Shown: positions 1 through 64,000 of the stretch, piece by piece
Layout: every line of letters begins with the position of its first letter
How positions within the stretch are numbered: position 1 is the first letter of the stretch
DNA from: Bacillota bacterium
GTDB taxonomy: Bacteria; Bacillota; Negativicutes; Sporomusales; Sporomusaceae
Assembly: GCA_023443285.1 (NCBI GenBank)
Contig: JAEZVB010000128.1
Location: 3,385 to 67,384 of the forward strand
DNA: 64,000 bases
Direction of reading: 5' to 3'
Made by a program: the position numbers and the translations under genes
Notes under the pieces: generated by a model
Seen by the model: the letters and a program-made list of their open reading frames with translations, nothing else
Told to the model about the DNA's origin: nothing
Databases searched by the model: none

Positions 1-171
1 AACGGCATGCTCGACATTGTTTTAGTCGCATTTCCTGAAATTACAGACACCGATGATATATTAGTCCAGGATGTTCCCGCTACCTATGAGTTAATTAAAA
101 ATTGGCTGGAATTCATTCTGGCCGGCAGGCTTACCGAACTCCCAAACGCAGAGACTCCGGCAGAGTCATAA
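1..171 (+). CDS. phage tail assembly chaperone (gpG-like), 5'-partial
   Basis: Frame-1 ORF is open from the window edge and stops at TAA 169-171. It lies directly upstream of the tape measure gene, the conserved gpG position. Call is by synteny only. Confidence 0.5.
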   Translation, partial: NGMLDIVLVAFPEITDTDDILVQDVPATYELIKNWLEFILAGRLTELPNAETPAES

Positions 172-353
172 ACACACTGTCGGAGTATGAACATTGCCTG
201 TATTGGTATGCATGTATGCATGAAAGCTATGGCTGGACGCGCGAGCAGATTGACGGTGAGGAATTTCAATACCTCATAGAACTCCTGGTAACTAAGGCAA
301 AATCCCAAGTGGAACCAGGCGAAAAAACAGCGTATGTTGATGAGGTGCTTTAG
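102..353 (+). CDS. -1 frame extension (gpT-like) of the tail assembly chaperone, probably made only as a G-T fusion
   Basis: ORF is in the -1 frame relative to 1..171 and overlaps its 3' end. It has no convincing RBS or ATG of its own (TTG in the ORF track). This is the classic G/GT layout before a tape measure gene. Confidence 0.5.
   Translation: MAGIHSGRQAYRTPKRRDSGRVINTLSEYEHCLYWYACMHESYGWTREQIDGEEFQYLIELLVTKAKSQVEPGEKTAYVDEVL
141..147 (+). promoter_or_regulatory. putative -1 programmed ribosomal frameshift site (slippery heptamer C CCA AAC)
   Basis: CCCAAAC is in X XXY YYZ phase of the frame-1 ORF. A -1 slip enters the frame of ORF 102..353, which ends 1 nt before the tape measure ATG. 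Confidence 0.5.
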
Positions 354-2864
354 ATGGCAAAAGGGACAAAAGTTGACGAGCTGTATTTGCAGTTATCCTT
401 GGATATGTCCGATTTGGAAAAAGGTGTGGCCGGTGCCGATAAAAAGGTTACTGACTTATCAAGAAAACTAAATACTGAGCTTAAATTTAATAAAATCAAA
501 GCTGATATTGAACTGGCCGGCATTGATAACGCTGAAAGAAGTATCAAAGGGCTTAAAGTGCAGTTTGAATCACTTACGCGTTCTGTTGAAATCCAGCAGA
601 AAAGAGTGGAAATCGCAGCCGCCCTACATTCCAAAGCCGTAAAAGAACTAGGTGAAAATGGTCAAGGTGTAAAGCTGTTAGAAAGCAGATACCTGCAAGA
701 GCAGAAAGCCCTCGCTTTACTGGAAAAGCAACTCAGACAGACCAATGAAGCCAGAAAAAACATAAATGTCAATGCAGGCAACAATGCTGGCACAGGAGTC
801 TTGGAACAATTAAAAACAGCAGCCTACGGCGCGCAGGCTAACCTCTCACTAGTTAATTCCAAGCTTCTGGTCTTGACGGCTCTGGCCGCAAGTGGCGGCG
901 GTTTGTTTAATTTAGTCAAAGGGGCAACCGAGGCTGGTGAATCGGTTTATCAATTGGCAACAAAGTTAAGTATTGGTGCGGCAGAAGCGGGAAGCCTCAA
1001 TAAAATTTTGCGCCTAACCGGCACAGACAGTCAGTCCTTTATAGCGACCATGCTTCGCATAGATAGAGCCGTAAGTACCGCAGGGAAAAACGGTAATGCC
1101 ACAACCCAAGCTCTCGAATATTTTGGTATATCCATCAAAGATACCTCCGGAAACCTGCTGCCGCTCAATCAGCAAATTGAGCAGTTAGCCAAAGGCTATA
1201 AGCTAGCAGCGGCTGCAGGCGAAGAAGAAGCCTTTGTTGCTGAAGTGTTGGGCGCGCGCGGAGCTGCTTTAATCCCTATGCTAAAAGAATATGAAGTAGC
1301 TGCCCAAGCTGCCAGCCGGATAAAAACCATCGGCATTGATCCAGCACAAGCGCATGAATTAGGCATTGAATTTAAAATCATTTCGGCAGAAGCCTCGCAA
1401 TTAAATAACGCTATGGGTAATGCCTTACTGCCAATTGCTAAAGAAATAGCGCCTGTCATAGCCGATGGATTTGGCGAGACTGTGCAATTCATAAAAGAGA
1501 ATAAAGACGCGATTGTCGATGTTACCGAGGTAGTTATTGAACTGGGTGGAACCGTCAAAGACGTATTGGTAACGGCTTTTGCACCTATGTTCGGCTTTGT
1601 TATTGACAATAAAGACAGTGTAATTGCTGCTTTGCAGCAAATCCGGGCAGAAATGCAGGTACTGCAAGAGAAGCCGTGGGCCATAGTATTGCCACCCATG
1701 TTGCAAGAAATCATTCTCGGCGATGAAGTTAAACAGAAAAAGATTCAGATGCAAGCGGCGGAAGCAGCAAAAAAGGCCGCTCGCGCCGCAGCAGAAGCCA
1801 CTGCCAAAGAAAATGAAAAAATACAAGCTGAGGAAGAAAAGCGCCTGCGTGAACAACTGCAAAACAGGCAAAGGGCTAATGCCGAAACCATAAAAGCGCA
1901 ACAAGAGCTTGACGCGGTATTGTATCGTTTAAATCATGATCGTGTACAAAATGAGCTCCATGACATCGACCTAAAGACCCAAGAAATGATTAAAGCTGGA
2001 GTGCAAGAACAGACTGCACTAGAACTAGCAGAAGCGAAAAAGGCGGAGATAACCAAGCGCTGTGCCGAAGAAATTCAAAAAGAGCGAGAAAGCTTAACTG
2101 ATAAAATCTTTGCGCAAAACGCATCAGCCTTGCAGATTCGCCTGCGGGAAATTGAACGCGAAAAACAAGCCTGGATTAAGAAAACCAATGATGAAGTTAG
2201 GGCCACGCAATGGGCCGAGCAAGAAAAAATACAGGCTGTAAAAAATGCTGCACTGGATGCCATTCGCAATCACCAGGAAGAACTCGAACTCATTAATAAA
2301 GTAATTGAGGCCAGAAAAAACCAAGCGGTCATTGAAGGAACAGACAAAAACGGCAACACGGTTGATTACTCTTCACAGTACCGGGCACGGGCAATTAAGT
2401 CTGCCATGGAAGAACTGCAGGCTTTTCAAAGAGAAGCGTTAAACCTGCCTAAATTATCCTTTGCAGTAACTCCGGAACACTTGGAACTATTGCAAAGTTC
2501 CATGCGCGCTGTAGAGGATTCGGTGTTACATGGTATGGTTACCGTAAATAACCAGGCCTTAAACGATATGACAGCCAATATGCCGCAAATCGGCCAAATA
2601 GCAGCTGATAATTATTTTTCGCCTTGGCAAAGTAAGGTTCAGCAATTATCAGGAGCGCTATCCAATATTGGTGGTGTTGGTATGGAAAGCACGCCAGGTG
2701 CGACCAACCCGGTCATAAAAAACTTTAGTATTTCCATTCCTGTTACAATCCAGGCAAACGTAAATTCCGATACGGACTTAAACCAACTGGCTGACAAGGT
2801 TGCTGCCAAGATCGAGAAACCGCTTGTGCAAGCCATACAGGGAGCGGATGAATATGGTGTTTAA
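354..2864 (+). CDS. phage tail tape measure protein
   Basis: 836-aa ORF with long A/E/K/Q-rich coiled-coil stretches and a hydrophobic central region. It follows the chaperone pair; size and position are typical of a tape measure protein. Confidence 0.9.
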   Translation: MAKGTKVDELYLQLSLDMSDLEKGVAGADKKVTDLSRKLNTELKFNKIKADIELAGIDNAERSIKGLKVQFESLTRSVEIQQKRVEIAAALHSKAVKELGENGQGVKLLESRYLQEQKALALLEKQLRQTNEARKNINVNAGNNAGTGVLEQLKTAAYGAQANLSLVNSKLLVLTALAASGGGLFNLVKGATEAGESVYQLATKLSIGAAEAGSLNKILRLTGTDSQSFIATMLRIDRAVSTAGKNGNATTQALEYFGISIKDTSGNLLPLNQQIEQLAKGYKLAAAAGEEEAFVAEVLGARGAALIPMLKEYEVAAQAASRIKTIGIDPAQAHELGIEFKIISAEASQLNNAMGNALLPIAKEIAPVIADGFGETVQFIKENKDAIVDVTEVVIELGGTVKDVLVTAFAPMFGFVIDNKDSVIAALQQIRAEMQVLQEKPWAIVLPPMLQEIILGDEVKQKKIQMQAAEAAKKAARAAAEATAKENEKIQAEEEKRLREQLQNRQRANAETIKAQQELDAVLYRLNHDRVQNELHDIDLKTQEMIKAGVQEQTALELAEAKKAEITKRCAEEIQKERESLTDKIFAQNASALQIRLREIEREKQAWIKKTNDEVRATQWAEQEKIQAVKNAALDAIRNHQEELELINKVIEARKNQAVIEGTDKNGNTVDYSSQYRARAIKSAMEELQAFQREALNLPKLSFAVTPEHLELLQSSMRAVEDSVLHGMVTVNNQALNDMTANMPQIGQIAADNYFSPWQSKVQQLSGALSNIGGVGMESTPGATNPVIKNFSISIPVTIQANVNSDTDLNQLADKVAAKIEKPLVQAIQGADEYGV

Positions 2865-3186
2865 AATTGGGACAGCAGTTGCCATGAAAACAGAATCCTT
2901 TGCAGTTGCCCCCGATGACCGACAAATCCTGATCAAAACCGTTGGCGGTGTAGTTGTGCAGGATAATGGCAGAATTCCGGATGGGGATGTAATCACAGTA
3001 ACGCTGAAATTCACGGCAGCGAATTGGGCGCTGGTTCAGGACTATTGGCATAAGAGAACCAAGGTAAAAGTAACTGATCATACGGGTGTGACATATTCAG
3101 ATTGCCGGATTCGTGTTACCGGCATCAAATACGTGGATAAGTTTCCTGGCAAATATGACATAACGTTAGAAATTTGGAGGGTATGA
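2848..3186 (+). CDS. hypothetical phage tail protein (about 112 aa)
   Basis: ATG at 2848/2854 overlaps the tape measure stop and is tightly packed in the late operon. No family recognised. Confidence 0.6.
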   Translation: MNMVFKIGTAVAMKTESFAVAPDDRQILIKTVGGVVVQDNGRIPDGDVITVTLKFTAANWALVQDYWHKRTKVKVTDHTGVTYSDCRIRVTGIKYVDKFPGKYDITLEIWRV

Positions 3187-3187
3187 C

Positions 3188-3574
3188 ATGGCATACATTC
3201 ATTTGTATAAAGGCACTGTAACTTCTGGCGGTACAGACGGCGCTTTATGCTCGGAAGGAGATATGAGTAGCCCTCTGTCAACCGCCAATATATTGAACAC
3301 CGGTGCTGAGTCGGGGGTAATTACGGCTGCACTCCGCTGCGACAGTGGCTATGCAACTAGCACAAGCACAGTACTAACGCCAAGCAGTGATAAATGGGCC
3401 TTATCTGCTGACGGAACAACGTGGGGTGCTTGGGGGGCAGCCCTTACAATCACGAGCATAATTACAGCCGTTAACACGCTTATCTATGTTAAAGCCAAAA
3501 GCGCTCCAGGCGAGTCGCCAATTGCAGATACTTCGGCAAAGATAACGATAACGACAACAACGGTGGCGGCATAA
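3188..3574 (+). CDS. hypothetical phage tail protein (128 aa, Thr/Ser/Ala rich)
   Basis: Start lies 2 nt after the previous stop, same strand and operon. No family recognised. Confidence 0.55.
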   Translation: MAYIHLYKGTVTSGGTDGALCSEGDMSSPLSTANILNTGAESGVITAALRCDSGYATSTSTVLTPSSDKWALSADGTTWGAWGAALTITSIITAVNTLIYVKAKSAPGESPIADTSAKITITTTTVAA

Positions 3575-3575
3575 C

Positions 3576-4205
3576 ATGGGCGCAGAAAGTATTAGCATTG
3601 ATACCCTAAGAAATGTTTTCTGCTCGGAAAACGTAAGTGTTGATACCGGCAGACATGTCATTTGTTCCGAAACAGTATCAGTTGATACAGCCAGAAAAAG
3701 AACCAGTAGTTTATTTGGCTGTACAACACTCTCCATTATCCTTGCGGCAAAATCACTCACTGACAAATTTGCGCTTACTACTTACCAGCCAGTTATTCTT
3801 GAACAACTCCTAATCGGTCATGTCAGGAGTTTTAATTTTGCTTTGAAAGTAAAGGAATTATTGATAACGGACGGATTATATTCTGTTACCGGGGTCTATG
3901 ATATTGATCATCTGCTAAGTAAGCCGCTGGCATATGATGCAAGTCTGAAAAAAGCAACAAGTACTGTTTACGCTATAGCAGCTGTACTGGGTAGTGCAGT
4001 AAACATAAGCATTGATGATTTTGCTGTTGATAACCAGAGTGGTGGCCGCCCAACCTGTAAGGAGGTTTTAAATAACCTATTTTCCTGGACAGACAAATTA
4101 CCACACAGGCAGATTAATGTGTTTGTGCGTAACGGAACGCTAACTATCTTACAGCGCGGCAAGGAAACAGGCACAGTTACAATTAAGCAGGAGCATCCGT
4201 ATTAA
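3576..4205 (+). pseudogene. N-terminal fragment of a phage tail/baseplate protein, truncated by the 4188..9097 inversion
   Basis: The native reading frame ends at 4187. The last 6 codons and the stop are read from the inverted endolysin sequence. The frame continues in phase with the minus-strand ORF open to 9097 once the block is re-inverted. Confidence 0.65.
3594..3700 (+). repeat. about 2.5 degenerate tandem copies of a 42-nt (14-aa) unit, S(I/V)DTxRxVxCSExV
   Basis: Units 3594-3635 and 3636-3677 align without gaps with roughly two thirds identity. A third partial unit starts at 3678. Confidence 0.6.
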
Positions 4206-4641
4206 CCAAAACATAAAAGCGGGATTCTTTATCTGGGTCACCATCGGAATAATCGGTTCTACCTGCTCTGTCTGGAAACTCGGCGGCAATTTGCCCATAG
4301 ATGCAGGTAGCCAGCCTGTCCCCTTCCGTCTGCCCCGGCGAGGTCCATATCTCATAACCTTCCGCACTCTCGTTTGCCGCGCTGTTGCAATGAAGAGAAA
4401 TAAAAATATCGGCACCCCAGTCATTTGCCAGAGTAGTCCGATAGATTAAATCATCTGTTTCTGCTTGTTCCCATTCGGTCCGGGTCAGTTTCACCTCATA
4501 CCCTATCGCAAGTAAATATTTTTCAACTAGCCGCGAAATCACCAGCGCAACATCCGCTTCCTGAAGGCCTGTTGTTCCATTTACTGCGCCAGGATCAATA
4601 TTTCGTCCCGCATGCCCCGGATCAATGCATACTTTTGTCAT
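4183..4641 (-). pseudogene. N-acetylmuramoyl-L-alanine amidase (Amidase_3) endolysin, N-terminal fragment
   Basis: Motifs CIDPGHAG..DPGA, EADVAL, TR and ADIFISLHCNS are present. The sequence stops at FYVLVNTDAP(A*), inside the conserved P-x-V-L/I-x-E strand. Confidence 0.85.
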
Positions 4642-5230
4642 CGCGTTTTTCCGCCTCTTGTGCTAGCGTCACTGAAAAATTAGAACCCGTAATTTTGAAT
4701 AAAAGCATGCAACAATACAGCTTTAACTGCGCTACTTTTGTATTACCCATTTCCTCGAAGTTTTCTAAAATACTAAATAACTCGGTCATAGCGATGTAGG
4801 CATATATTCCTCCGGCAATCGCCTTATTAAGTTGTGTCCCAGCAATCAGCATCTCCGGCAGTTTTCCTGTCAAACCAGCGAATATAATGAGGATTCCATA
4901 GATGAAAATCTTTTCTCCCCAACACTGTTTTAACGCTCTGCTCGACAAATATCCAGGCTTCCAGGCATAAAAAAAGCCGCATAGAAGTGCGGTTGCGGTT
5001 ATGGGCAGCAGGCCTTGGTCAAGCAAGTAACGTTTTGTAATACCAACCCATTTTGTGAGAGTGTCCAGGCAGACAAAAACCATAACAACTAACAGAATAA
5101 TTTCACTTCCCCCAAACAAAAAACAAATCAAAGAGGACATCCCTGCCACTGCTGTCTTGTAAGGCCAGCTGTCAGCAATTGTATCCCTGCTTCGCTCAAT
5201 CAAACTCCACAATTTGAGCATAATCTCCAA
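4622..5230 (-). CDS. phage holin (toxin-secretion/phage-lysis holin type)
   Basis: Multi-TM 202-aa protein with an ELFSILENFEEMG motif (E-x-x-S-I-x-EN). It overlaps the start of the amidase gene, forming a lysis cassette. Confidence 0.7.
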   Translation of the reverse strand: MEIMLKLWSLIERSRDTIADSWPYKTAVAGMSSLICFLFGGSEIILLVVMVFVCLDTLTKWVGITKRYLLDQGLLPITATALLCGFFYAWKPGYLSSRALKQCWGEKIFIYGILIIFAGLTGKLPEMLIAGTQLNKAIAGGIYAYIAMTELFSILENFEEMGNTKVAQLKLYCCMLLFKITGSNFSVTLAQEAEKRDDKSMH

Positions 5231-5262
5231 GCCCTCACCACCTTATTTATTTACCATTTCTT

Positions 5263-6336
5263 TCACAATGGCTCAGCACAACCGCGAAATCCGATTTCCC
5301 GACTCAGCATCATTGGGCTCGAACTCCAACTTGAATTTCGTGAACCACAACGAGAATTATCCACCCAAATACCACCCAGAACAACACGATTCGAATTCTT
5401 CCATGCTGTACCGCGTACACCGGTATCATTGCTATCATAAGCAGTTTCATAGGTTTCTGACGAATGATACGGACCACCCGCCTCTGCTCCCCATTGATAC
5501 TGTGCACCGCACATATCTTCACAACCAATATTAGATATCATTCTCCTTCCTGCAAAATCGCTATGCCCGCCGGTTGTGTTAGGGTCTGACTCGCTAGCAA
5601 TATTAGTACCCTGATTGCTGCCCAAACTAGCAGACATAAATTCACGTTGAGTAAGTAGATTCTTTTTAGACTTTGCCAGCCAATCCGTGCCTTTATACCA
5701 GTGAAAAGCAGGAGTAGAAGTGCCGTCAGCAATGACACCGTTGTAAATACTGACTAGTTGCGACTCGCTCACACTAGCCAAATAAACATCAATCCACTTA
5801 TTGGTGTTTGCATCATAAACCATACCCTCCGGTTGGCACACCGGTCTATGGATTAAGTCCCAGATACTAGCCGGCAGAATATCACCGGCGCTGTAATCAC
5901 TCAGCGTATGCCCAGAAATTATGCCAACAGCCGCACATAAACAATGAAAGCCTCCGATCTTGCGGCAATTACTAGCTTCATAGCCTATAGGAACTGTGCT
6001 ATTTGCAGACAATAAAAATAAAGGTGTTATCCCGGTTGCCGGCTGACAGGTATAGATATAAAAATCTTTGCCTGCCCGGTTTTCCGCTGCCGTAAAACTA
6101 GCCGTATCCCAGTTAGCTGCCTGAGAAATATCGATTTCTTGCTGTGTGGAAACTATATAGCCAGAAGAATTAACCTTTACGGTTAGCTGCTTGGGTGACA
6201 AAAGTTTGGTTTGCCCGCTTGCTTGCCAGGCTACGTCGCGCGCATAGTCAGCAGGCAGAGAAGCGATTACTGCCGCAATATCAATGCCGCCTGAATCACC
6301 ACCAGAGGTTTTTCCGATGAATCCACCAAACCCCAT
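5263..6336 (-). CDS. phage tail fibre / receptor-binding protein with a C-terminal C-type-lectin (FGE/sulfatase-modifying-factor-like) domain
   Basis: C-terminus is NRVVLGGIWVDNSRCGSRNSSWSSSPMMLSREIGFRGC, which resembles the R-GGSW...G.R...IGFR signature of CLec-fold tips. It is the last structural gene before the holin. Confidence 0.55.
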   Translation of the reverse strand: MGFGGFIGKTSGGDSGGIDIAAVIASLPADYARDVAWQASGQTKLLSPKQLTVKVNSSGYIVSTQQEIDISQAANWDTASFTAAENRAGKDFYIYTCQPATGITPLFLLSANSTVPIGYEASNCRKIGGFHCLCAAVGIISGHTLSDYSAGDILPASIWDLIHRPVCQPEGMVYDANTNKWIDVYLASVSESQLVSIYNGVIADGTSTPAFHWYKGTDWLAKSKKNLLTQREFMSASLGSNQGTNIASESDPNTTGGHSDFAGRRMISNIGCEDMCGAQYQWGAEAGGPYHSSETYETAYDSNDTGVRGTAWKNSNRVVLGGIWVDNSRCGSRNSSWSSSPMMLSREIGFRGCAEPL

Positions 6337-6602
6337 TATCTAACCACCACCTGTACTTCAGACGCCTGTGCGCCAATTATGCTGAGCATATTCCAAGGAG
6401 ACTTCGGCCTGAGTTCATAGGATTGACTCTCGGTAAGCTTCAAACAATTAACATCATTTAATAGAGCTGACTGGCGCCAACTAATAAAAATGTCCCCAGG
6501 GCCGTAGTTAACCAAATCGGCATGTTGCTGGGGACTGTCGTAACTAATGATGGTTTCGCTGTTTGGCACTAATACACATCGGGTAATTTCTTTCCCTTGC
6601 AC
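6336..6602 (-). CDS. hypothetical phage protein (88 aa)
   Basis: Start/stop overlap with the downstream gene at 6336; packed in the tail module. Confidence 0.5.
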   Translation of the reverse strand: MQGKEITRCVLVPNSETIISYDSPQQHADLVNYGPGDIFISWRQSALLNDVNCLKLTESQSYELRPKSPWNMLSIIGAQASEVQVVVR

Positions 6603-6615
6603 AGTTCTGACCTCC

Positions 6616-8025
6616 TTATCCCTTCCAATTATTAATCATAGAAGCAATTTGTTTTGCAAAACCAGGCCTAACAAATGTAACGCGCTTGTTGTAATGGCTT
6701 TCATTTTGGGTAAGAGCATACACTTCCTGGTACTCACCAGCTATTACTCTCCCTATACCGCGGCTATGCAAAAACCACAGTTCACCTTTTTGTTTAATAA
6801 TATCAAGCGGAACGTTATACCCTATTTCGCATAATGTACTGCCATCCGGGTTATGAACTACTCGTCCCACATTCTTTACTTCATTATAGTAATAGCCGCC
6901 AGGCAAATAATACGGGAAGTCTTGCTGATTGCTCGTCGATGTTGTTTGTATATTCGTAAACCGGTAGTAATAATTGGCGGCAGTCGAGCCATTTAGTTCT
7001 TCAAACGAATCGGCGGAAAACCAAGGACAGTTATCCTCAATAACCCAAGGATTTAAGCCATAGCCATGGCCATCTAGAGTATCTGACACCTCTGTATTTT
7101 GATTCATTCTTTTGGAAAAGCCGCCATTATACTGAAACTCTTCTTCATAGCCTTGTATCGCTCCGCCAGCAAGAAAACCATATTTTTTGCCCGTATCTGC
7201 CCGGTATGCATTTAGATATACGCTCGTTCTAACCTCGCCATCAGTATATCCGCTAAAAAACAGCTTCCCCTCAGGACTTACAGACAAACTTGATAACAAT
7301 ACAAGACTATCTAAGCTTGCTATCGCTTTATAGCCAATACCTGACTGAGTAATATAATTACCTTCAACGAGTCTAAGACCAGCGGAATACTTTCTTAATT
7401 CTAAAACCGCAGCATCTCTTGATATATCCAATAATCCTCCATACTCCTGCTGCAAGGACTCGTTTTTAAAAACTTGTATGGCTCCATTTGCACTGCTGCC
7501 AGACTGATTTGCTACAGGCGATTCAGAATAACTGCTTGCTTTCCCAAAAGCACTGATAAGATTGCCCTCTGCACTAACGCAAAAATCTATACTTTGTGCT
7601 GTTATTGGCAGGTTCAGCCACTTTCCCTTTACTATATCTAAGAATTTCATCTTGCCCTGCAAAGTTCGCATCATTAAATAGGCTGCATTTGACCCATACA
7701 CAAAAAACATCAAAATCACTTGTCCAGCACTCTGCATAATCTGGGTTAATTTTGTTTTATCAATGAGATAGCGGGCAGTTTTTCCTGTAGCATACACTTC
7801 TGTAACATACACATCTCCACCATATGTTCCAAACAGAATCATGCATTCATCTGCCTTCGGAATATAGGGTTGCACGTTTCTGACTGGTTCATGGCCAAAT
7901 ATTACCTTCGAATCAGTCCACACCCAGTCACCTACTTGGTGAGAAGCATTGCCGATTGCCCGCTTTCCGCCAGAAGAAGTATATATAATAGTGCCGGATA
8001 TACCAGTTATTTGTTCAAGCTTCAT
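6616..8025 (-). CDS. hypothetical phage tail/baseplate protein (469 aa)
   Basis: Long ORF in the tail module with a 4-nt overlap to the upstream gene. No family recognised. Confidence 0.6.
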   Translation of the reverse strand: MKLEQITGISGTIIYTSSGGKRAIGNASHQVGDWVWTDSKVIFGHEPVRNVQPYIPKADECMILFGTYGGDVYVTEVYATGKTARYLIDKTKLTQIMQSAGQVILMFFVYGSNAAYLMMRTLQGKMKFLDIVKGKWLNLPITAQSIDFCVSAEGNLISAFGKASSYSESPVANQSGSSANGAIQVFKNESLQQEYGGLLDISRDAAVLELRKYSAGLRLVEGNYITQSGIGYKAIASLDSLVLLSSLSVSPEGKLFFSGYTDGEVRTSVYLNAYRADTGKKYGFLAGGAIQGYEEEFQYNGGFSKRMNQNTEVSDTLDGHGYGLNPWVIEDNCPWFSADSFEELNGSTAANYYYRFTNIQTTSTSNQQDFPYYLPGGYYYNEVKNVGRVVHNPDGSTLCEIGYNVPLDIIKQKGELWFLHSRGIGRVIAGEYQEVYALTQNESHYNKRVTFVRPGFAKQIASMINNWKG

Positions 8026-8261
8026 CGGCCAACAATCACCGCTTTCGTGCCGGCATCATTCATGACTACATATACCCAATCACCTGTATTCATTGCCATA
8101 TCGATGGCTGCAGAATATGGATAACACCTACCGCCTATATGCACACCATCGTTGGTTATCTGTCCGCGTTTAACGCTATTTTGTGCCGCCTCGCGTTTCA
8201 ACCTGTCTTTTACAGCGCTCGTAACCGTACGACATAACTGTTCAACACTCACGCATACCAC
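8022..8261 (-). CDS. hypothetical phage protein (79 aa)
   Basis: Overlapping starts and stops with both neighbours in the tail module. Confidence 0.5.
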   Translation of the reverse strand: MVCVSVEQLCRTVTSAVKDRLKREAAQNSVKRGQITNDGVHIGGRCYPYSAAIDMAMNTGDWVYVVMNDAGTKAVIVGR

Positions 8262-9097
8262 CTCACTAATTCAACACGCTGGCTGAATTTCTCCGGTTCC
8301 TGAGTAATATTGTTGCTCTCCAAGTAGTATTCGTTGCCTCGCCAGATCACTCGCGACGTATAATCTAAAATTGTATCATCATACACTTCCATGCTGATGC
8401 GTTCCTCTATTTTGCCATCAAGCCAAACCAGTGCGTCGGCAATAGCTTGTAAGCTGGCAATATCAGTAACAGGGTATTCATCCATGAGACTTCGTAGGCG
8501 GGCAGGTATGGTATATATCACTACATTGCTTCCCGGAGTAGTAATAACAGGCGCATTTATAGAGTTTTCACGAATCGAATAAGGACTAGCTTTACTGGAA
8601 GGTGATCCTTGCCCGATTGTCGTGCTGACAGTTACACCATTTTCTTCAATGGTTGTCCCCCAATGTCCCTGGCCTAATGGATAATGGCGGGTGAGCCTTG
8701 TTCTTACAACGCTCTCGCTTTCGTATTCTTTTTCGGTTTCTGTCACAAGATCATTACCGGAAGTATCATAGGTCACTTCAATCTTACCGGTTTGGGTCAA
8801 AGTCGTTTTTTTCTTAATAAATGCCGGTGGCACTGATGCTGAGTATTCCCATGTTGTGACTTCGGTAAATCCATCAATATTATGAGTTTCTTGTGTAACT
8901 AAACCATTCGAATACGTCACGGACGAATCTCCAAACGTGAATATCCCGGACAGATAGGATTCGGAATCTCCCTCGCTATCATCTATGCCACTGGAACTAA
9001 TGATAGTACCTGGCACAGCATCGCCGTTTGTGTCCGTGGAGTCCTCTAATGTATTAATCCGCGCTAGGTGAATACTTGGCTCGCTATAATCCTTGTC
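8249..9097 (-). pseudogene. C-terminal part of the split tail/baseplate protein (partner of 3576..4187)
   Basis: The ORF track starts it at GTG 9016, but the frame stays open upstream to 9097 (..DKDYSEPSIHLARINTLEDSTDTNGDA-VPGT..). There is no RBS before 9016. Confidence 0.6.
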
Positions 9098-9225
9098 TCA
9101 TAGAGATGGCGTTTATTTCAAATGATGAGGAGGCTGCATTACTAGCAGACCCAATTTGGCAAGACCGATATGCAAGGGCGATTGCGCGAGGAGTGACTGA
9201 TTATTTTTTAGCGGTGGAGGGATGA
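9098..9225 (+). pseudogene. C-terminal fragment of the Amidase_3 endolysin
   Basis: Frame-1 translation (V)IEMAFISNDEEAALLADPIWQDRYARAIARGVTDYFLAVEG* matches the Amidase_3 C-terminal consensus (LvE.aFISNp.Ee.lL ... A.aia.Gi..Yf). It has no start codon of its own. Confidence 0.85.
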
Positions 9226-9228
9226 GGT

Positions 9229-9858
9229 ATGCTCCAGGTGTTCCAAACGTGGATAACTGCCTTTAAGCAAAACAAGTGGCTGATGGTGCTTGCTGTTTCC
9301 TTCCTATTAATATGCGCAATGCTTTTCTGGTTTTGGCAGCGTACACAGCAAGCGGAAGAAAAGTATCGGCAGGCGGTGGTGCTGCAGCAGGAACAATTGG
9401 AACAGGCGCAGGAACTTGGCAAAGTCCTTCATATCTCACAGATGAACGCTAGGGAACTGCAGGCGGCTTATGATGCACTGAAAGCTAAGCCGCCTGTTGC
9501 CAGTTTTTCCGTAAACGCGCCATCGCTAGTGGTTGCGGCTGAGCAGGTGGCGGAGAGAATTAATAAACAGGATACTACTCTGCCGACTGCCGCACTGGAA
9601 AAAACAGACCGGACGGCGGTGGTCAAAAACGATAACGAATATAAAGTGGATGTGCTGAAAATTAATCTGGACAAAACTTGGGAACTTTCCGCAGGGATAG
9701 GAAGTCACCGCGGTGATACCTATATTCCGGTTGGGGTGCAGAGAAACTATGCTGCGAATAAGGCCGTGGCAGCGGAAGTGCATCTGGTGCTGGAAGATTT
9801 GGCGAAGGGAAAAATAAAGACCTCCGGCTGGGAGATCAAGCATGTGTGGCGGTTTTGA
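9229..9858 (+). CDS. membrane-anchored coiled-coil protein downstream of the endolysin (possible spanin-like lysis accessory)
   Basis: RBS GGTGGAGGG, with the ATG 3 nt after the amidase stop. It has an N-terminal TM segment (WLMVLAVSFLLICAMLFWFW) followed by a Q/E-rich helix. Function is inferred from position only. Confidence 0.55.
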   Translation: MLQVFQTWITAFKQNKWLMVLAVSFLLICAMLFWFWQRTQQAEEKYRQAVVLQQEQLEQAQELGKVLHISQMNARELQAAYDALKAKPPVASFSVNAPSLVVAAEQVAERINKQDTTLPTAALEKTDRTAVVKNDNEYKVDVLKINLDKTWELSAGIGSHRGDTYIPVGVQRNYAANKAVAAEVHLVLEDLAKGKIKTSGWEIKHVWRF

Positions 9859-10130
9859 CCGGTTTATTTTTGTATATGAGGTTTTTAGAGAATTGACAAG
9901 CATGGTCGTACAATTATATTTGCTGAAGTATTTGTAGGGATTTAGTCACACTAGTTAAGCTGTCGTCTCGTGAGGTATCGACACAGATTGTGGTAAAGCG
10001 GACCATGATCCTTGTCAGCTTTTGCACCTTTGATGAAGATGTGCTATTCTGAGTTTGGGATATATTGTAAAGTGTGATTTTGAGTTGATATAATTCCAGA
10101 ACAGCAATTCCTGAGAGGTGAAGTAGTGAC

Positions 10131-11789
10131 ATGCTAACAGTTGAACAGTACATTTCCCAAATGAAGAAAAAGGAGAAACTTGACGAGTTTGACTTTAAGA
10201 ATCATGCGGAAAACATGGCCGCCGTGATGAAGTGTGTAGTGGAATACTTCAACACGTATCTAAACCCTGAGGAATATGATTACGAGGCGATAAAACTCGA
10301 GCAGTCGGCGGCAAAGGTCGAAAAAGAAATTGCTGATACGTTACCCCTTAGTAAAGACTTTATTATCGAGTACTATAAAAAGTATAAATCCCGAATTGAC
10401 AGAATGCTAAAATCGCATTTAAAAGGCTATGAATATATGGAACTGTTTTATAGTCGAGTTGACTTTGAAGATGTGGTAAACAGGTTTTGTGAAGACCGAA
10501 AAATGCAGGATACTGGGTTAGCCGAACACAAGGAAGAGCTTATCCTGTTAGCTCAAGAGCTAAAGGAACGTGCAACAGAGAAGCCGTCTCGCACCGGATA
10601 TAAGTATTTGGACGAAGCCTTGTTTTCTTGGATAAAGGATACATATGCGAATTTCAAGGTAAACCTGGTTGGCTTCGTCGGTGAAATTGCTTATGAGTAT
10701 TACGAAAAGTACGTAGAAGGCATCTACGATAGGAGCACCGAGCAGCATTACCATATTAATCGGTACAATCACCGATATAACAGCAATCCTTTCGGGATCG
10801 ATAGAATATATAAAGACAATTGCCATAGGCCGTTCATTGAAGGTTGCAAAGGTGAACTGGAAATGCTGATCATGTACGAATGGGTACACAGCTGGGTCGA
10901 AGATCCCGAGTATTGGCCGGAATATGTGAATCTTTGTGTCAACACTGGACGGGTTAACATCGTCCGCAATATGAACATTTTGCTTCCCGCAATCAATAAG
11001 GAGATTGGCTATCCGGAGGACATCAAGAGTTCGCTCGTGTATGTGGAAACGACTACCGGGGCTTTGAAGAGCGACCCTGACGGACCGTATATTTTACGTC
11101 TTACCTATGACAAGGAAAATGATCTTATCTGGAAAGACGACGGACAACTAGCCCACGTAATAGCCAACTTGCAGGAAACCTTTGCAGCGTACGGTCCACC
11201 ATGTGCTTTGGAACTGTACTCGCCTCTTCGATCCCCAACATATAACGAAAAAGAGTTTTTTGTTCGGTACAATCAGCTGGAGAAAAAACTAAAAAAATAC
11301 GCGAATATGGCTATTGCGCTAGTTAACGGACCGCAAAGACACAAAGCAAAACTGAGCTACTTGATGCAAACAACCGAGGATATAATCAAGATAAGGACGC
11401 TGGCCAAAGAAATGAAGTTTCGGCTTAAGATATCTCTAGACATCTCAAAGCTAATAACGAATAAAAACAATCACAGCCAATTTGAACAAGACTTCAATCA
11501 GCTAAGCGAGATGCGCCAATCGATCATTGGGGTGCACTTGGCCAACAGGTTCCCCAGTAGTAGTATCATTGATAGGATTTATAAGGACGACAAGGTGTAT
11601 CTGAATCAATACGAATACCCTAGATTATCGAATTATCTTGGGTCTATTTCGGCTCTTTTCAACGACAACCAGCGCCGCTATTTCGTACCAGAAGAAATTA
11701 AAAACCCAGAAGAACTCGAGGATTTGACAGACAACCTGCTAAGAGCCGGCTTTTCATTCATCGAATGGAAGGACGAACAACAACCATGA
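10131..11789 (+). CDS. hypothetical protein A (552 aa), no recognisable family
   Basis: Long ORF with RBS GAGAGGTGAAG. It carries an internal duplicated IDRIYKD heptapeptide (nt 10797-10817 and 11568-11588). No Walker A or nuclease motif is visible. Confidence 0.75.
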   Translation: MLTVEQYISQMKKKEKLDEFDFKNHAENMAAVMKCVVEYFNTYLNPEEYDYEAIKLEQSAAKVEKEIADTLPLSKDFIIEYYKKYKSRIDRMLKSHLKGYEYMELFYSRVDFEDVVNRFCEDRKMQDTGLAEHKEELILLAQELKERATEKPSRTGYKYLDEALFSWIKDTYANFKVNLVGFVGEIAYEYYEKYVEGIYDRSTEQHYHINRYNHRYNSNPFGIDRIYKDNCHRPFIEGCKGELEMLIMYEWVHSWVEDPEYWPEYVNLCVNTGRVNIVRNMNILLPAINKEIGYPEDIKSSLVYVETTTGALKSDPDGPYILRLTYDKENDLIWKDDGQLAHVIANLQETFAAYGPPCALELYSPLRSPTYNEKEFFVRYNQLEKKLKKYANMAIALVNGPQRHKAKLSYLMQTTEDIIKIRTLAKEMKFRLKISLDISKLITNKNNHSQFEQDFNQLSEMRQSIIGVHLANRFPSSSIIDRIYKDDKVYLNQYEYPRLSNYLGSISALFNDNQRRYFVPEEIKNPEELEDLTDNLLRAGFSFIEWKDEQQP

Positions 11790-13105
11790 ATACCGAAGAC
11801 GAAAGAACAAAGCTGTATAACGAAGTTTGGAGTGAGCCGGTGACTACCGTGGCAGAGCGTTACGGGATTTCCGACAACGGTCTGCGCAAACGCTGCATCA
11901 AGCTGCAGATTCCTCTGCCTCCGATCGGCTATTGGGCTAAATTGAAGGCCGGTGCCAAGGTGCCGAAGCCCAAATTGCCGGTACTGAAAGTTAAGGAGGA
12001 GACCATTGTTTTAAAGAATGTGAAAAACGAGCATGAAATGGAACTCATCGATTTTGGTGGGCAATCAACAGAAGAGTTGAAAAAGCTCGACGGACTCGAC
12101 GTGTTTACACCTCGTTCCCGAGAGGCATTCGCAAAGTGGTGCGGGAAGATCCATGTTTCCAAAAAAGGCGACTCATTTCATCCCCTGATCCTTGAATATC
12201 AAAAGGAGATTGAATACCGGAAGGTGCGTGACAAGGAACACCAGTTTCGTGATATGTTTCAGTTTAGGGATGTGACATACTTTCCTAAAGTAAAATACCG
12301 TGCTAATCAGGTGGTCTTGCCGATTAGTGTATCCGACAAGCAGAGCAATCGGGCCTGCCGGATCGTCGATACGCTGATAAAAGCTGTAGAAGAGCTAAAC
12401 GGTAAGGTTAAGCTCGGAAGTCCGCATTATAGCCAGCGAGAAGCGACAGACTGTGTTTTTATTACTTTATTTAAGGACTCTTTTTCCTTTCAGGTGAACG
12501 AAACGATGGCCAAACGGCGGGCTGTTATCGCCGCTATGCCGCCCGAAAACAGGACTCGCGAATTCAAGCCAATGTATGAGAAAGTGTTTACCGGCAAGCT
12601 GGAACTTGAACTCAAGCGAACTTCTGATTGCTGGGAAAAAGACAAGCTTGAGCAGGTCTTAACCCTTACTGATTCGGCTGAGAAATCTATAGAAGAGCAA
12701 TTGGGCGAGGCATTTCAATGGATGGTTAAAACTATCCAGGAGGCGAAAATCGCCTGGACCATACAGACCAGGGAAGAGGAAATAAGGGCGAGGGAACGAG
12801 AACGTCAGCGAACACTTGAGGAAGAAAAACAGAAAAAGTTGCAGGCGATCCTGGACATGGAGAAACGCCAGAAGCAGTTGGTCGAGAACATCGAGCAGCA
12901 GATGACCGGCTGGTTTAAAGCCCAGAAACTCCGACAATATGCCGATGAGATTGAGGCCTATGCAAAACAGGTTGTGGACCCCGATGAAAAAGAATCGCTG
13001 GACAGATATGTAAAATTGGTCAGAAGAAAGGCGGAAACAAGTGATCCGATTACCGAAATTGTCCAGGAGATTAAGGCAATAGGGGTAAAGACAGAGTTAT
13101 CTTAA
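11786..13105 (+). CDS. hypothetical protein B (439 aa): N-terminal HTH-like module plus long charged coiled coil
   Basis: ATGA start/stop overlap with gene A at 11786-11789. N-terminus is LYNEVWSEPVTTVAERYGISDNGLRKRCIKLQIPLPPIGYWAKLKAG. The C-terminal third is E/K/R/Q-rich (REEEIRARERERQRTLEEEKQKK..). Confidence 0.75.
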   Translation: MNTEDERTKLYNEVWSEPVTTVAERYGISDNGLRKRCIKLQIPLPPIGYWAKLKAGAKVPKPKLPVLKVKEETIVLKNVKNEHEMELIDFGGQSTEELKKLDGLDVFTPRSREAFAKWCGKIHVSKKGDSFHPLILEYQKEIEYRKVRDKEHQFRDMFQFRDVTYFPKVKYRANQVVLPISVSDKQSNRACRIVDTLIKAVEELNGKVKLGSPHYSQREATDCVFITLFKDSFSFQVNETMAKRRAVIAAMPPENRTREFKPMYEKVFTGKLELELKRTSDCWEKDKLEQVLTLTDSAEKSIEEQLGEAFQWMVKTIQEAKIAWTIQTREEEIRARERERQRTLEEEKQKKLQAILDMEKRQKQLVENIEQQMTGWFKAQKLRQYADEIEAYAKQVVDPDEKESLDRYVKLVRRKAETSDPITEIVQEIKAIGVKTELS

Positions 13106-13199
13106 GCAAGCAGAAATCCTCCGCCATGTATTTTTATAAATTAATTAAACGTATAATGCAAATTTATTCATGTATAAACTGTATAAATGAACCGAAAAA

Positions 13200-13240
13200 A
13201 GCCAGGAGGCCCGTAAGTCGCGCGGCTCCTGGCTTTTGTT
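13200..13240 (+). terminator. rho-independent terminator of the A-B operon
   Basis: 9-bp stem AGCCAGGAG / CTCCTGGCT followed by TTTTGTTG. Confidence 0.7.
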
Positions 13241-13426
13241 GTTTACACAATGGCTTTTATCGGACAGATATTGCTATTTTAGGATTAATATTAAATTTTT
13301 TCTATAATAATAGAGGAATTTGGAAGAGAAATGCGAATTAAATATTGTTTAAAATGGCAGTAAGAGTCAGATTTGAGCTAGTCTTACACGAGGAAACAAG
13401 AAAGATAACCTACTGTGAGGTGCATA

Positions 13427-14554
13427 ATGAACCCGTATTTCAGGCTAATATTACTGTATTTATTACCACCGATGGTTTTGTTATTAATAAACTTATATAT
13501 TTCTAATAGTCAATCAGAATGGCTTATTATTAAAGCTTTAAAGTATCATTTGTTTGAAACAAATGTTATAGTTGTCTTGACAATAGTATGGCTAGTTTTC
13601 GTTTGCTTTCAAGATTTTACAAAGTATTTACAAAATGAAGCGGAGAAAAAACAACAAGAACTGAAGGAGATTATAAAAGAAAAGAATGTCCTTCTAGCTT
13701 CGAAGGCCGGCGCATTAATCGAGAAATATAGCGATTTATACCAATATCAAGCTAAGGAAGCAATTGGGCAAGTACTAAAAAAGTTTACGTTAAATAATGA
13801 AATAATACATTCTGCTCAACTGTATAAATACTCAAAAAAACTTTTTGATGATTATGCAGTCGTTAAAGTTGACTATGTAAACGGCTATGTCTCGGAAGAT
13901 GTAGATATCAACGCGATGATCCAAAGTTACTATAAACTACCTACTGAAGTTTATAAAGAAGTTAATGAAATACTCGAGATTAAGAAGAAATTAGATACCC
14001 TTTTACTTGGTAATGCCAAAAGTGTAGACGGTTTGATGACGGAAGCTTTAATTGAAGCACAAATTCAACAAGAACTACAAAATAAGACGCTAGCGTTTAT
14101 TCGGAAATATAAGAGCTCTATTGATAATAAATCGTTAGACGGATTAACAGAGCTCGATGCAATTATGTTATCGCTGTTTGAGTTGGTTTCAGAAATTTTG
14201 CTCATCAATCCTCAGCAAAGCGTGGATATGTGGGAACTTGAAATTTTTGACCATAGTAGAACTGAGGTCTTAAGAGGGTTCAAACGGGTTGGGATTCTGG
14301 CTGGAATTCTCAAAATTAACGAATATATTTTTCGGAATGAAGGGAAGAGTAACAAGAGAGGTCGAATATATATTACAAGATGCTTTGAGATTAACAATCA
14401 GAAATACATCGTCCTTCTTTCAATATTACCAACGGTTGTTACTTATCCTAAGTGGCAAGCCCATATTACGGGCCTTACTGGGGAACTTATTAGTAGCTTG
14501 CTTGACGATTCCAACATAGTATATAATAAAGAAGAGGAGGATGTGGAACTATGA
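13427..14554 (+). CDS. hypothetical 2-TM membrane protein C (375 aa)
   Basis: RBS GTGAGG 6 nt before the ATG. It has two N-terminal hydrophobic helices (FRLILLYLLPPMVLLLINLYI; VIVVLTIVWLVFVCF), then a K/E-rich helix and a soluble domain of about 270 aa. Codon usage is markedly AT-rich compared with its neighbours. Confidence 0.7.
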   Translation: MNPYFRLILLYLLPPMVLLLINLYISNSQSEWLIIKALKYHLFETNVIVVLTIVWLVFVCFQDFTKYLQNEAEKKQQELKEIIKEKNVLLASKAGALIEKYSDLYQYQAKEAIGQVLKKFTLNNEIIHSAQLYKYSKKLFDDYAVVKVDYVNGYVSEDVDINAMIQSYYKLPTEVYKEVNEILEIKKKLDTLLLGNAKSVDGLMTEALIEAQIQQELQNKTLAFIRKYKSSIDNKSLDGLTELDAIMLSLFELVSEILLINPQQSVDMWELEIFDHSRTEVLRGFKRVGILAGILKINEYIFRNEGKSNKRGRIYITRCFEINNQKYIVLLSILPTVVTYPKWQAHITGLTGELISSLLDDSNIVYNKEEEDVEL

Positions 14555-14721
14555 CGAGTACAGCTGTATGTGTTGCTAAAAAAACCGATGTAATCGAACT
14601 GCTAAAGAGTGTTGGTATTACCGCTAGAAAGCTAGACCCATCTGAAGCACTATCTAAGAGTTGGGTTATCCCATCTAATGATAGAAGGGGTATGATTAAG
14701 ATAAAATTCAAAGAGAAATAA
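14551..14721 (+). CDS. small hypothetical protein D (56 aa), translationally coupled to C
   Basis: ATGA overlap at 14551-14554. The ORF (MTSTAVCVAKKTDVIELLKSVGITARKLDPSEALSKSWVIPSNDRRGMIKIKFKEK) ends 6 nt before a terminator. It falls below the ORF-track size cutoff. Confidence 0.5.
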   Translation: MTSTAVCVAKKTDVIELLKSVGITARKLDPSEALSKSWVIPSNDRRGMIKIKFKEK

Positions 14722-14727
14722 TAATTG

Positions 14728-14752
14728 GGCTGCCAGATATGGCAGTTTTTTC
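14728..14752 (+). terminator. rho-independent terminator of the C-D operon
   Basis: Stem CTGCCA / TGGCAG with loop GATA, followed by TTTTTTC. Confidence 0.7.
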
Positions 14753-15351
14753 TTTATCACACGTGATGAATTACGCGATACCCTTTTCTCAAAGGGGCTA
14801 AAATTTTTCGCAAAATCCTATTTCGCGTATTAGTATCGTCTTTCTATCCAAACACAGTGCGTTTAGGCGAACATAACAACCGCTGGTTTCTTTCCACCGA
14901 ATATCCGCCCCACATGCGTATGGTAAATGTGACAATATAAAAAATTAGGGCAATCTGGGGGACGGCTACAATTCAATCGTATTCCGGGCGGCTATCGTGA
15001 TGATGAATGTTAGAATTATAAAGCAGACATCATGTTGTGGTCTGCAGTGATTTTTTGCATGAATAGCTGTCTTTTAGCGATTTGCCGATAGGGGTTTCAA
15101 TTTTAACGATTTCTAGTGGTGCAATGCACCGAGAGGTGCAAGGTGGTGCATTCTATCCATAAGTAGTTACTGTGCCAGAAGGAAATGTTGAGTTTTCGCA
15201 GGTTTGCGGGAACTCTTTTTGTTGTTTGAAAAGCTGGAAGGCAATCTAAAATGATTTATTTATTAATTTTTGCGTAATTTAAAAGGATTTATCATATTGG
15301 TACGGTAAATATATATATATAAATATTGTTATTTTTTGGAGGAACATATAC

Positions 15352-16128
15352 ATGACATTATTGTTAGAGCAAACACGGGAAATAAATCAGCTATTACAAA
15401 AATCTGAAAAGGTGGATTACGGTAAGGTTGCTGATCTTCTCAGCAGGTGCATAGAAGCTAATGTTTATCTGATTGGTAAAGATGGAGCCATTCTCGGATA
15501 TGCCTTGAAAGCTGGCTTTGAATGCGAAAGCCTGCTAGAAGGCGTATTAGAGAAAGGACGTTTCCCGGAAGAGTACATGAAAACGTTGAAAAGTGTTCGT
15601 GAGACTGCTTGTAATATTCATCTTAATAACAAGTGCTGTGTATTTGATGAAAATTTAAAAATATGTCCTATTGGTGAGAAATACAGCATTATAGTTCCTG
15701 TTGTTGGGGTTGGTAAACGTCTGGGGTCTTTATTGATTGCCAAATTTCATGTAGAATTTACTGAAGATGAGTTAGTATTGGCTGAATATGGTGCTACCAT
15801 GCTAGGCATGGATATGCTGCGAGGTAGGATGGATAGGCTAGAAGATGATACTCGCAAAAGAACTACAGTACGGGTCGCTTTAAGTACGCTTTCTTATTCT
15901 GAGTTTGAAGCGGCAACACATATTTTGAATGAACTTGACGGCGACGAGGGTTTGCTTGTGGCCAGCAAAATTGCTGATCGTGTAGGAATAACCAGGTCGG
16001 TTATTGTCAATGCTTTGAGAAAACTTGAGAGTGCTGGCGTGATTGAGTCTAAATCGCTTGGTATGAAAGGCACATATATAAGAATTATCAATGAGTATCT
16101 GCTTGAAGAGTTTAATAAGAAAAAGTAG
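15352..16128 (+). CDS. codY: GTP-sensing pleiotropic transcriptional repressor CodY
   Basis: 258 aa with an N-terminal GAF-like region and the diagnostic C-terminal wHTH ASKIADRVGITRSVIVNALRKLESAGVIESKSLGMKGTYI. Confidence 0.95.
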   Translation: MTLLLEQTREINQLLQKSEKVDYGKVADLLSRCIEANVYLIGKDGAILGYALKAGFECESLLEGVLEKGRFPEEYMKTLKSVRETACNIHLNNKCCVFDENLKICPIGEKYSIIVPVVGVGKRLGSLLIAKFHVEFTEDELVLAEYGATMLGMDMLRGRMDRLEDDTRKRTTVRVALSTLSYSEFEAATHILNELDGDEGLLVASKIADRVGITRSVIVNALRKLESAGVIESKSLGMKGTYIRIINEYLLEEFNKKK

Positions 16129-16145
16129 TAATGGTGAAATATAAT

Positions 16146-16202
16146 AAAAAGTACCGTCCAATATGGTCATCATAATAATGACCATATTGGGCGGTACTTT
16201 TT
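16146..16202. terminator. bidirectional terminator between codY and the convergent STAS gene
   Basis: Stem of about 24 bp (AAAAGTACCGTCCAATATGGTCAT / ATGACCATATTGGGCGGTACTTTT, one G-U) with A/T runs on both sides. Confidence 0.8.
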
Positions 16203-16241
16203 ATGGAGGGTTATTTTTGTACAAGGATTTTAGTTTAAAAT

Positions 16242-17213
16242 TTACAATGTATTATCATGAATAATATCAAAATACTTATTGCGCGCGCGCATGATGTCGG
16301 TGTCGGAAAGTTCATGATCCTTAAGCTGGCAGACAAATCTTCCGACTACAGTATTGCTGGGATCTAGCAGGATAATAATATTTTTCATGGTTTCTCCAGC
16401 ATAACCGGAGTACGGATAATTTTCAATAATGGCAAATATAGCTATTTTTTGGTTGTGCAGGTTTCTTAGATAATTTGCTGCCTCTGAATCGACAGAAACC
16501 CGGTCTACCCATAATACAACAGAAATTAAATCATAATGATCCTCAGGCGAAGCGTGTTTAATGGCGATACAGGGAACGTCCTCCTGCGTTGTTTGCCTAA
16601 TAGCCTGGGCAAGTTGCTCTACAACGGCAGGCTTGCTTGAATAAACAAGCTGCATTTTGGGCGGGACTGGCTGGGAGATAACCGTTTCATCAAGCTGGGT
16701 GCTTGGAATAATAAGTACCCGCGCATCTTTAATGTCTTGTTCCAGATTTTGGCGAATGAGATTAACTGTTTGTTGTACTTCTTTCATTGATTTGTTGGCG
16801 TCAAAATCAAGAAATATTTCGACATTGGCAATGTCGTTTTCCAGATAAACCTTGAGATCAAGTACGTCTTCGTAATATTCAAAATAAGTAACCAAATGCC
16901 TCAGGACAACTACCGCAACCGATTCTTCCACACTGTAGAACTTAAATAAATGCAGCTGCTGCATAGAGGCTTTAACTTCAGGCTTTATCCGGCAAATTCC
17001 GAGCTGGCCGTCTTTTTTGCCAAGGAATCGGGCTACATTGACTAGCTCTTCTGCTCCCTCTTGTGAGAGAAATTCAGTAGCAGAGAAATCGCAGATAATT
17101 TTCCGGGCGCCGTCGTTGATAAGTTTAATCAAATTGGCTTTTAGGACAACAGTAGCTTCCTCATCAATTCGGGGAGATAGCGTGATAGTTTTAACTGTTT
17201 TACTGTCTGCCAT
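16242..17213 (-). CDS. STAS-domain protein (anti-sigma-antagonist-like N-terminus) with an uncharacterised C-terminal domain
   Basis: N-terminal 110 aa follow the SpoIIAA/STAS pattern (..ICDFSATEFLSQEGAEELV..). The remaining 210 aa are unassigned. Confidence 0.6.
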   Translation of the reverse strand: MADSKTVKTITLSPRIDEEATVVLKANLIKLINDGARKIICDFSATEFLSQEGAEELVNVARFLGKKDGQLGICRIKPEVKASMQQLHLFKFYSVEESVAVVVLRHLVTYFEYYEDVLDLKVYLENDIANVEIFLDFDANKSMKEVQQTVNLIRQNLEQDIKDARVLIIPSTQLDETVISQPVPPKMQLVYSSKPAVVEQLAQAIRQTTQEDVPCIAIKHASPEDHYDLISVVLWVDRVSVDSEAANYLRNLHNQKIAIFAIIENYPYSGYAGETMKNIIILLDPSNTVVGRFVCQLKDHELSDTDIMRARNKYFDIIHDNTL

Positions 17214-17609
17214 AATGGTTCTCCTTTTATGGAAAATTGTGTATGATTAATTATAACAGGAGTATGTTTTAGCTGCAATCATATAAGACATAGACAATTA
17301 GTGTAGATATAGAATATTTTTAGAAAATGTTTATTGACAAGTATCTGCAGTTACTATATTATAATAACAAGATTGGCAGTAATGCCATACTCTCTTCTCC
17401 TTTTTTTAAAAACATATATTCCGTTTTTACTCCTGCCGTTGATGCGGGGGTTTTTTCTTTTATTTTTGAAAGCTCGTTTTTCAAGCAATCTGGCAATCTG
17501 ACATTGACAAAAAAGTCCAAGGAAGAGTACAATGAAGGAGTAATTGTTTCTACCAGCATGCTGATAGCGTGCTTTTTTATTTACCATCAAACAGGAATAG
17601 GATAGGTAT

Positions 17610-18014
17610 ATGATTACTGTAAGAGAAAAAGTAAGATTTGTTGAAACCGATATGATGGGAGTGGTGCATCACTCCAATTATTTCCGCTGGTTTGAGATTG
17701 CCAGGGTTGAGTATTTGCGGCAAGTTGGCATTTTGCTGACTGATATGATGGCTGAAGATATTGTTTTTCCAATTACCAATGTAGATTGCAAATATGTAGC
17801 ATCAGCTAAATTTGATGACTATATTCTGATTGAAGCTGTTTTGGCGAATGTATCTAAAGTTAAAATGGTCTTTACTTACCGCGTGCTGAGAGAACAGGAT
17901 GGGGCACTGCTGGCTACTGGCAGTACGCAAAATGCATTTACCAACAAACAAGGGAAAATAATTCGTCTGCCGGATAAGTATTACGAAAAATTACATAAAC
18001 CTTCTCAAAATTAA
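17610..18014 (+). CDS. acyl-CoA thioesterase, 4HBT/YbgC family
   Basis: 134 aa hotdog-fold signature VRFVETDMMGVVHHSNYFRWFEIARVEYL. Confidence 0.85.
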   Translation: MITVREKVRFVETDMMGVVHHSNYFRWFEIARVEYLRQVGILLTDMMAEDIVFPITNVDCKYVASAKFDDYILIEAVLANVSKVKMVFTYRVLREQDGALLATGSTQNAFTNKQGKIIRLPDKYYEKLHKPSQN

Positions 18015-18063
18015 GGCTGTTTGGCGCCGATAATGTTCACAGCTTTGCTGCTGCATATTATAT

Positions 18064-18683
18064 ATGGCGTCAAGAGAGACTAATTTGATAGGAGGTGGCG
18101 TCGTGGGAAATAATTCGCCAATTGGGATATTTGATTCCGGCCTAGGTGGGCTTACCGTTGTCAGAGAAGTTCTTAAGCTACTGCCGGGAGAAGATATTAT
18201 ATATTTTGGCGATACTGCCCGTACACCGTATGGTTCGCGACCACCAGCCGAAATTTTAGGGTTTATGCATGAAATACTTACTTTTTTCTCCGTCCAGAAT
18301 GTTAAGATGGCGATTACCGCTTGTAATACTATGACAGCGCTTGGCCTTGAACAGGCAAGAAGCAAATTTTCATTTTTATTGATACAATAATACTGGGATG
18401 TACCCATTACCCGTTCATCAGTACCCTAATTACAGAAATTATGGGATCTGAGGTTGTCCTTGTTGACCCGGCCAGAGAAATAGCTGCCCAGGCGCGTGTT
18501 GATCTGGCGCAGCATAATAAGCTTGCTACCCGGGTGCAAGGACGGGTGAGATTATGTTTTTCGGCTGATTTGCCGCGAGCCGAGCGGTTTACCAAGTGTG
18601 CTATTGATTTTTCCCGGGAAATGGGGTCAGTAGCTTCGTTTGAATTGATTAACTTACAAGACTATTGTTTTACCAAAGTCTAA
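18064..18683 (+). pseudogene. murI: glutamate racemase with an internal deletion of about 80 aa plus a frameshift
   Basis: Frame 1 gives IGIFDSGLGGLTV..YFGDTARTPYG..ITACNT, then stops at 18390. Frame 3 resumes from 18351 with IDTIILGCTHYPFI..VLVDPA. The segment normally lying between the ACNT and GCTHYP motifs is missing. Confidence 0.85.
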
Positions 18684-18725
18684 TTACAGGGTTTCTTGTT
18701 GATTCCCGGATACGGAGGCTGCATT

Positions 18726-19286
18726 GTGGAATTTTTAATTGTTTTACTTATCGTTGTGTTGGGCGCAGTTATTGGTGTGTGGCTGTATATTGTCAACCAG
18801 GGGGATGCCAATTTTAAGTTTATTGTTGATCAACGAACTGATTTTTCTCTTAAAGCAATAACGAAAGATACTGCGACTTTTTCAGCTACGGTGCCTTTTG
18901 TTAACAATGGAACGCAAGATGGTACACTAATGGATGTTTTTCCTCGTTATTTGTTGCCTTATGAGCAATTTGATGCTGTAGATACTGATGCGCGGTTAAC
19001 GCTTGATAAAGCTAACCGAAGTGATGGATATTGGGAAGCTTATATTGTTCCGGTGTCTACTGGCGGGTCGATTATTCTGACAGTAAAGTTTACTGCTAAG
19101 GCAGGAGACATCAAAGCAGCACTTAACGATATGGTCGATATGCCAATCGATATTATCTATCAGGTTGTTGCCCGTGGCCTCTGGTATCTTGCGAAGGAGC
19201 GGCTGGTTATGACAGCTGACGAAATACATAGGGCTCTTGCTGCTAGTGAAGTGGCTGCAGTCAGATCGGAGGAAAAACAGATATGA
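18726..19286 (+). CDS. hypothetical membrane-anchored protein
   Basis: GTG preceded by GGAGG. It has an N-terminal TM segment ([21 protein letters not shown]) and overlaps the next gene by 4 nt. Confidence 0.6.
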
Positions 19287-19954
19287 CAGAGCAGGTATTA
19301 GAACTGAAACCAGTACCTACCCGGATACTTACGGATAAAGATAATATCGTTGATGTGATTGAGAAGTATGCCAAAGCTGATATTGGACCGCATGATGTGG
19401 TATCGGTTGCAGAAAGTGTTGTGGCGATTACGCAAGGACGTTTTACCCGACCAGAAGAGTTGCAGCCATCGCTGTTAGCACGGATACTTTGCCGGTTTAT
19501 CCCTAAGGAAGGAAGCTTGGCAAGTGCTTATGGCATGCAGTCTGCTATGAATGCCGAAGGCAGTTGGCGGGTAGCCTGGGCATTGTTTGTTGGTATGTTA
19601 GGCAAATTAGTAGGGAGAAGGGGTCTGTTCTATGAACTGGCTGGTGAACAGGCAGCATTGATTGACGACGTTACCGGCACGATGCCTCCCTTCGATAAGT
19701 GTCTAGTATATGGACCGGCTGACCCGAATGGCGTAGCCGAAGCCATCAAACAGCGTTTAGGTTGTTATGGAGCGGTTGTAGCCGATGTCAATGACCTTAA
19801 GCGGGCGGCCGTGTTAGGGGCAACCCAAGGCTTGGTTCCTAAGGAAGTCGCGCAAATTCTTATCAATAACCCCTTTGGGAACGCCAGTCAAAAGACGCCT
19901 ATCGTTATTATTAAAAATTACGGATTAGCTGTACAAAAAGCGGTCGCGCAATAA
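19283..19954 (+). CDS. F420-0:gamma-glutamyl ligase-like (CofE-fold) family protein
   Basis: 223 aa. The pattern ..[17 protein letters not shown].. plus a Gly-rich C-terminal half resembles the CofE/F420_ligase domain. Assignment is tentative. Confidence 0.45.
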
Positions 19955-20119
19955 TCAATTTTCCCCTAACAGAAAGTATAACTTTCTTAAGAACAGGATA
20001 AGGGCAACAGCGGCTCCCGCTGTCGCCAAAGGCTCGGCGCAAGCCGTGTTTTCTATATCAAAAAGACAGAGGGTAGGACTTGCTATCCTCTGTTTTAAAT
20101 ATCTAGGAGGCTGATTGCT

Positions 20120-21115
20120 ATGGCCCGCATCGGCATAACGACTACTGTGCCGGTAGAGATCATTTTAGCGGCAGGACATGTTCCTGTAGATCTTAACAAT
20201 ATATTTATTACCAGTCCCGAAGCCAGTCGCATGGTGGAAACTGCTGAGGAAGCCGGATATCCGCGAAATATTTGCGGCTGGATAAAGGGATTATATGCAG
20301 TAATGGTAAATAAGGAACTTAATGACAGCTTTGGCGGTATTGATAAGGTTATTGCGGTTACCCAAGGTGATTGCAGTAATACCCATGCTCTGATGGAGAC
20401 CTATCAACTGGCGGGCATAGAAACCATTCCGTTTGCGTATCCTTTTGATCGCGATTATGACCTTTTGAAATTACAAATGGAAAAATTGATGACCACGTTA
20501 GGAACGAAATGGGAAGCCGTATATAGCGTTAAGCGTAAGCTTGATAAACTGCGTCTGCGCGTGGCTGAAATTGACCGGCGTACTTGGCAGGACAATACGG
20601 TAAGCGGCTTTCATAATCATTTATACCAAGTAAGCTGTAGCGATTTTAATGGTGATACAGAGCTTTATGCCGCTGATGTTGAACAGTTTTTGCAAGAGAC
20701 GGCAGATGCTTCTGAATATGCCGATGAACTTCGGCTCGGTTTTATCGGTGTACCGCCGATTTTCACCGATTTATATCCTTATTTGGAAACCATGGGTGCG
20801 CGCAGCGTATATAATGAGGTGCAGCGGCAGTTTGCCATGCCGTATTTCACAGAAGATATTGTGGAGCAATACCAATTGTATACCTATCCGTATGGGGTGT
20901 TTGGCCGCATAAAGGATATTGAGGCTGAAATTGAGCGGCGCAATCTGGATGGACTGATCCACTATGTACAGAGTTTTTGTTTCCGGCAGATTGAGGATAT
21001 GATTCTGCGGGAGAAGCTTGATATACCTATTTTGACAATTGAAGGAGACAAACCGGGGAAAGTAGACGCCAGGACCAAATTGCGGATAGAAGGCTTTTTG
21101 GAAATGCTGCGCTGA
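20120..21115 (+). CDS. 2-hydroxyacyl-CoA dehydratase / benzoyl-CoA reductase-type (HgdB/BcrB-like) family protein
   Basis: N-terminus IGITTTVPVEIILAAGHVPVDL and C-terminal ..YVQSFCFRQIED..PILTIEGD are typical of the HGD-D family. It is followed by its activase. Confidence 0.75.
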   Translation: MARIGITTTVPVEIILAAGHVPVDLNNIFITSPEASRMVETAEEAGYPRNICGWIKGLYAVMVNKELNDSFGGIDKVIAVTQGDCSNTHALMETYQLAGIETIPFAYPFDRDYDLLKLQMEKLMTTLGTKWEAVYSVKRKLDKLRLRVAEIDRRTWQDNTVSGFHNHLYQVSCSDFNGDTELYAADVEQFLQETADASEYADELRLGFIGVPPIFTDLYPYLETMGARSVYNEVQRQFAMPYFTEDIVEQYQLYTYPYGVFGRIKDIEAEIERRNLDGLIHYVQSFCFRQIEDMILREKLDIPILTIEGDKPGKVDARTKLRIEGFLEMLR

Positions 21116-21130
21116 GTGAGGAGGATGACC

Positions 21131-21889
21131 ATGCGCTGTGGCATAGATTTGGGTAGTCGTAGTGTGAAACTGGTCATGCTGGATGACGCCAAACAACTTA
21201 ATACGGCAAACATCTACGAGACAGCTAAATTTTACCGGGATTACGGCCAACGTTCTGAGACCGGACTGGTAGTGAACTTTGCTGCGCTCGGATTTCCTGA
21301 GGCTGCCAAACTGACAGCCACCGGCTATGGGCGTAATACGATTGATATTGTTGGTGCTACTGTAATTCCTGAGCTAAAGGCTCACATGCTGGGCGCTATA
21401 GCGCAGACGGGACTGACTGACTTTACGCTGCTGGATTTAGGCGGTCAGGATAGCAAGGTAATCAAAGTTCGTAAAGGCAGAATGGTAGATTTCCAGACAA
21501 ATGACAAGTGCGCTGCAAGCACTGGCAGGTATCTGGAAAATATGGCTGGAGTGCTTGATATTAGTTTAGAGGAGCTGGCTGGCTATAGCGAGAGTCCGGT
21601 GGAACTTAGCGCCACCTGTGCAATCTTTGGTGAATCAGAGCTGATTGGGCGGATTGTCGAGGGATACAGTACGGCTGAACTAGCTGCCGGCGTTAACTAT
21701 ACCATTTATAAACGCATAAGACCTATGCTTGGTGCGCTAAAGAGTGACAAACTTGTTTTTACAGGTGGCGTTGCACTTGGTGGGGCTATCCAGAAATTTA
21801 TTACCCGGGAAATGGGGATAGAGGTTATTATACCTAAGCATCCCCAACTGAACGGTGCCATTGGTTGCGCGGTATATGAGGGGAAATAG
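21131..21889 (+). CDS. acyl-CoA dehydratase activase (BcrAD/BadFG/HgdC-type ATPase)
   Basis: Motifs CGIDLGSRSVK, ATGYGR, DLGGQDSKVI, NDKCAASTGRYLE, CAIFGESE and FTGGVA..P..PQLNGAIGCA are present. Confidence 0.85.
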   Translation: MRCGIDLGSRSVKLVMLDDAKQLNTANIYETAKFYRDYGQRSETGLVVNFAALGFPEAAKLTATGYGRNTIDIVGATVIPELKAHMLGAIAQTGLTDFTLLDLGGQDSKVIKVRKGRMVDFQTNDKCAASTGRYLENMAGVLDISLEELAGYSESPVELSATCAIFGESELIGRIVEGYSTAELAAGVNYTIYKRIRPMLGALKSDKLVFTGGVALGGAIQKFITREMGIEVIIPKHPQLNGAIGCAVYEGK

Positions 21890-21919
21890 CTGACCCAAGA
21901 TGATTTGGAGGCGAACAAT

Positions 21920-23599
21920 ATGCTGCTGGGAATTGATGTGGGTGGAACCTTTACTGATGCTGTAGTCATTAAGGAAGGTAAGGTTTTGGCAGCGGCCAAG
22001 ACACCGACGACACATGGAGAATTGTTGCGTGGCATTATAACGGTTATTGATAAGGTGCTTGGGAGTCTGAGTCGGGCTGCTATTAAGCGGGTAGATTTGT
22101 CGACAACCATTGTGACTAATGCACTAATCGAAGGTAAAATTGCCAAAGTCGCTTTGTTATTACTTCCTGGGCCAGGACTTAACCTGGAAGGGATGACGCC
22201 AGGCCAGCCGCACCTCTTAACTGGCTATACCGACCACCGTGGGCGGGAGAAGGCGGCGCCGATCAAGGAAGAGGTAATCGCTTCTTGCCGCAAGCTTGCA
22301 GGTACTGAAGTAGCGGCTGTTGTTGGCAAGTTTGCGGTACGCAATCCGGAGCAGGAACAGCAGGTAGCCGGCTGGGTACAGGAATATCTGCAGCCAGCCC
22401 ATATAACGGTAGGTGCTGAACTGTCAGGTTCACTAAATTACCTCAGACGGATTAATTCAGCCTACTATAATTCGGCTGTATGGCACATCTTTTCTGATTT
22501 TGCGGCAGCTATGGAAGCTGCAATTGCTGAACGCGGTATTATTGCGCCAGTATATATATTAAAAGCGGATGGCGGCACCTTGCCCCTAGCAGCAGCCAAA
22601 GCAAGGCCGGTAGAGGCTGTTTTTACCGGTCCGGCAGCTAGCGTGCTGGGGATAATGGCACTGACCAACCTGGACGAACCTGCAGTTTCCTTAGATATCG
22701 GCGGCACCAGCACCGATATAGCTCTGTGGCAAAACGGTGTGCCGCTAGTGGCTGCAGGCGGAGCCAGTGTTAACGGCTATCCCACGGCAGTGCGCTCGTT
22801 TTGGCTAAGCTCGGTTGGTATAGGTGGTGACAGCTATGTCCGGCGTCAAGATGGCTCCTTGCTTGTCGGGCCTATGCGCCGCGGGTCGGCCATGGCCTGT
22901 GGTGGTGTAGAACCTACGGTAACCGATGCGCTTAGGGTTGCCGGGTTGATTGATTATGGCGACGAGGTACTCGCAAGACGCGCTATGTCTATTGTGGCTG
23001 CTGATGATCAAACTCCTGAGGATGCAGCGTGGGAGACCTTGCGTGTGGCAAGTGATACTGTGTGCCAGGCAATCACTGCGATGTTGAAGGAGCAGGCTAC
23101 AAGACCAGTGTACAAAGTGGAAGATATTGTTCATGGTACAGCGTTTAGTCCTGAACTGGTTATTGGTGTTGGTGGTGCGGCGATGGGGCTGGTGCCAATG
23201 ATTGCAGAAGAGCTCAGTCTACCCTGGCAAGTGCCTACTGGTCACATGGTGGCTAATGCTATTGGGGCAGCCTCTGCCCGGTCAACAACCGAGATTACGC
23301 TCAGAGCAGATAGCGCAGAGGGGTATTATACTGTACCGGAACTAGGCATCAAGCGGGCTATAGACAAACGCCGGTTTAGTTTGGTTGAAGCTTGGGCGGC
23401 AGCCGAAACCCATCTGGCTGAGCGTGCGGTTACTGGCGGCATAACCGAAGCGGCGACTGTTAGTGAAAGAGTATATGAAGAAGAATTTAATGTCATTCGT
23501 GGCTTTAATACTATTGGCAAAATCATGACCTGCAAACTGCAGCTAAAACCAGGTGTGCTAACAGCAGTACAGGCGGGGAGGCTTGGCGATGAACAATAA
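21920..23599 (+). CDS. hydantoinase/oxoprolinase (HyuA-like) family protein
   Basis: N-terminus LLGIDVGGTFTDAVV plus the second ATPase-fold motif SLDIGGTSTDIAL. RBS TTGGAGG before ATG 21920. Confidence 0.8.
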   Translation: MLLGIDVGGTFTDAVVIKEGKVLAAAKTPTTHGELLRGIITVIDKVLGSLSRAAIKRVDLSTTIVTNALIEGKIAKVALLLLPGPGLNLEGMTPGQPHLLTGYTDHRGREKAAPIKEEVIASCRKLAGTEVAAVVGKFAVRNPEQEQQVAGWVQEYLQPAHITVGAELSGSLNYLRRINSAYYNSAVWHIFSDFAAAMEAAIAERGIIAPVYILKADGGTLPLAAAKARPVEAVFTGPAASVLGIMALTNLDEPAVSLDIGGTSTDIALWQNGVPLVAAGGASVNGYPTAVRSFWLSSVGIGGDSYVRRQDGSLLVGPMRRGSAMACGGVEPTVTDALRVAGLIDYGDEVLARRAMSIVAADDQTPEDAAWETLRVASDTVCQAITAMLKEQATRPVYKVEDIVHGTAFSPELVIGVGGAAMGLVPMIAEELSLPWQVPTGHMVANAIGAASARSTTEITLRADSAEGYYTVPELGIKRAIDKRRFSLVEAWAAAETHLAERAVTGGITEAATVSERVYEEEFNVIRGFNTIGKIMTCKLQLKPGVLTAVQAGRLGDEQ

Positions 23600-24908
23600 A
23601 TTACTGGGGCTGGTTTTCTTTCCGGCCTTTGACTGGGCCATTACTCCATCACACCCGGAACGGGAAGAACGCCTGCTTTATACCCGGGATCAGATTGTAG
23701 AAGAGGGTTTGCTGGATTTGCCGACTATCAAAGAATATCGTCCTGGGCTGGCTAAGATCGAGGATGCACAGCGCGTTCATATTGGTGTACCTGATATTGC
23801 TTCCCTTATTACCGATGCTCATCTGGTGTCGGCAGGCGGGGCAATAACTGCTGCCGAAGCCGTGATGCGCAGGGCGGTCACCAATGCGTTTGCATTAGTG
23901 CGACCGCCCGGACATCATGCTATGCGGGTAGTGCATGGTACAAGGGGCTTTTGCACCATCAATATCGAAGCTATCATGGTAGAATATCTGCGGCGGCATT
24001 ACGGACTCAACAAGATTGCGATTGTTGATACCGACGTGCATCATGGGGATGGAACCCAGGATATTTTTTATCATGATCCGAATACGTTATTTATCTCTTT
24101 TCATCAGGATGGACGGACACTTTACCCGGGAACGGGAGCCATTACGGAACTTGGCAGTCCTGCTGCCTTGTGCTCAACCGTCAATATTCCGTTGCCGCCG
24201 GGTACTACGGATGTCGGGCTACATTATGTGCTGGATAATCTGGTGTTGCCGGTGCTGGAAGATTTCCGGCCGGACATTATTATTAACTCTGCCGGGCAGG
24301 ATAATCATTATAGTGATCCACTGGCAAATATGGCAATTACGGCACAAGGCTATGCGCGGCTTGCTGAAAAACTAAATGCCGATATCGCCGTGCTTGAGGG
24401 CGGTTACTCGATTGAAGATGCGCTGCCTTATGTTAATACTGGCATTATTCTGGCTATGGCTGGCCTTGATTATAGTCGGGTGATCGAACCTGATATTGCC
24501 CGTTGCCCGCGGCAATCTGAGGATAATACCAGGTATATTGCCCAATTAGTCGGCAAGTGGCAGGATATTTGGAGTAAGCGGGATGCGCTTCGGCGTGAAG
24601 CCATAGCGCAAGCCGGAGACTATTGGCAGCGTCGCCGGAGCATTTATTACGATGACAGCGGTATTCGAGAACAGCAAAATGAGACGGTAAGAATTTGCCG
24701 GCATTGCCAGGGATATCAGACTGTTTCGACCCAGGCGGAAGGCTATTCATTTGGAGTAAAATCAGCATTTGCCGCCATTATTCCCAGACATAGTTGCAGT
24801 ACCTGCCAAAGTCACGCCAAAGATGCTGTACATAAGGCCAAGAAAGAAGGCCGACACGACCATTATTTCCTACAGGATAAAGAACAAGATGCACTACAAC
24901 AAATCTAA
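23589..24908 (+). CDS. histone deacetylase / acetoin-utilisation (arginase-deacetylase superfamily) protein with a C-terminal Cys-rich extension
   Basis: Motifs RPPGHHA, DTDVHHGDGTQDIFY and LEGGYS are present. The tail carries CRHC...CSTC. Confidence 0.85.
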   Translation: MNNKLLGLVFFPAFDWAITPSHPEREERLLYTRDQIVEEGLLDLPTIKEYRPGLAKIEDAQRVHIGVPDIASLITDAHLVSAGGAITAAEAVMRRAVTNAFALVRPPGHHAMRVVHGTRGFCTINIEAIMVEYLRRHYGLNKIAIVDTDVHHGDGTQDIFYHDPNTLFISFHQDGRTLYPGTGAITELGSPAALCSTVNIPLPPGTTDVGLHYVLDNLVLPVLEDFRPDIIINSAGQDNHYSDPLANMAITAQGYARLAEKLNADIAVLEGGYSIEDALPYVNTGIILAMAGLDYSRVIEPDIARCPRQSEDNTRYIAQLVGKWQDIWSKRDALRREAIAQAGDYWQRRRSIYYDDSGIREQQNETVRICRHCQGYQTVSTQAEGYSFGVKSAFAAIIPRHSCSTCQSHAKDAVHKAKKEGRHDHYFLQDKEQDALQQI

Positions 24909-24938
24909 ATATAATAGCGAAAAACTAAGGAGGTCATT

Positions 24939-25682
24939 ATGACCAGAGCAGATGGACGTTCAGCCAATGAAATGCGAAAAGTAAAAATTACTCGTAATTA
25001 TCTAAAATATGCCGAAGGGTCTGTGCTTGTTGAATTTGGTGATACGAAGGTTATTTGTGCCGCCACGGTTGAAGAAAGAGTGCCCCCGTTTTTAAAAGGA
25101 TCAGGCGAAGGCTGGGTAAGCGCCGAGTATTCACTCTTGCCTCGTTCAACCCAAAGCCGTAATATCAGAGAATCAGCCAAAGGCAAACAGACTGGCCGCA
25201 CCCATGAAATTCAACGCTTAATCGGTCGGGCGTTGCGAAGTGTTATTGATCTTAAAGCACTCGGAGAAAAAACGATCTGGCTGGACTGTGATGTTATTCA
25301 AGCTGATGGCGGTACACGGACTGCGGCAATTACTGGATCGTTTGTTGCGCTGGTTGATGCTATTGATAGCATATGGGGAGATAGTACCAAGCCGTTTCCA
25401 GTGAAAGACTTTTTAGCTGCAGTTAGTGTAGGAGTCCTACCGGACGGTGTTTATCTTGACTTATGCTATAGCGAAGATTCGACGGCCATTGTTGACATGA
25501 ACCTGGTTATGACCGGAAGTGGTCAGTTTGTGGAAGTGCAAGGAACCGGAGAAAAGGGAACCTTTGCGCAGCAACAGTTAATTGAGATGTTGGCAGTAGG
25601 CAGTCAAGGTATTAATGAGTTACTTGATATTCAAAAAGAGACACTTGGGCCACTTTCGTGGAAAGTTGGCCGGGAGGGGTAG
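24939..25682 (+). CDS. rph: ribonuclease PH
   Basis: 247 aa with RADGR near the N-terminus, [32 protein letters not shown] and [14 protein letters not shown]. Confidence 0.95.
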
Positions 25683-25684
25683 AC

Positions 25685-26293
25685 GTGGCAAAAGCGATAC
25701 AAGAGATTATTGTTGCCACTAAAAATGCCGGAAAAGTGGCTGAGTTTAAGGAGGCGCTAAACGGACTGCCGTTTAACGTGCTATCGCTAGCTGATTTGGG
25801 AGACTTTCCGGAAGCACCGGAAGATGGTCAAACCTTTGCGGAAAATGCTTGCTTTAAAGCTAAATTTTATGCGCAGATGACAGGCAAATTGTGTTTGGCT
25901 GATGACTCGGGCTTGGAGGTTGATTTTCTCAATGGTGCACCTGGGGTTTATTCTGCCAGGTATGCTGGTGAAGATGCCAGCGATGAGGAAAATAACCAAA
26001 AACTCCTGCACCAGTTGGACGGGGTAGCGGCAAAGCAACGTACAGGTCGTTTTCGCTGTGTGTTGGTACTTGCGGATAATGAGAAAGTATGGTGTACCGC
26101 TGATGGTACGGTAGAAGGCATTCTTCTGACTGAGCCGCGCGGAGCTAATGGTTTTGGCTATGATCCGTTACTGTTTTACCCTGCATTGAACTGCACCTTA
26201 GCGGAAATGTCGGGGACAGAAAAAAATAAGATTAGTCACCGAGGGCGGGCGATACAGGAATTAGTAAAACAATTGGTGGTGCTGGAAAAATGA
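25685..26293 (+). CDS. rdgB: dITP/XTP pyrophosphatase (RdgB/HAM1 family)
   Basis: Motifs IVATKNAGKVAEF, DDSGLEVD.LNGAPGVYSARY, GFGYDP and ISHRGRA are present. GTG start after GGGAGGGG. It immediately follows rph, as in Bacillus. Confidence 0.9.
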   Translation: MAKAIQEIIVATKNAGKVAEFKEALNGLPFNVLSLADLGDFPEAPEDGQTFAENACFKAKFYAQMTGKLCLADDSGLEVDFLNGAPGVYSARYAGEDASDEENNQKLLHQLDGVAAKQRTGRFRCVLVLADNEKVWCTADGTVEGILLTEPRGANGFGYDPLLFYPALNCTLAEMSGTEKNKISHRGRAIQELVKQLVVLEK

Positions 26294-26766
26294 GAATTGG
26301 TGTTGTCAGTGATACACATGGCGACATTTATATGCTGAAAAAAGTCATTGCCGCTGCTGGAACGGTTGAGCAATGGTTTCATGCCGGGGACTACTACCAA
26401 GATGGCTGGCGGCTAAGAGAATTAACAGGCTTACCAGTAACTGTTGTTGCCGGTAATTGTGACCGCACGAAAGCGGTGCCGCCTGATGAATATGTGGAAA
26501 TTGCCGGCAAACTCATCTGGATAACACATGGACACTCTTATACTGTAAAACACGGTGTGGAGCAGCTACGATGTTGGAGTGTTGAGTATGAGGCCGATGT
26601 GGTGGTCTTTGGTCATACCCATATGCCGTACAACAGCTGCCACGAAGGAGTCTTAATCTTCAATCCCGGCAGTCCCGCCTCGCCGCGGGGCGGGACGCAG
26701 CCAAGTTTTGGCATTCTGGAAATAGACGAAAATGGAAAGATAGACGGACACATAATAGAAATGTAA
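26290..26766 (+). CDS. YfcE/MJ0936-family metallophosphoesterase
   Basis: Motifs MRIGVVSDTHG, GDY, GNCD, THGH and GHTH are present. 4-nt overlap with rdgB. Confidence 0.85.
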   Translation: MRIGVVSDTHGDIYMLKKVIAAAGTVEQWFHAGDYYQDGWRLRELTGLPVTVVAGNCDRTKAVPPDEYVEIAGKLIWITHGHSYTVKHGVEQLRCWSVEYEADVVVFGHTHMPYNSCHEGVLIFNPGSPASPRGGTQPSFGILEIDENGKIDGHIIEM

Positions 26767-26797
26767 CCTCGCTGTTTTTTTGCGAGGTACTTTTTTT
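26766..26797 (+). terminator. rho-independent terminator after the rph-rdgB-yfcE unit
   Basis: Stem ACCTCGC / GCGAGGT followed by ACTTTTTTT. Confidence 0.7.
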
Positions 26798-26941
26798 ACT
26801 GAAGCATAGTGCATATATAGTGATAAAACAGTGTATTTTTTAGGTAAGAATATTTTTTGATTTTTAGCTGTTTAACGAGAAAACTGGTAACTTTTTGCGT
26901 GGTAGCTCTTTCCTGTTGCCGGTAAGAGGCAGGATGCTTTC

Positions 26942-26971
26942 TTGACTTGTTTAAATCATAAACGCTACAAT
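26942..26971 (+). promoter_or_regulatory. sigma-70-type promoter of nrdJ (TTGACT-18 nt-TACAAT)
   Basis: -35 TTGACT at 26942-26947 and -10 TACAAT at 26966-26971. The -10 lies inside NrdR box 1. Confidence 0.5.
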
Positions 26972-26980
26972 ATATTGTAT
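26965..26980 (+). promoter_or_regulatory. NrdR box 1
   Basis: CTACAATATATTGTAT versus the consensus acaCwAtATaTwGtgt. It is palindromic around ATAT. Confidence 0.7.
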
Positions 26981-26995
26981 AGATAAAAAACAAAC

Positions 26996-27011
26996 ATACT
27001 AAATATTGTGT
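26996..27011 (+). promoter_or_regulatory. NrdR box 2
   Basis: ATACTAAATATTGTGT. Centre-to-centre spacing to box 1 is 31 bp, the usual tandem NrdR arrangement. Confidence 0.65.
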
Positions 27012-27027
27012 TTCGCGGGGGTGCTGT

Positions 27028-29250
27028 ATGAATATATCGGATAATGCTGTTAAGGTTTTGGAAAAGCGTTATTTATCAAAAGATGAAACTGGCCGGTTTT
27101 TAGAAGATGTTGACGGGATGTTCCGCAGAGTTGCCAAAGCTGTCGCCAGTGCAGATGCTTCCTATGTTTCGATGGTAGAGGTGCAAAGCATTGAGCAGGA
27201 ATTCTATGAAATGATGACAAGTCTGGAGTTTCTGCCGAATTCACCGACCCTTATGAATGCCGGCAGGCCTTTGGGACAATTAAGCGCATGCTTTGTACTG
27301 CCAATTGAAGACACTATGGAAGGCATCTTCGAAGCACTAAAAAATGCTGCTATGATTCACAAAAGCGGTGGCGGAACCGGTTTTAGTTTTTCGCGGCTGC
27401 GTCAAAAGGGTGCAGCAGTAAATTCCACTGGGGGAGTTGCCAGCGGTCCGATTAGCTTTATGAAGGTATTTAATGCTGCCACCGAAGCGGTAAAACAGGG
27501 TGGAACGCGCAGAGGCGCCAATATGGGCATTCTTAGGGTTGACCATCCTGATATTATGGAATTCATCACCTGCAAAAAGGACAATGCCGATATTACCAAT
27601 TTTAATATTAGTGTAGGCATTACCGAAGCCTTTATGAAAGCTGCAGCAGAAAACCAGGAATATGAGCTGATAGACCCGCATAAAAAAACGGTAGTAGGGA
27701 AATTGAATGCCAGCGAAGTATTTGATGTTATTGTGGATATGGCCTGGAGCAATGGCGAGCCGGGAATCATTTTTTTGGATCGCCTCAACCAGGATAATGT
27801 GACCCCCGAGCTGGGTGCGATTGAAAGCACCAACCCTTGTGGCGAACAGCCACTGCTGCCTTACGAGTCGTGCAATCTCGGTTCGATAAACCTAAGCTTG
27901 ATGATAAAGAACACCGGCAGCCAGCTTGCTGTTGATTTTGATAGAATTGGTGCAGTTGTCAAAAAAGCCGTGCACTTCCTGGATAATGTCATTGATATTA
28001 ATAAATATCCGTTGCCCGAAATCGAATTGATGACAAAAGGCAACCGGAAGATCGGTCTCGGCATTATGGGCTGGGCAGATCTGCTGTGTCGGCTGCGTAT
28101 TCCCTATAATTCGCAGCAGGCATTACACCTGGCCGATGAGCTCATGCGCTTTATCCAGGAACAAGCCAGAAAAGCGTCAATGGAGTTGGCTGAGCAAAGA
28201 GGGGTATTTCCTAATTTTGAAAAAAGCATCTATCACCAGCAAGGTATTAAAATACGCAATGCAACAACTACTACCATTGCCCCAACAGGCACATTAAGTA
28301 TCATTGCCGGTGTTTCAAGCGGTATTGAACCCGTATTTGCTTTGTCTTACATAAGAAATGTCATGGATAATGACGAATTAATCGAAACTAATCCCTTTTT
28401 CAAGCAAGCGGCAATCGACGGTCAATTCTATAGTGACAAGTTAATGCGGACAATTGCCACTAAAGGCTCAATAAAAGGGCTTGCTGAGATACCACAAGGG
28501 CTCCAGGAGGTCTTTGTTACCGCTCATGATATTTCGCCGGAGTGGCATGTAAAAATGCAGGCCACCTTCCAGAAATATACCGATAATGCTGTCTCGAAGA
28601 CCGTTAATCTCTGCAGCAAAGCAACCAGGGAAGATGTCAAAGAAGTTTTTAACCTGGCCAACGAGACCGGTTGCAAAGGGGTAACCATTTACCGGGACGG
28701 CAGCCGGGATTCGCAGGTGCTTAATATCGGCAAAGTCAATGTAAAAGAAACAACCGAGCCAAACCATGACGAAGCTAAGCAAGGCTTTTTGGCACCAAGA
28801 CCCAGGCCGGAAATAACTACAGGTTTCACCGAAAAAGTCAAAATTGGCTGCGGTACTATATTTATCACAGTAAACTATGATAAATACGGAATCTGCGAGG
28901 TCTTCACCAACACCGGCCGGGCAGGCGGCTGTCCTTCCCAATCTGAGGCTACGGCCAGGCTGGTATCGATTGCCCTGCGTTCTGGAGTCGGTGCCGGTTC
29001 GATCATCGATCAGCTAAAAGGCATACGCTGTCATTCGACAATCAGGCAGCAAGACTTAAAAGTGTTATCTTGTCCGGATGCGATTGGCAAGGTTATCGAG
29101 AAGGTGATGAAATTGCAAAATGGTGATAAGGGGGAAGCTGATAATCATTGTTCTGTAAATGGAAACGCCTGCCCCGAATGCGGCAAGATGGTTGAATATG
29201 AGGGTGGCTGCGTAATTTGCCGGAATTGCGGGTTTAGTAAGTGCGGGTGA
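27028..29250 (+). CDS. nrdJ: adenosylcobalamin-dependent (class II) ribonucleotide reductase
   Basis: 740 aa with LPNSPTLMNAG, SACFVL, GGGTGFSFS.LR, NPCGEQPL and TIAPTG. It ends in a C-terminal Zn-ribbon CPECG..C..CG. Confidence 0.95.
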   Translation: MNISDNAVKVLEKRYLSKDETGRFLEDVDGMFRRVAKAVASADASYVSMVEVQSIEQEFYEMMTSLEFLPNSPTLMNAGRPLGQLSACFVLPIEDTMEGIFEALKNAAMIHKSGGGTGFSFSRLRQKGAAVNSTGGVASGPISFMKVFNAATEAVKQGGTRRGANMGILRVDHPDIMEFITCKKDNADITNFNISVGITEAFMKAAAENQEYELIDPHKKTVVGKLNASEVFDVIVDMAWSNGEPGIIFLDRLNQDNVTPELGAIESTNPCGEQPLLPYESCNLGSINLSLMIKNTGSQLAVDFDRIGAVVKKAVHFLDNVIDINKYPLPEIELMTKGNRKIGLGIMGWADLLCRLRIPYNSQQALHLADELMRFIQEQARKASMELAEQRGVFPNFEKSIYHQQGIKIRNATTTTIAPTGTLSIIAGVSSGIEPVFALSYIRNVMDNDELIETNPFFKQAAIDGQFYSDKLMRTIATKGSIKGLAEIPQGLQEVFVTAHDISPEWHVKMQATFQKYTDNAVSKTVNLCSKATREDVKEVFNLANETGCKGVTIYRDGSRDSQVLNIGKVNVKETTEPNHDEAKQGFLAPRPRPEITTGFTEKVKIGCGTIFITVNYDKYGICEVFTNTGRAGGCPSQSEATARLVSIALRSGVGAGSIIDQLKGIRCHSTIRQQDLKVLSCPDAIGKVIEKVMKLQNGDKGEADNHCSVNGNACPECGKMVEYEGGCVICRNCGFSKCG

Positions 29251-29279
29251 GTAAGTAAATAAATAAGGTATTGTTACAT

Positions 29280-29320
29280 GGTAAGGAGACTTAGCGATAA
29301 GTTTTCCTTACCGTTTTTTT
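29280..29320 (+). terminator. rho-independent terminator of nrdJ
   Basis: Stem GGTAAGGA / TCCTTACC followed by GTTTTTTT. Confidence 0.75.
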
Positions 29321-29494
29321 ATTTATTGGGAAATTCATCATATGGTGTAGGTTTTATAACTGAAAACGAAATAACTAAGTGAAATAGAAATATTTGCAGG
29401 ATTTTTGCTTTTTATGGTAAAGAATAGAGGTAAATGTTTGTTGTGTATGGCGTGTTTACAAGCAATAACCATTCCGCTTAAGAAAGGAGCTCCT

Positions 29495-29731
29495 ATGATT
29501 ACATGCACTTATTGCGGCTATGAATGCCCGGATGATGCTCAAATATGCCCGAATTGTGGCAAGCCGATTATTAGGCTTATTGTGGATGATGAACCTGACT
29601 ATAACAAAATGGCTATGGATTTTCTTCAGAAAAGTGAACAAAAAGAGCCCCTGTCACAAAAAACTGTTATTAACATCGCTTGCGTGGTTCTGGTATTGGG
29701 TTTGGTAGCTTACACTGCTTTTGCAAGGTAA
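29495..29731 (+). CDS. zinc-ribbon protein with a C-terminal TM anchor (78 aa)
   Basis: RBS AAAGGAG. MITCTYCGYECPDDAQICPNCG gives a CxxC...CxxC motif, and the C-terminus has the hydrophobic segment VINIACVVLVLGLVAYTAF. Confidence 0.6.
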   Translation: MITCTYCGYECPDDAQICPNCGKPIIRLIVDDEPDYNKMAMDFLQKSEQKEPLSQKTVINIACVVLVLGLVAYTAFAR

Positions 29732-30251
29732 GTTAACATGGCTGTCTTTTAGTTCTCGCGCTGGTATGCCTGGAAGCTAAGACGGTTCGGTTCTTTTGCA
29801 TCTCGGGTGTTGAAGGGTGACCATATTGTTTGTAAATGTAGAGCAATTTTCAAGTAGATACCAGTGCTCAATTTGCTTTCTCCCTGAGCATAAGTGTGGG
29901 GAGTAAAAGGGGTCAAGCTTGACTTGTTTTAATGGATGACTTTTATATAAGATTACAAATTATTAATAAGTCAACGTATCAAAAGTCAAGCATGAACCCC
30001 GAGACATTAATCTGGTTCAGCATATTTTAAAATAACATGTTGATATCAAAATAGTAATGCCTCGTTTTCTGGACGAAAACGAGGCACTTTCTATAAGCAC
30101 AGTTAATGGGATGAGAATATATAACTACTGCTAACTTTATATGTGGATCTGTAAGGAACGCCAGCATTTGTACGAGACGTTCGATCATGCGTTAGCCGAC
30201 CGGCTGTATGAGGTCTGTTCTAATTACCTTGATACACCGATCTCTTGATTA

Positions 30252-30911
30252 TTAATTGGGCTTAATACAAGGGATAGAACCAATTTCACCACGGATAAAC
30301 TGACCTAGTAGGGTGCCCGTCTTTGTGGCTTCTTCCCATACTGGCTGATTCTCAACAGCGACACAATGCTCTGTGGAGGCTTTTATTTTGTTAGTAAACA
30401 CATGGGGAATCCCGCTGTTTTTGCAGTCATCCCCAAAACCACATGTGAGACAAGGCACATTTCCTTCGATAGCAAACTCAGCTACATGATGCATTTGTTC
30501 CATGTAAAGTTCCATCGCTATGGCACCTAGGGCTGCTTGTCTTGTTTCCTTAAATAACCCTGAAATGATAGAGATAACGTATTTGTTTGCATTCAGGCTA
30601 TGTAAATGCCGCATTGACCAGAGTCTTTCCAGAAAAGCTTTAGTGAAACCATCTAAAACACTATATGGTGTGTACCCGCCGATTACGAGAGCCTGAGCTT
30701 CCCGTACTTTATTTGCCAGTACTGGAAAATCATCATTGACTTTGCAGATATTATCTTCCACGCAGGCTTTACAGGCTAGGCAGGGCCGCACATTAAGATT
30801 ACTCAGCTTTATAAATTCGAAGTCTAATCCACTTGATTTCAGTACCTGCATTACTAAGCGATCAGTGTTGCTTTCGGGTACGGGGCTGCCAGAAATGCCT
30901 AATATTTTCAT
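30252..30911 (-). CDS. NAD(P)H-dependent FMN reductase / iron-sulfur flavoprotein (Isf-like)
   Basis: MKILGISGSPVPESNTDRL flavodoxin-like N-terminus and a CLACKAC...C Cys cluster. RBS GGAGGA before the ATG at 30911. Confidence 0.75.
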   Translation of the reverse strand: MKILGISGSPVPESNTDRLVMQVLKSSGLDFEFIKLSNLNVRPCLACKACVEDNICKVNDDFPVLANKVREAQALVIGGYTPYSVLDGFTKAFLERLWSMRHLHSLNANKYVISIISGLFKETRQAALGAIAMELYMEQMHHVAEFAIEGNVPCLTCGFGDDCKNSGIPHVFTNKIKASTEHCVAVENQPVWEEATKTGTLLGQFIRGEIGSIPCIKPN

Positions 30912-31008
30912 CAGTTCATCCTCCATATCATAGGGTTACTAAGTCGATTGGCACCAAAACCAGTATCAAGTAAGAGAGGAGTTTGCTGTTTTTTGGCTAC
31001 CCATCTGC

Positions 31009-31404
31009 TTAAACAGCCAATATTTTCTTTTCGCCTGACATTGTTTGGCATACTGCCTGGGTATTGTCCAAACAGAATATCTCAAACTTACCATCGCCCA
31101 CGGCGAACATTTTACCGAGAGCAGGCATTACTTCCAGAGCCTTCAGTTGTGTTTCCTCCGTAGTGCAGAACACCGCCTTGCCACAAATCCGAAGGGTATC
31201 ATAGTTGGCAGCAACACAGCAGATTTCCACATTAGGGTTGGCCGCAAGCTGCTTGCACATGTCTTTTTGATTTGAAGTACAAAAAGTCAGTTTTCCGTCA
31301 TATTCCATTACAAACCCCATTGGCCGAACATGTGGCAGATCTCCGTTTGTTGTTGCCAAATAAAACACCTTGTTTTCTTTTAAAAAGTCCAGAACCTCTT
31401 TCAT
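31009..31404 (-). CDS. pyridoxamine 5'-phosphate oxidase-family (split-barrel FMN-binding) protein
   Basis: 131 aa. The pattern FLKENKVFYLATTNGDLPHVRPMG is typical of small PNPOx-like proteins. Confidence 0.7.
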   Translation of the reverse strand: MKEVLDFLKENKVFYLATTNGDLPHVRPMGFVMEYDGKLTFCTSNQKDMCKQLAANPNVEICCVAANYDTLRICGKAVFCTTEETQLKALEVMPALGKMFAVGDGKFEIFCLDNTQAVCQTMSGEKKILAV

Positions 31405-31539
31405 TCTAAATCGCTCCTTTACATTCTTTTTTTGTTCTTTGATTAGCTTTATGATATTATTTTATTATAAAATCATTTCAAAACAAGTACGCAGTTTTTA
31501 TTGATAAAGTATGAAATACCATACTAAAGGAGAATATAC

Positions 31540-31929
31540 ATGAGCAAGAAGGCTATGGATGAAACATATACTGGAGAGAATCTACTTTGCCCGATTCGCT
31601 ATACTCTCAATGTTGTAGGGGGTAAGTGGAAGTTGCCAATAATCTGTATGCTCGCCAGCGGTCTGCCGACAAGGTACAGCAGTATTAAGCGTAAGTTGAC
31701 CGGTGTAACAAACATGATGTTGGCACAGTCACTAAAAGAATTAGAAGCGTCCGGAATTGTCCATCGTGAACAGTACAATGAAGTTCCGCCCAGAGTTGAA
31801 TACACGCTGACTGACAAGGGTAAAAGCATTATCCCACCCTTAGTGAACTTGGCGGAATGGGGTGCAGGCCATATGCAGGAGGATGAGACGTGCACGGCAT
31901 TCTGCGCTACATGTCAATCGATGAAATAG
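31540..31929 (+). CDS. HxlR-family transcriptional regulator
   Basis: CPIRYTLNVVGGKWKLPIICML....RYSSIKRKL.GVTNMMLAQSLKELEASGIVHR......PPRVEYTLTDKG. Confidence 0.9.
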   Translation: MSKKAMDETYTGENLLCPIRYTLNVVGGKWKLPIICMLASGLPTRYSSIKRKLTGVTNMMLAQSLKELEASGIVHREQYNEVPPRVEYTLTDKGKSIIPPLVNLAEWGAGHMQEDETCTAFCATCQSMK

Positions 31930-32059
31930 TAGTTTGTTTGGTAATGTGTCATGGGACGTTCTTCTGATCTCAAAATGGAATGAACTCACGAGTGCACAAT
32001 AATATGAGGGGCAAAAGCCGGCAAAAGGAAGCGAGGGGACGGTTCTTTGCTCCCTTGAT

Positions 32060-32582
32060 TATTGGCTTCAGCCAGTGGAGCGCGTGCCTTTTGCGCTCCA
32101 CAATAAACCACCCGCTATGCGGGTGCGGAAACAGAAGTTATACAAAAAATCACCTTATTCGGTATAATGTAGGTATGCTGGTGAGTATACCACCAAAGAT
32201 TAGCGTATCGGCATTTATGGGCTACCTGAAAGGGAAAAGTGCATTAATGATGTTTGATAAGCATGCAAATCTGAAGTACAAGTTTGGGAATAGGCATTTT
32301 TGGTCAGAAGGCTATTATGTAAGTACGGTAGGTCTTAATGAAGCAACAATAAAAAAGTATATTGAAGAGCAAAAAAAACATGACATAGTACTAGATAAAT
32401 TGAGTGTCAAAGAGTATGAGGACCCCTTTAAGGGGTAGCAGGTAATACAAAAACCCTTTTAAGGGTAGCAACGAGTCAAAGGTATTAAGGCTTGAACGAA
32501 GTGAAAGCCAGCGTCTTTAGGCGCTGGCCGGTAATTGCCCCTTATAGGGGCGAGCAAGCCACCCGTTTTACGGGTGATCCTG
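32060..32582 (+). mobile_element. decayed IS200/IS605-family element (truncated tnpA flanked by hairpins)
   Basis: Hairpins TGGAGCGC..GCGCTCCA and CACCCGC-TAT-GCGGGTG lie upstream (about 32084-32127). Hairpins CCCTTTTAAGGG, GCCAGCGTCTTTAGGCGCTGGC and CACCCGTTTTACGGGTG lie downstream. Boundaries are approximate. Confidence 0.55.
32175..32438 (+). pseudogene. tnpA: IS200-type Y1 transposase, C-terminal half only (HUH motif region missing)
   Basis: MLVSIPPKISVSAFMGYLKGKSALMMFDKHANLKYKFGNRHFWSEGYYVSTVG matches the C-terminal half of IS200 TnpA. The upstream 65 codons in the ORF track are unrelated sequence. Confidence 0.8.
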
Positions 32583-32583
32583 A

Positions 32584-33768
32584 CTATTGAACTGGATCAC
32601 CTAGCGTAAGGGTGTGTTTTTTGTTTCTGTAGGCGACGATGGCGGTTACTACGGCTACCGCGGCTATGAGTAAGGCACCGACGGCCAGTACGACTTCGTA
32701 ATCGAAGTATTTCTTAAGGGAACTGGACAAGAGGACGGAAAATATGATACCAGCCGAGCCGGAGGCGAGGAAGAAGGAGGTCGTGCGGGGAGAGGGCTTG
32801 GGGGTCTGGAAGGTGCCAAAGGAAATAAGGGTGGGGTAAAGGCTCGAATACGCGAAGCCCTTTATACCGATCAGCACCATCGCCTGTACGTAGGTCGCTG
32901 CGCCCAACAGGCCGAGATAGGCAATACTGGCGATAGTTGCGCTGACGATGATGTATTTGGCTAGCGATATCCTGGACAGGATGAAGCTGCCGGCCAGACG
33001 CCCGGTCGTAATACAGGTCCACCAAAGCGAAAGGGCGGCGCTTGCCATGACTACGCCGACCGCCAGGCGGTCCATCAGGTACTGTATAATCCAGTAGCCG
33101 AAGATGAATTCAGATATCATGAAGCAGAATACCGACAGGCCTGCCAGAAAAACATTGATGCTCCAGACGACTTCTGCTTCGTTGCGGCTGGCTTTTTTTG
33201 GCGCGAAGTTTTTCAACTGGGGGAGGAAGGTGCCGGCAATAACGGCCAGCAACATAACTGTGAGCGCATAGTATACTCCCTGCCAAGTGACGCCCCGGTC
33301 CAGCGCCAGGCCGGCTAACATCGGTCCGGCAATCGAGCCGACGGCATAGAAAAAGGTGACGGCGATAGATTTTGCCGCCCTGACTTTGGCGTCATAAAGA
33401 AGCAGGGTGACGTGAAAGGCTGACGGCAGCAGGATGCCCATGCCACAGCCGAAGAAGAACAGGAAGACCGTAAAGACGACCAGAGAGGGCGCGTTGGCGA
33501 AACAGATTATCGCCAACGCGGCAAGTGAGCAGTAAGCCCGCAGCAGGTTGCGGACACTGAACTTCTCCAGCATCCACCCGACGCTGAAAACGGAGATGGC
33601 GTAGGCTATCGAGTATACAGTGAAGCAATAGCCGATGACATAGTTTTCTACGGAAAATCCGTCCGCGATGTACTTGTTTACTAGGCCGGCGATACTGGCG
33701 GCGATGCCGAGGGTCAGTATCATGAAGTACAGGAAACCGTTAAGGACCATGTGATTGCTTCTGAGCAT
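32584..33768 (-). CDS. MFS transporter, substrate unknown
   Basis: 394 aa with about 12 hydrophobic segments. RBS GGAGGA 5 nt before the ATG at 33768; the longer start in the ORF track lacks an RBS. Confidence 0.8.
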   Translation of the reverse strand: MLRSNHMVLNGFLYFMILTLGIAASIAGLVNKYIADGFSVENYVIGYCFTVYSIAYAISVFSVGWMLEKFSVRNLLRAYCSLAALAIICFANAPSLVVFTVFLFFFGCGMGILLPSAFHVTLLLYDAKVRAAKSIAVTFFYAVGSIAGPMLAGLALDRGVTWQGVYYALTVMLLAVIAGTFLPQLKNFAPKKASRNEAEVVWSINVFLAGLSVFCFMISEFIFGYWIIQYLMDRLAVGVVMASAALSLWWTCITTGRLAGSFILSRISLAKYIIVSATIASIAYLGLLGAATYVQAMVLIGIKGFAYSSLYPTLISFGTFQTPKPSPRTTSFFLASGSAGIIFSVLLSSSLKKYFDYEVVLAVGALLIAAVAVVTAIVAYRNKKHTLTLGDPVQ

Positions 33769-33893
33769 ACAAATCCTCCGAATCTTTATTTGCTGCCCTG
33801 GTAACAGACAGCACAATTTCACGTTTTGCGAATTGTTAATATTTTCCGTTGCTTTTTACTCCCTGATCTGAAGAAGATATAAGTGATTAGTAA

Positions 33894-33945
33894 AGAAGAA
33901 ACAAAGATTGCAAATTAATTCTAACTTGCAATCTTTGTTTCTTCT
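33894..33945. repeat. perfect 20-bp inverted repeat with a 12-nt loop
   Basis: AGAAGAAACAAAGATTGCAA (33894-33913) and TTGCAATCTTTGTTTCTTCT (33926-33945). There is no flanking U-tract. Confidence 0.8.
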
Positions 33946-34002
33946 ATTATATAATAGCAATATAATAGAAGAAGCAAGGAAATAATGTGAAATACATTTA
34001 GT

Positions 34003-34262
34003 ATACAGTCCTTCCGAAGACGCATGTGAGTTTGCACTGCAAACGGGAACAAAGGAAGAATGGGATAAGCTTATTATCGAACACCTTAAGCTTGTCGGAC
34101 TTGATAGTTTTAAAAAAGGATATTCGGGGCAGTTAGCAGGTGGTATGCCTCAAAGAGTTGCGGTTGCCCGTGCATTAGTAACCGACCGGATATTTTACTT
34201 TTGGACGAACCGCTTGGTGCTTTAGACGCGCTAACTCGATTAAAGCTACAGCAAGATCATAA
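34003..34262 (+). pseudogene. ABC transporter ATP-binding protein fragment (signature motif/Walker B region only, frameshifted)
   Basis: ..[32 protein letters not shown] is followed after a 1-nt frame change by [24 protein letters not shown]. The Walker A region is absent and no start codon is present. Confidence 0.75.
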
Positions 34263-34378
34263 AGGAAGTTGGTCTTAAAATGGGAAAAATCCCAAAATAA
34301 ATCAACTGTTCTAAGAAAGCAACCACAACATTTAGGGTGTTACTTGTTTGTATATCCCAATATACTGTGTTTTGGCTT

Positions 34379-34394
34379 TGGCATGTTTTATGCA
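34379..34394 (+). promoter_or_regulatory. sigma-54 (-24/-12) promoter
   Basis: TGGCAT-GTTTT-ATGCA with GG-N10-GC spacing, about 50 nt upstream of the DUF2064 gene. Confidence 0.6.
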
Positions 34395-34446
34395 TATCTT
34401 AAAAGAATTATAGATAATGAGAATAGCAAATTGGGGGGATATTTCT

Positions 34447-35283
34447 TTGAAAAACGCAATTATTATATTTACGAAGGTGCCAAAGGTTGGGGAAAATAAG
34501 ACTCGGCTTACAACAGAACGCGGTGGCATTTTTACAGTGGAAGAAGCAGCGCAATTTTATGAAGCTTCCTTATTAGATGTGATCGAAAGCTGCATTGCTG
34601 CAAATTGCTGTGATGTTTATATTTGTATAAACCGGAATGGTAATAAGGACTATTTTAACAAAAGGATCGAGGCAGAATTTGGCAAAAACACGGTAAAAGA
34701 AATTTTTGCCGATAAAGGGCAATCGTTTGATCAAGGAATGCAATATGCAATCGATTACATATTTAAGGACAGAGCTGACCAAAGGTTAGCGGATAGTGCA
34801 TTTATCGTGGGTGGAGATACTCCGGCGCTTCAGCCTTCTACCATTCGTAAAGCAGTAAAGACGCTTGAGTTAATAGCAACTAGTGATGAAGCTTTCCAGT
34901 GTGCAAAACAGACCAAAATAGTAAATCCAACTATTGGCGCAGGAATAATAGAGTCTGTTGACCAAGAAGGCGGATTTAATCTAATTGGGTATACTTATTC
35001 CACGCCCTTTTCCTTTAATGGGGTTTTCTACAATTTAGACGGTGTGACTGCTTTGGATATGATTGCACGAAAAGCTGTGGAACGTGATATTCCAATGAAC
35101 TTGGTTGAAATGATTCCTGATATTGATTTGCCAGTAGATCTTGCCAGTTTGTTGCCTGTACTGAGCACTCTGCAGGTTGTAGGAAAATATGATTCTGATG
35201 TTAAGTTACCCACGCGGACAATAGAGTTTTTGGAAGAGATGGGCTTGCAAACATCTGCCCCGGTAACCGCAATTATTGATTAG
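34447..35283 (+). CDS. DUF2064 (TIGR04282-like, MobA-like GT-A fold) protein, paralogue 1
   Basis: Motifs AIIIFTKVPKVGENKTRL, GQSFDQGMQYA, VGGDTPALQ, EGGFNLIGY and DIDLPVDL are present. TTG start after GGGGGG aligns with paralogue 2; an alternative ATG at 34417 lacks an RBS. Confidence 0.7.
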   Translation: MKNAIIIFTKVPKVGENKTRLTTERGGIFTVEEAAQFYEASLLDVIESCIAANCCDVYICINRNGNKDYFNKRIEAEFGKNTVKEIFADKGQSFDQGMQYAIDYIFKDRADQRLADSAFIVGGDTPALQPSTIRKAVKTLELIATSDEAFQCAKQTKIVNPTIGAGIIESVDQEGGFNLIGYTYSTPFSFNGVFYNLDGVTALDMIARKAVERDIPMNLVEMIPDIDLPVDLASLLPVLSTLQVVGKYDSDVKLPTRTIEFLEEMGLQTSAPVTAIID

Positions 35284-35305
35284 TTTAGTGCTGTCAGTCC
35301 AATTT

Positions 35306-35512
35306 TTAAGCTATTATTCTATTCAGATTTTTATTTAATTCTTTTACTTCTCGTTTAATATCAGCAATAGTCTGAATTAATGCCTCCCGTTGCCGGCCAG
35401 GCGGCGTTTGGGCGAGGAGTCGCTGTTTGCGATGAAGTTGTTGATTAAGAGCTAGATATGTATTGATATCGCTGGAATAGTCCTTTGCTGTGGATTTACT
35501 TAAGAAGACCAT
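35306..35512 (-). CDS. small helical protein (68 aa), unknown function
   Basis: ORF lies downstream of a minus-strand sigma-54 promoter and has a K/R/Q-rich helical sequence. Confidence 0.45.
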   Translation of the reverse strand: MVFLSKSTAKDYSSDINTYLALNQQLHRKQRLLAQTPPGRQREALIQTIADIKREVKELNKNLNRIIA

Positions 35513-35609
35513 GAAATTACCCCCCCCATATTCAAAATGATACGTATAGTATCATTTTTTTTATTTTGCGACGTATAAGCAGAAAATTATGTGTTTATAT
35601 GTATATTAA

Positions 35610-35625
35610 GCAATATTCGTGCCAA
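35610..35625 (-). promoter_or_regulatory. sigma-54 (-24/-12) promoter
   Basis: The minus strand reads TTGGCAC-GAATA-TTGC, about 95 nt upstream of ATG 35512. Confidence 0.7.
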
Positions 35626-36266
35626 ATGTTTATAATGAGCAAATTTTAAACTTCTAGTTGCTGCGATTGCAAAAAAAAGAGTGTGATTTGCAATCGTAGC
35701 CTATTTAATATAGTAATTTGAGGTGTAAAGGTGTGGAAGAAAATATGAATTTGGATCTTAATCGATTGGTAGCAGAGACACTTTATCCAGGGGGACAGGA
35801 AACAAAAGCCAATCAGATTACGTTGTTAGATAATGAAATACAAATAGTTAAGGGGTTACGATATAAAAATTAGCGGTGAAGAGCTAGTAGGAAAATCTAT
35901 CAAACAGGGCATCATTGTTTTGCTTGTGTAGCGGGGGCTGGTAGCAGCTGCCAGGGAAGTTTAGACAACAAGGCAGTCTAAAATAAGGATTTGGTATACA
36001 GCGTAAATAGGAGCGATACTTATCACTGCAACGGCGACGGATGCTACTGATAGGTAGTGTGATTGAAATGTCTTAATTTGAGACAGAGCATATTAGCAAT
36101 AGTCAGAACAAAGATGTGTGATTATTCTGGAATTTTAGACATGCAATCTTTTTGTGAAAAAAAGCAGTCTCAAAATGAGACAGCGGTGCATTGGTTGTCT
36201 TCTTTTGATTCTTGACGCTATGCTACATCAATGTAATACTCATATTAGTAAAGGAGTGTGTATATA

Positions 36267-36533
36267 ATGGCTTTTACACTTATTGATGCAACGGCATTAT
36301 GGGATAAATTGAAAAAGGGTGGTCGGACTAGTTCGGTTAGCAAACTGGCAATGGATTTAGAGACCTACCAGTCTCACGAAGAACTAAAAGGTAAACTGCA
36401 AGACATTTTTAAGATGGCGGATGCTTCTTATCCTGAAACCTCTCATGTCATACATTTAAGAACTACTCTTTTATCGGCTCTGAGTCACATGGAGGCACAA
36501 GCTGGCCGAGGGCAAGGCTGCAGTAACTGTTAA
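36267..36533 (+). CDS. hypothetical protein (88 aa)
   Basis: RBS AAGGAG before the ATG; a TTGACG-16 nt-TAATAC promoter lies upstream. Confidence 0.5.
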   Translation: MAFTLIDATALWDKLKKGGRTSSVSKLAMDLETYQSHEELKGKLQDIFKMADASYPETSHVIHLRTTLLSALSHMEAQAGRGQGCSNC

Positions 36534-36610
36534 TATTTCAAATGTAAGAAAACGGTAAAGGCGTTATTAAGCTAGTTGTTGTTTAGCGAGTTCAGGGGGG
36601 GCGTGTAGTT

Positions 36611-36889
36611 GTGTGTTGGTCCTGCAATCCGTACTGCGGAGGATGCAAGCCGCCTAAAGAAAAACCGGTTAAATGCGGTGAATGCGGGCACTATACCTTT
36701 CCAGAACTTAAGTACTGCAAAAAATGCGGTGCTACGTTACCGCCACCCAAGGAGCGGCCAACCGTAATGTGCTTATATATTGAAGCGATGTGTGCAAATC
36801 CTTGCAACAAACACAAAAAGCCTTCGCAAGATGGGCAGACAAAAACGTGCAAATGGCATACAGCGCCTAAAAGTGAACCAATTATTTAA
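36611..36889 (+). CDS. Cys-rich small protein (multiple CxxC zinc-ribbon-like motifs)
   Basis: CWSCNPYCGGC, CGECG and CKKCG motifs are present. GTG start after a GGGGGG run. Confidence 0.5.
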   Translation: MCWSCNPYCGGCKPPKEKPVKCGECGHYTFPELKYCKKCGATLPPPKERPTVMCLYIEAMCANPCNKHKKPSQDGQTKTCKWHTAPKSEPII

Positions 36890-36921
36890 ACGACACTAGA
36901 GTAAAGGGTGCGGAGGTTACT

Positions 36922-37107
36922 ATGGATTATCCTTCTTTTACAAGTTCAGGTTTTGGTGAAGAAACAATTATATTTTCAAAAGGTGAATACGTATTATTGG
37001 ACATGGTAAGTAAGGGCAGTCGTTGTCTGGGAAAGACGGCTGAAGAAGCAAAGCAAAAGCTTAAGGAAATAAAAAAAGAGCATTTGGCCTATCAAATACC
37101 AGGGTGA
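36922..37107 (+). CDS. hypothetical small protein (61 aa)
   Basis: RBS GGAGG 7 nt before the ATG. Confidence 0.45.
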   Translation: MDYPSFTSSGFGEETIIFSKGEYVLLDMVSKGSRCLGKTAEEAKQKLKEIKKEHLAYQIPG

Positions 37108-37386
37108 TAAGTTAATAGCATAATAGACGATAGTATTTGAAATATTGCTTGCAATTTCTTAAAAAAAATAAATATATTAAAACTGCTTTTTATGAAGGAT
37201 ATTGTCGCTTTATGCAAGAATTATTACAAAAGACGAATCCGAGTCTGCATTTCCCATGCGGAAGTGATGACCTAGAGGTATGAAAAGCAATTTTTATGCC
37301 TGCCCAATTGTGCGAAGGAGAGTCTAGTAACCTAGACTGCTCTTTTTTTATATTGCTAGGACAAAATTTTGCTGGAGGGATTGTAA

Positions 37387-39543
37387 GTGGCAGTTACACA
37401 TTACACGAATGCTAGTTCACCTTCAACAACGGAACAATCAGCTTTTAAAAAGGAACTATTATTTCAAGAGCGGTGGCAAGCTATCCTTAGGTGTAAGGAG
37501 GAGTTTTTACAGAATCAATTGGAGGATCCACACCAACATCCTTATATGGATCAGGATGTTGCTGCCTCTTGGATTAGGTCGCGTAATAGGGGGGTTAATC
37601 CTTATTCGGTTGCAACCGGAAGCCATGTAGACTTGCAACAATTATCGGGAATTTTTGAAAAAAACCATATGCTTATCGAGATCACTAGATCATTATCTCA
37701 GTCTTTTAAAGAAATGATTCTTGCATGCGGCTACATATTTTATTTGCTAGACAATAATGGTGTTATATTACTTCATGAGGGAAGTTTTGAGAATTTTAGC
37801 ACACTTCCTGAATACTATTCAAGGACAGGCGTTATTGCCAATGAAGAAGCGGAAGGCACAACTGCTCATGAATTGTGTCTGCGGCTTAAACGACCGGTAC
37901 AATTATTGGGGCCGGAACATTATTGTGTAGCATTTCAAAATAGTATTGCCACGGCTGCACCGATAAAAGACGACAGCGGTGACATCCAGGCGGCGTTAGT
38001 GTTAGTGAGCCAGCCGTTGCTTAACACTCCTGATGAAGATACCCTTAGAAGGATGGGAATGTATAGTTTGGGTTTGGTGACTTCTTTGGCAACCGCTGTA
38101 GAAACTCAGATTGAATTAAATAAAACAACAAAGAGCTTGGAGAGCGCAAAAAGAACGGCAGAAATGGCCAATAAAGAACTGCAAACCACCCGGGATAAGC
38201 TCATAGCTGTTCACAGCACGCTAAATGCAACTTCCGCGTTTATTGATGAGGGAATAATAATAGTGGACAAACATGGCTTTATTATGCATATTAATCCGGC
38301 CGGAATGCATATGCTGAAGTTAAGTCCGAAACAAACGCTTGACAGGAATATAAGTGAGTTTCTTGATCGTAATTCAAATGTAATGTCCATAGCTGAAAAG
38401 GGCGAGAATTTTACTCTTGAAGAAAAGTTATATGTTGGTGCCGATAAGTGGTTGTATCATCTGTCGGTTCGGCCGGTAATAAATCAGGATACCCAAGAAT
38501 TAGATTCAATTGTTTTGAAAATTAGTCCCAATGAAAAAGGTGCTGCTCAACAGAATAAAAAAATAAGCAATCCGGATGTATATACGTTTGAAGATATTGT
38601 AAGCGAAGATAAGGAGTTCAAAAAGAGTTTAGTATTGGCTCAGCGATTTGCCAGTTCACCGGAAAATATTTTAATAATAGGGGAAAGTGGTACAGGAAAA
38701 GAATTGTATGCGCAGGCTATTCATAATGTAAATCGACCGCAAGGACCATTTATGGCAGTGAATTGCGCGGCAATGCCCAAGGAGTTAATCGGCAGTGAAT
38801 TATTTGGTTATGAAGGTGGCAGTTTTACCGGAGCAGAACGGAACGGCAGACCTGGTAAAATTGAACTTGCTCACGGTGGTACACTTTTTCTTGATGAAAT
38901 TGGTGATATGCCGCTAGAACTTCAAGCTGTATTACTTCGTGCACTGGAAGATAAACAAATAATGCGTGTAGGCGGCAGTCGTTATAAAAAAGTAGACTTT
39001 AGATTAGTTGCTGCCACAAACAAAAACCTCTATAAAATGGTAAAGGAAAACTTATTTCGAGAAGATCTCTATTTTCGACTGTCTGTCCTAACCATTGATG
39101 TTCCTCCACTTAGGAATCGGGGTAATGATGTTTTGGTACTTAGTCAATATTTTATTGAAAAGTATTGCCAGAAATATGGTTGGAAGACACCGCAAATAAG
39201 TTCTGCCGCTCAGAAAAAAATTAGTGAATATGGCTGGCCAGGTAATGTGCGGCAACTCCAAAACGCGATAATCTATGCAGTCAATACTACCCAAGATGGC
39301 CTAATTAAGCCTGAAAATTTACCGAACTATATCATTCTCGAAACTTGTCCGGTAAAACTTGATGATAGTATTAATAATAAAGGTAATATCGGCGAGATGC
39401 TATGTTTGGAAAACCTTGAGAAAGCTGCCATAGAGACTGCCCTTGCGCATTCAAACAACTATGTACCCCAAGCAGCGGAAATTTTGGGGATTAGTCGGTC
39501 GACGCTATATCGAAAACTTAAGGATTATAATATCGAATATTAA
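37387..39543 (+). CDS. sigma-54-dependent transcriptional activator, AcoR-like (GAF-PAS-AAA+-HTH)
   Basis: GAF-like sensor (..EGTTAHELCL..GPEHYC..AAPIKDDSG), a PAS segment, an AAA+ core (GESGTGKE, GSFTGA (GAFTGA variant), LFLDEIGDMP) and a Fis-type HTH (AAEILGISRSTLYRKLK). Confidence 0.9.
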   Translation: MAVTHYTNASSPSTTEQSAFKKELLFQERWQAILRCKEEFLQNQLEDPHQHPYMDQDVAASWIRSRNRGVNPYSVATGSHVDLQQLSGIFEKNHMLIEITRSLSQSFKEMILACGYIFYLLDNNGVILLHEGSFENFSTLPEYYSRTGVIANEEAEGTTAHELCLRLKRPVQLLGPEHYCVAFQNSIATAAPIKDDSGDIQAALVLVSQPLLNTPDEDTLRRMGMYSLGLVTSLATAVETQIELNKTTKSLESAKRTAEMANKELQTTRDKLIAVHSTLNATSAFIDEGIIIVDKHGFIMHINPAGMHMLKLSPKQTLDRNISEFLDRNSNVMSIAEKGENFTLEEKLYVGADKWLYHLSVRPVINQDTQELDSIVLKISPNEKGAAQQNKKISNPDVYTFEDIVSEDKEFKKSLVLAQRFASSPENILIIGESGTGKELYAQAIHNVNRPQGPFMAVNCAAMPKELIGSELFGYEGGSFTGAERNGRPGKIELAHGGTLFLDEIGDMPLELQAVLLRALEDKQIMRVGGSRYKKVDFRLVAATNKNLYKMVKENLFREDLYFRLSVLTIDVPPLRNRGNDVLVLSQYFIEKYCQKYGWKTPQISSAAQKKISEYGWPGNVRQLQNAIIYAVNTTQDGLIKPENLPNYIILETCPVKLDDSINNKGNIGEMLCLENLEKAAIETALAHSNNYVPQAAEILGISRSTLYRKLKDYNIEY

Positions 39544-39562
39544 TTTGTAACGTTAACAGAGA

Positions 39563-39592
39563 AGTCTCCACATAAGGTGGGGACTTTTTTTT
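39563..39592 (+). terminator. rho-independent terminator of the activator gene
   Basis: Stem AGTCTCCAC / GTGGGGACT followed by TTTTTTTT. Confidence 0.75.
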
Positions 39593-39825
39593 ATATAAAT
39601 ATTGGGCTTGATATCCACTAAAACAGGTTAGTAGGATTATTAATAATCCTAAATTGATATTACACTCTCAAAAATGGATAGCAGAATTTTTGTTAAACTC
39701 TAAGACTGTAAGGCGATTTCAATGATTTCAATTTCCTAAAAATAGATTATCGTTCAGTTATTTTATTTTCACAAAAAACTCTGAAAACCTAGAAAAATGC
39801 AGGGTTTCTAAGACTTAAAATGAAT

Positions 39826-39841
39826 TGGCACGTTTGTTGCA
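39826..39841 (+). promoter_or_regulatory. sigma-54 (-24/-12) promoter
   Basis: TGGCAC-GTTTG-TTGCA, a perfect match to the TGGCAC-N5-TTGCA consensus. Confidence 0.75.
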
Positions 39842-39871
39842 TAACAAAACTTGTGTAAAGGAGGTGATGTT

Positions 39872-40003
39872 ATGTCAGAAAACAAAACTACTGAAGAAAA
39901 ATCTCAACAGGCTCCAAAGGAGCAAACTGAAAAACCAAAAATCCCAGCATCAGCTCGTAAACCAGGACAGAACTATTCCAGTCCCAAATTTACGAAAAAC
40001 TAG
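39872..40003 (+). CDS. small hydrophilic peptide (43 aa)
   Basis: AAGGAGG RBS 7 nt before the ATG. Sequence is MSENKTTEEKSQQAPKEQTEKPKIPASARKPGQNYSSPKFTKN. The ORF-track entry 39825..40010 is in another frame without an RBS. Confidence 0.5.
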   Translation: MSENKTTEEKSQQAPKEQTEKPKIPASARKPGQNYSSPKFTKN

Positions 40004-40047
40004 TAATTAACATTTAATTGGAAGGTATGGTGCTCCGCAAGATCATA

Positions 40048-40133
40048 GGTTGATTGCGATCGGGGAAGCCAAAGATAGAAAGATGTTTGTTTCTGTGCCT
40101 AAGAGGCAGCTGTCTTTCTGATCGCAATTAACC
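40048..40133 (+). other. multi-tier stem-loop between the small ORF and the next sigma-54 promoter
   Basis: GGTTGATTGCGATC (40048-61) pairs with GATCGCAATTAACC (40120-33). AGAAAGA (40077-83) pairs with TCTTTCT (40113-19). There is an apical GCCT/AGGC stem. Confidence 0.45.
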
Positions 40134-40375
40134 ACAGGCCATGTTTTCTTAGTTAAATTTACTTAGCGTACTATTGTGATCGTACAAAAGAAAAGATTAA
40201 TATGATCCCATAATGACACTATGTCGCAAAAACGGATTGCACAGCTAATATATGCTTCATCCGTATTATGTACGCGTAAGTAAAGAGTTCTTGTTCTCAA
40301 AAGAAGATTACGAACACTTTAACTGGTAATAGAACAATCCAGCTAATTAGCCGTTTTATTGAGTTTTTAGTAAAT

Positions 40376-40391
40376 TGGCATGCTTTATGCA
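40376..40391 (+). promoter_or_regulatory. sigma-54 (-24/-12) promoter
   Basis: TGGCAT-GCTTT-ATGCA with GG-N10-GC spacing, 190 nt upstream of the alpha-1 ATG. Confidence 0.6.
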
Positions 40392-40580
40392 CTACTAGTA
40401 ACCGGACGACACAGGCAAACCATTTCAACAGGCTACACTCAGTACGCGTAAGTACAGGAGTAATGATACATTCAGCCAAGGGAATATTTTGGTACGCCAA
40501 ACGTCTGGGGAGGTGTCTCGTAAAGCTGATAGTGGGATTGTTTCTAACGTTAAGAAGTTTCTGAAAGGGTTGGTGAGGTA

Positions 40581-42821
40581 ATGAAAAAAGAATGGATGGA
40601 AAAACACGCAGACGGTAGTTATACGGTTCGTACTTGTGGTTGGTCACCTCCTGGAGACCATCCGGTAGGCTGCGGTATGAAGCTTCATGTAAAAGATGGC
40701 AAACTTGTGAAAGTTGAGGGTGATCCTGAGCATCCAATCAGTCAAGGGCGTCTATGCGTACGCTGCTTGACTTTGCCGGAATTTGTGCATCATCCTGACC
40801 GTATTATTTACCCAATGAAGCGTGCGCCGGAAAATCGCGGCAAAGATAAGTGGGAGAAAATTACCTGGGATGAAGCCTATGATATCATCGTTGAGAAGGT
40901 AAATGGCTTTAAAAAGAATTACGGTGCTGAGTCTATCGTCGTATTCGGCGGAACTGGCCGGGAAGCATGCCTGTATTACTATCCGCTAGGTTTTTCCACA
41001 CTGCAAACTCCAAATGTATGCTATCCGCTGAGCGGCTGGTCCTGCTATGGCCCTCGCTGCGCTATCACTGACTATATCCTTGGTGCGGGCTATCCAGAGA
41101 TTGACTTTGCTGGCCATTACCCTGATCGGTATGATCATCCTGGATATACAGTTCCTAAATACCTGGTACTCTGGGGCAAAATGCCATTATGGTCGAATCC
41201 AGATGGATTCTATGGTCACTCCATCATTGATATGATGAAACGTGGCACTAAAATTATTTCCATCGACCCACGACTCAATTTCCTTTCTGCCCGGGCTGCT
41301 TACTGGATGCAATTACGTCCAGGAACTGACACTGCACTTGCACTTGGTTTCCTGAATGTAATCATCAATGAAGATCTCTATGATCATAAGTTTGTTGAAG
41401 ACTGGTGCTATGGCTTTGATGAGCTTAAAGAACGTGTTCAACAATATCCTGTAGAAAAAGTTGCTGAGATTACCGGCATACCGGCTGCAAAAATTATTGA
41501 ATGTGCGAGAGCTATGGCTACTGCCAAACCTACCGCTATTCAATGGGGTCTGGCTGTCGATGAAAATCCGAACGGTGTACAATTAGGTCATGCTATCCTT
41601 TCGCTCTCCGCCATTACCGGCAACCTCGACGTGCCTGGCGGCATTACCTTAGGGCCACCCGCTGCTCTTCTTGGCAAATGGCGTGTGGAAACTCGTTCGC
41701 AGATTTCCGAAGAGCTTTGGGACAAACGTATCGGCGCCAAAGAATGGCCTGCGCTTAGCACTGCCTTGGCGACTACCCACCCGGATGAGACTTTGGACAC
41801 CCTGGAATCAGGCAAGCCATACAAACTCAGAATGGGTTGGTTTAATAGTAGTAACTTTATTACTGCTACCAATTCGGCTGCGCCGCAAAGATGGTATGAG
41901 GCTCTTAAAACCTTGGAATTTAACGTTGTTCAAGATTGCTTCATGACCCCGACTGCAATGGCATTTGCTGATGTATTCCTGCCACTTCCGACGTTTGCTG
42001 AGCATGACGGTGTTGTACTGACTCACTTTGGTCGAAATGCTATCTTTGCAGGCGCAATGAATGAAGCATTCCGCGTTGGTGACACCAGGTCAGATATTGA
42101 AGTTTGTATCGAATTGGGCAAACGCCTCAATCCGGAAAACTGGCCGTGGGAAAATGTTCCCGACTTCTTCACTGATCAACTTAAACCAGAACTGGGTATT
42201 GATTTTGACGGCTTAAGAGAAGCCGGTGTATTCCAGCCTGGCTATGAGTACAGAAAACATGAGACTGGCAAATTGAGATTTGACGGTGAGCCTGGCTTTA
42301 ATACAGTAACAGGTAAAGTTGAACTTTATTCAACACTCTTTGAAGAATGGGGCGAAGATCCGCTTCCTTACTATAAAGAGCCACCATACAGCCCAGTAAG
42401 TACTCCTGAAATTGCGAAGGAATATCCATTGGTACTCACTACCGGTGCCAGAAAAACCACCTCTTTCCATTCAGAGCATAGACAAATTAAATCCTTGCGC
42501 GATATTGATCCAGATCCGATTTTGGAAATTAATCCAGAAACGGCTGCTAGCCTAGGCATTAAAGAAGGCGATTGGGTATATATTGAAAACCAATTTGGTA
42601 AGTGCAAAGAAAAAGCTCATTTAATGCCTGCTATGAAACCTGGTGTTGTTCATGCTACTCATGGCATGTGGTACCCAGAAGAAGAAGCCGAAGAACCAAG
42701 CCTGTATGGTGTATGGAAATCCAATATTAATACCTTGATCCCTCATAAGCACATTGGTAAACTTGGTTTCGGTGCGCCGTTCAAAGCTATTCTCTGCAAA
42801 GTATATAAGGCAGAAGACTAA
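40581..42821 (+). CDS. bis-PGD (DMSO reductase family) Mo/W oxidoreductase catalytic subunit, Tat-less (alpha-1)
   Basis: 746 aa. It has molybdopterin-oxidoreductase blocks (GDPEHPISQGRLC, IISIDPR, LRPGTD) and a C-terminal dinucleotide-binding barrel (TGKVELYS..EYPLVLTTG..SFHSEH). No twin-arginine signal is present, and the N-terminal Cys spacing is atypical. Confidence 0.85.
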   Translation: MKKEWMEKHADGSYTVRTCGWSPPGDHPVGCGMKLHVKDGKLVKVEGDPEHPISQGRLCVRCLTLPEFVHHPDRIIYPMKRAPENRGKDKWEKITWDEAYDIIVEKVNGFKKNYGAESIVVFGGTGREACLYYYPLGFSTLQTPNVCYPLSGWSCYGPRCAITDYILGAGYPEIDFAGHYPDRYDHPGYTVPKYLVLWGKMPLWSNPDGFYGHSIIDMMKRGTKIISIDPRLNFLSARAAYWMQLRPGTDTALALGFLNVIINEDLYDHKFVEDWCYGFDELKERVQQYPVEKVAEITGIPAAKIIECARAMATAKPTAIQWGLAVDENPNGVQLGHAILSLSAITGNLDVPGGITLGPPAALLGKWRVETRSQISEELWDKRIGAKEWPALSTALATTHPDETLDTLESGKPYKLRMGWFNSSNFITATNSAAPQRWYEALKTLEFNVVQDCFMTPTAMAFADVFLPLPTFAEHDGVVLTHFGRNAIFAGAMNEAFRVGDTRSDIEVCIELGKRLNPENWPWENVPDFFTDQLKPELGIDFDGLREAGVFQPGYEYRKHETGKLRFDGEPGFNTVTGKVELYSTLFEEWGEDPLPYYKEPPYSPVSTPEIAKEYPLVLTTGARKTTSFHSEHRQIKSLRDIDPDPILEINPETAASLGIKEGDWVYIENQFGKCKEKAHLMPAMKPGVVHATHGMWYPEEEAEEPSLYGVWKSNINTLIPHKHIGKLGFGAPFKAILCKVYKAED

Positions 42822-42849
42822 TACTAAAAATTCGAATGGAGGGATAAGG

Positions 42850-43185
42850 ATGTCTCGTAACGGTTTATTGATTGATTATGAATATTGTACAGGCTGCCAT
42901 AGCTGTGAAGTTTCTTGCAGAAATGAGAAAAACCTCCCTAAAGACAAATGGGGAATCAAAATGACTGAAGTAGGCCCGTTTAATGTAGAAGGCGATAAAT
43001 GGGAGTGGAACTTTGTTCCGGTTCCTACTCAACTTTGTGATTTGTGCGAAGACCGCGTGGCTAAAGGACAAAAACCAGCGTGTGCTCTTCATTGCTTGGG
43101 TCAATGTATGGAAGTTGGTCCTATTGAAGAACTGGCAAAGAAAGCTGAAGCAAAAGGTAAAAGCGTAGCTATATTTGTGCCTTAA
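42850..43185 (+). CDS. small 4Fe-4S ferredoxin-type subunit (beta-1, 111 aa)
   Basis: CTGCHSCEVSC and CDLCEDRVAKGQKPACALHC motifs are present. RBS GGAGGG. It is much shorter than DmsB-type four-cluster subunits. Confidence 0.8.
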   Translation: MSRNGLLIDYEYCTGCHSCEVSCRNEKNLPKDKWGIKMTEVGPFNVEGDKWEWNFVPVPTQLCDLCEDRVAKGQKPACALHCLGQCMEVGPIEELAKKAEAKGKSVAIFVP

Positions 43186-43260
43186 GCTAAGTTTTTTAGC
43201 AAAACTCTATCCTTAATGAGTATAGTGAATGCCATGATGGGCTCTTTCGAGGGCCTATTT

Positions 43261-43312
43261 GGCATTACTCTTATAAGCTGCAAAGGTGACGCTAGCTTAT
43301 AAGAGTAATGCC
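43261..43312 (+). terminator. 18-bp perfect hairpin after beta-1 (probable terminator/attenuator)
   Basis: GGCATTACTCTTATAAGC / GCTTATAAGAGTAATGCC followed by TTT. Confidence 0.6.
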
Positions 43313-43423
43313 TTTAGCGTAGCGTCATCAATCCCTTACAATATGGAGCGAATACAGGTACAAAGATAATTATCAGTTATTTCAAAATATTCATTAGCAT
43401 AGGTCTGATGGAAGGAGAATAAA

Positions 43424-44818
43424 ATGGCGAGAAATTTTACCATTTCAGAAGTAATTGATTCTTTCGGGGTTAATAAATTTACTTGGTCTATCTTTTTCTT
43501 TCTTGGTATGGCGATGGTTTTTGATGGTTATGACTATATGGTTGTCTCTTATACGATGCCGCAAATTTCGGCGGAATGGGCGTTAAATAAAGTGCAAACC
43601 GGGAGTTTGTCTTCCTGGAGTCTCTTTGGTTTAATCCTGGGTGGAGGAATAGCTGGCATCATTTCCGACAAAATTGGCAGAAAAAAAACCTTGGTTTATT
43701 CGATTACCGCGTATTCGTTATTAACAATTCCCATCTACTTTGTCCATAGTTTTGAATGGTATGCATTTTTTCGGGTATTGACAGGAGTGGGGCTAGGTGC
43801 CTGCATTCCGGTTGTTACAACGATGTTTTCGGAGACCACGCCAACAAACCGTCGTGCTTTATTTATAACCTTTGGTATGGCCTGGATGATTGTTGGCTGG
43901 GTGTTAGGCGGTCTTATACCCACATTTGTTGTTCCTTTATACGGGTGGAGACTGTGTTATCTAATAGGCGGAATCCCTTTTTTATATGCTGTTTTCCTAC
44001 ATTTCCAAATGCGCGAATCGGCGCATTGGTTGGCCAATAAAGGCCGTAAGGAAGAAGCTGTAAAGGTTCTTCAAGATATTGAAAGAATCGCCACTGGAAA
44101 AACTACTGAGTGGGATCCTAATGCCTTAATTGTCCCGCAAAAATCTAAGGTCGTTGGTCCTAAAGCCATCTTTTCTAAAGACTACAGGCTGGCAACTGCC
44201 GGTATTTGGCTTACCTATTTTTGCGGGTGCTTTATAGTATATGGTATCAATGCATGGCTGCCTTCTCTGATGTTGGAAAAGGGGTTAAAATTATCATCTG
44301 CTTATGGACTCGCAATAGCCAATAATGCTGCCGCAATACTTGCCAATGCTTCGACTGGTTTTGCTGCTGAAATCATTGGGCGCAGGAAAAACCTTATTGG
44401 CAGTTTTTTTATTGCTGGAGCTGCTATTTTGATTATGGCTTATGTTCCAAGTAATTTTGCAGCCATTTTGGCGGCCAATATCTTTATGGGGTTTGCAATT
44501 AACTATGCAATTACTGCTGTACAACCGTTAATGGCCGAGAGTTATCCAACAGAGTTTAGAAATACAGGGGTAGCCTGGTGTCAGGCCTTCGGACGCTTGG
44601 GCGGGGCGCTAGCGCCGATTGTGGCCGGAATGATAATGGCCATGAATCTTGGCCCGCAGATGTCTTTTTTGTTTTATATCATACCGGCCCTGGTAGGCGG
44701 GTTAGCCGCTTATCTATTTGTTAAAAAAGAGACTAAGGGAAAATCCTTGGATCAACTTGCCGCCGAACAACAAACTGCAAAAATTAGTATGAAACGCGTT
44801 TGCGGCGAGGGTGAATGA
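43424..44818 (+). CDS. MFS transporter, aromatic acid:H+ symporter (AAHS)-like
   Basis: 464 aa. It has DGYD near TM1 and GRKK after TM2/3, 12 TM segments and a long central loop, as in PcaK/BenK-type carriers. Confidence 0.7.
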   Translation: MARNFTISEVIDSFGVNKFTWSIFFFLGMAMVFDGYDYMVVSYTMPQISAEWALNKVQTGSLSSWSLFGLILGGGIAGIISDKIGRKKTLVYSITAYSLLTIPIYFVHSFEWYAFFRVLTGVGLGACIPVVTTMFSETTPTNRRALFITFGMAWMIVGWVLGGLIPTFVVPLYGWRLCYLIGGIPFLYAVFLHFQMRESAHWLANKGRKEEAVKVLQDIERIATGKTTEWDPNALIVPQKSKVVGPKAIFSKDYRLATAGIWLTYFCGCFIVYGINAWLPSLMLEKGLKLSSAYGLAIANNAAAILANASTGFAAEIIGRRKNLIGSFFIAGAAILIMAYVPSNFAAILAANIFMGFAINYAITAVQPLMAESYPTEFRNTGVAWCQAFGRLGGALAPIVAGMIMAMNLGPQMSFLFYIIPALVGGLAAYLFVKKETKGKSLDQLAAEQQTAKISMKRVCGEGE

Positions 44819-45309
44819 ATGTAATTAATTGATTTATTGCTACAAGCAAATGTCATGACTGCCTGCCTTGCGGGACTGTCATGGCATTTGCCTTTTGCCA
44901 GTCTGCATTGAAAAGTGAATGAAGTGGCAAAATGCCGTTTATCTGCAAAAGTGCACATGCTAATGAACTGGTTGTCTGGTCAATGGTTTTGGTGCCAATA
45001 TTAATGATTTGTGTGCAATTGCCGGACATTTTATATCGCTTTACGTTGGAATTGGTAGTATAGTCTAGTCATTTTCCTGGAAAGAATTATTTTTGCTTAT
45101 GTATGGGGGCGTTTGAATTTTAGTTGAATCCTAAAATGATACTGTGATTGTAAAAAGGGAGCATCTACTAGCGCTTGTTTTTTCTGAATTACGGGCTTTT
45201 AAGTAGCCATCTGGAATCCTAAAAAGAGATTAGTCGATTGCTATATAGTTGTAGTAAAAATCGAAAAAAATCCTTATATTACGCAGGTTTAGGCGTATTT
45301 CCGATAAAT

Positions 45310-45325
45310 TGGCATAATTAATGCA
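45310..45325 (+). promoter_or_regulatory. sigma-54 (-24/-12) promoter
   Basis: TGGCAT-AATTA-ATGCA with GG-N10-GC spacing. Confidence 0.6.
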
Positions 45326-45391
45326 TAATAGGTAAAAAGAATGATTGTGACAGTAGTAATCATTACTAAACAATAAAGGAGGTACAACATA

Positions 45392-45532
45392 ATGTGTTTT
45401 AGACCAGCATCCTTATCTAAGCCAGTAGTTTGCCCAAACTGTGGCAAAAAGGTCGCAGCAATGGCAGGTATTAAACAAAAAGCTTGTCCTTTTTGTAAAA
45501 CCGAATTACCAAAAGATGAAGAAAAGAAATAA
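45392..45532 (+). CDS. small zinc-ribbon peptide (46 aa)
   Basis: AAGGAGG RBS. Sequence is MCFRPASLSKPVVCPNCGKKVAAMAGIKQKACPFCKTELPKDEEKK (CxxC-N16-CxxC). Confidence 0.55.
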   Translation: MCFRPASLSKPVVCPNCGKKVAAMAGIKQKACPFCKTELPKDEEKK

Positions 45533-45740
45533 AATTGTCAAATTCAGTATGTCATATTTTTACAGAACTGCAGAGTTAATAAGGCAGGCCAAGTAACTAA
45601 ACAGGCCTGCCTTTAAAAAACTGATAAGTCACAGAATTTTTAATTAATAAATTTTGTGTATTTTGCAGGCTGTTTTAGTGGTAGTAGAAGGTAAACAAAC
45701 TCTTAGGTAAGCAAACTAAAAAAAGGAAGGGGTAAGAAGC

Positions 45741-46985
45741 GTGTCAGAACAAAAATATAATCGTTGGCTGATTCTTGTTGCTGCGGTCTTAATTAACATT
45801 TGTATCGGTACCTTATATGCATGGAGTGTATTTGCTTTGCCGCTGGGAAAAACATTTGGCTGGGCTGCAACCTCCATTGCGTTGGCGTTTACAATCAACC
45901 ATGCCTTAAGTCCGGTCGCTATGATTGGCGGGGGTTACATACAAGACCGTTTAGGGGCAAAAGCGAATATAATTATTGGTGGAACTATGTTTGGCGTGGG
46001 GTTGTTTTTAACTGGGTTTGTATCCAGTGTAGAAATGCTTTACATTACCTACAGTGTACTTGCCGGAATTGGCGGTGGGTGTGTATATTCAGGAACACTT
46101 GGCAATACTGTAAAGTTTTTTCCTGATAAGCGAGGTCTAGCTGCAGGAATTGTTGCAGCTGGCTATGGTTCTGGTGCTACCATTGTCGCTCCAATTGCTA
46201 GCAAACTAATTGTTAGTTATGGTGTTTTAACTACTTTTCAGATACTTGGTGGAGTATTTTTAGTTGTTATCATGTTATGTTCATTAATAATTAAGAGAGC
46301 ACCGGCTGATTTCAAACCCGAAGGTTGGAATCCGCCTGTTGCAGTTAACGCTCCTAAGCCGGTAGCTTGTGATGTGGTCTGGACTCAAATGCTCAGGGAT
46401 ACTACCTGGTGGGTTGTGCTGGTTATGCTTACCTGTGGTGCTTTATCAGGTCTGATGATTACTGCCTTTGCCTCCCCAATTGGGCAGCAGATGTTTAAAT
46501 TGAGTCCTATGGATGCAGCGCTTTTTGTCAGTTTAGTTGCCGTATCTAATTCGTTGGGACGGATTATTTTTGGGGCCATATCAGATAAAATTGGTCGCTC
46601 AAATACAATTATGATTATGTATGTCATTTCGGCCTTAGGTATGTTAAACCTTACGTTTACAACCTCTGTAGCTGGTTTTGCTGTTTCTGGCGTTTGTGTT
46701 GGCGCAGTTTTTGGCGGTTTCATGAGTACAATGCCATCCATTATCAGTGAACGGTATGGGCTGAAAAATTTTGGAGTAAATTATGGAATTACCTTTGTCG
46801 GGTTTAGTTTAGCCGCGATCTTTGGCCCAATGACGGCTGCTACTGTAAGGCAGTCTACCGGAAATTTTGAACAGGCGTTTTGGATTGCGCTGGGAATAAA
46901 TATAGTAGGACTTGTTTTCGCCTTTGTGTTTAGAACACTGGATAAGCGGAGCAAAATGACAGTTAAAGCAAATATTACGCAATAA
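45741..46985 (+). CDS. MFS transporter, oxalate/formate antiporter (OFA) family-like
   Basis: N-terminus NRWLILVAAVLINICIGTLYAWSVF is characteristic of OFA-family carriers. It has 12 TM segments and a GTG start after AAGGAAGGGG. Confidence 0.75.
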   Translation: MSEQKYNRWLILVAAVLINICIGTLYAWSVFALPLGKTFGWAATSIALAFTINHALSPVAMIGGGYIQDRLGAKANIIIGGTMFGVGLFLTGFVSSVEMLYITYSVLAGIGGGCVYSGTLGNTVKFFPDKRGLAAGIVAAGYGSGATIVAPIASKLIVSYGVLTTFQILGGVFLVVIMLCSLIIKRAPADFKPEGWNPPVAVNAPKPVACDVVWTQMLRDTTWWVVLVMLTCGALSGLMITAFASPIGQQMFKLSPMDAALFVSLVAVSNSLGRIIFGAISDKIGRSNTIMIMYVISALGMLNLTFTTSVAGFAVSGVCVGAVFGGFMSTMPSIISERYGLKNFGVNYGITFVGFSLAAIFGPMTAATVRQSTGNFEQAFWIALGINIVGLVFAFVFRTLDKRSKMTVKANITQ

Positions 46986-47196
46986 AAGCTAATTACATTC
47001 AGGATAGAGCCGGCTATTTACAGAAAAAAACTATGATCTGAGTAGGGGGAACATTCCCCTTAACTTGTAATTTCATTGTTGCTTGTGTATCTCGCCGGGT
47101 CTACCCAGCTTTTTTAGTGAATTTTTAAATGGTATTGAAGGATTACTTGATACGGTTATATATTTTGTAGTCCTAGTGATCTCAAGGAGAATAGTG

Positions 47197-49170
47197 ATGA
47201 AGAGCATAAAACTGAAACTGGGTGTAATGGTTACAACCCTACTTGTAGTTGCATTAGGCCTTTTGTCAGGTCTAAACTTTTGGCAAGCTGAAAAAATCAT
47301 AATCCAAGATGTTGAAACAGAACTTGCCGGTAAATCGCAAAGTAGTGCCGCTCAGATTGGCGGGTGGTTGGATAGTAATAAACGCGATATTGCTACACTT
47401 GCCCGTTCGCCAGTTATTACTAAAGGAACACGCGAAACGATTGTTCCTTATTTGAATGCAGAATTAAAGAATGCCAAGATTTATGAAAGTCTGCTTGTTC
47501 TTGATGGCAACGGTAACTATTTTGATTATAACGGTGAGACTGGGAATTTAGTGGAACGTGAATATTTTAAACGTTCAATTAAGGGAGAGACTTTTGTTTC
47601 TGATCCTGTTGTATCTAAAAAAACCAACAAGCTAGTAGTTGCCGTTTCGACTCCTATTCGTACGGAAAATCGGATAGTTGGTGTACTTGTAGCACTGATT
47701 AATATTGAAGAAATTGAAAAAATGATCCTAGAAATAAAAGCAGGAGCAACCGGTTATGCCTATGTTATTAGGGGAGACGGGATAATTATCGTACATCCTA
47801 ATAAAGAATTGGTTAACAAAGTCAGTAGTATGAATGATCCCAATGCGCCACAAGAATTAAAATCAGCTACTGATATGATGACAAAAGGCGAGCAGGGGAT
47901 TGTTAGCTATAGCTATCTTGGAACAAATAAATATCTAGCGTATGCTCCGATTCCAGGTTATAACTGGGCGATAGGAGTAAATGTACCAAGTAGTGAAGTT
48001 AAGGAAAAATTAAATACGTTTACCTGGACAGCAATTAGCACAAGTTTTGTTGTGTTAATCATTGCTGTTATTGTTGTTTTAATCGTAGCCACGCGTATTG
48101 CTAAGCCGTTAAAACAATTAAAGGATGCAGCCGTGTGTATTGCGGATGGGGATCTTTCTTTGACCAATATCAATATTTCTTCTAAGGATGAAATAGGACA
48201 GTTGGCTCATGCCTTCGAAACTATGGTAAGTAATTTACGTGGTCTGGCACAACATATCAACGGCTCATCCGAGCAGGTAGCTGCATCTTCACAGGAACTT
48301 ACTGCGAATGCCGAACAGTTAGCACAAGTAGCCGGGCAGGTAAGTACATCAATTACTAGTACGGCTCAGGGAGTCGGTGAGCAGGTAGTTATTGTAGATA
48401 AAGCACTGCTGCTTGTAGAAAAAATTGCGGACGGAGCCCGGCAAGAGGCAACTAAAACTGGTGATGTAATCAATATTACTACACAGGCTGTTAAAGCTGC
48501 AGAAGTCGGCAATAAGGCTGTTGAAAGTGCAATAAGCCAAATGAACAGTATCCGCCAGACTGTGGATAATTCAGCTCAAGTTGTTGCCGAGCTTGGGGAA
48601 CAATCTAAAGAAATCGGACAAATTGTCGAGACAATTTCCGGGATTGCTGGGCAAACTAATTTGCTGGCATTAAATGCTGCGATTGAAGCCGCGCGCGCAG
48701 GCGAACAAGGTCGTGGCTTTGCCGTCGTAGCGGAAGAAGTCAGAAAGCTGGCTGAGCAATCTCAGGAAGCTGCTAAGCAAATTGCAACACTTATTGGTGA
48801 CATACAGAGTAAAACAGATAAGGCTGTAACCGCAATGGCTAATGGAACTCAGGAAGTTAAACGAGGTTCTGAGGTGGTTGACCAGGCTGGCAAATCGTTT
48901 AGTGACATTGATTTGCAGATAAAAAAGGCCGCAGCTATTGCGCAGGAAGCCGCTAAAGGCATGCAACAGCTTGCCGGTTCCAGTCAGCAGGTTTTTGACT
49001 CAATGAAAGAGGTTGAGTGTGTTAGTCGTGAGATTTCCAGTCAGACACAAAGTATTTCTGCCGCCACAGAGGAACAACTGGCATCAATGGAGGAGATATC
49101 TGCTTCCAGCCAGTACTTAGCCCAATTGGCAGAACAACTGCAAGGTGCGGTAAATAAGTTTAAACTGTAA
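47197..49170 (+). CDS. methyl-accepting chemotaxis protein with a Cache-type extracytoplasmic sensor
   Basis: Architecture is TM - periplasmic domain of about 280 aa - TM - HAMP - signalling domain with [44 protein letters not shown] before ATG 47197. Confidence 0.9.
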
Positions 49171-49225
49171 CAGCAATATGTTTTTACGGTAATTAATCTA
49201 GTAGCTAAATAAGAATAAAATGTAG

Positions 49226-49271
49226 GGCTGTAGGTACTTAGTTTCTAAGTTTCCGTACAGCCTTGTTTTTT
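49226..49271 (+). terminator. rho-independent terminator of the MCP gene
   Basis: Stem GGCTGTA.. / ..TACAGCC followed by TTGTTTTTT. Confidence 0.65.
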
Positions 49272-49438
49272 GAAAAGTGGTATTTCTATTAAGAAAAACG
49301 GTGTTGGTCATTTCTAAAATGAGACAAAACGAGCAATGTTTCTCAAAATGAAAAAACGAAAAAAGCATGACAAAAATTGGGATAACAGCAAGTGCTTTAT
49401 CTATAAGGAATGGTAATGCTCAATACTGAAAGGTTTTT

Positions 49439-49454
49439 TGGCACGAATTTTGCA
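49439..49454 (+). promoter_or_regulatory. sigma-54 (-24/-12) promoter
   Basis: TGGCAC-GAATT-TTGCA. The 15-nt core TGGCACGAATTTTGC is identical to the one at 58354. Confidence 0.75.
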
Positions 49455-49564
49455 ATAGTTAGTAAGCAACAGAATAAGGCATAACGAGAATTGAGCTGGC
49501 AAATTGATGATTAGTCGGAAAAATTTGCTTAGTATTGATTATTAGATTATAGGGGGAGTAACAA

Positions 49565-50392
49565 ATGCGCAATGCAATAGTCGTATTTACTAAAGTACCT
49601 AAGGCTGGGGAAACCAAAACCCGGCTTACTACAGATCGGGACGGAATCTTAACTCCGGAAGAAGCTATGGCTTTTTATGAAGGCTGCCTGCTTGACGTGA
49701 TTAATGTTTGCATCGAAGCAAACTGTGGCGATATCCGGATTTGTTACAATCATGACGGCGACCGTGAATGCCTGGAAAAACTGCTTTCTAGGGTGTGTGA
49801 CCGCGCACAGATTAAGGAAGTTTACCCAGACCAAGGCGGCAATTTTGACCAATGTATGCAGTATGCTGCTGATTATATTTTGAAAAACGGAGCTTCTGAC
49901 CGCTTGGCAGATAGCGTTATTATTGTCGGTGGTGATCTGCCAAGTTTACAGCCGAATATTATACAAGATGCTGTTTGTAAGCTGGAGCTGCTGGCAGCAA
50001 GTGAAAATGGTCTAAAAATTGCTAAGAAGCTGTCAGGTGTACCCAAGGATTTGGGCGCAGCCTTAGTGGAAGGTGCCTGTCAGGAAGGTGGGTTTTCAGT
50101 AGTTGGCTTTACCTGTACTACGCCTTTTGATTTCAACCGGGTATTTTATAATTCTGACGGGATAACCGCGCTGGATATGTTGGTAACTAAAGCAGTACAG
50201 GAAGATATACCGTTTGGTGTCGTTGAAGCTGCGTCTGACGTAGATATTCCAGTTGACTTAGCGAGTATGATACCGATTGTCAGGGCATTGGAATTAGCGG
50301 CGCGTTGCGACAAAAGCATTAAGATACCGGTAAACACCATTGCGGTTTTAAATGAACTTGGATTGGAATCCACGGCAGTTAAACACCGTTAA
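49565..50392 (+). CDS. DUF2064 (TIGR04282-like, MobA-like GT-A fold) protein, paralogue 2
   Basis: Motifs AIVVFTKVPKAGETKTRL, GGNFDQCMQYA, VGGDLPSLQ, EGGFSVVGF and DVDIPVDL are present. By eye it is roughly half identical to 34447..35283. Confidence 0.75.
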   Translation: MRNAIVVFTKVPKAGETKTRLTTDRDGILTPEEAMAFYEGCLLDVINVCIEANCGDIRICYNHDGDRECLEKLLSRVCDRAQIKEVYPDQGGNFDQCMQYAADYILKNGASDRLADSVIIVGGDLPSLQPNIIQDAVCKLELLAASENGLKIAKKLSGVPKDLGAALVEGACQEGGFSVVGFTCTTPFDFNRVFYNSDGITALDMLVTKAVQEDIPFGVVEAASDVDIPVDLASMIPIVRALELAARCDKSIKIPVNTIAVLNELGLESTAVKHR

Positions 50393-50414
50393 TCAATAAA
50401 GTAGTTGAGGAATT

Positions 50415-51536
50415 GTGGTGACTATTATGGGTAGAACGTGTATGGATACGCTAGCGGAAAACTGCATTGAATGTGGAAAATGTATAGAAATTTGCCAATT
50501 TTTAAAGAAAAATGGCAAAAGCCCGGCGGCTATTGCTAAACAAGGGGTTGAGGTTAGCGAAGCCTTTAGTTGTTCCTTATGTGGTGCGTGTGAGGCCGTT
50601 TGTCCTATAGGGCTAAGCCCAAAAGAAATGTTTGCCAGCCGAAGGAATGATGCAGTAGCTAATGGTGAATTGGATATTGATGAATATCGTTATCTATTTC
50701 CTGATAGAAAAAACAATGTTATGAATGTATACCGCAGCTATTACGGTATTGACTATCATGATATAGAAAATGTAGGCAGTGGCGGAACTTGGTTTTTTCC
50801 TGGCTGTACCTTGCTGACTTATTCGCCGGAACTAACGCGTGAGGTTTACCGCAGGTTGCAGACAGACTGTAATTGCCAGGGCATATGGACAGAGTGTTGC
50901 AGCAAACCTTTGATTCAAATGGGTTTGCTGCAAAGAGCCGAAGCTATGCAGGCAGAGTTAAAGGAATTTGTTCAAAAACATAACATTACAACGCTAATTA
51001 CGGCATGTCCGGGTTGTTATTATCAATTGAAAAAAGTTTTTGAATCCTGTGAAGTTGCTGTTCAGACTGTGTATGAAGTATTAAAAATAGAGCCGCTTAA
51101 ACGGACAGATAAAATCAAGTGCACCATCCATGATGCCTGTCCTGATCGTTTTGAACTTAAGTTTGCCAGTCAAGTGCGCCAAGCGTTAGAGAAAAGTGGC
51201 TTTTCTATAATAGAAATGAAACATAGCAAAAAGCAAGCGATTTGTTGTGGAAGCGGTGGAATGATTTCTCATTTTAATCCTGAATTAACGGAAGAACTCG
51301 TAGAACAAAGAATGAATGAAGTTAAGCAGTCCGGTGCCGATATTCTGGTAGGGTATTGCCTAAGTTGTGTATTGAAATTTGATGTTTTTAGTTCGCCTAT
51401 TTCTGTAACTCACGCGTTACACTTGTTGCTGGATCAAAAAAAAGAATTTTCTGGGGCGAAAGCACGGGTGGCTAAAATGCTCACCGGTGCAGATGGGGAA
51501 AAAGTATGGGAACAAATTATGGCAGAGGAAAGGTAA
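50415..51536 (+). CDS. Fe-S oxidoreductase with 2x[4Fe-4S] and two CCG domains (HdrD/GlpC/DsrK-like)
   Basis: Motifs CIECGKC..C, CSLCGACEAVCP, FFPGCT, CCSKP, ACPGC, HDACP and CCGSGG are present. Exact start is uncertain (GTG 50415/50418 or ATG 50427). Confidence 0.8.
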   Translation: MVTIMGRTCMDTLAENCIECGKCIEICQFLKKNGKSPAAIAKQGVEVSEAFSCSLCGACEAVCPIGLSPKEMFASRRNDAVANGELDIDEYRYLFPDRKNNVMNVYRSYYGIDYHDIENVGSGGTWFFPGCTLLTYSPELTREVYRRLQTDCNCQGIWTECCSKPLIQMGLLQRAEAMQAELKEFVQKHNITTLITACPGCYYQLKKVFESCEVAVQTVYEVLKIEPLKRTDKIKCTIHDACPDRFELKFASQVRQALEKSGFSIIEMKHSKKQAICCGSGGMISHFNPELTEELVEQRMNEVKQSGADILVGYCLSCVLKFDVFSSPISVTHALHLLLDQKKEFSGAKARVAKMLTGADGEKVWEQIMAEER

Positions 51537-51555
51537 GAAAAGGAGACAAAGCAAC

Positions 51556-52506
51556 GTGAACAATCATGAACTTGCCACAGCACTTACAAAAATGTTGACA
51601 CTCCGGTGGTCGCCGGTTGCTGTAAAACTATTAAAGCCGGGTGAGGAAATTCCAAAAAATGTAACTCAGCCTTCGGTTCCGCTAAGACACTGTCAGGCTA
51701 TTACTCTTGCTAGACGAGGCAATAGTTTGTATATGCCGCCAAGCAAACATGCCTGTCCGGATGGTGCTGCAATTATGGGGCTGATTCCGATGTCTCCTAA
51801 GCTGCGTTCTGGCGAATTATATCTACTGTTTAAAAAATTACCATCCATTGAATGTGCACAAAAGATGATCAGTACACGCCAGGAGTTTGAGGCCGGCAGT
51901 TATGCTGCGACTGTGCTTGCGCCGCTTGAAGACGCTACTTTTGAACCGGATGTCGTAATTTTTACCATTTATCCTGAGCAAATGATGTGGTTAATGTGCG
52001 CATCTAGCTATAGCACCGGAGAACGGCATAATTTTCATACCTCTGGTTACAACTCGACTTGTGCTGATTTGACGGTACAGGTTATGAAAACTCAGCAAAT
52101 GAATATTTCTTTTGGTTGTTATGGGGCCAGAGCCATTAGTGATATAAGTGATTTTGAAGCCTATGTTTCTATACCATATCAACAGCTGCCTACACTGGTA
52201 GGGGCGCTGGAAAAGTTGTCAGTTAAAAGTATACCGGAAGCTCGACGGCGGATTTATATGCCGCCGGTTATTGATAAAGTTGCTTGTCCCGAACAAGAGG
52301 GAAGTAATTCGGTCGAGCTTCGTATTGACAGCGACCGGTGCACCGGCTGTAGCTTATGTGAAGCCTTTTGTCCGGAAGCCGTAATTGAGATGGTCACTAT
52401 CGATGGGCAGCAAAAAGCAAGTGCACCGGCTGCCGAGAAATGCTGTGCCTGTTATACCTGTGTCGGGCAGTGTCCGCAGAAAGCCATACAGCTGACACTG
52501 CGGTAA
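51556..52506 (+). CDS. DUF169-domain protein fused to a C-terminal 2x[4Fe-4S] ferredoxin
   Basis: GTG after AAAAGGAGA. The DUF169-like body has WSPVAVKLL, RHCQAI, CPDGA and FGCYGAR. The C-terminus carries CTGCSLCEAFCP and CCACYTCVGQCP. Confidence 0.65.
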   Translation: MNNHELATALTKMLTLRWSPVAVKLLKPGEEIPKNVTQPSVPLRHCQAITLARRGNSLYMPPSKHACPDGAAIMGLIPMSPKLRSGELYLLFKKLPSIECAQKMISTRQEFEAGSYAATVLAPLEDATFEPDVVIFTIYPEQMMWLMCASSYSTGERHNFHTSGYNSTCADLTVQVMKTQQMNISFGCYGARAISDISDFEAYVSIPYQQLPTLVGALEKLSVKSIPEARRRIYMPPVIDKVACPEQEGSNSVELRIDSDRCTGCSLCEAFCPEAVIEMVTIDGQQKASAPAAEKCCACYTCVGQCPQKAIQLTLR

Positions 52507-52541
52507 ACAAACTAAAATTGCGTAAAATTGGGGGATAAAGG

Positions 52542-54740
52542 ATGAGTGAAGAAGTAAAAAAGGCGGCATGTCACTTCTGTCATATGAACTGTGGCATGCT
52601 GGCAACAGTCGAAAATGGAGTGGTAACAAAGGTTGTGGGAGACCCGGAACATCCCTTTAATATGGGGGCGCAATGTCCGAGGGGTGCTTCGGCCTTAGAT
52701 CACCTCAACCACCCTAACCGGATTAACTATCCGCTTAAACGGGTAGGCGAACGCGGATCAGGTGAATTTAAACGCGTATCGTGGGAAGAAGCATTGGATG
52801 ATATTGCAGCACGGTTAACTGCGTTAAAAGAACAATATGGTGCTGAAACCATTGCTACTACCGGTGGAACGAACCGGACTGACGATTTTGCCCGGAGACG
52901 TTTCTTTAACCTTTTGGGTAGTCCTAATGTTATTCACACAGCTCCTGTGTGCTGGATTCCTACCTTTCTCACTGAGGCAGCTTCCTACGGTTGGGTTGCT
53001 TCTGAACCTGAACTTGCTGGAGCAAAATGTGTCGTCCTTTGGGGACACAACGCGGGGTCTTCTTATTTGCCGGAAATGCGCGGAGTGTTAGCAGCTAAAG
53101 CCAACGGAACCAAAATTATCGCTGTTGATCCTAACTTTACAGAGACGGCTTCGAAAGCTGATGTTTGGTTATCATTAAAACCAGGTTCAGACAACGCTCT
53201 GGCGCTTGCCTGGTTGAACGTTATTATTAGCGAAGGTTTATACGACTTTAATTTCGTTGACGAATGGACAGTAGGCTTTGAAGAATTAGCGGAAAGGGTA
53301 GAGGAGTATACTCCTGAGTGGGCAGCTGAAAAAACCGGCCTGTCTCCGGAATTAATTGCTGAGACTGCCAGAATGTACGCAATGAGCAAGCCGGCTTGTA
53401 TCGTCTGGGGTGTTGCAGCTGATCAATTAGGCAGAGGTAGTGCTGCTTCCGCTCAAGCACGTGCAGCACTGCGGATTATCTGTGGTAACTTAGATGTTCC
53501 GGGCGGCGATGTTATGCCAGGACCTCACCCGACCTTTGTTACAGACTGGGAAATGGAATTAAACGATATGCTGCCGGAAGAGCAGCGGGCGAAACAAATC
53601 GGGTCAGATCGGTTTAAACTGAATTCTTGGCCAGGCTATAAAATACTAACCGAAAATATGTTGAAGGTTTGGGGGAAAAGTATCCCGGCAGAATGGTTCT
53701 GTGAAGCCAATCCTTCGATGTTGTTCAGAGCCATGGCAACAGGTGATCCGTATCCAATAAAAGCTTGTATTACCTTGGCGAATAATCCGCTCGTATCGTA
53801 TGCTAACTCCAAAATGGTTTATGAAGGACTAAAAAATCTTGATTTATATGTTGCAATGGAATATTGGATGACACCATCGGCACTCTTGGCTGACTATGTT
53901 TTACCAGCTGCCGGCTGGTTGGAAAGACCAGTTATGACAACTACGTATGGGGTTTCTGATTGGCTAATTGCCTCCGAGAAAGCAATTGAACCATTATTTG
54001 AGCGTAAGACTGACATAGAGTTATGGTCTGAGCTTGGGCATAGAATGGGGCAAGCGGAACATTGGCCATGGAAAACAGATGAAGAGATATTTAAAGAACG
54101 CCTTGATCCGATCGGTTTAGAAACTGACAGCTATGAAGAATTTGTGCAGCTTTATAGAATGCATTTTGCTGATCGTGATTATCGTAAATTCGAGACTCGC
54201 GGGGTGGCTACACCTTCAGGCAAAATCGAATTAAAAATTTCTACCTTTGAACAACTTGGTTATGATCCATTGCCTCATTATGTTGAACCGCCGTTTAGTG
54301 CCGAAACCAAGCCGGATTTAGCCGAACAATATCCGTTAAGTCTTGTTGCCGGTGGCGGATTTATGCCGTTCTTCCATTCGGAACATCGGGAAATAACAAG
54401 AATCAGGCTGCTAAGGCCGTATCCCCGGGTTGCCATTAATCCGGAGCTTGCCAAAAAGATGGATATCAAGGAAGGTGAATGGCTTTGGATTGAAACGCCA
54501 ACCGGCAAGGTTAAGCAGACAGCCTTTATTACTCCGGCCGTAGCTCCTGATGTAATTCAGGCAGAACGTGGCTGGTGGTTCCCTGAAAAAGAAATGAAGG
54601 CTCCGAGCTTAATGGGCGTATTTGAATCTAATATTAATGTTTGCATAGATGATGATCCGGATACTTTGGATGAGCTTTGCGGCAGCTTTTGCGCTCGAGG
54701 CGTTATGTGCCGGATTTCGAAAGTGGAGGGGAACGACTAA
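52542..54740 (+). CDS. bis-PGD (DMSO reductase family) Mo/W oxidoreductase catalytic subunit, Tat-less (alpha-2)
   Basis: 732 aa with the canonical N-terminal CHFCHMNCG...C [4Fe-4S] motif, GDPEHPFNMG, IIAVDPN and LKPGSD. The C-terminal barrel has SGKIELK..QYPLSLVAG..FFHSEH. No RR signal is present. It is a paralogue of alpha-1. Confidence 0.9.
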   Translation: MSEEVKKAACHFCHMNCGMLATVENGVVTKVVGDPEHPFNMGAQCPRGASALDHLNHPNRINYPLKRVGERGSGEFKRVSWEEALDDIAARLTALKEQYGAETIATTGGTNRTDDFARRRFFNLLGSPNVIHTAPVCWIPTFLTEAASYGWVASEPELAGAKCVVLWGHNAGSSYLPEMRGVLAAKANGTKIIAVDPNFTETASKADVWLSLKPGSDNALALAWLNVIISEGLYDFNFVDEWTVGFEELAERVEEYTPEWAAEKTGLSPELIAETARMYAMSKPACIVWGVAADQLGRGSAASAQARAALRIICGNLDVPGGDVMPGPHPTFVTDWEMELNDMLPEEQRAKQIGSDRFKLNSWPGYKILTENMLKVWGKSIPAEWFCEANPSMLFRAMATGDPYPIKACITLANNPLVSYANSKMVYEGLKNLDLYVAMEYWMTPSALLADYVLPAAGWLERPVMTTTYGVSDWLIASEKAIEPLFERKTDIELWSELGHRMGQAEHWPWKTDEEIFKERLDPIGLETDSYEEFVQLYRMHFADRDYRKFETRGVATPSGKIELKISTFEQLGYDPLPHYVEPPFSAETKPDLAEQYPLSLVAGGGFMPFFHSEHREITRIRLLRPYPRVAINPELAKKMDIKEGEWLWIETPTGKVKQTAFITPAVAPDVIQAERGWWFPEKEMKAPSLMGVFESNINVCIDDDPDTLDELCGSFCARGVMCRISKVEGND

Positions 54741-55282
54741 TGCACTGGGGAATGCTGATTGACTTAAGAAAATGTGCCGGCTGTTATGCCTGCACGATTG
54801 CATGCCAAAATGAAAACGAATTACCTTTTGATATGAAATACTGCAAAGTTGCCAAAGTGGGGCCAATTGGGGAGTTCCCGAATTTAACTTCCTATAATAT
54901 TACGCTAGGGTGTATGCATTGCCAAGATGCTCCCTGTGTTGACGGCTGTCCTACTGGGGCAAGTTACCACCGGGAAGACGGTATTGTGACAATTGATCCG
55001 GAGAAATGCGTAGGTTGTCAATTCTGTATGGTAGTTTGCCCATATGGTGTGCGGCAAATGAATAAAGAAAATGGAGTCGTTGAAAAATGCTCGATGTGCT
55101 TCAATCGCTTAGAAGAGGGTATGGTTACACGGTGTGTAGAAACCTGCCAGTTAAAGGCAAGGCATGTCGGTGATCTGGATGATCCTGACAGTGAGATTGT
55201 TAAACTGATACGGAAGCATAATGCACAGCCATTGTACCCGCATTTAGGAACAAAACCATCAGTTTACTATATCATGCCTTAG
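54740..55282 (+). CDS. four-cluster 4Fe-4S ferredoxin subunit (DmsB/PsrB-like, beta-2)
   Basis: TAATG overlap with alpha-2. Motifs CAGCYACTIAC, CMHCQDAPCVDGCP, CVGCQFCMVVCP and CSMC...C are present. Confidence 0.9.
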   Translation: MHWGMLIDLRKCAGCYACTIACQNENELPFDMKYCKVAKVGPIGEFPNLTSYNITLGCMHCQDAPCVDGCPTGASYHREDGIVTIDPEKCVGCQFCMVVCPYGVRQMNKENGVVEKCSMCFNRLEEGMVTRCVETCQLKARHVGDLDDPDSEIVKLIRKHNAQPLYPHLGTKPSVYYIMP

Positions 55283-55293
55283 GAGGGATTAGA

Positions 55294-56262
55294 ATGGAAA
55301 AACAGCAAGAATATTGGGGAAGTCAACCGGCGTGGTATTTCTTTCTAGCCGCAATGGGAGCAATGATGTTTGTTATTGCTGCGGTAGCAGATTTGCTAGG
55401 AAACCCAATAGCCGGACAAATTAATGGCTGGGTTAGTATTGTGGCCTTGGCTGCAGCCGGAATCGGCGCGTTGTTACTGTTAGAAGAATTAACACATAAA
55501 AGCAAGGGGCATTTGGTGAATGCGCGTCCTTTTGCTTCGGTTATGAGTTTTGGTTCTCTCGTACAGAGTTTGTATATGCCGTTGGTTTTTGTATATGGTA
55601 CGTTTTTCTTTGATTTTATTCCTTGGGCTGGATTGGGCTGGCTCAAGATGATTGTCGCGGTTCTGGCTATCATTGCGGCGCTGCTCTATGTTACCTACCC
55701 GGGCGTAGAGTTGGGCGAAGCAAGAGGCAGAGGTTTCTGGAACGGTGGCGGTCTGATTGGCGTTTTCTTAATTAACGGGGCTGTAACCGGAGCTGCCGCA
55801 TTAACTCTTATCTTGTGTGTACTTGGTTATAGTGAAAGTGCTTATACGATTACGATTAAGAATATAGCGGCCGCTTTGTTAGTAGCGCAGCTCTTCGCTA
55901 TACCTGGCTATGTATTAGGAATGAAGCTGTCACCAGCCGAAGAAGCACGTCGGGGAGCCAATAAATTGTGGAGTGGCGAGTTTAGTTCCTCTTTTTGGGC
56001 TGGAACCGTTATCTTCGGAACGTTAGTACCAATGATTATTACCTTGTTATTTACTTCTATTTATTGGCTGGTTATAGCAGCCGTACTGGTTCTTGTTGGC
56101 GGGGTCTGCTTCAGAATTGATTTCTTAAGAGCTGCCGTAAGAGTGACTTTGCCTGGTGAAGAAAAGGCTGAAATGAGCAGAAAAGAAATTGCTAGTCTAG
56201 CTGCCGTATTGGAAAATCGCTGGCAGGAAAAGGCTAGAGTATTAAACCCACAAAATAAGTAG
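55294..56262 (+). CDS. NrfD/PsrC-like integral membrane quinone-interacting subunit (gamma-2)
   Basis: 322 aa with about 8 TM helices. It directly follows the alpha-beta pair, as in PsrABC/DmsABC-type operons. Confidence 0.75.
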   Translation: MEKQQEYWGSQPAWYFFLAAMGAMMFVIAAVADLLGNPIAGQINGWVSIVALAAAGIGALLLLEELTHKSKGHLVNARPFASVMSFGSLVQSLYMPLVFVYGTFFFDFIPWAGLGWLKMIVAVLAIIAALLYVTYPGVELGEARGRGFWNGGGLIGVFLINGAVTGAAALTLILCVLGYSESAYTITIKNIAAALLVAQLFAIPGYVLGMKLSPAEEARRGANKLWSGEFSSSFWAGTVIFGTLVPMIITLLFTSIYWLVIAAVLVLVGGVCFRIDFLRAAVRVTLPGEEKAEMSRKEIASLAAVLENRWQEKARVLNPQNK

Positions 56263-56271
56263 AGGTACACG

Positions 56272-56736
56272 ATGAACGAGATAACCTTTGCTACTAGTGA
56301 AGATGAAGAAGAATTACAGGATTTATTTACAACTTACGGCATGGGTCTTGCCGGCGATATTGAGGAACATGTACTAGTAAAGGCAGATAATAAGGTGTTG
56401 GCTGGGGCGATGTTATCTCAAATTGATTCGAACTTCTTTCATTTGTTAGTATTTGCCGTGAGAGAAGACGAGCGTAACAGCGGGAGTGGCAGTCAATTGC
56501 TGCAAGAACTGCTTAGAGAACCTGAAAAGTATTGTCGAACTCCATTTGACCACACGGACAGCTCTTATAAGGTTACAACAGTTGCCAAAGGTGATGCTGC
56601 CCGTTTTTATGAAAAAAATGGATTTATCGCCTGTGCTTTTACTGAACTAGTTGAGCCTTATGATGAACAATGTGTGGAATGTCCTGATAAAGCAGATTGT
56701 AAACCTGTCGCCATGATGATTACTTGTCATAAATAA
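56272..56736 (+). CDS. GNAT-family N-acetyltransferase
   Basis: 154 aa with ..R..G.GS.LL.. (ERNSGSGSQLLQELL) and the FYEKNGF motif. Confidence 0.7.
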   Translation: MNEITFATSEDEEELQDLFTTYGMGLAGDIEEHVLVKADNKVLAGAMLSQIDSNFFHLLVFAVREDERNSGSGSQLLQELLREPEKYCRTPFDHTDSSYKVTTVAKGDAARFYEKNGFIACAFTELVEPYDEQCVECPDKADCKPVAMMITCHK

Positions 56737-56772
56737 CCTGATAGGAATAGGTACAAAGAGGAGAGAACTGAC

Positions 56773-57561
56773 GTGGAAGCAACTTTTTTATTACTAGGGA
56801 CTGGTGCAGGTCCTGGCTTACCTTCCTTCTTCTGTGATTGCGTGGGATGCCAGGAAGCCAGAAGTAATCCTGAGTTAGCCAGAACACGCAGTGGAGCATT
56901 CATCGACACGGGTAATAGCAAGATTCTTATTGATGCTTCTCCTGATTTACGCCGTCAGCTTATCAGAGAAAACATTACCCAAGTTGACAGTATATTTATG
57001 ACTCATTGGCATTATGATCATTTTGGCGGACTGGGAGAACTTGAATATTATATTAAATTATCAAGAAATGTATCAATCAATCTATTTTTACCGCCAAGTG
57101 CCGTACCGCAGTTTAGCGATGCTTTTCCTAACCTGAGGGAAGTTTTTGTGGTTAAAGCATGGGAATTTGGCGAGAAATATTGTTTGGATGAAGTACAGTT
57201 GACTCCTTTGCCGGCAAATCATGGGATAGAAACGGCGGGATTTTTGTTGGAAACACCGGGTAATAAGCTGGCTTATTACCCGGATACCGCCGGACTTCCT
57301 GAAGCTAGCGCGGCGATGGTGCGCGGGGTTGATTGGTTAATCTGTGATGCGACTTTCCACGGCGAAAACTGGTTTCCGCACGCTCATATGTCCCTTGAAC
57401 AGGCAATTGAGCTTGGCAGGCAAATCGGAGCTAAAAAAACAGTGTTGACTCATTTGGCTATTCATTATAGTCAACCCGTAACTACCTCTCAGCTTGCTGA
57501 AGAAGTAGCCCGACATGAGAACGCTTGTGTCGCTTATGACGGAATGCGTATTAAGCTGTAA
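56773..57561 (+). CDS. MBL-fold metallohydrolase, PhnP/PqqB-like
   Basis: LLLGTGAGPGLPSFFCDCVGCQEAR N-terminal Cys motif and THWHYDHFGG (HxHxDH). Confidence 0.75.
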   Translation: MEATFLLLGTGAGPGLPSFFCDCVGCQEARSNPELARTRSGAFIDTGNSKILIDASPDLRRQLIRENITQVDSIFMTHWHYDHFGGLGELEYYIKLSRNVSINLFLPPSAVPQFSDAFPNLREVFVVKAWEFGEKYCLDEVQLTPLPANHGIETAGFLLETPGNKLAYYPDTAGLPEASAAMVRGVDWLICDATFHGENWFPHAHMSLEQAIELGRQIGAKKTVLTHLAIHYSQPVTTSQLAEEVARHENACVAYDGMRIKL

Positions 57562-57589
57562 AACGGTTTGCGGATAAGAGGTGGAAGTA

Positions 57590-58183
57590 ATGAAAAGGTC
57601 ACTTGGAACTAAATTATTTGCAATGCCTTCACCGGTATGGGTTGTTGGAAGCTATGATGCTGACGAGCATCCTAATATTATGACGATTGCATGGGGCGGA
57701 ATATGTTGTTCAGCTCCCCCGTGCATAGCGATTTCGTTGCGAAAGTCACGTTTGACGTATACTAATATTTTGCAGCAGAAAGCGTTTACGATTAATATAC
57801 CGTCAGTAAAACATATAGCGGAAACAGACTATATTGGCCTTGTTTCAGGAAAAGACACAAACAAATTTGCCGTGACTGGTCTTACTCCCGTGCGAAGTGA
57901 TAATGTGAATGCGCCTTATGTAAAAGAGTTTCCTTTAGCCTTTGAGTGCAAATTGCTTCATGCACTTGAAATGGGAGCGCATACGCAGTTTATCGGGCAA
58001 ATTCTTGGCGTCAAAGCAGATGAAGATGTTCTTGACCATAATGGAATGCCGATCGCCAGCCTGGTGAATCCGTTAATTAGCTGCACTTCAGACCGTGCTT
58101 ATTATGCGTTTGGCGAATATTTGGGTCAGGCATATTCTACCGGGCTAGCACTTGTGGATAAGCAAGAAGGCGGATTAAACTAG
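57590..58183 (+). CDS. flavin reductase-like (split-barrel FMN-binding) domain protein
   Basis: RBS GAGGTGG. PVWVVGSYD....PNIMTIAWGG is typical of Flavin_Reduct domains. Confidence 0.7.
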   Translation: MKRSLGTKLFAMPSPVWVVGSYDADEHPNIMTIAWGGICCSAPPCIAISLRKSRLTYTNILQQKAFTINIPSVKHIAETDYIGLVSGKDTNKFAVTGLTPVRSDNVNAPYVKEFPLAFECKLLHALEMGAHTQFIGQILGVKADEDVLDHNGMPIASLVNPLISCTSDRAYYAFGEYLGQAYSTGLALVDKQEGGLN

Positions 58184-58353
58184 GATATCATTTTGGCGGT
58201 TCCTAAAAGGAAACAGTTAGTTTCAAAATGACACAAAAATAATACAAATAAAACAAGGCTTTTCATAATAACTAAAGCAGCATTAGCGCTAGGATGACGG
58301 TAAAGAGTGTAGTTATAAGGATTTTTGTGGGTATAGGGTATTAAAAAAACTAT

Positions 58354-58369
58354 TGGCACGAATTTTGCG
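58354..58369 (+). promoter_or_regulatory. sigma-54 (-24/-12) promoter
   Basis: TGGCAC-GAATT-TTGCG, lying upstream of the moaA leader. Confidence 0.75.
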
Positions 58370-58389
58370 ATAAAAATATAATAACTGGA

Positions 58390-58508
58390 AACTGGCACTC
58401 CGGAACTGCAAGACCTAAAGTTATCCATGGTCTGGCAGTCTGAACTAGTGGTTCACGGGGTAGCGAAAGAAATTTTGCTATCTCCCAATCTTGGGAAGGA
58501 GGCGCTTC
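58390..58508 (+). ncRNA. probable Moco (molybdenum/tungsten cofactor) riboswitch aptamer
   Basis: Structured leader before moaA with CACUCCGG near the 5' end, internal hairpins (GGUCUGGCAG.., UAGCGAAAG..GCUA) and a 3' UCUCCCAAUCUUGGGAAGGAGG element. It was recognised from memory of the Moco motif and not scored with a covariance model. Confidence 0.5.
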
Positions 58509-58523
58509 ATGAGTTTGAACAAT

Positions 58524-58562
58524 AAACTTCTGTGCGCATCTGTACAGAAGTTTAATTTTTTT
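58524..58562 (+). terminator. intrinsic terminator (riboswitch expression platform) upstream of moaA
   Basis: Stem AAACTTCTGT / ACAGAAGTTT followed by AATTTTTTT, 50 nt before the moaA ATG. Confidence 0.7.
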
Positions 58563-58612
58563 GATTATTGAGACTAAATATCCGCTATATAGAGGAAGGA
58601 AGTGAATAAGCC

Positions 58613-59593
58613 ATGTTTGACAGTTATGCTCGAAATATTGATTATTTGCGTGTCTCTGTTACCAATAGGTGTAATTTACGATGCAAGTACTGTATGCCGG
58701 AAGAGGGTGTCGAAGATCTTGGTCATGGCAATATACTAAGCCTGGAAGAGATTGTTCGTCTTGTTAAGGTTGCTGCAAGGATTGGAATTCAAAAGGTAAG
58801 ACTAACAGGCGGCGAGCCGCTTGTTCGCAGAAATATTACCAAGCTTATTGCCGATATTGCCTGTATTCCGAAGATAAATGATATAGCGATTACGACAAAT
58901 GGTATGTTATTTGCCGACATGGCCGAGGAACTGAAGGCAGCTGGTTTGACAAGGGTGAATTTCAGTGTGGACAGCCTTGAAGAAGATAAGTTTCAATATA
59001 TAACCAGCCGGGGAAGCTTGCATGAAGTGGTGCGTTCTATTTCCAAGGCTTTGGAACTCGGGATGGCTCCGGTAAAAATTAATACTGTAGTAATGAAAGG
59101 CATTAATGATAATGAGATACTGGATTTTGTTGAATTAACCAGAAAATTGCCACTGCATGTACGGTTTATTGAGTTTATGCCTGTAGGCGATTTACCCTTC
59201 TATAAAACAGACCGGGTTGTATCAGTAAGTGAAATTAGAGAAATCATTGAACAAAAATATGAATTGTATAAAGAGGCTAATGTGCAAGGCAATGGTCCGG
59301 CCAAGTCCCATCGGGTGCGCGGTGGTCTGGGGACAGTTGGTTTTATCAGTGCCATGAGCAATCATTTTTGCAGTGAATGCAACCGGATTCGTATGACAGC
59401 TGACGGTAAACTCCGGGGATGTTTGTTTGGTAAAGAAGAGTTTAATTTAAGATTGGCTCTGCAAAATAATGCCAGTGATGAGATACTGACAGATATCTTT
59501 AGCAGGGCAATCAGGGAAAAGCCACAGCGCCATCATATGGATGAAGGCTGGGGAGAAGACAATAAACGCAAAATGTACCAAATAGGGGGATAA
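58613..59593 (+). CDS. moaA: GTP 3',8-cyclase (radical SAM) MoaA
   Basis: YLRVSVTNRCNLRCKYCMP radical-SAM motif, RLTGGEPL, and a C-terminal CSECNRIRMTADGKLRGCLF auxiliary cluster. Confidence 0.95.
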   Translation: MFDSYARNIDYLRVSVTNRCNLRCKYCMPEEGVEDLGHGNILSLEEIVRLVKVAARIGIQKVRLTGGEPLVRRNITKLIADIACIPKINDIAITTNGMLFADMAEELKAAGLTRVNFSVDSLEEDKFQYITSRGSLHEVVRSISKALELGMAPVKINTVVMKGINDNEILDFVELTRKLPLHVRFIEFMPVGDLPFYKTDRVVSVSEIREIIEQKYELYKEANVQGNGPAKSHRVRGGLGTVGFISAMSNHFCSECNRIRMTADGKLRGCLFGKEEFNLRLALQNNASDEILTDIFSRAIREKPQRHHMDEGWGEDNKRKMYQIGG

Positions 59594-59594
59594 A

Positions 59595-60074
59595 ATGGAA
59601 TTTACACATTTCAATAAGGCCGGTTATGCTTGCATGGTGGATGTCAGTGAAAAAAATGATACAGTACGCACTGCAATAGCCCAGGCGGTTATTCATATGC
59701 AACCAGCAACCTTGCAGGCGATAAAGAGTGGCGGTATAAAAAAAGGTGATGTTTTGGGAGTAGCACAGGTAGCCGGTATTATGGGAGCAAAACAAACGTC
59801 CGGTCTTATTCCCATGTGTCATCCCCTAATGTTGACTTCTGTAGATATTGAGTTTGAACTAGACGAAACGAATTCTAAGATAATTATCCGTTGTCAGGTT
59901 AAAACGACAGGGAAAACCGGCGTGGAAATGGAGGCTGTCAGTGGTGTTAGTGTAGCCGCTATGACAATTTACGATATGAGCAAAGCTGTTGATCGCTGGA
60001 TGAAAATCACAGATATTCAGCTAATGGAAAAAATGGGCGGCAAAAGCGGTCATGTTAAGCGACCGGCAGAGTGA
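59595..60074 (+). CDS. moaC: cyclic pyranopterin monophosphate synthase MoaC
   Basis: 159 aa with MVDVSEK, KGDVLGVAQVAGIMGAK.T..LIPMCHPL, TGKTGVEMEA and TIYDM.KA. Confidence 0.95.
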   Translation: MEFTHFNKAGYACMVDVSEKNDTVRTAIAQAVIHMQPATLQAIKSGGIKKGDVLGVAQVAGIMGAKQTSGLIPMCHPLMLTSVDIEFELDETNSKIIIRCQVKTTGKTGVEMEAVSGVSVAAMTIYDMSKAVDRWMKITDIQLMEKMGGKSGHVKRPAE

Positions 60075-60097
60075 GGCTAAAATATGGAGATGATACG

Positions 60098-60586
60098 ATG
60101 TATAAAACGGCTATCCTGATTCTCAGTGACAAAGGCTCCAGAGGTGAGCGGCAGGATCTAAGCGGTAAGCAGATTCAGCAATCCCTGGGGACTGAGTATA
60201 GTACCGAATATTACAAAATAATACCTGATGAAAAAGAACTGATTATAAAGGAACTTTGTTATATTTGCGATGAATTAGCGCCGGCGCTACTCATTACTTC
60301 CGGTGGGACTGGTTTTTCCAACCGTGATGTAACTCCTGATGCTACCAGAGAAGTAATTGAAAAAGCAGTTCCGGGAATACCGGAGGCTATGCGTTATTAC
60401 GGTTTGCAGAAAACACCTAAGGCAATGTTGTCAAGAGCGACAGCCGGAATCCGAGGCAAGACGCTGATTATCAATCTACCCGGCAGTGTCAAGGGAGTAC
60501 GCGAGTCGCTGGAAGCGATTGTTCCGGCTCTTGATCATGCACTAGATATTCTGCAGGGGACGGCTTCTGAATGTGGGCAGGGTTAG
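60098..60586 (+). CDS. MoaB/Mog-family molybdopterin adenylyltransferase-type protein
   Basis: ILILSDKGSRGERQDLSG, ITSGGTGFSNRDVTPDAT and LPGS.KGV motifs of the MoCF_biosynth domain. Confidence 0.85.
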   Translation: MYKTAILILSDKGSRGERQDLSGKQIQQSLGTEYSTEYYKIIPDEKELIIKELCYICDELAPALLITSGGTGFSNRDVTPDATREVIEKAVPGIPEAMRYYGLQKTPKAMLSRATAGIRGKTLIINLPGSVKGVRESLEAIVPALDHALDILQGTASECGQG

Positions 60587-60626
60587 CTAAAAATGAGTGT
60601 GCTTTACCAAATAGGAGGAATTGAGT

Positions 60627-61061
60627 ATGGCAAAAGTATTGGCTGTAAATATAAGTGAAAAAACGGGAGAAATAAAGCGCCCCATTGAAAAAGGATATTT
60701 TGAAGTAAATTCCGGTTTGCAGGGGGACGCCCATGCAGGTGACTGGCATAGACAGGTAAGTTTGCTGGGAAATGAAAGTATTGATAAGATTAGAAACCAG
60801 GGATTTAATCAGCTCGAACCAGGCAATTTTGCTGAGAATATTACCACGGAAGGCATTGTCTTATTTGAACTGCCGATAGGCACTAAGATTAAGATAGGTG
60901 AAACCCTGATGGAGGTGACACAGATAGGCAAGGAATGCCACAAGGGATGTGCCATACGGGAACAGACGGGTGACTGTGTTATGCCCAGAGAAGGCATATT
61001 TACTAAAGTACTTACGCCGGGCTGGATAAAAGCCGGTGACAGAATAGAAATAGCTAATTGA
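60627..61061 (+). CDS. MOSC-domain protein
   Basis: 144 aa with GLQGDAHAG.WHRQVSLL and GNFAENITTEGI beta-barrel motifs. RBS AGGAGG. Confidence 0.75.
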   Translation: MAKVLAVNISEKTGEIKRPIEKGYFEVNSGLQGDAHAGDWHRQVSLLGNESIDKIRNQGFNQLEPGNFAENITTEGIVLFELPIGTKIKIGETLMEVTQIGKECHKGCAIREQTGDCVMPREGIFTKVLTPGWIKAGDRIEIAN

Positions 61062-61093
61062 CTTTCGAAGGATAAATCGGGAGGGGAAAATCC

Positions 61094-62116
61094 ATGCAGA
61101 TTGTTAGAGTGGAAGAAGCTATTGGCAATGTGTTGTGCCATGATATAACCAGAATAGTACCAGGCGAGTTTAAAGGACAGGCCTTTAAAAAAGGGCATAT
61201 CATTACCGAAGAAGATATACCTGATCTTCTGAAGCTAGGGAAGGAACATCTCTATGTATGGGAGATGAAAAAAGGATTCTTGCATGAAAATGATGCCGGC
61301 TTGCGTCTTGCCCAGGCTGTAACAGGGCAAGGACTTAGCATGACAGAACCGGCAGAAGGCAAGGTTAATCTTATTGCCGAACATGATGGAATGTTTGCCG
61401 TTAATGAAGAGTTTTTAACGCAGATTAATATGATTGAAGAAATCGTTGTTGCCACCCGCAATAACAACAGGCCTGTGAAAAAGGGAGATAAAGTAGCGGC
61501 AGTCAGGGTTGTTCCGTTGCTTGTTGATGAAGGAAAAATCGAGATGATTGAGAGTCTGGCTAAGCATATCGAAGTGGTAGCCGTTAAACCGTTTCACCCT
61601 TATAAAGTCGGGATTATTACAACAGGTAGCGAAGTTTATCATGGACGGATAGAAGATAAGTTTGGGCCGGTTGTAAAAGCAAAGGTAGAAGGTTTTAACT
61701 GTCAGGTAATTGATCATATTCTTGTTCCAGATGATGCCGAGAAAATCGCACAGGCGGTTAAAGATTTACTGGCTAAAGGCGCTGAAATGATATTAACAAC
61801 CGGGGGTATGTCGGTTGACCCAGATGATGTCACTCCCAGTGGCATTAGAAAAGCCGGTGCCCGACTTGTAACCTATGGTGCGCCGGTACTGCCGGGAGCG
61901 ATGCTTATGGTGGCCTATTTGGGAAAAGTGCCTATTTTAGGGTTACCGGGCTGTGTAATGTACCATAAAACAACGGTGTTTGATCTTGTTTTACCATTGG
62001 TACTGACAGGACAGACAGTCACACGACCAATGATTGTAAAGCTGGGAATGGGTGGATTATGTCTGGAATGTGACGTTTGTCAGTATCCTGCCTGTTCATT
62101 TGGCACTGGGGCATGA
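61094..62116 (+). CDS. MoeA-related molybdopterin-binding (MoCF_biosynth domain) protein with a C-terminal CxxCxxC tail
   Basis: Central ..VGIITTGSEV...G...D..GP and ILTTGGMSVDPDDVTP motifs are present. It lacks the full MoeA domain set and ends CLECDVCQYPAC. Confidence 0.6.
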   Translation: MQIVRVEEAIGNVLCHDITRIVPGEFKGQAFKKGHIITEEDIPDLLKLGKEHLYVWEMKKGFLHENDAGLRLAQAVTGQGLSMTEPAEGKVNLIAEHDGMFAVNEEFLTQINMIEEIVVATRNNNRPVKKGDKVAAVRVVPLLVDEGKIEMIESLAKHIEVVAVKPFHPYKVGIITTGSEVYHGRIEDKFGPVVKAKVEGFNCQVIDHILVPDDAEKIAQAVKDLLAKGAEMILTTGGMSVDPDDVTPSGIRKAGARLVTYGAPVLPGAMLMVAYLGKVPILGLPGCVMYHKTTVFDLVLPLVLTGQTVTRPMIVKLGMGGLCLECDVCQYPACSFGTGA

Positions 62117-62138
62117 AGAAAATGCAGGAGGTGGAGAC

Positions 62139-63377
62139 ATGAGGATAGGTATTCCCTTGGAAGAAGCACAGAAATTATTACTTGATTTAATTCCGCCAGC
62201 CAAAGAGTGCCAAGTAACCTTAGAGAATGCTGTCGGCAGGGTTCTTAGCCAGGATATCCAGACAGCCATAAATTTGCCGCCCTTTGATAAGTCGCCGCTG
62301 GACGGCTATGCGCTGCAGGCAAAGGATACGCAAGCTGCGACTGCGGCCAAGCCTGTAATATTGGAGGTTATCGAAGAAGTGCGGGCTGGGTACATGCCGG
62401 CAAAGCAAGTAATTTCAGGAACCGCCATTAAAGTTATGACCGGGGCTCCTTTGCCTAAGGGCGCTGATGTAGTTATTAAATTTGAAGATGTAAACAGAAC
62501 CGGGAATGAGGTTGAAGTAGGTTACCCCCTTAAATCAGGCTGCAATATTATTCGGGCCGGTGAGGATGTCTGCCAGGGAGAAGTAGTTGCAACCAAGGGG
62601 ACAGTGTTAACTCCGCCGCTGGTGGGATTGCTGGCGGGAATTGGAGTAGCTGCGGTACCGGTGGTTAGCAAAACAAAAGTGGCTATTCTCAGTACTGGTG
62701 ATGAAGTAATCGATCCTACCGAAGAGCTAAAGCCAGGGAAGATTTATAATTCCAACTTGCACAGTCTTAGTGCTTATTGTTCGCAACTGGGGGCCGCGCC
62801 ACTGACCATCGGCATTGTGCCTGATGAAGAAAGCGCTATTGTGGAACGCATTACGCAGGCACTGGAGTTGTCCGACATAGTCATTACTACCGGCGGTGTA
62901 TCTGTTGGGGATTATGACATTGTACCGGTCGCTCTAAAAAAAATCGGCGCAGACATTATTTTTTGGAAAGTAGATATGAAACCAGGTTCACCGGTTATAG
63001 CAGCGCAATACAAGAATAAATTAATTATTGGTCTTTCTGGAAATCCGGCAGCCGCATTCATAACTTTTGATTTAATTGTTGTACCGTTAATCAAAAAAAT
63101 GATGGGGTTTGAAAAAGAGTTACCGCATAAATTTTCGGCTATTTTAGGAGACGATTTTAATAAATCGAGTGAACAGCGGCGGTTTTTGCGAGCAAAAGTG
63201 CAAAAACTGAATGATATTAATTATGTAAAACTTACGGGAGAACAAAGTAATGGAGTTCTCAAATCCATGGTTGCCTGCAATGTACTTATTGACGTGCCGG
63301 CAGGCAGTGGCCCGTTACAGGTTGGACAAGAAGTCTCGGCCGTAATGGTGGGCAGCGGCAGTGATTTCTTGCTGTAA
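62139..63377 (+). CDS. moeA: molybdopterin molybdenum/tungsten transferase MoeA
   Basis: 412 aa with PPFDKSPLDGYA, G.AIKVMTGAPLP.GAD, ILSTGDEV...E.L.PGKIYNSN, ITTGGVSVGDYD and GLSGNPAA. Confidence 0.9.
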   Translation: MRIGIPLEEAQKLLLDLIPPAKECQVTLENAVGRVLSQDIQTAINLPPFDKSPLDGYALQAKDTQAATAAKPVILEVIEEVRAGYMPAKQVISGTAIKVMTGAPLPKGADVVIKFEDVNRTGNEVEVGYPLKSGCNIIRAGEDVCQGEVVATKGTVLTPPLVGLLAGIGVAAVPVVSKTKVAILSTGDEVIDPTEELKPGKIYNSNLHSLSAYCSQLGAAPLTIGIVPDEESAIVERITQALELSDIVITTGGVSVGDYDIVPVALKKIGADIIFWKVDMKPGSPVIAAQYKNKLIIGLSGNPAAAFITFDLIVVPLIKKMMGFEKELPHKFSAILGDDFNKSSEQRRFLRAKVQKLNDINYVKLTGEQSNGVLKSMVACNVLIDVPAGSGPLQVGQEVSAVMVGSGSDFLL

Positions 63378-63422
63378 GAGCGACAAAGGTAATGGATAAC
63401 GCTGGGTTAAAATAGTTTTTTT

Positions 63423-63457
63423 AGTAAATCAGAAAGGCAAATGCTTTCTGATTTACT
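63423..63457 (+). terminator. 14-bp hairpin after moeA (possible terminator, no 3' U-tract)
   Basis: AGTAAATCAGAAAG / CTTTCTGATTTACT with loop GCAAATG. The T-run lies on the 5' side only. Confidence 0.35.
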
Positions 63458-63535
63458 AAGTTAACTTAGCTCCTTTAAGCAGGTAAGCTTGGATTATGAG
63501 CAAGTTATCTTAAATCTTATGAGGGAGGTATAATC

Positions 63536-64000
63536 TTGAAAGGATTTCAGAAACAGGAGTTAACCGGCGTTATTGAAATTGACCGCAAGACATGTAAGGG
63601 CTGTGATTCGTGTAAGGCATTCTGTCCCACAGACGCAATTGAGGGCAAGTATGGTGCCATTCACAAAATCAACAGCGAAAAATGTATTTCTTGTGGTCAA
63701 TGCCTTGTCAACTGTCCGTTTGGCGCTCCCAAAGACACAGTTGACGTTGTGGATAAGGTTATTGATAAACTAAAGAACAAGCAGTTGACTGTTGTCGCTA
63801 CCATTGCTCCGGCTGTTCGCGTTGCGATTGGTGAGGAGTTCGGAATGGAACCAGGCAGCCTAGTCACGGAAAAAATGTATGGAGCCATGAAGCAGGCAGG
63901 CTTTAAAGTTCTTGATACCAACTTTACCGCCGACCAAACCATTATGGAAGAAGGCATGGAGCTTATTGGCAAGATCCGTCACTATGCATTAGGTGAGCCT
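63536..64000 (+). CDS. [FeFe]-hydrogenase catalytic subunit, 3'-partial (runs off the window)
   Basis: TTG start 7 nt after GAGGGAGG. The N-terminal 2x[4Fe-4S] motifs CKGCDSCKAFCP / CISCGQCLVNCP are followed by the H-domain start VATIAPAVRVAIGEEFG...TNFTADQTIMEEG. Confidence 0.8.
   Translation, partial: MKGFQKQELTGVIEIDRKTCKGCDSCKAFCPTDAIEGKYGAIHKINSEKCISCGQCLVNCPFGAPKDTVDVVDKVIDKLKNKQLTVVATIAPAVRVAIGEEFGMEPGSLVTEKMYGAMKQAGFKVLDTNFTADQTIMEEGMELIGKIRHYALGEP

Follow-up and report, generated by a model that had tools for sequence, protein, structure and literature searches.

The alpha-1 locus raises the question of whether a bis-MGD catalytic subunit whose N-terminal cysteines depart from the canonical arrangement can still carry the iron-sulfur cluster FS0, and which family of enzymes such a protein represents. 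Alpha-1 (positions 40581..42821, + strand, of the 64,000-nucleotide stretch of DNA analysed here, referred to as the window) is a protein of 746 aa with the Pfam domains Molybdop_Fe4S4, Molybdopterin and Molydop_binding and no signal peptide. Its translated ORF places cysteines at residues 19, 31, 59 and 62, which is the C-x11-C-x27-C-x2-C spacing noted in the original prediction, and its N-terminus (MKKEWMEKHADGSY) contains no RR, in agreement with the earlier claim that a Tat signal is absent and with a predicted cytoplasmic location. Upstream of the ATG the reading frame stays open for just 9 codons (755 versus 746 aa), which rules out an overlooked start that would expose a normal CxxCxxxC motif or an RR signal. 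The proposed paralogy with alpha-2 (52542-54740), which possesses a canonical CHFCHMNCG, also holds, at 34% identity and an E-value of 2e-132. An AlphaFold2 model of alpha-1 built from a 14-row alignment reached a mean pLDDT of 63, with values below 50 for residues 18-31, and is thus too poor for a fold search or for reading geometry.

According to full-length comparison, alpha-1 shares 43% identity (759 columns, 575 bits) with Dodh of Gordonibacter pamelaeae, whose gene cluster we located via the published Dodh N-terminus, and 46% with Cldh/(-)-Eddh, while beta-1 matches the Dodh partner at 50% identity. In a FastTree phylogeny the common ancestor of alpha-1, Dodh and Cldh receives a support of 1.0 and unites 68 tips, none of which has the canonical motif and nearly all of which have the non-canonical one, while sequences representing the canonical motif branch outside this clade. 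Gordonibacter-type enzymes have been defined by the absence of a TAT signal, a smaller alpha subunit, a small 4Fe-4S partner, an adjacent MFS transporter and predicted solubility (PMC7028382, PMC11887054), and the alpha-1 locus combines the clade with an alpha of 746 aa lacking TAT, a small Fe-S partner, an MFS gene and no anchor. The dodh cluster has the same layout, with an alpha of ~750-790 aa without TAT, a two-cluster partner of ~111-121 aa, an adjacent MFS and no anchor; Dodh also has in common with alpha-1 the SCY.PR around the predicted metal-ligand Cys and the N-terminal W-x-x-P-G-x-H...GC...LC.RC. Enzymes of this type reductively remove one catechol hydroxyl with electrons from a low-potential donor and use a molybdenum bis-MGD cofactor. 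Judged from clade and gene content, the alpha-1 operon is one more member of the known Gordonibacter-type catechol dehydroxylase family.

The host differs, being a Sporomusa-like acetogen with a single copy of alpha-1, whereas Dodh comes from gut Coriobacteriia and Gordonibacter genomes hold ~35 paralogues each. The closest of these paralogues, C1877_12885, is 61% identical to alpha-1 and was listed by the authors among the homologues of catechol dehydroxylases; no paper in the literature searched for C1877_12885 / DMP12_03580 mentions it, hence it gives no clue to the substrate. Characterised Gordonibacter-type members are 33-74% identical among themselves, and the environmental subclade to which alpha-1 belongs retains 72-93% identity across Bacillota, Desulfuromonadota and Acidobacteriota; an orthologue at 93-98% is carried by Sporomusa. 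Transfer has taken this subclade across phyla of anaerobic soils and sediments, which makes it a good handle on the role of the family outside the gut, e.g. in anaerobic lignin-monomer turnover. Catechol dehydroxylases have so far been studied almost solely in gut Coriobacteriia, and the alpha-1 locus offers a clean, single-copy and apparently sigma-54-controlled example in an acetogen.

Beta-1 (42850..43185, + strand) starts 28 nt after alpha-1 and is a ferredoxin of 111 aa, in which eight conserved cysteines (C13/16/19/23 and C63/66/78/82) are predicted to bind two [4Fe-4S] clusters. Their counterparts in FdhB-type proteins with four clusters are Cys groups I and IV (FdhB residues 6-32 and 136-177), and ~100 residues comprising groups II and III are missing; the alignment thus bears out the description of a DmsB/FdhB-type protein of which only the first and the last Cys group remain. 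The eight cysteines recur in 108-115 of the 117 betas, and a beta of ~111 aa directly follows alpha in all 79 related loci. As had been stated, the unit has no membrane subunit: Pfam and NCBIfam reveal no NrfD/DmsC-type anchor gene after beta-1. A model of alpha and beta with three 4Fe-4S clusters gave an ipSAE of 0.94, compared with 0.02 for the best control, passing a mark that 58 of 80 solved complexes attain, as do 2 of 110 mismatched pairs; its runs have at least 91% of contacts in common and a partner pLDDT of at least 91. The modelled interface sets alpha residues 44-49 and 55-64 (the C59/C62 loop) against beta residues 12-25 and 80-86 (the C13/16/19/82 cluster), and the pass may be owed to likeness to solved alpha-beta complexes.

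Beta-1 is followed by an MFS transporter (43424..44818, + strand) of the aromatic acid/H+ symporter type, as had been noted from the sequence; its best family is TIGR00895 (E 5.8e-86), with PcaK at E 1.1e-57, both below the curated cut-offs. It is 48% identical to the MFS of the dodh cluster, which by gene order is the DOPAC-induced C1877_13890 (PMC7028382). Further downstream lies a second MFS (45741..46985, + strand) of the oxalate/formate-antiporter or lactate-transporter type (NF049980, E 4.7e-136; TIGR00890, E 6.3e-81), whose homologues (66-84% identity) occur after alpha-beta in loci L007, L009, L024 and L030, immediately adjoining in the last of these and separated by ~0.8-1 kb in the other three.

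We consider it probable that alpha-1 pairs with beta-1 in the cytoplasm as a soluble heterodimer, and that this enzyme belongs to the Gordonibacter-type catechol dehydroxylases within the DMSO-reductase superfamily. The lack of a Tat signal and of an anchor, together with the aromatic-acid-type MFS, supports the earlier suggestion of a soluble cytoplasmic enzyme acting on an imported aromatic acid. Its reaction, electron donor, ligand set, metal and substrate we infer as follows. An upstream sigma-54 activator would sense the substrate and turn the operon on, and the MFS would bring in a catechol-type aromatic acid. A cytoplasmic donor would then pass electrons into beta-1 and through its two [4Fe-4S] clusters to a non-canonical FS0 in the N-terminus of alpha, where C19, C31, C59 and C62 would act as ligands and Asp26 occupies the lost CB position, and from there to a Mo(W)-bis-MGD centre presumably held by C155. 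One ring hydroxyl would leave as water (Ar(OH)2 + 2e- + 2H+ -> ArOH + H2O), and the enzyme could thereby act as an electron sink in its acetogenic host. Protocatechuate, hydrocaffeate/caffeate and DOPAC would be the substrates most in keeping with an acetogen that removes methyl groups from methoxylated lignin monomers. However, given the 43-46% identity to characterised members and the strict, divergent specificity within the family, the reaction class is extrapolated and the choice of substrate, protocatechuate included, is a guess.

Paddy-soil enrichments that were fed vanillate, and in which Sporomusa and Peptococcaceae were dominant, converted protocatechuate to 3-hydroxybenzoate by dehydroxylation (PMC4585845). 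It is tempting, if speculative, to regard the environmental subclade as the dehydroxylase for free protocatechuate or another lignin-derived catechol acid, working as a unit of alpha, a two-cluster beta and a small peptide with the KPGQNY motif, with the CB ligand of FS0 lost to Asp and a new Cys at CD+3. If this were true, acetogens and Peptococcaceae would use the catechols released by O-demethylation as electron sinks, and the protocatechuate-to-3-hydroxybenzoate step in methanogenic paddy soil would be explained.

Alternatively, alpha-1 could belong to the same family yet carry out a different two-electron reaction on an organic acid taken up by the cell, such as removal of a non-catechol hydroxyl, comparable to corticoid dehydroxylase, or aromatic ring hydroxylation in the reverse direction. 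The modest identity of alpha-1 to characterised members leaves room for such a reaction, and a family member that acts on corticoids, which contain no catechol, has been reported in a review (PMC11574389); the eLife authors state that activities of most clades cannot be assigned. The high identity within the environmental subclade across phyla, which points to one conserved substrate, can be counted on the same side. We nonetheless regard this alternative as rather unlikely, because all the Gordonibacter-type enzymes assayed, i.e. Dodh, (-)-Eddh, (+)-Eldh1/2, Gs Vadh, Gp Hcdh and Eadh1/2, are catechol/phenol dehydroxylases, and because the linked MFS is of the aromatic-acid type and resembles that of the dodh cluster.

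The original prediction left it open whether FS0 in alpha-1 is differently ligated or lost, and the comparison of N-termini favours different ligation. Alignment with canonical N-termini (hhalign, probability 100%, E 4e-48) places D26 at CB, C31 at CC and C59 at CD, while C19 lies one residue ahead of CA, C62 is an extra Cys at CD+3, and CB+1 is an invariant His27. The non-canonical region as a whole (40629..40772, + strand; residues 17-64) comprises R17, C19, W21-S-P-P-G25, D26, H27, C31, C59, R61 and C62, and was delineated by hhalign, Cys covariation and co-loss with the beta Cys. In Dodh and Cldh/(-)-Eddh the corresponding pattern is a sister form, [S/T]-x6-C-x3-C-x27-C-x2-C, with Ser/Thr at 19 and Cys at 26, whereas alpha-1 combines C19 with Asp26 (C-x6-D-x4-C). 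The implied uniqueness of the alpha-1 motif was therefore mistaken, as it is common to the whole family, including purified and characterised enzymes; what these have in common with alpha-1 is the family pattern and the CxxC tail, but not the exact C-x11-C form. Seen across these alignments, the odd Cys pattern of alpha-1 goes back to the canonical motif and characterises the family as a whole.

The Cys count per N-terminus is bimodal: 182 of 211 N-termini have Cys in at least four of six sites, 5 have three, and 24 have one or none. Cys at 19 and 26 are jointly missing solely where the whole site has decayed, and position 20 is Cys whenever C62 is missing, as expected of a compensating swap. 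Alphas without these cysteines pair solely with betas that have no Cys. A 2024 review considers the Fe-S motif absent from Gordonibacter catalytic subunits (PMC11574389); contrary to that view, the prevalence of at least four Cys, the compensating swaps and the co-loss with the beta Cys suggest that FS0 has been kept in Gordonibacter-type alphas with a different set of ligands, likely C19/C26, C31, C59 and C62. This amounts to a specific and testable revision of what has been published, and the same cysteines, together with the predicted metal ligand C155 and His27, are the candidates we name for mutagenesis.

It could be argued instead that FS0 was lost, with the N-terminal cysteines being structural, Zn-binding or relics, and with electrons passing directly from beta to the pterin. 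The canonical C-x2-C-x3-C is indeed missing, the Molybdop_Fe4S4 match covers residues 29-71 only, the review takes the motif to be absent, and one Coriobacteriia clade persists without any of these alpha Cys. However, the Cys count is bimodal and there are compensating exchanges (C19 with C26, C62 with C20), three retained positions of the family fall exactly on the canonical CB, CC and CD, alphas without Cys coincide exactly with betas that have lost their clusters, and in the complex model the cluster site of beta docks on the C59/C62 loop. We therefore find the loss of FS0 improbable.

As for the metal, a Moco riboswitch (58386-58517, Rfam) and moaA, moaC, mog and moeA lie within the window, and the domains of alpha-1 fit Mo or W alike. 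C147 in TPNVCYPL, previously named as the candidate ligand, is Ser in Dodh; the likely ligand is instead C155 (codon 41043..41045, + strand; GWSCYGPR), which aligns with Cys141 of acetylene hydratase, is invariant in the alpha-1 family alignment and has its Dodh counterpart in DSCYQPR. The invariant His27, whose counterpart in acetylene hydratase is the catalytic Asp13, may act as a proton donor.

Several other branches of the superfamily provide points of comparison. Eggerthella-type Dadh, Cadh and Hcdh presumably catalyse the same class of reaction, yet they are only ~16-23% identical to Gordonibacter-type enzymes. Their alpha measures ~1000-1170 aa, their beta is of the four-cluster kind, and they have both a TAT signal and a membrane anchor; none of these features is found in the alpha-1 unit. 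Pyrogallol-phloroglucinol transhydroxylase (4v4c), a remote PDB match of alpha-1 (E 2.6e-12), resembles the unit in its bis-MGD cofactor, phenolic ring substrate and soluble alpha-beta dimer, but belongs to a separate clade; its alpha is not known to carry an FS0 cluster, and three clusters are bound by its beta.

It is very improbable that the alpha-1 unit is a cytoplasmic Psr/Phs/Arr-like reductase of an inorganic sulfur, selenium or arsenic compound. Alpha-1 gives partial NCBIfam matches to PhsA (E 5.8e-78), DmsA/YnfE and ArrA, all far below the cut-offs, and thiosulfate reductase 2vpw is its second-best PDB match; however, enzymes of the Psr/Phs/Dms type combine a TAT-exported alpha, a four-cluster beta and a membrane anchor, and the alpha-1 unit has none of the three, while its linked transporters are of organic-acid MFS types. 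The alpha-2/beta-2/NrfD unit of the same window (52542-56262) suits such a function better: although its alpha is paralogous and beta Cys groups I and IV are common to both, it possesses the canonical CxxCxxxC, a beta of ~200 aa with a Fer4_11 dicluster domain and an NrfD anchor, all of which the alpha-1 unit lacks.

A non-redox hydratase is hardly credible, even though tungsten-dependent acetylene hydratase of Pelobacter acetylenicus (2e7z) is the closest solved relative of alpha-1 (E 2.3e-93), with a common fold family, Cys metal ligand and cytoplasmic location without a signal peptide, since that monomeric enzyme is not known to have a partner subunit and has a canonical FS0 (C-x2-C-x3-C-x29-C) with Asp13 at CB+1, whereas alpha-1 combines a rearranged motif and His27 with a universally linked two-cluster electron-transfer subunit and is far nearer Dodh than acetylene hydratase (317 bits).

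Returning to the catechol dehydroxylase-type operon, its regulation appears to distinguish it from dodh-type loci, which have a LuxR-type regulator. LuxR-type, substrate-specific induction has been reported in Coriobacteriia and is probably not defining for Gordonibacter-type enzymes; at the alpha-1 operon we found, instead of a LuxR-type regulator, a sigma-54 enhancer-binding activator (37387..39543, + strand) with an N-terminal sensor region, PAS, AAA+ and HTH_8 (Pfam Sigma54_activat, E 1.8e-63; PAS_9; HTH_8), which is likely to be the regulator of the operon. Homologues of this activator (54-68% identity) adjoin alpha-beta in Sporomusa, Peptococcaceae, Desulfosporosinus and Desulfitobacterium loci, and one is also present in the metagenome locus L124. 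Pattern matching revealed -24/-12 promoters at 39826..39841 (TGGCACGTTTGTTGCA), ahead of a small peptide ORF, at 40376..40391 (TGGCATGCTTTATGCA), 205 nt ahead of the alpha-1 ATG, and at 45310..45325 (TGGCATAATTAATGCA), all on the + strand. The pattern TGGCAYN6TGCW occurs 7 times in the window, where 0.94 occurrences are expected, and none of 100 shuffles reaches 7. A matching site precedes alpha by 140-235 nt in at least 15 Bacillota loci from the alpha-1 subclade and in no Coriobacteriia locus. The alpha-1 operon is therefore predicted to be under sigma-54 control. Rfam detected no riboswitch in the 1-kb leader upstream of alpha-1, and scans for sigma-70 promoters and terminators showed no enrichment over shuffles. 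An inverted repeat, GTCTCA-N3-TGAGAC, was considered as the activator site and is not supported for the alpha-1 operon, with 3 matches versus 1.24 expected (at most 2 mismatches) and 0 in the alpha-1 leader.

Two further small ORFs lie at the alpha-1 locus. A 46-aa CxxC...CxxC peptide (45392..45532, + strand) has weak Pfam zinc-ribbon matches and is 60% identical to a peptide at the same place in L126; its match to the small ORF with a zinc ribbon in the dodh cluster is not significant (E 0.33). The other, a hydrophilic peptide of 43 aa with the KPGQNY motif (39872..40003, + strand), is extra with respect to the dodh cluster and is a candidate third component, owing to conservation of the motif beside alpha-beta. 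It has 23 homologues, all annotated as hypothetical and none with a Pfam family, and the motif recurs in 10 of the 79 related loci, each time adjoining alpha-beta. It is possible that the peptide represents an unrecognised subunit: the gene order is alpha-beta-peptide in L124 and L126, and in L025 the peptide is fused in frame to beta.

The catalytic subunit alpha-1 belongs to a known, recently described enzyme class, the Gordonibacter-type catechol dehydroxylases, whose published definition combines a smaller catalytic subunit lacking a TAT signal, a complex predicted to be soluble, a small 4Fe-4S protein encoded alongside, and MFS transporters nearby (PMC7028382, PMC11887054). The best solved relative of alpha-1 is acetylene hydratase (E 2.3e-93), and in a search of 5.8 billion proteins its close homologues, at 61-96% identity, came from Sporomusa, Peptococcaceae, Desulfitobacterium hafniense, Geobacter, Moorella, Gordonibacter and other Coriobacteriales. 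The type enzyme Dodh, the DOPAC dehydroxylase, was pinpointed in a genome of G. pamelaeae via its published N-terminus, and all three genes of the dodh module have counterparts in the window (alpha 43% identical over the full length, beta 50%, MFS transporter 48%). A second characterised enzyme, Cldh/(-)-Eddh, shares 46% identity with alpha-1. Since the characterised members differ from each other as much (33-74% identity), alpha-1 lies within the range of the family. In the maximum-likelihood tree of 85 sequences, alpha-1, Dodh and Cldh share a common ancestor (support 1.0, 68 tips), outside of which fall the representatives with the canonical CxxCxxxC and alpha-2 (52542-54740), a paralogue with 34% identity that carries the motif CHFCHMNCG...C and is followed by a Fer4_11 beta subunit and an NrfD anchor. 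The closest paralogue in Gordonibacter, C1877_12885 (61%), was listed by the original authors among the homologues of catechol dehydroxylases. That environmental anaerobes such as Desulfitobacterium and Geobacter carry homologues had already been noted in the eLife paper, and the alpha-1 locus therefore joins a known kind; what goes beyond the literature consulted is the case for a non-canonical FS0 (the N-terminal [4Fe-4S] site), the assignment of C155 and His27, and a conserved small peptide.

The alpha-1 gene (40581-42821, forward strand, ATG preceded by GGTGAGG) encodes 746 aa, in which Pfam recognises Molybdopterin, Molydop_binding and, over residues 29-71 only, Molybdop_Fe4S4. The N-terminal sequence is VRTC19GWSPPGD26H27PVGC31G...GRLC59VRC62L, which gives the spacing C-x11-C-x27-C-x2-C. 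The original prediction had allowed for a hidden start by which a twin-arginine signal or a canonical motif would come to light; the frame upstream of the ATG is open for only 9 codons, so that no alternative start can supply either. The partner beta-1 (111 aa, start ATG 42850, within a listed TTG ORF) contains C13, C16, C19 and C23 as well as C63, C66, C78 and C82. It is a four-cluster FdhB/DmsB-type protein from which the central stretch bearing Cys groups II and III is missing, since in the comparison with solved structures it aligns to FdhB residues 6-32 and 136-177. A beta of about 111 aa trails alpha in 79/79 fetched related loci. The first description was correct and its interpretation largely right, with the exception of the metal ligand, for which C147 had been put forward: Dodh has Ser at this position, and it is C155 in GWSCYGPR that aligns with Cys141 of acetylene hydratase and is invariant among relatives. 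We therefore assign C155 as the putative ligand.

The unusual Cys pattern characterises the clade as a whole. All high-scoring representatives of 50% clusters with an intact N-terminus possess a WSPPG-like loop (mostly W-[ST]-x-P-G-[CD]-H) with [C/D]H, followed by ...GC...LC.RC, and the canonical motif takes over in lower-scoring ones. A 2024 review describes the motif as absent from the catalytic subunits of Gordonibacter (PMC11574389). The profile-profile alignment of family and canonical N-termini (probability 100%, E 4e-48) equates G20 with the first canonical ligand, so that C19 precedes it by one residue, D26 with the second, H27 with the residue after the second, C31 with the third and C59 with the fourth, R61 with the conserved Lys/Arg, and C62 with the Gly of the C-x-K-G motif. 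Among 211 distinct full N-termini, the number of Cys at positions 19, 20, 26, 31, 59 and 62 is strongly bimodal: at least four in 182, three in 5, and one or none in 24. The replacements compensate each other. Where C19 is present, position 26 is Asp/Glu (123 sequences) or Cys (about 36); where it is absent, as in Dodh and Cldh, position 26 is Cys (23 sequences); and where C62 is replaced by Ala, Cys appears at position 20. A clade from Coriobacteriia has lost all of these Cys residues (RSNTWSPPGSHPVGYG...RVNAMN), and its adjoining betas lack seven of the eight cluster Cys; such betas pair with the Cys-less alpha type only.

In a model of alpha-1 and beta-1 with three 4Fe-4S clusters, the complex reaches an ipSAE of 0.94 (0.02 for the best control), a mark attained by 58/80 solved complexes and 2/110 mismatched pairs; the runs share at least 91% of contacts, with a partner pLDDT of at least 91. 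The modelled interface is formed by the C59/C62 loop of alpha-1 (residues 44-49 and 55-64) and, on beta-1, the C13/C16/C19/C82 site. This pass could stem from likeness to solved alpha-beta complexes. Taken together, the alignment, the Cys counts, the compensation, the joint loss in alpha and beta and the model speak for an FS0 [4Fe-4S] cluster that has been kept, with its ligand set shifted, rather than lost. Asp26 may be a ligand of the cluster or just its neighbour; a role as ligand is hinted at by two sequences that have no more than three Cys besides Asp26. His27 is found in 208/211 sequences, the Cys-less clade included, at the position that in acetylene hydratase is occupied by the catalytic Asp13, and by this analogy we infer that it may be the proton donor. 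The Cys-less clade (L088, L089, L036, proteins P0098 and P0102-P0123 from Coriobacteriales, and C1877_07565 in G. pamelaeae), whose betas read FNACF.AES, retains in its alphas both His27 and the region of the metal ligand, and may represent a non-redox branch of the dehydroxylases.

By family, alpha-1 is predicted to remove one hydroxyl from a catechol reductively. The gene 3' of beta-1 encodes an MFS transporter of the aromatic-acid/H+ symporter type, and this type, together with the 48% identity to the dodh-cluster transporter, points to an aromatic carboxylic acid as the likely substrate. Sporomusa O-demethylates vanillate to protocatechuate, and vanillate enrichments in which Sporomusa and Peptococcaceae predominated dehydroxylated protocatechuate to 3-hydroxybenzoate (PMC4585845), a conversion with the regiochemistry that these enzymes show. 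On these grounds our hypothesis is that protocatechuate is the first candidate substrate.

The -24/-12 sigma-54 pattern has 7 matches in the window (0.94 expected), among them 39826 and 40376 in the 1-kb leader of alpha-1 and 45310 before a second transporter. Within the same subclade, at least 15 loci from Bacillota have such a site 140-235 nt 5' of alpha; none of the Coriobacteriia loci compared has one. A sigma-54 activator with PAS, AAA+ and HTH domains is encoded upstream of alpha-1 (37387-39543), and its homologues adjoin alpha-beta in many Firmicutes loci. DUF2064 (TIGR04282-like) genes at 34417-35283 and 49565-50392 lie behind sigma-54 promoters (34379, 49439).

Behind promoter 39826 lies a 43-aa ORF (39872-40003) with the motif KPGQ[NM]Y, which adjoins alpha-beta in 10/79 loci, 5' of alpha in Sporomusa and 3' of beta in Desulfuromonadota and Selenomonadales (e.g. 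L023:9264-9416). The order alpha-beta-peptide is found in two independent metagenome contigs (L124:5001-5183, L126:5001-5156), and one Acidobacteriota MAG encodes the peptide as an in-frame fusion to the beta C-terminus (L025:8475-9056). Its 23 database homologues are all hypothetical. This conserved, unannotated companion of the environmental-subclade alpha-beta (~43-65 aa, fuller motif P-x-x-P-[LS]-A-x-[KR]-KPGQ[NM]Y) may serve as a third subunit or in assembly. In L124 the alpha-beta-peptide unit is flanked by a DUF2064 gene (L124:1-848), GNAT and metallo-beta-lactamase, companions also present at 56272-57561 of the window. An OFA-type MFS gene (45741-46985) and, before it, a 46-aa CxxC...CxxC zinc-ribbon peptide (45392-45532) complete a set of parts that recurs in L126. 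The zinc-ribbon peptide is 60% identical to L126:5282-5416 from the same gene order; its comparison with the small zinc-ribbon ORF between beta and MFS in the dodh cluster (L120:6811-7044) was not significant (E 0.33).

The environmental subclade (support 0.96) joins Sporomusa, Peptococcaceae, Desulfosporosinus, Desulfitobacterium, Syntrophomonas, Acidobacteriota and Desulfuromonadota, at 72-93% identity, which suggests lateral spread and one conserved substrate. The window genome has a single copy of this family besides alpha-2 and more distant paralogues, and orthologues (81-98% identity) occur in 10/15 other genomes of the genus, some of which have up to 6-7 family members, at 47-50% identity (G003, G009, G017). 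The latter represent a smaller expansion, in acetogens, of the family expanded in Gordonibacter, where two genomes have about 35 alpha-1 matches each (E <= 1e-60), a few being fragments of one gene. Mo/W-enzyme genes with sigma-54 promoters make the whole stretch from 34 to 63 kb of the window an island. An IS200/Y1-transposase-like ORF (31980-32438) lies about 5 kb 5' of the Mo-enzyme island, and a Moco riboswitch (RF01055, 65 bits, 58386-58517) precedes an operon (58613-63377) of moaA, moaC, mog/moaB, a MOSC protein and two MoeA-type genes.

Follow-up and report, generated by a model that had tools for sequence, protein, structure and literature searches.

Nine genes in the 64,000-nucleotide stretch of Sporomusaceae DNA analyzed here (the window) most likely form a single predicted sigma-54-dependent transcription unit with two evolutionarily separable parts. 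The best explanation, to which we give about even credence, is a quinone-linked, cytoplasmic Mo/W oxidoreductase cassette (alpha-2, beta-2 and gamma-2) set in a Moco-associated maturation or tailoring module. Neither the cassette nor the module is matched by any characterised system. The nine ORFs (49565-58183) lie on one strand with an intergenic spacing of -1 to 36 nt, and a search for an internal terminator within this stretch revealed no convincing one. ORF calls and domain calls with Pfam and NCBIfam profiles agreed with the nine genes and domains listed in an earlier note on this DNA (Table 1).

Table 1. Features of the nine-gene operon and its surroundings in the window
Feature	Position	Strand	Evidence
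Two upstream repeats, candidate enhancer-binding-protein sites	49306..49354	+	motif recurrence and conserved position
Sigma-54 -24/-12 promoter, TGGCACGAATTTTGCA	49439..49454	+	TGGCAC-N5-TTGCW, zero mismatch
DUF2064, CofC/GT-A-like predicted nucleotidyl-/glycosyl-transferase (accessory module)	49565..50392	+	Pfam PF09837, E = 1.2e-17
HdrD-like Fe-S protein, 2x[4Fe-4S] and two CCG domains (accessory module)	50415..51536	+	PF02754 in two stretches and Fer4_8
DUF169 fused to 2x[4Fe-4S] ferredoxin (accessory module)	51556..52506	+	PF02596, E = 3e-63
Alpha-2, Tat-less bis-pyranopterin (Mo or W) catalytic subunit with FS0 cluster	52542..54740	+	Molybdop_Fe4S4 / Molybdopterin / Molydop_binding, near-full length (Pfam)
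Beta-2, four-cluster Fe-S electron-transfer subunit without signal peptide	54740..55282	+	Fer4_11, E = 1.9e-24
Gamma-2, 8-helix NrfD/PsrC-type membrane anchor, predicted inverted topology	55294..56262	+	PF03916, E = 1.1e-22
GNAT acetyltransferase with C-terminal CxxCPxxxxC tail (accessory module)	56272..56736	+	Acetyltransf_7/_1/_10 (Pfam)
PhnP/PqqB-like metallo-beta-lactamase-fold phosphodiesterase (accessory module)	56773..57561	+	Lactamase_B_2, E = 1.3e-30
Flavoredoxin, FMN electron carrier, final operon gene (accessory module)	57581..58183	+	Flavin_Reduct (Pfam)
Separate control region of downstream Moco operon	58354..58554	+	sigma-54-like element, Moco riboswitch, terminator hairpin
Sigma-54-like element of Moco operon, TGGCACGAATTTTGCG	58354-58369	+	1 mismatch to consensus
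Moco riboswitch	58386-58517	+	RF01055, 65.1 bits vs gathering score 36
Terminator hairpin	58523-58554	+	hairpin then T-run
MoaA, MoaC, MoaB, MOSC protein, MoCF_biosynth protein, MoeA	58613..63377	+	ORF calls
DUF2064 paralogue	34417-35283

The sigma-54 promoter proposed in the earlier note was upheld. Its -24/-12 element, 110 nt 5' of the first ATG, is one of only three perfect TGGCAC-N5-TTGCW matches in the window and is kept as TGGCATGA(A/G)(T/A)(T/A)TTGCA in 7/9 Sporomusa-like loci (L001, L003, L005-L009). The first of the two upstream repeats, GTCATTTCTAAAATGAGAC, is an imperfect palindrome and the second reads TCTCAAAATGAAAA; L002-L007 and L009 have both at an unchanged distance, L001 and L008 have one of them, and T. 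phaeum has a single copy. The motif TYYHAAAATGRNAM, defined post hoc, gave six exact matches in the window versus 0.45 expected, all of them intergenic and on the plus strand, with five upstream of sigma-54-type elements. This motif and sigma-54-type elements precede the nine-gene operon, moaA, an MFS gene and the DUF2064 paralogue and, with one mismatch, alpha-1; together these genes represent a candidate common regulon.

The closest solved structure to alpha-2 was acetylene hydratase (AH; 2e7z, E = 1.6e-135, 36.9% identity, 457 bits), followed by PsrA (1e-80, 275 bits). The FS0 cluster ligands are C10/C13/C17/C45, the CPRG Arg and the Cys metal ligand (C137 at AH Cys141) are retained, and R47 lies at AH Lys48. 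HMMER alignment to 2e7z placed H14 of the CHFCH motif at AH Asp13, confirming that His replaces the catalytic Asp as previously noted, and the residue was H in 112/117 homologues and Y in 5/117 (the 117 of the best 120, at ≥51% identity, with a locatable Cys motif). A neighbour-joining tree, crude and built without the characterised catechol dehydroxylases Dadh, Hcdh, Cadh, Dodh and Cldh, placed alpha-2 in a clade sister to AH and apart from the alpha-1 clade. No characterised enzyme clustered tightly with alpha-2, all NCBIfam family scores were far under their cut-offs, and a literature search for the alpha-2 system or this gene combination found nothing, in agreement with the earlier note, which knew of no characterised system with these partners. 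By sequence placement, alpha-2 belongs to a sister clade of AH that is uncharacterised and lacks Tat signals throughout. Because it retains the Cys that binds the metal and a complete wire for electrons, we infer that it catalyses a redox reaction of a small molecule in the cytoplasm, not a hydration. Catechol-dehydroxylase-like or transhydroxylase-like enzymes and MFS transporters lie near it, in the window and in many relatives; on this guilt by association, our leading guess for the substrate is a hydroxylated aromatic compound undergoing dehydroxylation or hydroxylation.

The alpha-2 ORF begins at the first start codon past a stop, 36 nt after the preceding gene, with the N-terminus MSEEVKKAACHFCHMNCG; it is not extendable, and therefore no signal is recoverable by shifting the start. 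No Tat or Sec signal was found on alpha-2 or beta-2, and none of the 117 alpha-2 homologues carried a Tat motif. The likely start of beta-2 is ATG 54740 rather than TTG 54677, with a TAATG overlap with the alpha-2 stop and GGAGGGG upstream; the overlap suggests translational coupling. Four Cys groups are visible in the beta-2 sequence, and its best NCBIfam matches (DsrO at the top, NrfC, ArrB and TtrB) were all under cut-offs. Gamma-2 has eight hydrophobic segments, with 18 Lys+Arg on the side of the termini versus 0 on the opposite side (13-19 versus 0-2 in six homologues from four phyla). Its profile matched PsrC (2vpw_C, E = 3.6e-5), and the PsrC quinone-site Tyr130 aligned with the near-invariant gamma-2 Y135. 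From the charge bias, both gamma-2 termini are predicted to be cytoplasmic. This bias fits a SoeC-like inversion and thus independently supports the cytoplasm-facing orientation that the earlier note had proposed for an enzyme without a Tat signal. The three proteins (52542-56262) would form a membrane-bound bis-pyranopterin (Mo or W) Fe-S enzyme, with an inverted PsrC/NrfD-type anchor holding the catalytic dimer at the cytoplasmic side of the membrane, as proposed for SoeABC, and with inferred coupling to quinone.

The six accessory proteins were examined individually. The DUF2064 protein scored 72 bits against TIGR04282 (cut-off 134), gave a weak PDB match to 3cgx and was encoded in 57/67 DUF169-anchored loci. 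For the HdrD-like protein, matches to diclust_near_Sec, TfrB, LdhH, GlcF, HmcF and HdrB were all far under NCBIfam cut-offs, and HdrB was the nearest solved relative. The DUF169 ORF opens at 51487; its start is likely GTG 51556 because the homologues are 316 aa long. These homologues are 58-90% identical across phyla with invariant C46, H65, C67, D69, C169 and C188, and in Desulfuromusa the ferredoxin domain is N-terminal of DUF169. A search of PDB folds with an AF2 model of the DUF169 domain (pLDDT 86.6) returned no match (best E = 0.045, TM 0.2). The Cys motif of the GNAT protein is kept in Geobacter, Desulfuromusa and Thermacetogenium homologues. The hydrolase scored 123 bits against the PhnP profile (cut-off 272) and matched 6b9v (3.7e-25) and PhnP 3g1p (2.3e-23), and flavoredoxin 2d5m matched residues 4-191 of the last operon gene (E = 4.2e-64).

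The gene set recurs in several phyla. It travels with alpha-beta-gamma in shuffled order in Sporomusa, Thermacetogenium, Formimonas, Moorellaceae, Desulfuromusa and Coriobacteriia. The six accessory genes were also found without alpha-beta-gamma in at least 16 loci, adjoining Moco biosynthesis genes; loci with the module but no alpha-beta-gamma include Geobacter L037, Desulfitobacterium L038, L042-L046, L048, L050-L052, L055-L057, L059, L061, L063 and L069. In view of this recurrence, the earlier assignment of the HdrD-like and DUF169-ferredoxin proteins as enzyme partners is not supported, and they are probably not dedicated to alpha-beta-gamma. Among 15 DUF169-anchored loci with full flanks, an unbiased set, alpha-beta-gamma was present in 7 and Moco genes in 12, and none (0/15) lacked both Moco genes and an AH-superclade enzyme. 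In L042-L046, L048, L050 and L051 the module and the Moco genes are separated by the Moco riboswitch; in L061 the module sits between MoaA and a MoCF_biosynth gene, 3' of the riboswitch; and in L045 and L046 a second DUF2064 gene forms the end of the Moco operon. L043 carries a similar island, with an alpha-1 79% identical and a contiguous module, and has no alpha-2/beta/gamma at the locus.

Counting against a cofactor-related role, the module in the window precedes the Moco riboswitch instead of lying under it. The sigma-54-like element of the downstream operon is overlapped by an 11/12 sigma-70-like match, the identities of its MOSC and MoCF_biosynth proteins were backed by Pfam, and its orthologues occupy the same positions in L001-L009. 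MoaD, MoaE and MobA are absent from these Moco genes, and E. coli MoaD and MoaE as queries gave no match within the window. The accessory module would be an independent Moco-linked unit that may mature, tailor or reductively activate the pyranopterin cofactor, or the AH-superclade enzymes that use it. Judged by synteny alone, such a role is probable, and a dedicated set of electron-transfer partners or a substrate pathway is less likely. Of the six module proteins, three are redox proteins, which would suit an electron-supply role just as well. Mo-enzyme operons frequently adjoin Moco genes, so part of the association between module and Moco genes could be indirect.

A broader form of the earlier view, in which all nine proteins make up a single redox machine, is unlikely. 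Here the flavoredoxin, HdrD-like and DUF169-ferredoxin proteins would collect or bifurcate electrons and pass them to alpha-2/beta-2/gamma-2 or to a nearby AH-superclade reductase, by analogy with the Hdr-like modules of class II benzoyl-CoA reductase. The single promoter, the tight gene spacing, the three Fe-S or flavin proteins and the association with alpha-beta-gamma across six lineages despite shuffled order are consistent with this, as is the position of the module beside alpha-1-type enzymes in L043, L071 and L081. However, at least seven loci (L037, L045, L046, L057, L059, L061 and L069) combine the module and Moco genes with no AH-superclade alpha nearby (6-10 kb of sequence on either side of the DUF169 gene), and in L061 a riboswitch-led Moco operon surrounds the module. 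Moreover, the most constant members among the full-flank loci, DUF2064 (28/29), the phosphodiesterase (28/29) and GNAT (27/29), have no obvious electron-transfer role, whereas the CCG protein was present in 21/29.

It is improbable that alpha-2/beta-2/gamma-2 is a cytoplasmic Phs/Psr/SoeABC-like sulfur oxidoreductase acting on thiosulfate, polysulfide/persulfide or sulfite, with the flavoredoxin and HdrD-like protein as sulfur-redox helpers. Databases label alpha-2 homologues PhsA or thiosulfate reductase, PhsA was the second-best NCBIfam match of alpha-2 and DsrO the best of beta-2, PsrA was the second-best solved match, SoeABC provides an architectural precedent and CCG domains are typical of disulfide reductases. 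Deletion of the Desulfovibrio gigas flavoredoxin is also cited as having affected thiosulfate reduction (Broco et al. 2005, as cited in PMC4287179). However, every family score was far under cut-off and alpha-2 is much nearer AH than PsrA. T. phaeum, which has two copies (Tph_c01240 and Tph_c01280), did not grow with thiosulfate and lacks sulfite-reduction genes (PMC3551663). The hosts are acetogens and syntrophs, and aromatic-type Mo enzymes and MFS transporters are encoded nearby.

Also improbable, and slightly more so, is a module unrelated to Moco that catabolises or salvages a compound of ribosyl, nucleoside or phosphonate type in a short pathway. The PhnO-like GNAT and PhnP-like diesterase would then act with the nucleotidyltransferase, supplemented in some lineages by an APH-family kinase, a nucleoside hydrolase and an ArsS-like radical SAM enzyme. 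PhnP was among the top matches of the hydrolase, and arsenosugar biosynthesis is the heading under which NCBI places relatives of DUF2064. Formimonas and L072 have an additional APH kinase and IU-nucleoside hydrolase, Desulfitobacterium has an additional APH kinase, and a DUF3641 radical SAM protein and a phosphonate-type ABC transporter lie near the module in L033, L037 and L045. These extra genes, however, occur in a minority of loci only, the scores were under every family cut-off, the constant neighbours are Moco genes or AH-superclade enzymes, and the module shares the sigma-54/upstream motif with moaA in the window. A non-redox hydratase like AH, or an enzyme that reaches the periplasm through an unrecognised export route, is highly improbable: AH is the closest solved relative and some homologues are annotated as acetylene hydratase, but the catalytic Asp13 is replaced, what we take to be the AH hydrophobic ring is altered (I14M, I113T, I142W, W179Y and W472Y, with only W293 kept), a four-cluster beta and quinone-type anchor are always co-encoded in the alpha-2 clade, alpha and beta carry no export signal, and the gamma-2 charge bias points to the cytoplasm.

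Compared with known systems, the preferred oxidoreductase cassette differs from AH, a non-redox enzyme with a catalytic Asp13, in having His14 and a co-encoded four-cluster beta and quinone-type anchor. The termini of PsrC are on the P-side (PMC8076601), and its loops L12 and L34 carry 5 K/R where gamma-2 has none. The predicted cytoplasmic termini of gamma-2 are thus the opposite of PsrC and agree with the proposal that SoeC is inverted relative to PsrC (PMC8076601). The earlier list of Tat-less relatives did not include SoeABC, which comes closest in architecture as a precedent for an NrfD-type anchor carrying a cytoplasm-facing enzyme (PMC8076601).

Nine open reading frames (ORFs) occupy 49565-58183 of the + strand with intergenic gaps of -1 to 36 nt. 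No convincing terminator was found inside this operon, and co-transcription of the nine genes is likely. Pfam and NCBIfam searches recovered every domain named in an earlier, sequence-only note on this DNA: a catalytic Mo/W subunit (alpha-2), a four-cluster Fe-S subunit (beta-2) and an NrfD-type membrane subunit (gamma-2), hereafter the cassette, together with six accessory genes, hereafter the module (listed in the table below). None of the nine proteins reached the cut-off of a curated NCBIfam family, and no such family was found for the module proteins of Sporomusa and Desulfuromusa. The HdrD-like protein, with CCG and CxxC motifs in both sequence halves, fell below all curated equivalog cut-offs (HdrB, HmcF, TmcB, TfrB, GlcF and others; best 153.8 bits versus 530). 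The last gene product matched flavoredoxin 2d5m with E = 4.2e-64 (residues 4-191 on 1-188). The most likely start of beta-2 is the ATG at 54740, because it overlaps the alpha-2 stop codon (TAATG) and has GGAGGGG ahead of it, and that of the DUF169 gene is most likely the GTG at 51556, because its homologues are 316 aa long.

The window is from a Sporomusa-like genome, alpha-2 sharing 87-91% identity with Sporomusa proteins; the operon DUF2064 protein has a 100% identical copy in one metagenome assembly. Positions 1-32000 contain unrelated genes, housekeeping and other. The left edge of the Mo-enzyme island (34-64 kb) is marked by a truncated IS200-type Y1 transposase gene (Pfam model matched in the C-terminal half only). 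A gene for a dCache-type chemotaxis receptor lies directly 5' of the operon, as it does at seven relatives' loci (L001, L003, L007, L040, L041, L053 and L054). The GNAT protein has a C-terminal CxxCPxxxxCxP motif that is kept across phyla (L031, L035, L037) and suggests a metal or cluster site, unusual for GNATs.

Features of the Mo-enzyme island and its left edge, in window coordinates
Feature	Position	Strand	Evidence or remark
IS200-type Y1 transposase, truncated	31980-32438
Upstream-motif copy of the DUF2064 paralogue	34273	+
Stand-alone DUF2064 paralogue (34417-35283) with its sigma-54-like element	34379-35283
68-aa ORF	35306-35512
Perfect inverted repeat and adjoining sigma-54 element	35527-35624
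Perfect sigma-54 element adjoining the repeat	35609-35624	-
92-aa Cys-rich zinc-ribbon ORF	36611-36889		weak zf-ChsH2 match
Enhancer-binding protein gene	37387-39543
Third perfect sigma-54 element and two overlapping small ORFs	39826-40003
Sigma-54-like element ahead of alpha-1	40376
Alpha-1	40581-42821		746 aa
Fe-S subunit after alpha-1	42850-43185		111 aa
MFS transporter	43424-44818
dCache-type chemotaxis receptor	47083-49170
Sigma-54 element of the operon	49439-49454		-24/-12, 0 mismatches
DUF2064 protein	operon gene 1	+	Pfam/NCBIfam
2x[4Fe-4S] protein with two CCG domains (HdrD-like)	operon gene 2	+	PF02754 in two stretches, Fer4_8
DUF169 + 2x[4Fe-4S] ferredoxin fusion	operon gene 3	+	Pfam/NCBIfam
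Alpha-2, full bis-pyranopterin catalytic subunit with Fe4S4 domain	operon gene 4	+	PF04879, PF00384, PF01568 near-full length
Beta-2, four-cluster ferredoxin	operon gene 5	+	Fer4_11; four Cys groups in sequence
Gamma-2, NrfD protein	operon gene 6	+	Pfam NrfD
GNAT	operon gene 7, 56272-56736	+	Pfam
PhnP/PqqB-like metallo-beta-lactamase-fold (MBL) protein	operon gene 8	+	Pfam/NCBIfam
Flavin-reductase-fold protein, close flavoredoxin homologue	operon gene 9	+	2d5m match
Sigma-54-like element	58354	+	1 mismatch; promoter also sigma-70 consensus 11/12
Moco riboswitch RF01055	58386-58517	+	65 bits; 5' of moaA
Terminator hairpin behind riboswitch	region to 58554	+
Moco cluster	58613-63377		MoaA, MoaC, MoaB, MOSC, MoCF_biosynth, MoeA

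The sigma-54 promoter that had been proposed for the operon was borne out. The element, TGGCACGAATTTTGCA, has a perfect -24 GG and -12 GC at the right spacing, lies 110 nt 5' of the first ATG and is preceded by a terminator-like hairpin after the chemotaxis-receptor gene. Only three perfect sigma-54 matches occur in the 64-kb window, and the position of this one is kept in 7/9 Sporomusa-like loci (L001-L009). A repeat pair 90-130 nt 5' of the element is kept in position in all nine, and the Thermacetogenium phaeum locus carries one copy. The repeat motif, which was defined post hoc, has 6 exact matches in the window compared with 0.45 expected, all intergenic and on the + strand; five of the six sit 5' of sigma-54-type elements, and the genes concerned are the operon, moaA, an MFS gene and the DUF2064 paralogue at 34417. 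Allowing one mismatch added a further copy 5' of alpha-1, the gene for a second Mo/W enzyme. The presence of a common motif ahead of the operon, moaA, the MFS gene, the DUF2064 paralogue and alpha-1 suggests that these genes form a single regulon, for which the enhancer-binding protein encoded in the window is a possible activator. In T. phaeum, Formimonas and Desulfuromusa, too, the cluster has genes for such proteins on its flanks.

Other elements of this kind were seen in the island. A sigma-54-like element (TGGCATGTTTTATGCA) and a motif copy of its own precede the stand-alone DUF2064 paralogue, whose identity to relatives of the operon-encoded protein is 46-52%. A perfect inverted repeat, AAAATGATAC-N6-GTATCATTTT, has the half-site of the upstream motif and adjoins a perfect minus-strand sigma-54 element directed at a 68-aa ORF. 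In the stretch that separates the activator gene from alpha-1, the third perfect element, TGGCACGTTTGTTGCA, is just 5' of two small overlapping ORFs (50-61 aa). The island also encodes a small Cys-rich zinc-ribbon protein, and one is likewise found 5' of the Desulfuromusa cluster (L035, 8817-9077).

Comparison with solved structures identified acetylene hydratase (AH; PDB 2e7z) as the closest to alpha-2 (E = 1.6e-135, 36.9% identity over 705 aligned positions), with PsrA second (1e-80). Residues C10, C13, C17 and C45 of alpha-2 align with the ligands of the N-terminal 4Fe-4S cluster (FS0) of AH, the metal ligand Cys141 of AH corresponds to Cys137, and AH Lys48 is replaced by Arg47 within a CPRG motif, as in PsrA. 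The catalytic Asp13 of AH is replaced by His14, a substitution that the earlier note had read as pointing to a different reaction, and His is the norm in the clade: this CxxCH position is His in 112 and Tyr in 5 of 117 homologues, these being the sequences with a locatable Cys motif among the 120 best alpha-2 homologues (at least 51% identity). The hydrophobic ring of AH, which we take to be Ile14, Ile113, Ile142, Trp179, Trp293 and Trp472, is changed at five of six positions in alpha-2 (I14M, I113T, I142W, W179Y and W472Y), with W293 kept. Beta and gamma genes follow alpha-2 in 27/27 loci that have the alpha-2/beta/NrfD set around a DUF169 gene. A hydratase function was rejected on the loss of the Asp, the ring changes and the constant beta and gamma genes. 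Because the electron wire is complete and always co-encoded, the sequence argues firmly that alpha-2 is a redox enzyme. In a rough neighbour-joining tree, rooted on PsrA and built without the reference dehydroxylases Dadh, Hcdh, Cadh and Dodh, the alpha-2 clade, a clade of catalytic paralogues (alpha') and some Coriobacteriia proteins were sisters of AH, and the alpha-1 clade was separate. On the phylogenetic placement that the earlier note had proposed as a check, this tree puts alpha-2 in the AH-related superclade and apart from alpha-1. The riboswitch 3' of the operon retains its P3 stem, reportedly the mark of the Moco-sensing rather than the W-cofactor class in the original description of this riboswitch, and is therefore a weak pointer to Mo rather than W in alpha-2. 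The label "thiosulfate reductase" on the two T. phaeum homologues of alpha-2, Tph_c01240 and Tph_c01280, was rejected as without support; T. phaeum did not grow on thiosulfate and is without sulfite-reduction genes (PMC3551663).

The alpha-2 ORF, which opens with MSEEVKKAACHFCHMNCG, lies 36 nt past the preceding gene and already uses the earliest start codon that follows a stop. A moved start was rejected and a hidden Tat signal is excluded; there is no room for a signal and moving the start recovers none, in agreement with the Tat-less enzyme described previously. No Tat motif was found ahead of the Cys motif in any of the 117 homologues. Beta-2 has no signal peptide in its sequence, and the RSRRYV contained in an upstream extension of its ORF was rejected as a Tat signal, as no hydrophobic stretch follows and the overlap with the 3' end of alpha-2 is out of frame. 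Gamma-2 has eight hydrophobic segments, with 18 Lys+Arg on the side of the termini versus 0 on the opposite side; for gamma homologues from Bacillota, Desulfuromonadota and Coriobacteriia the counts were 13-19 versus 0-2. A 10-sequence gamma profile matched PsrC (E = 3.6e-5), which was not reached from gamma by single-sequence search. Tyr130 of the PsrC quinone site aligns with a near-invariant Tyr of the gamma YPG motif, and loops L12 and L34 of PsrC hold five Lys/Arg compared with none in the gamma-2 equivalents. PsrC has both termini on the P-side, and an inverted arrangement is expected for SoeC, which anchors a sulfite dehydrogenase facing the cytoplasm (PMC8076601). As the charge bias of gamma-2 opposes the former and fits the latter, gamma-2 is predicted to be an inverted NrfD-type anchor with cytoplasmic termini. 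This predicted topology gives independent support to the cytoplasm-facing catalytic dimer of the earlier note, whose list of Tat-less precedents lacked SoeABC, although this is the architectural precedent. Taken together, the three subunits read as a cytoplasm-facing CISM-type complex in a sister clade of AH without a characterised member.

Conservation of the neighbourhood, raised earlier as a check, was found across several groups despite shuffled gene order. Module and alpha-beta-gamma genes occur together in Sporomusa, soil Bacillota, Syntrophomonas, Thermacetogenium, Formimonas, Moorellaceae, Desulfuromusa and, as a partial set, Coriobacteriia. The module also occurs where alpha-beta-gamma is absent, in Geobacter sp. 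AOG2 (DUF2064, DUF169-ferredoxin, GNAT, MBL and flavoredoxin, followed by MobA, MobB and MoeA) and in Desulfitobacterium (GNAT, DUF2064, CCG, DUF169-ferredoxin, MBL, OYE and APH kinase). A metagenome search anchored on the DUF169-ferredoxin gene yielded 46 loci, with 15 full-flank loci forming an unbiased set. Within ~9 kb of the DUF169 gene, alpha-beta-gamma was present in 7/15 and Moco genes in 12/15, seven of the latter having no catalytic subunit of the AH superclade nearby; 0/15 were devoid of both Moco genes and an AH-superclade enzyme. At many DUF169-anchored loci the contiguous module is followed directly by a Moco riboswitch and then by a gene set drawn from MoCF_biosynth, MoeA, MoaA, MoaC, MobB, MOSC, MobA and a second DUF2064. 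The riboswitch is 3' of the module in the window and eight other loci, and 5' of it only in L061, where the module lies between MoaA and a MoCF_biosynth gene. Locus L043 has a similar island (alpha-1 79% identical, same MFS) in which the module is uninterrupted and the alpha-2 cassette absent. Because the module recurs without the cassette, beside Moco genes and in L061 inside a Moco operon, the nine-gene operon is best read as a module with the alpha-beta-gamma cassette set inside it. The HdrD-like and DUF169-ferredoxin proteins, taken for partners of the enzyme in the earlier note, are probably not dedicated to it, as the module is separable, Moco-linked and found without alpha-beta-gamma.

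Some clusters contain additional genes. Those of L034, L035 and L039, which include Desulfuromusa and Coriobacteriia clusters, add the paralogue alpha', with FS0 motif CRLCGYLC, and a TrsS/Tes-like radical SAM protein with a Zn_ribbon_HMPTM domain. A radical SAM gene also lies beside the module in L037 (Geobacter; 6373-7329), L045 (4182-5132) and L033 (19162-20196). In L045 and L033 an ABC transporter of phosphonate/NMT1 type accompanies it, and the L037 and L045 proteins have a DUF3641 domain (ArsS-like), with a Rep3-like gene nearby.

The downstream Moco genes of the window are under their own control region, made up of a sigma-54-like element, the riboswitch and a terminator hairpin. Across the window, L045, L046, L013 and L083, the Moco clusters beside the module comprise MoaA, MoaC, MoaB, MOSC, MoCF_biosynth and MoeA genes; those of L045, L046 and L083 also carry MobB, and that of L045 MobA as well. 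No MoaD or MoaE was detectable among the Moco clusters of the window, L045, L046, L013 and L083, and a search of 1.3 Mb of locus DNA with approximate E. coli queries found a MoaE-like gene in 1/86 loci (L069) and MoaD in none.

The module proteins were also analyzed individually. The DUF169 domain has four invariant Cys, a His and an Asp, and its fusion to ferredoxin occurs in either domain order. In PDB fold searches with AF2 models, that of the full protein (pLDDT 84.5) matched in its ferredoxin part only and that of the DUF169 domain alone (pLDDT 86.6) gave no fold match (best E = 0.045, TM 0.2); a sequence search of the PDB returned ferredoxins only. The DUF2064 protein is CofC/GT-A-like, from which we infer a fold suited to nucleotidyl transfer to a phosphorylated substrate, the chemistry of MobA. 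No domain fusions were found among its 120 best homologues, all single-domain proteins of ~275 aa. Literature searches on DUF169, DUF2064, AH with NrfD, AH in Sporomusa and TrsS found nothing on this system. Judged by its gene content and neighbours, the module is a widely conserved, Moco-linked gene set without a characterised member. We tentatively propose, as a possible and still rather doubtful reading, that the six genes (with flavoredoxin or its OYE variant) might constitute a hitherto overlooked branch of pyranopterin-cofactor metabolism among anaerobes, serving tailoring, salvage or maturation for the AH superclade, with alpha-2/beta-2/gamma-2 as its client and as a second, independent case of an inverted NrfD-anchored cytoplasmic molybdoenzyme.

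Two real rivals were weighed against this cofactor branch. The three redox proteins of the module may supply electrons or reductively activate; the most constant members are the non-redox ones, as DUF2064, GNAT and MBL are present in 27-28/29 full-flank loci compared with 21/29 for the CCG protein. The module may alternatively be a small ribosyl- or phosphonate-type pathway, and the MBL protein is nearest to cyclic-phosphate and phosphodiester hydrolases. The extreme form of the cofactor branch, a MoaD/MoaE-independent completion of the cofactor, has low probability because the MoaE search covered locus DNA only.

The substrate context was drawn from the alpha-1 genes. Alpha-1 is Tat-less, belongs to the AH superclade and has four scattered Cys in place of CxxCxxxC. 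It is followed by a small Fe-S subunit and a transporter of the MFS type, and a sigma-54-like element lies ahead. This alpha-1/beta-1/MFS layout (40581-44818) is like that of the soluble Gordonibacter catechol dehydroxylases, represented by the Tat-less Dodh with its small Fe-S subunit and MFS transporter (PMC7028382). Alpha-1 and alpha-2 are 35% identical and fall in different clades; among the relatives of alpha-1 at 47-50% identity are Coriobacteriia proteins that have this small subunit too. Alpha-1-type or transhydroxylase-like enzymes and transporters are found near the alpha-2 cluster in many relatives, and on this recurring association a phenolic compound is the leading guess for the alpha-2 substrate.

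The alpha-2 clade is widespread, uniformly Tat-less and marked by an inverted charge pattern, and offers an independent system for studying quinone-pool coupling. The module, a conserved six-gene set built on two domains of unknown function (DUF169 and DUF2064), is hosted by acetogens, syntrophs, organohalide respirers, Geobacter relatives and Coriobacteriia and is tied to Moco genes and to an enzyme group that includes gut catechol dehydroxylases. Should the module prove to mature or modify the cofactor, a pathway that counts as complete would gain further steps.

Unlike the canonical Moco pathway (MoaA, MoaC, MoaD/E, MogA, MoeA and MobA), the module has none of its six proteins in a known Moco family. 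AH of Pelobacter acetylenicus is a soluble monomer without redox turnover; alpha-2 is likewise Tat-less and has the FS0 cysteines and Cys metal ligand in common with AH, but is always encoded beside a four-cluster beta subunit and a membrane anchor. The gut actinobacterial catechol dehydroxylases (Dadh, Hcdh and Cadh of Eggerthella, Dodh of Gordonibacter) come, like alpha-2, from the AH-related part of the bis-MGD family, and those of Eggerthella likewise have a 4Fe-4S partner subunit and are anchored in the membrane; these membrane-bound enzymes are exported by means of Tat signals, which alpha-2 lacks. PsrABC/PhsABC (PDB 2vpw) share the three-subunit plan and the conserved quinone-site Tyr, but PsrA is Tat-exported and periplasm-facing and PsrC has P-side termini, the reverse of what is predicted for the alpha-2 complex. 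Psr, Phs, Dms, Ttr and Arr enzymes typically have a Tat signal on alpha and face the periplasm; alpha-2 has no such signal and is predicted to face the cytoplasm. To our knowledge, SoeABC is essentially the one known case of an NrfD-anchored cytoplasm-facing enzyme, its orientation still being a deduction, and we know of no accessory module comparable to this one for Soe. Unlike SoeABC, alpha-2 is ~730 aa long, has AH as its nearest solved relative and not a sulfite dehydrogenase, and has no sulfur-metabolism genes nearby. Like SoeABC of Allochromatium vinosum and Aquifex aeolicus, the complex combines a Tat-less bis-MGD alpha subunit, a four-cluster beta subunit and an 8-helix NrfD/PsrC-type gamma subunit. 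For SoeABC, a catalytic dimer at the cytoplasmic (N) face and an anchor turned round with respect to PsrC have been proposed (PMC8076601). This arrangement fits the charge bias of gamma-2, and the likeness is one of architecture and predicted topology.

Follow-up and report, generated by a model that had tools for sequence, protein, structure and literature searches.

What do two DUF2064 proteins do in an island of Mo/W enzymes? The first-pass annotation of this DNA had found no mobA in the local Moco cluster, and it proposed, as one hypothesis, that these proteins perform or modify pterin dinucleotide formation for the enzymes of the island. The window, i.e., the whole stretch that was analysed, has 64,000 nucleotides and corresponds to contig C56:3385-67384. 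A literature search with the term DUF2064 returned no papers, and we found no biochemical data for any DUF2064 protein. The literature on DUF169, COG2043 and TIGR04282 holds incidental mentions only. We have approached the question by genome comparison, gene order and structure prediction.

The two DUF2064 genes and their island

The two copies, which we call DUF2064-A and DUF2064-B, lie in the window together with the following features.

34016..34275, + strand: frameshifted remnant of an ABC ATPase gene, found by tblastn; in relatives this gene precedes DUF2064
34379..34394, + strand: candidate sigma-54 promoter of DUF2064-A, TGGCATGTTTTATGCA, with 2 mismatches and the correct GG-N10-GC spacing
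34447..35283, + strand: DUF2064-A, 278 residues, from an old paralogue clade
35901..35978, + strand: ArsS-type radical SAM remnant, the last 26 residues, just downstream of DUF2064-A (weak match; 81% identity to the orthologue in locus L062)
37387..39543, + strand: PAS-domain sigma-54 activator of the island
49439..49454, + strand: sigma-54 -24/-12 promoter of the DUF2064-B/alpha-2 operon, TGGCACGAATTTTGCA, a perfect match to TGGCAC-N5-TTGCW
49565..50392, + strand: DUF2064-B, 275 residues, predicted CofC/FbiD-like nucleotidyltransferase, first gene of its operon

The frame of DUF2064-A opens at 34417, and the TTG at 34447 is the start favoured by homologues. The two proteins share 51% identity across 271 residues in a gap-free alignment (E 5e-106), and both belong to Pfam DUF2064 (PF09837), with 64.3 and 48.5 bits against a gathering threshold of 25.8. 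Thus, the initial description of two clear paralogues is borne out, and all five motifs that it listed as common are found in both A and B. A profile search of the whole genome gives these two DUF2064 copies only. Both are under strong purifying selection, with dN/dS of about 0.06-0.07 against orthologues (0.07 for copy A), and both are real and functional genes. The family has more than 278 homologues, and the matches of the DUF2064 query in a protein atlas are other DUF2064 clusters only. No DUF2064 fusion proteins of at least 483 residues were found, which is weak evidence. An open frame of 499 residues in genome G134 was considered as a fusion, and it proved to hold mobA and DUF2064 as two genes, each in its own frame.

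The two genes had each been placed directly behind a sigma-54 promoter. This is accurate for copy B, where a perfect -24/-12 element stands 110 nt ahead of the gene and is conserved in relatives, but copy A has only the candidate with 2 mismatches. The A candidate is weaker than the B promoter, and its two deviations recur in orthologous B promoters. An element with no more than 1 mismatch precedes 24 of the 62 homologous genes, where the background density alone would give about 4. An element with correct spacing and a cognate activator are both present, as would be expected of a sigma-54-dependent operon.

To describe the neighbourhood we sampled 62 loci from Sporomusaceae and other Negativicutes, Peptococcaceae, Desulfitobacteriaceae, Syntrophomonadaceae, Neomoorella, Geobacteraceae and Desulfuromonadaceae, i.e., from two phyla. 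The proteins of the window were mapped onto these loci and all of their open reading frames were clustered, within a range of 10 kb around the DUF2064 gene, and the identities of the clusters were confirmed. The remaining features of the island are given below, with their counts among these loci.

40581..43185, + strand: alpha-1, the island's other acetylene-hydratase-clade enzyme, and its small Fe-S subunit
50415..51536, + strand: HdrD-like CCG/2x[4Fe-4S] protein (Pfam CCG and Fer4), conserved module member, next after DUF2064 in 24 copies
51487..52506, + strand: DUF169 domain fused to ferredoxin (PF02596, 213.9 bits), the most conserved partner, in 43/62 loci
52542..54740, + strand: alpha-2, a bis-MGD enzyme of the acetylene-hydratase clade, without a Tat leader
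54677..56262, + strand: beta-2 (four-cluster Fe-S protein) and an NrfD-type membrane subunit
56272..56736, + strand: GNAT acetyltransferase, conserved module member, in 40/62 loci and directly upstream of DUF2064 in 17 copies
56773..57561, + strand: PhnP-like MBL-fold phosphodiesterase, conserved module member, in 40/62 loci
57581..58183, + strand: flavin-reductase-domain protein, frequent module member, in 16/62 loci
58613..63377, + strand: Moco operon of moaA, moaC, moaB, MOSC, moeA-like and moeA, which runs on outside the window to mobA-mobB

Copy B had been named the first gene of the alpha-2 operon, and it does head a co-directional string to 58183, in the order DUF2064, HdrD-like, DUF169-ferredoxin, alpha-2, beta-2, NrfD, GNAT, PhnP-like MBL and flavin reductase. 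The closest solved relative of both alpha subunits is 2E7Z, the tungsten enzyme acetylene hydratase, which is matched over nearly the full length by alpha-2 (E 1.6e-135) and by alpha-1 (E 2.3e-93). No solved relative of the GNAT protein was found by sequence, and the structure model of the DUF169-ferredoxin protein is poor (pLDDT 61). The acetylene-hydratase branch of the bis-MGD family includes the catechol dehydroxylases (PMC7028382). The aromatic-acid-type MFS transporters, the PAS-domain sigma-54 activator, the NrfD anchor, and the [FeFe]-hydrogenase and cytochrome b genes point to an inducible respiratory unit whose acceptor is probably aromatic.

MobA beside the island

The absence of mobA from the local Moco cluster is true inside the window only. 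This is because the window ends 1.9 kb short of mobA-mobB. The string that begins with moaA (58613) goes on along the same strand with moeA, an [FeFe]-hydrogenase gene (which starts at 63536 and has a small C-terminal piece), a cytochrome b gene, a MobA-like gene at C56:69292-69930 and then mobB. The MobA-like protein matches PF12804 with 126.8 bits and its best NCBIfam matches are all MobA; its score lies under the strict TIGR02665 cut-off, as in all 117 genomes of the class that have a match. The neighbouring MobB scores 157 bits against a cut-off of 76. The whole-genome search for mobA and mocA that had been recommended also yields a second mobA, a mocA-like gene and a transferase of the DVU_1551 family elsewhere in the genome. 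MobA-like genes are present in 22/22 of the island-bearing genomes of the class and in four genomes of other lineages, and in 9/22 of the island genomes mobA stands directly beside a DUF2064 gene.

The idea that DUF2064 supplies the guanylyl transfer of a missing MobA has in its favour the lack of mobA inside the 64-kb window and the nucleotidyltransferase-like fold. However, this idea is already contradicted by the MobA-like genes beside the island, elsewhere in the genome and in all 22 island genomes, and we give it almost no chance of being right. The DUF2064 proteins do not replace MobA. For the original idea the outcome is thus a correction: there is no missing MobA for which they could substitute.

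The DUF2064 proteins are also not recognisable as members of the MobA family. MobA and DUF2064 proteins fall into one broad nucleotidyltransferase fold class, their reaction would be of the same type, and their genes are often adjacent, both inside strings of Moco genes. Yet there is no similarity at the level of the family, and each of the island genomes examined has MobA as well. The MobA family PF12804 is matched by copy A only, at 16.6 bits against a cut-off of 27, and NF001457, also a MobA family, at 17.8 bits against a cut-off of 164. When DUF2064 was compared by hhalign with an alignment of 11 MobA sequences from the same genomes, the probability was 2%. MobA is not among the best 50 fold matches after re-ranking with VIA-align (Z of at least 12.9), although the general fold class is shared. 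A complex prediction for MobA, MobB and DUF2064 gave a score of 0.00, which is no verdict and no evidence either way.

Fold and family of the DUF2064 proteins

The AlphaFold2 model of DUF2064-B, built from an alignment of 16 diverse homologues, has a pLDDT of 90 and a pTM of 0.90. In the fold ranking, on which Foldseek and VIA-align agree, the top match is the DUF2064 structure 3CGX (Z 23.4), which is also the only PDB sequence reached by profile search. It is followed by CofC (2I5E, Z 20.0), a 3-phospho-D-glycerate guanylyltransferase (7P97, Z 19.8) and FbiD (6BWH, Z 18.7). The match to CofC and FbiD spans most of the domain, with an rmsd of 2.2-2.5 over 197-200 residues. Below this group there is a clear gap in Z, and IspD, TarI and GlmU come at 15 or below. 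Three motifs, K-x-P-K-x-G-x-x-K-T-R-L, G-G-D-x-P and D-x-D-x-P-x-D, are invariant over 16 diverse members, paralogue A included. The N-terminal K/R-rich loop and the acidic motifs are those of canonical NTP-transferases and are kept in both paralogue clades. By modelled fold and by motifs, A and B are CofC/DUF2064-type nucleotidyltransferases.

CofC, FbiD and 7P97 are small enzymes of a single domain, which attach GMP to a phosphorylated acceptor, and they have the same K/R-rich loop and acidic motifs. On the simplest interpretation A and B, too, are active enzymes which would convert an NTP and a phosphorylated acceptor to an NDP-linked product. There are differences, in that A and B exceed CofC and FbiD by about 65 residues, have an additional helical segment inserted and are extended at the C-terminus, and in that their context is a Mo/W-enzyme island instead of F420 genes. 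The CofC/FbiD family TIGR03552 is matched at 18.1 and 16.3 bits only, against a curated cut-off of 105, and no CofD/FbiA-type gene (PF01933) lies within the island. The F420 pathway was considered for the genome as a whole, where there is one PF01933 match. This match says nothing on F420, because the same family also matches the controls E. coli and B. subtilis, which lack F420.

Could the fold be retained for binding only, so that DUF2064 is a non-catalytic carrier or chaperone that binds a nucleotide or cofactor and serves the enzymes of the island? Bis-MGD enzymes commonly have dedicated maturation chaperones, and in Syntrophomonadaceae loci a trigger-factor paralogue adjoins mobA-mobB-DUF2064. 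But the acidic and basic residues of the NTP-transferase motifs are invariant in both clades, as expected for catalysis, and we find this alternative very improbable.

The relatives of the DUF2064 proteins carry the database name "transferase 1, rSAM/selenodomain-associated". This is the name of TIGR04282, a family since renamed arsenosugar biosynthesis glycosyltransferase, with the structure 3CGX. A and B score 71.9 and 65.2 bits against the curated cut-off of 134 of this family. They retain its link with an ArsS-type radical SAM gene (TIGR04167). Unlike that family, they have the fixed partners DUF169-ferredoxin, HdrD-like, GNAT and PhnP-like MBL, together with a strict coupling to enzymes of the acetylene-hydratase clade. 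The TIGR04283 glycosyltransferase partner is absent from this genome, where the best match has 56 bits against a cut-off of 182.

Co-inheritance, gene order and possible roles

With thresholds that were set in advance (E values of at most 1e-40 for DUF2064, 1e-150 for alpha-2, 1e-150 for alpha-1 and 1e-60 for DUF169-ferredoxin), the DUF2064 subfamily, both alpha subunits and DUF169-ferredoxin are found in the identical 22 of the 201 genomes of the class. The genus of the window is itself split, with all four in 7/10 genomes. When alpha-2 was relaxed to 1e-100, i.e., to acetylene-hydratase-level similarity, no genome was added, and the alpha-1 orthologues in the same 22 genomes are 77-98% identical. 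In a second order, represented by 103 genomes around a Desulfitobacterium, the enzyme clade is present in 21/21 DUF2064-positive genomes. Five genomes of this order have the clade without DUF2064. Two of these are small, incomplete assemblies, and the other three are complete and hold only distant clade enzymes (33-41% identity). Therefore, the clade as a whole does not depend on the module. Related genomes are non-independent samples, but the pattern nevertheless requires several gains or losses. The association with Mo/W enzymes that the first-pass annotation had asked about is thus strong, so that its broader idea withstands the refuting condition it had set (no such association in other genomes), and the DUF2064 subfamily is strictly coupled to the island of acetylene-hydratase-clade enzymes. 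Since the island is inherited as one unit, this co-occurrence by itself cannot tell a role in cofactor supply from a catabolic or pathway role.

In a tree of 64 copies, the A-type forms an old clade that spans Bacillota and Thermodesulfobacteriota. The B-type copies of Geobacter and Desulfuromonadaceae nest inside those of Negativicutes, a sign that the island has been transferred horizontally.

Gene order adds to this picture. The core partners (DUF169-ferredoxin, GNAT or MBL) lie within 10 kb of DUF2064 in 51/62 loci, and the HdrD-like and flavin reductase genes are frequent in this range. The alpha-2, beta-2 and NrfD genes are that close in only 29/62 loci, a Moco biosynthesis gene in 35/62, and one or the other in 46/62. 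Genomes with no alpha gene within 10 kb have alpha-2 homologues of 52-54% identity on the same contig, 17-52 kb away. The interleaving reaches the level of the operon, as in the orders MOSC>DUF2064>moaB>mobB>DUF2064 (locus L027), mobB>DUF2064>MOSC (L067) and moeA>mobA>DUF2064>HdrD>DUF169>GNAT (G134). Of the pterin dinucleotide idea, the tie to specific Mo/W enzymes and the interleaving with Moco genes have stood, but the argument from a missing mobA has failed and the proteins are not detectably of the MobA family.

What remains of that idea is that DUF2064 acts on the pterin itself alongside MobA, with a different or second nucleotide, or to give a W/Mo-pterin form specific to the clade. In many lineages mobA or mobB is directly upstream of DUF2064, which is interleaved with MOSC, moaB, moeA and moaA. 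Where the island is dispersed, as in Desulfuromonadaceae and Selenomonadales, the module stays with the Moco genes and it is the catalytic subunits that are distant. The chemistry would be identical to that of MobA, since in both MobA and CofC a phosphate ester attacks an NTP. In addition, insertion of the cofactor was limiting in the heterologous production of acetylene hydratase (PMC6013536). On the other hand, the cofactor in the solved acetylene hydratase is ordinary bis-MGD (PMC6013536), the nearest characterised folds use small phospho-acids and not pterins, and profile similarity to MobA is nil. The fixed GNAT, PhnP-like, DUF169 and ArsS-type partners would also be left unexplained. We regard action on the pterin as unlikely.

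The module could instead stand on the side of the substrate, where it would activate or process a substrate or product, probably phenolic or an aromatic acid, for example by nucleotidylating a phosphorylated intermediate. The island has a transporter of the aromatic-acid:H+ symporter type and other MFS transporters, as well as the PAS-domain activator, and is in this respect a typical inducible catabolic or respiratory unit. In Desulfitobacteriaceae loci a sugar-type ABC importer, an APH-family kinase, a nucleoside hydrolase and an OYE reductase adjoin the module, and the Moco genes nearby could be explained by the enzymes' own need for Moco alone. However, the DUF2064 genes are placed between Moco biosynthesis genes and not beside the transporters, and the sequences of the module show high conservation even between lineages with alpha-2 proteins that are about 50% different. 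Furthermore, the characterised catechol dehydroxylases use free catechols (PMC7028382). A role on the substrate side is conceivable, but we think it somewhat unlikely.

We favour, with a probability of about 40%, NDP activation of a non-pterin molecule, as one step of an accessory pathway for a cofactor or for maturation that runs beside MobA. Three observations argue for it: the folds that come nearest, the constant GNAT, phosphodiesterase, DUF169 and HdrD-like partners, and the association with an adenosylating radical SAM enzyme throughout the family. DUF2064-A and -B would convert an NTP, probably GTP, and a phosphorylated acceptor to NDP-acceptor and pyrophosphate. They would belong, as constant accessory components, to a horizontally mobile respiratory island under sigma-54 control that is centred on cytoplasm-facing Mo/W enzymes of the acetylene-hydratase/catechol-dehydroxylase clade, and they would act beside the ordinary MobA/MobB system, not in its place. 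The acceptor is most likely small, non-pterin and cofactor-like. Its synthesis or processing may fall to the ArsS-type radical SAM adenosylating enzyme (for the chemistry of ArsS, see PMC13598754), the GNAT and PhnP-like proteins, DUF169-ferredoxin, the HdrD-like protein and the flavin reductase, and the island enzymes would need the resulting molecule for maturation or function. No candidate for a transferase that consumes the NDP-activated product was identified.

A broader version of this proposal would make the whole set of DUF2064, DUF169-ferredoxin, HdrD-like, GNAT, PhnP-like and ArsS-type proteins a pathway for an undescribed organic cofactor or modified pterin that alpha-2-type enzymes need, with DUF2064 as the NDP-activation step. 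We consider it doubtful.

The ArsS-type gene has a distribution of its own. It is recognised with 405-407 bits against a cut-off of 300, is present in 14/62 loci and, in relatives, lies 1-5 kb from the A-type copy. Its companions are a Rep3-like winged-helix protein, a second radical SAM gene and an SsuA-like ABC transporter. In this genome the sub-module is on another contig (C151), and decayed pieces flank copy A. All 22 island genomes have the ArsS-type gene and so do 4 genomes without the island; this, and its location on another contig here, counts against the reading that we favour.

Enzymes of the acetylene-hydratase/catechol-dehydroxylase clade take part in the gut metabolism of drugs, neurotransmitters and polyphenols and in the anaerobic degradation of aromatics. 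The characterised catechol dehydroxylases have been studied as natively purified proteins (PMC7028382), and acetylene hydratase was reasonably active in E. coli only when fused to a chaperone tag that aids cofactor insertion (PMC6013536). The DUF2064 pair and its partners look like an undescribed helper set for these Mo/W enzymes. Five or six unstudied genes that are co-inherited with one branch of the clade, inside Moco operons, are a testable candidate for the missing helper functions, and they would provide a first functional context for two domains, DUF2064 and DUF169.

An alternative MPT synthase was also considered, because the local Moco operon is without moaD and moaE and the module has a cyclic-phosphodiesterase-like MBL protein. 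We rejected it, since the genome encodes a MoaE match (28 bits, above the cut-off) and three MoaD/ThiS matches elsewhere.

Hydrogenase and cytochrome b genes beside the island

At the end of the window, one gene string runs onward along contig C56 of this genome (locus L081):

Window 63536-64000 and onward, in all C56:66920-69164 (L081:1-1780): gene for a group-A [FeFe]-hydrogenase, small C-terminal piece (separate), FDH-gamma-like cytochrome b

These genes are flanked by moeA and mobA. This placement suggests that they form a membrane-linked H2-oxidising module that would feed the island's reductases.

Variants of the island in relatives

Among the fetched loci of relatives, a full gene for rpoN (sigma-54) is inserted between the DUF2064 and HdrD-like genes in those of Peptococcaceae type (L033, L044, L047, L051, L056 and L066). 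The island in those lineages has its own sigma factor aboard. A trigger-factor homologue (339 bits against a cut-off of 180) lies within the island at L034, L041, L043, L049, L050, L052, L054 and L059, and in several of these it immediately precedes mobA-mobB-DUF2064. This homologue may be a dedicated chaperone, like those that serve reductive dehalogenases.

In Desulfitobacteriaceae loci (L037, L049, L050, L052, L059, L066 and L069), the module is adjoined by extra genes, which encode a reductase of the OYE family, an ABC importer of sugar type, a kinase of the APH family and an inosine-uridine nucleoside hydrolase. This set of additional enzymes would be in keeping with a role in processing a nucleoside-like compound. 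The alpha-2 orthologue in one related genome (G108, contig C41:87904-90087) is 83% identical and has a single in-frame TGA, which could be a selenocysteine codon or the mark of a broken gene.

Conserved cysteine-containing proteins and small ORFs

The DUF169 domain (window 51487-52506, alignment A3) shows extreme conservation across phyla, with a mean column identity of 68%. Its invariant residues include four cysteines and one histidine, a sequence pattern that may represent a metal or cluster site. Two small ORFs are also kept in several related islands, and no family match was found for either:

Window 36267-36500: 78-aa protein
Window 36611-36889: 92-aa Cys-rich protein

The latter, with the N-terminus MCW-C-NP-C-G-C-KPP, was found again in 10 loci.

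Left edge of the island and surroundings of DUF2064-A

The following features lie at the left edge and around DUF2064-A, the copy at window 34447..35283:

Window 31980-32438: IS200-like (Y1 transposase) gene, island's left edge
Window 34016-34275: decayed fragments of an ABC ATPase, one side of DUF2064-A
Window 35306-35512, minus strand: 68-aa ORF, antisense, heading for the 3' end of DUF2064-A
Window 35609-35624, minus strand: perfect sigma-54 element, directed at the 68-aa ORF
Window 35901-35978: decayed fragment of an ArsS-type radical SAM gene, other side of DUF2064-A

The position of the IS200-like gene is consistent with mobility of the island. The sub-module to which the decayed remnants around DUF2064-A belong is present in intact form on contig C151 of this genome (locus L080:9982-14091), and it contains an ArsS-type radical SAM protein, a Rep3-like winged-helix protein, a second radical SAM protein and an SsuA-like binding protein.
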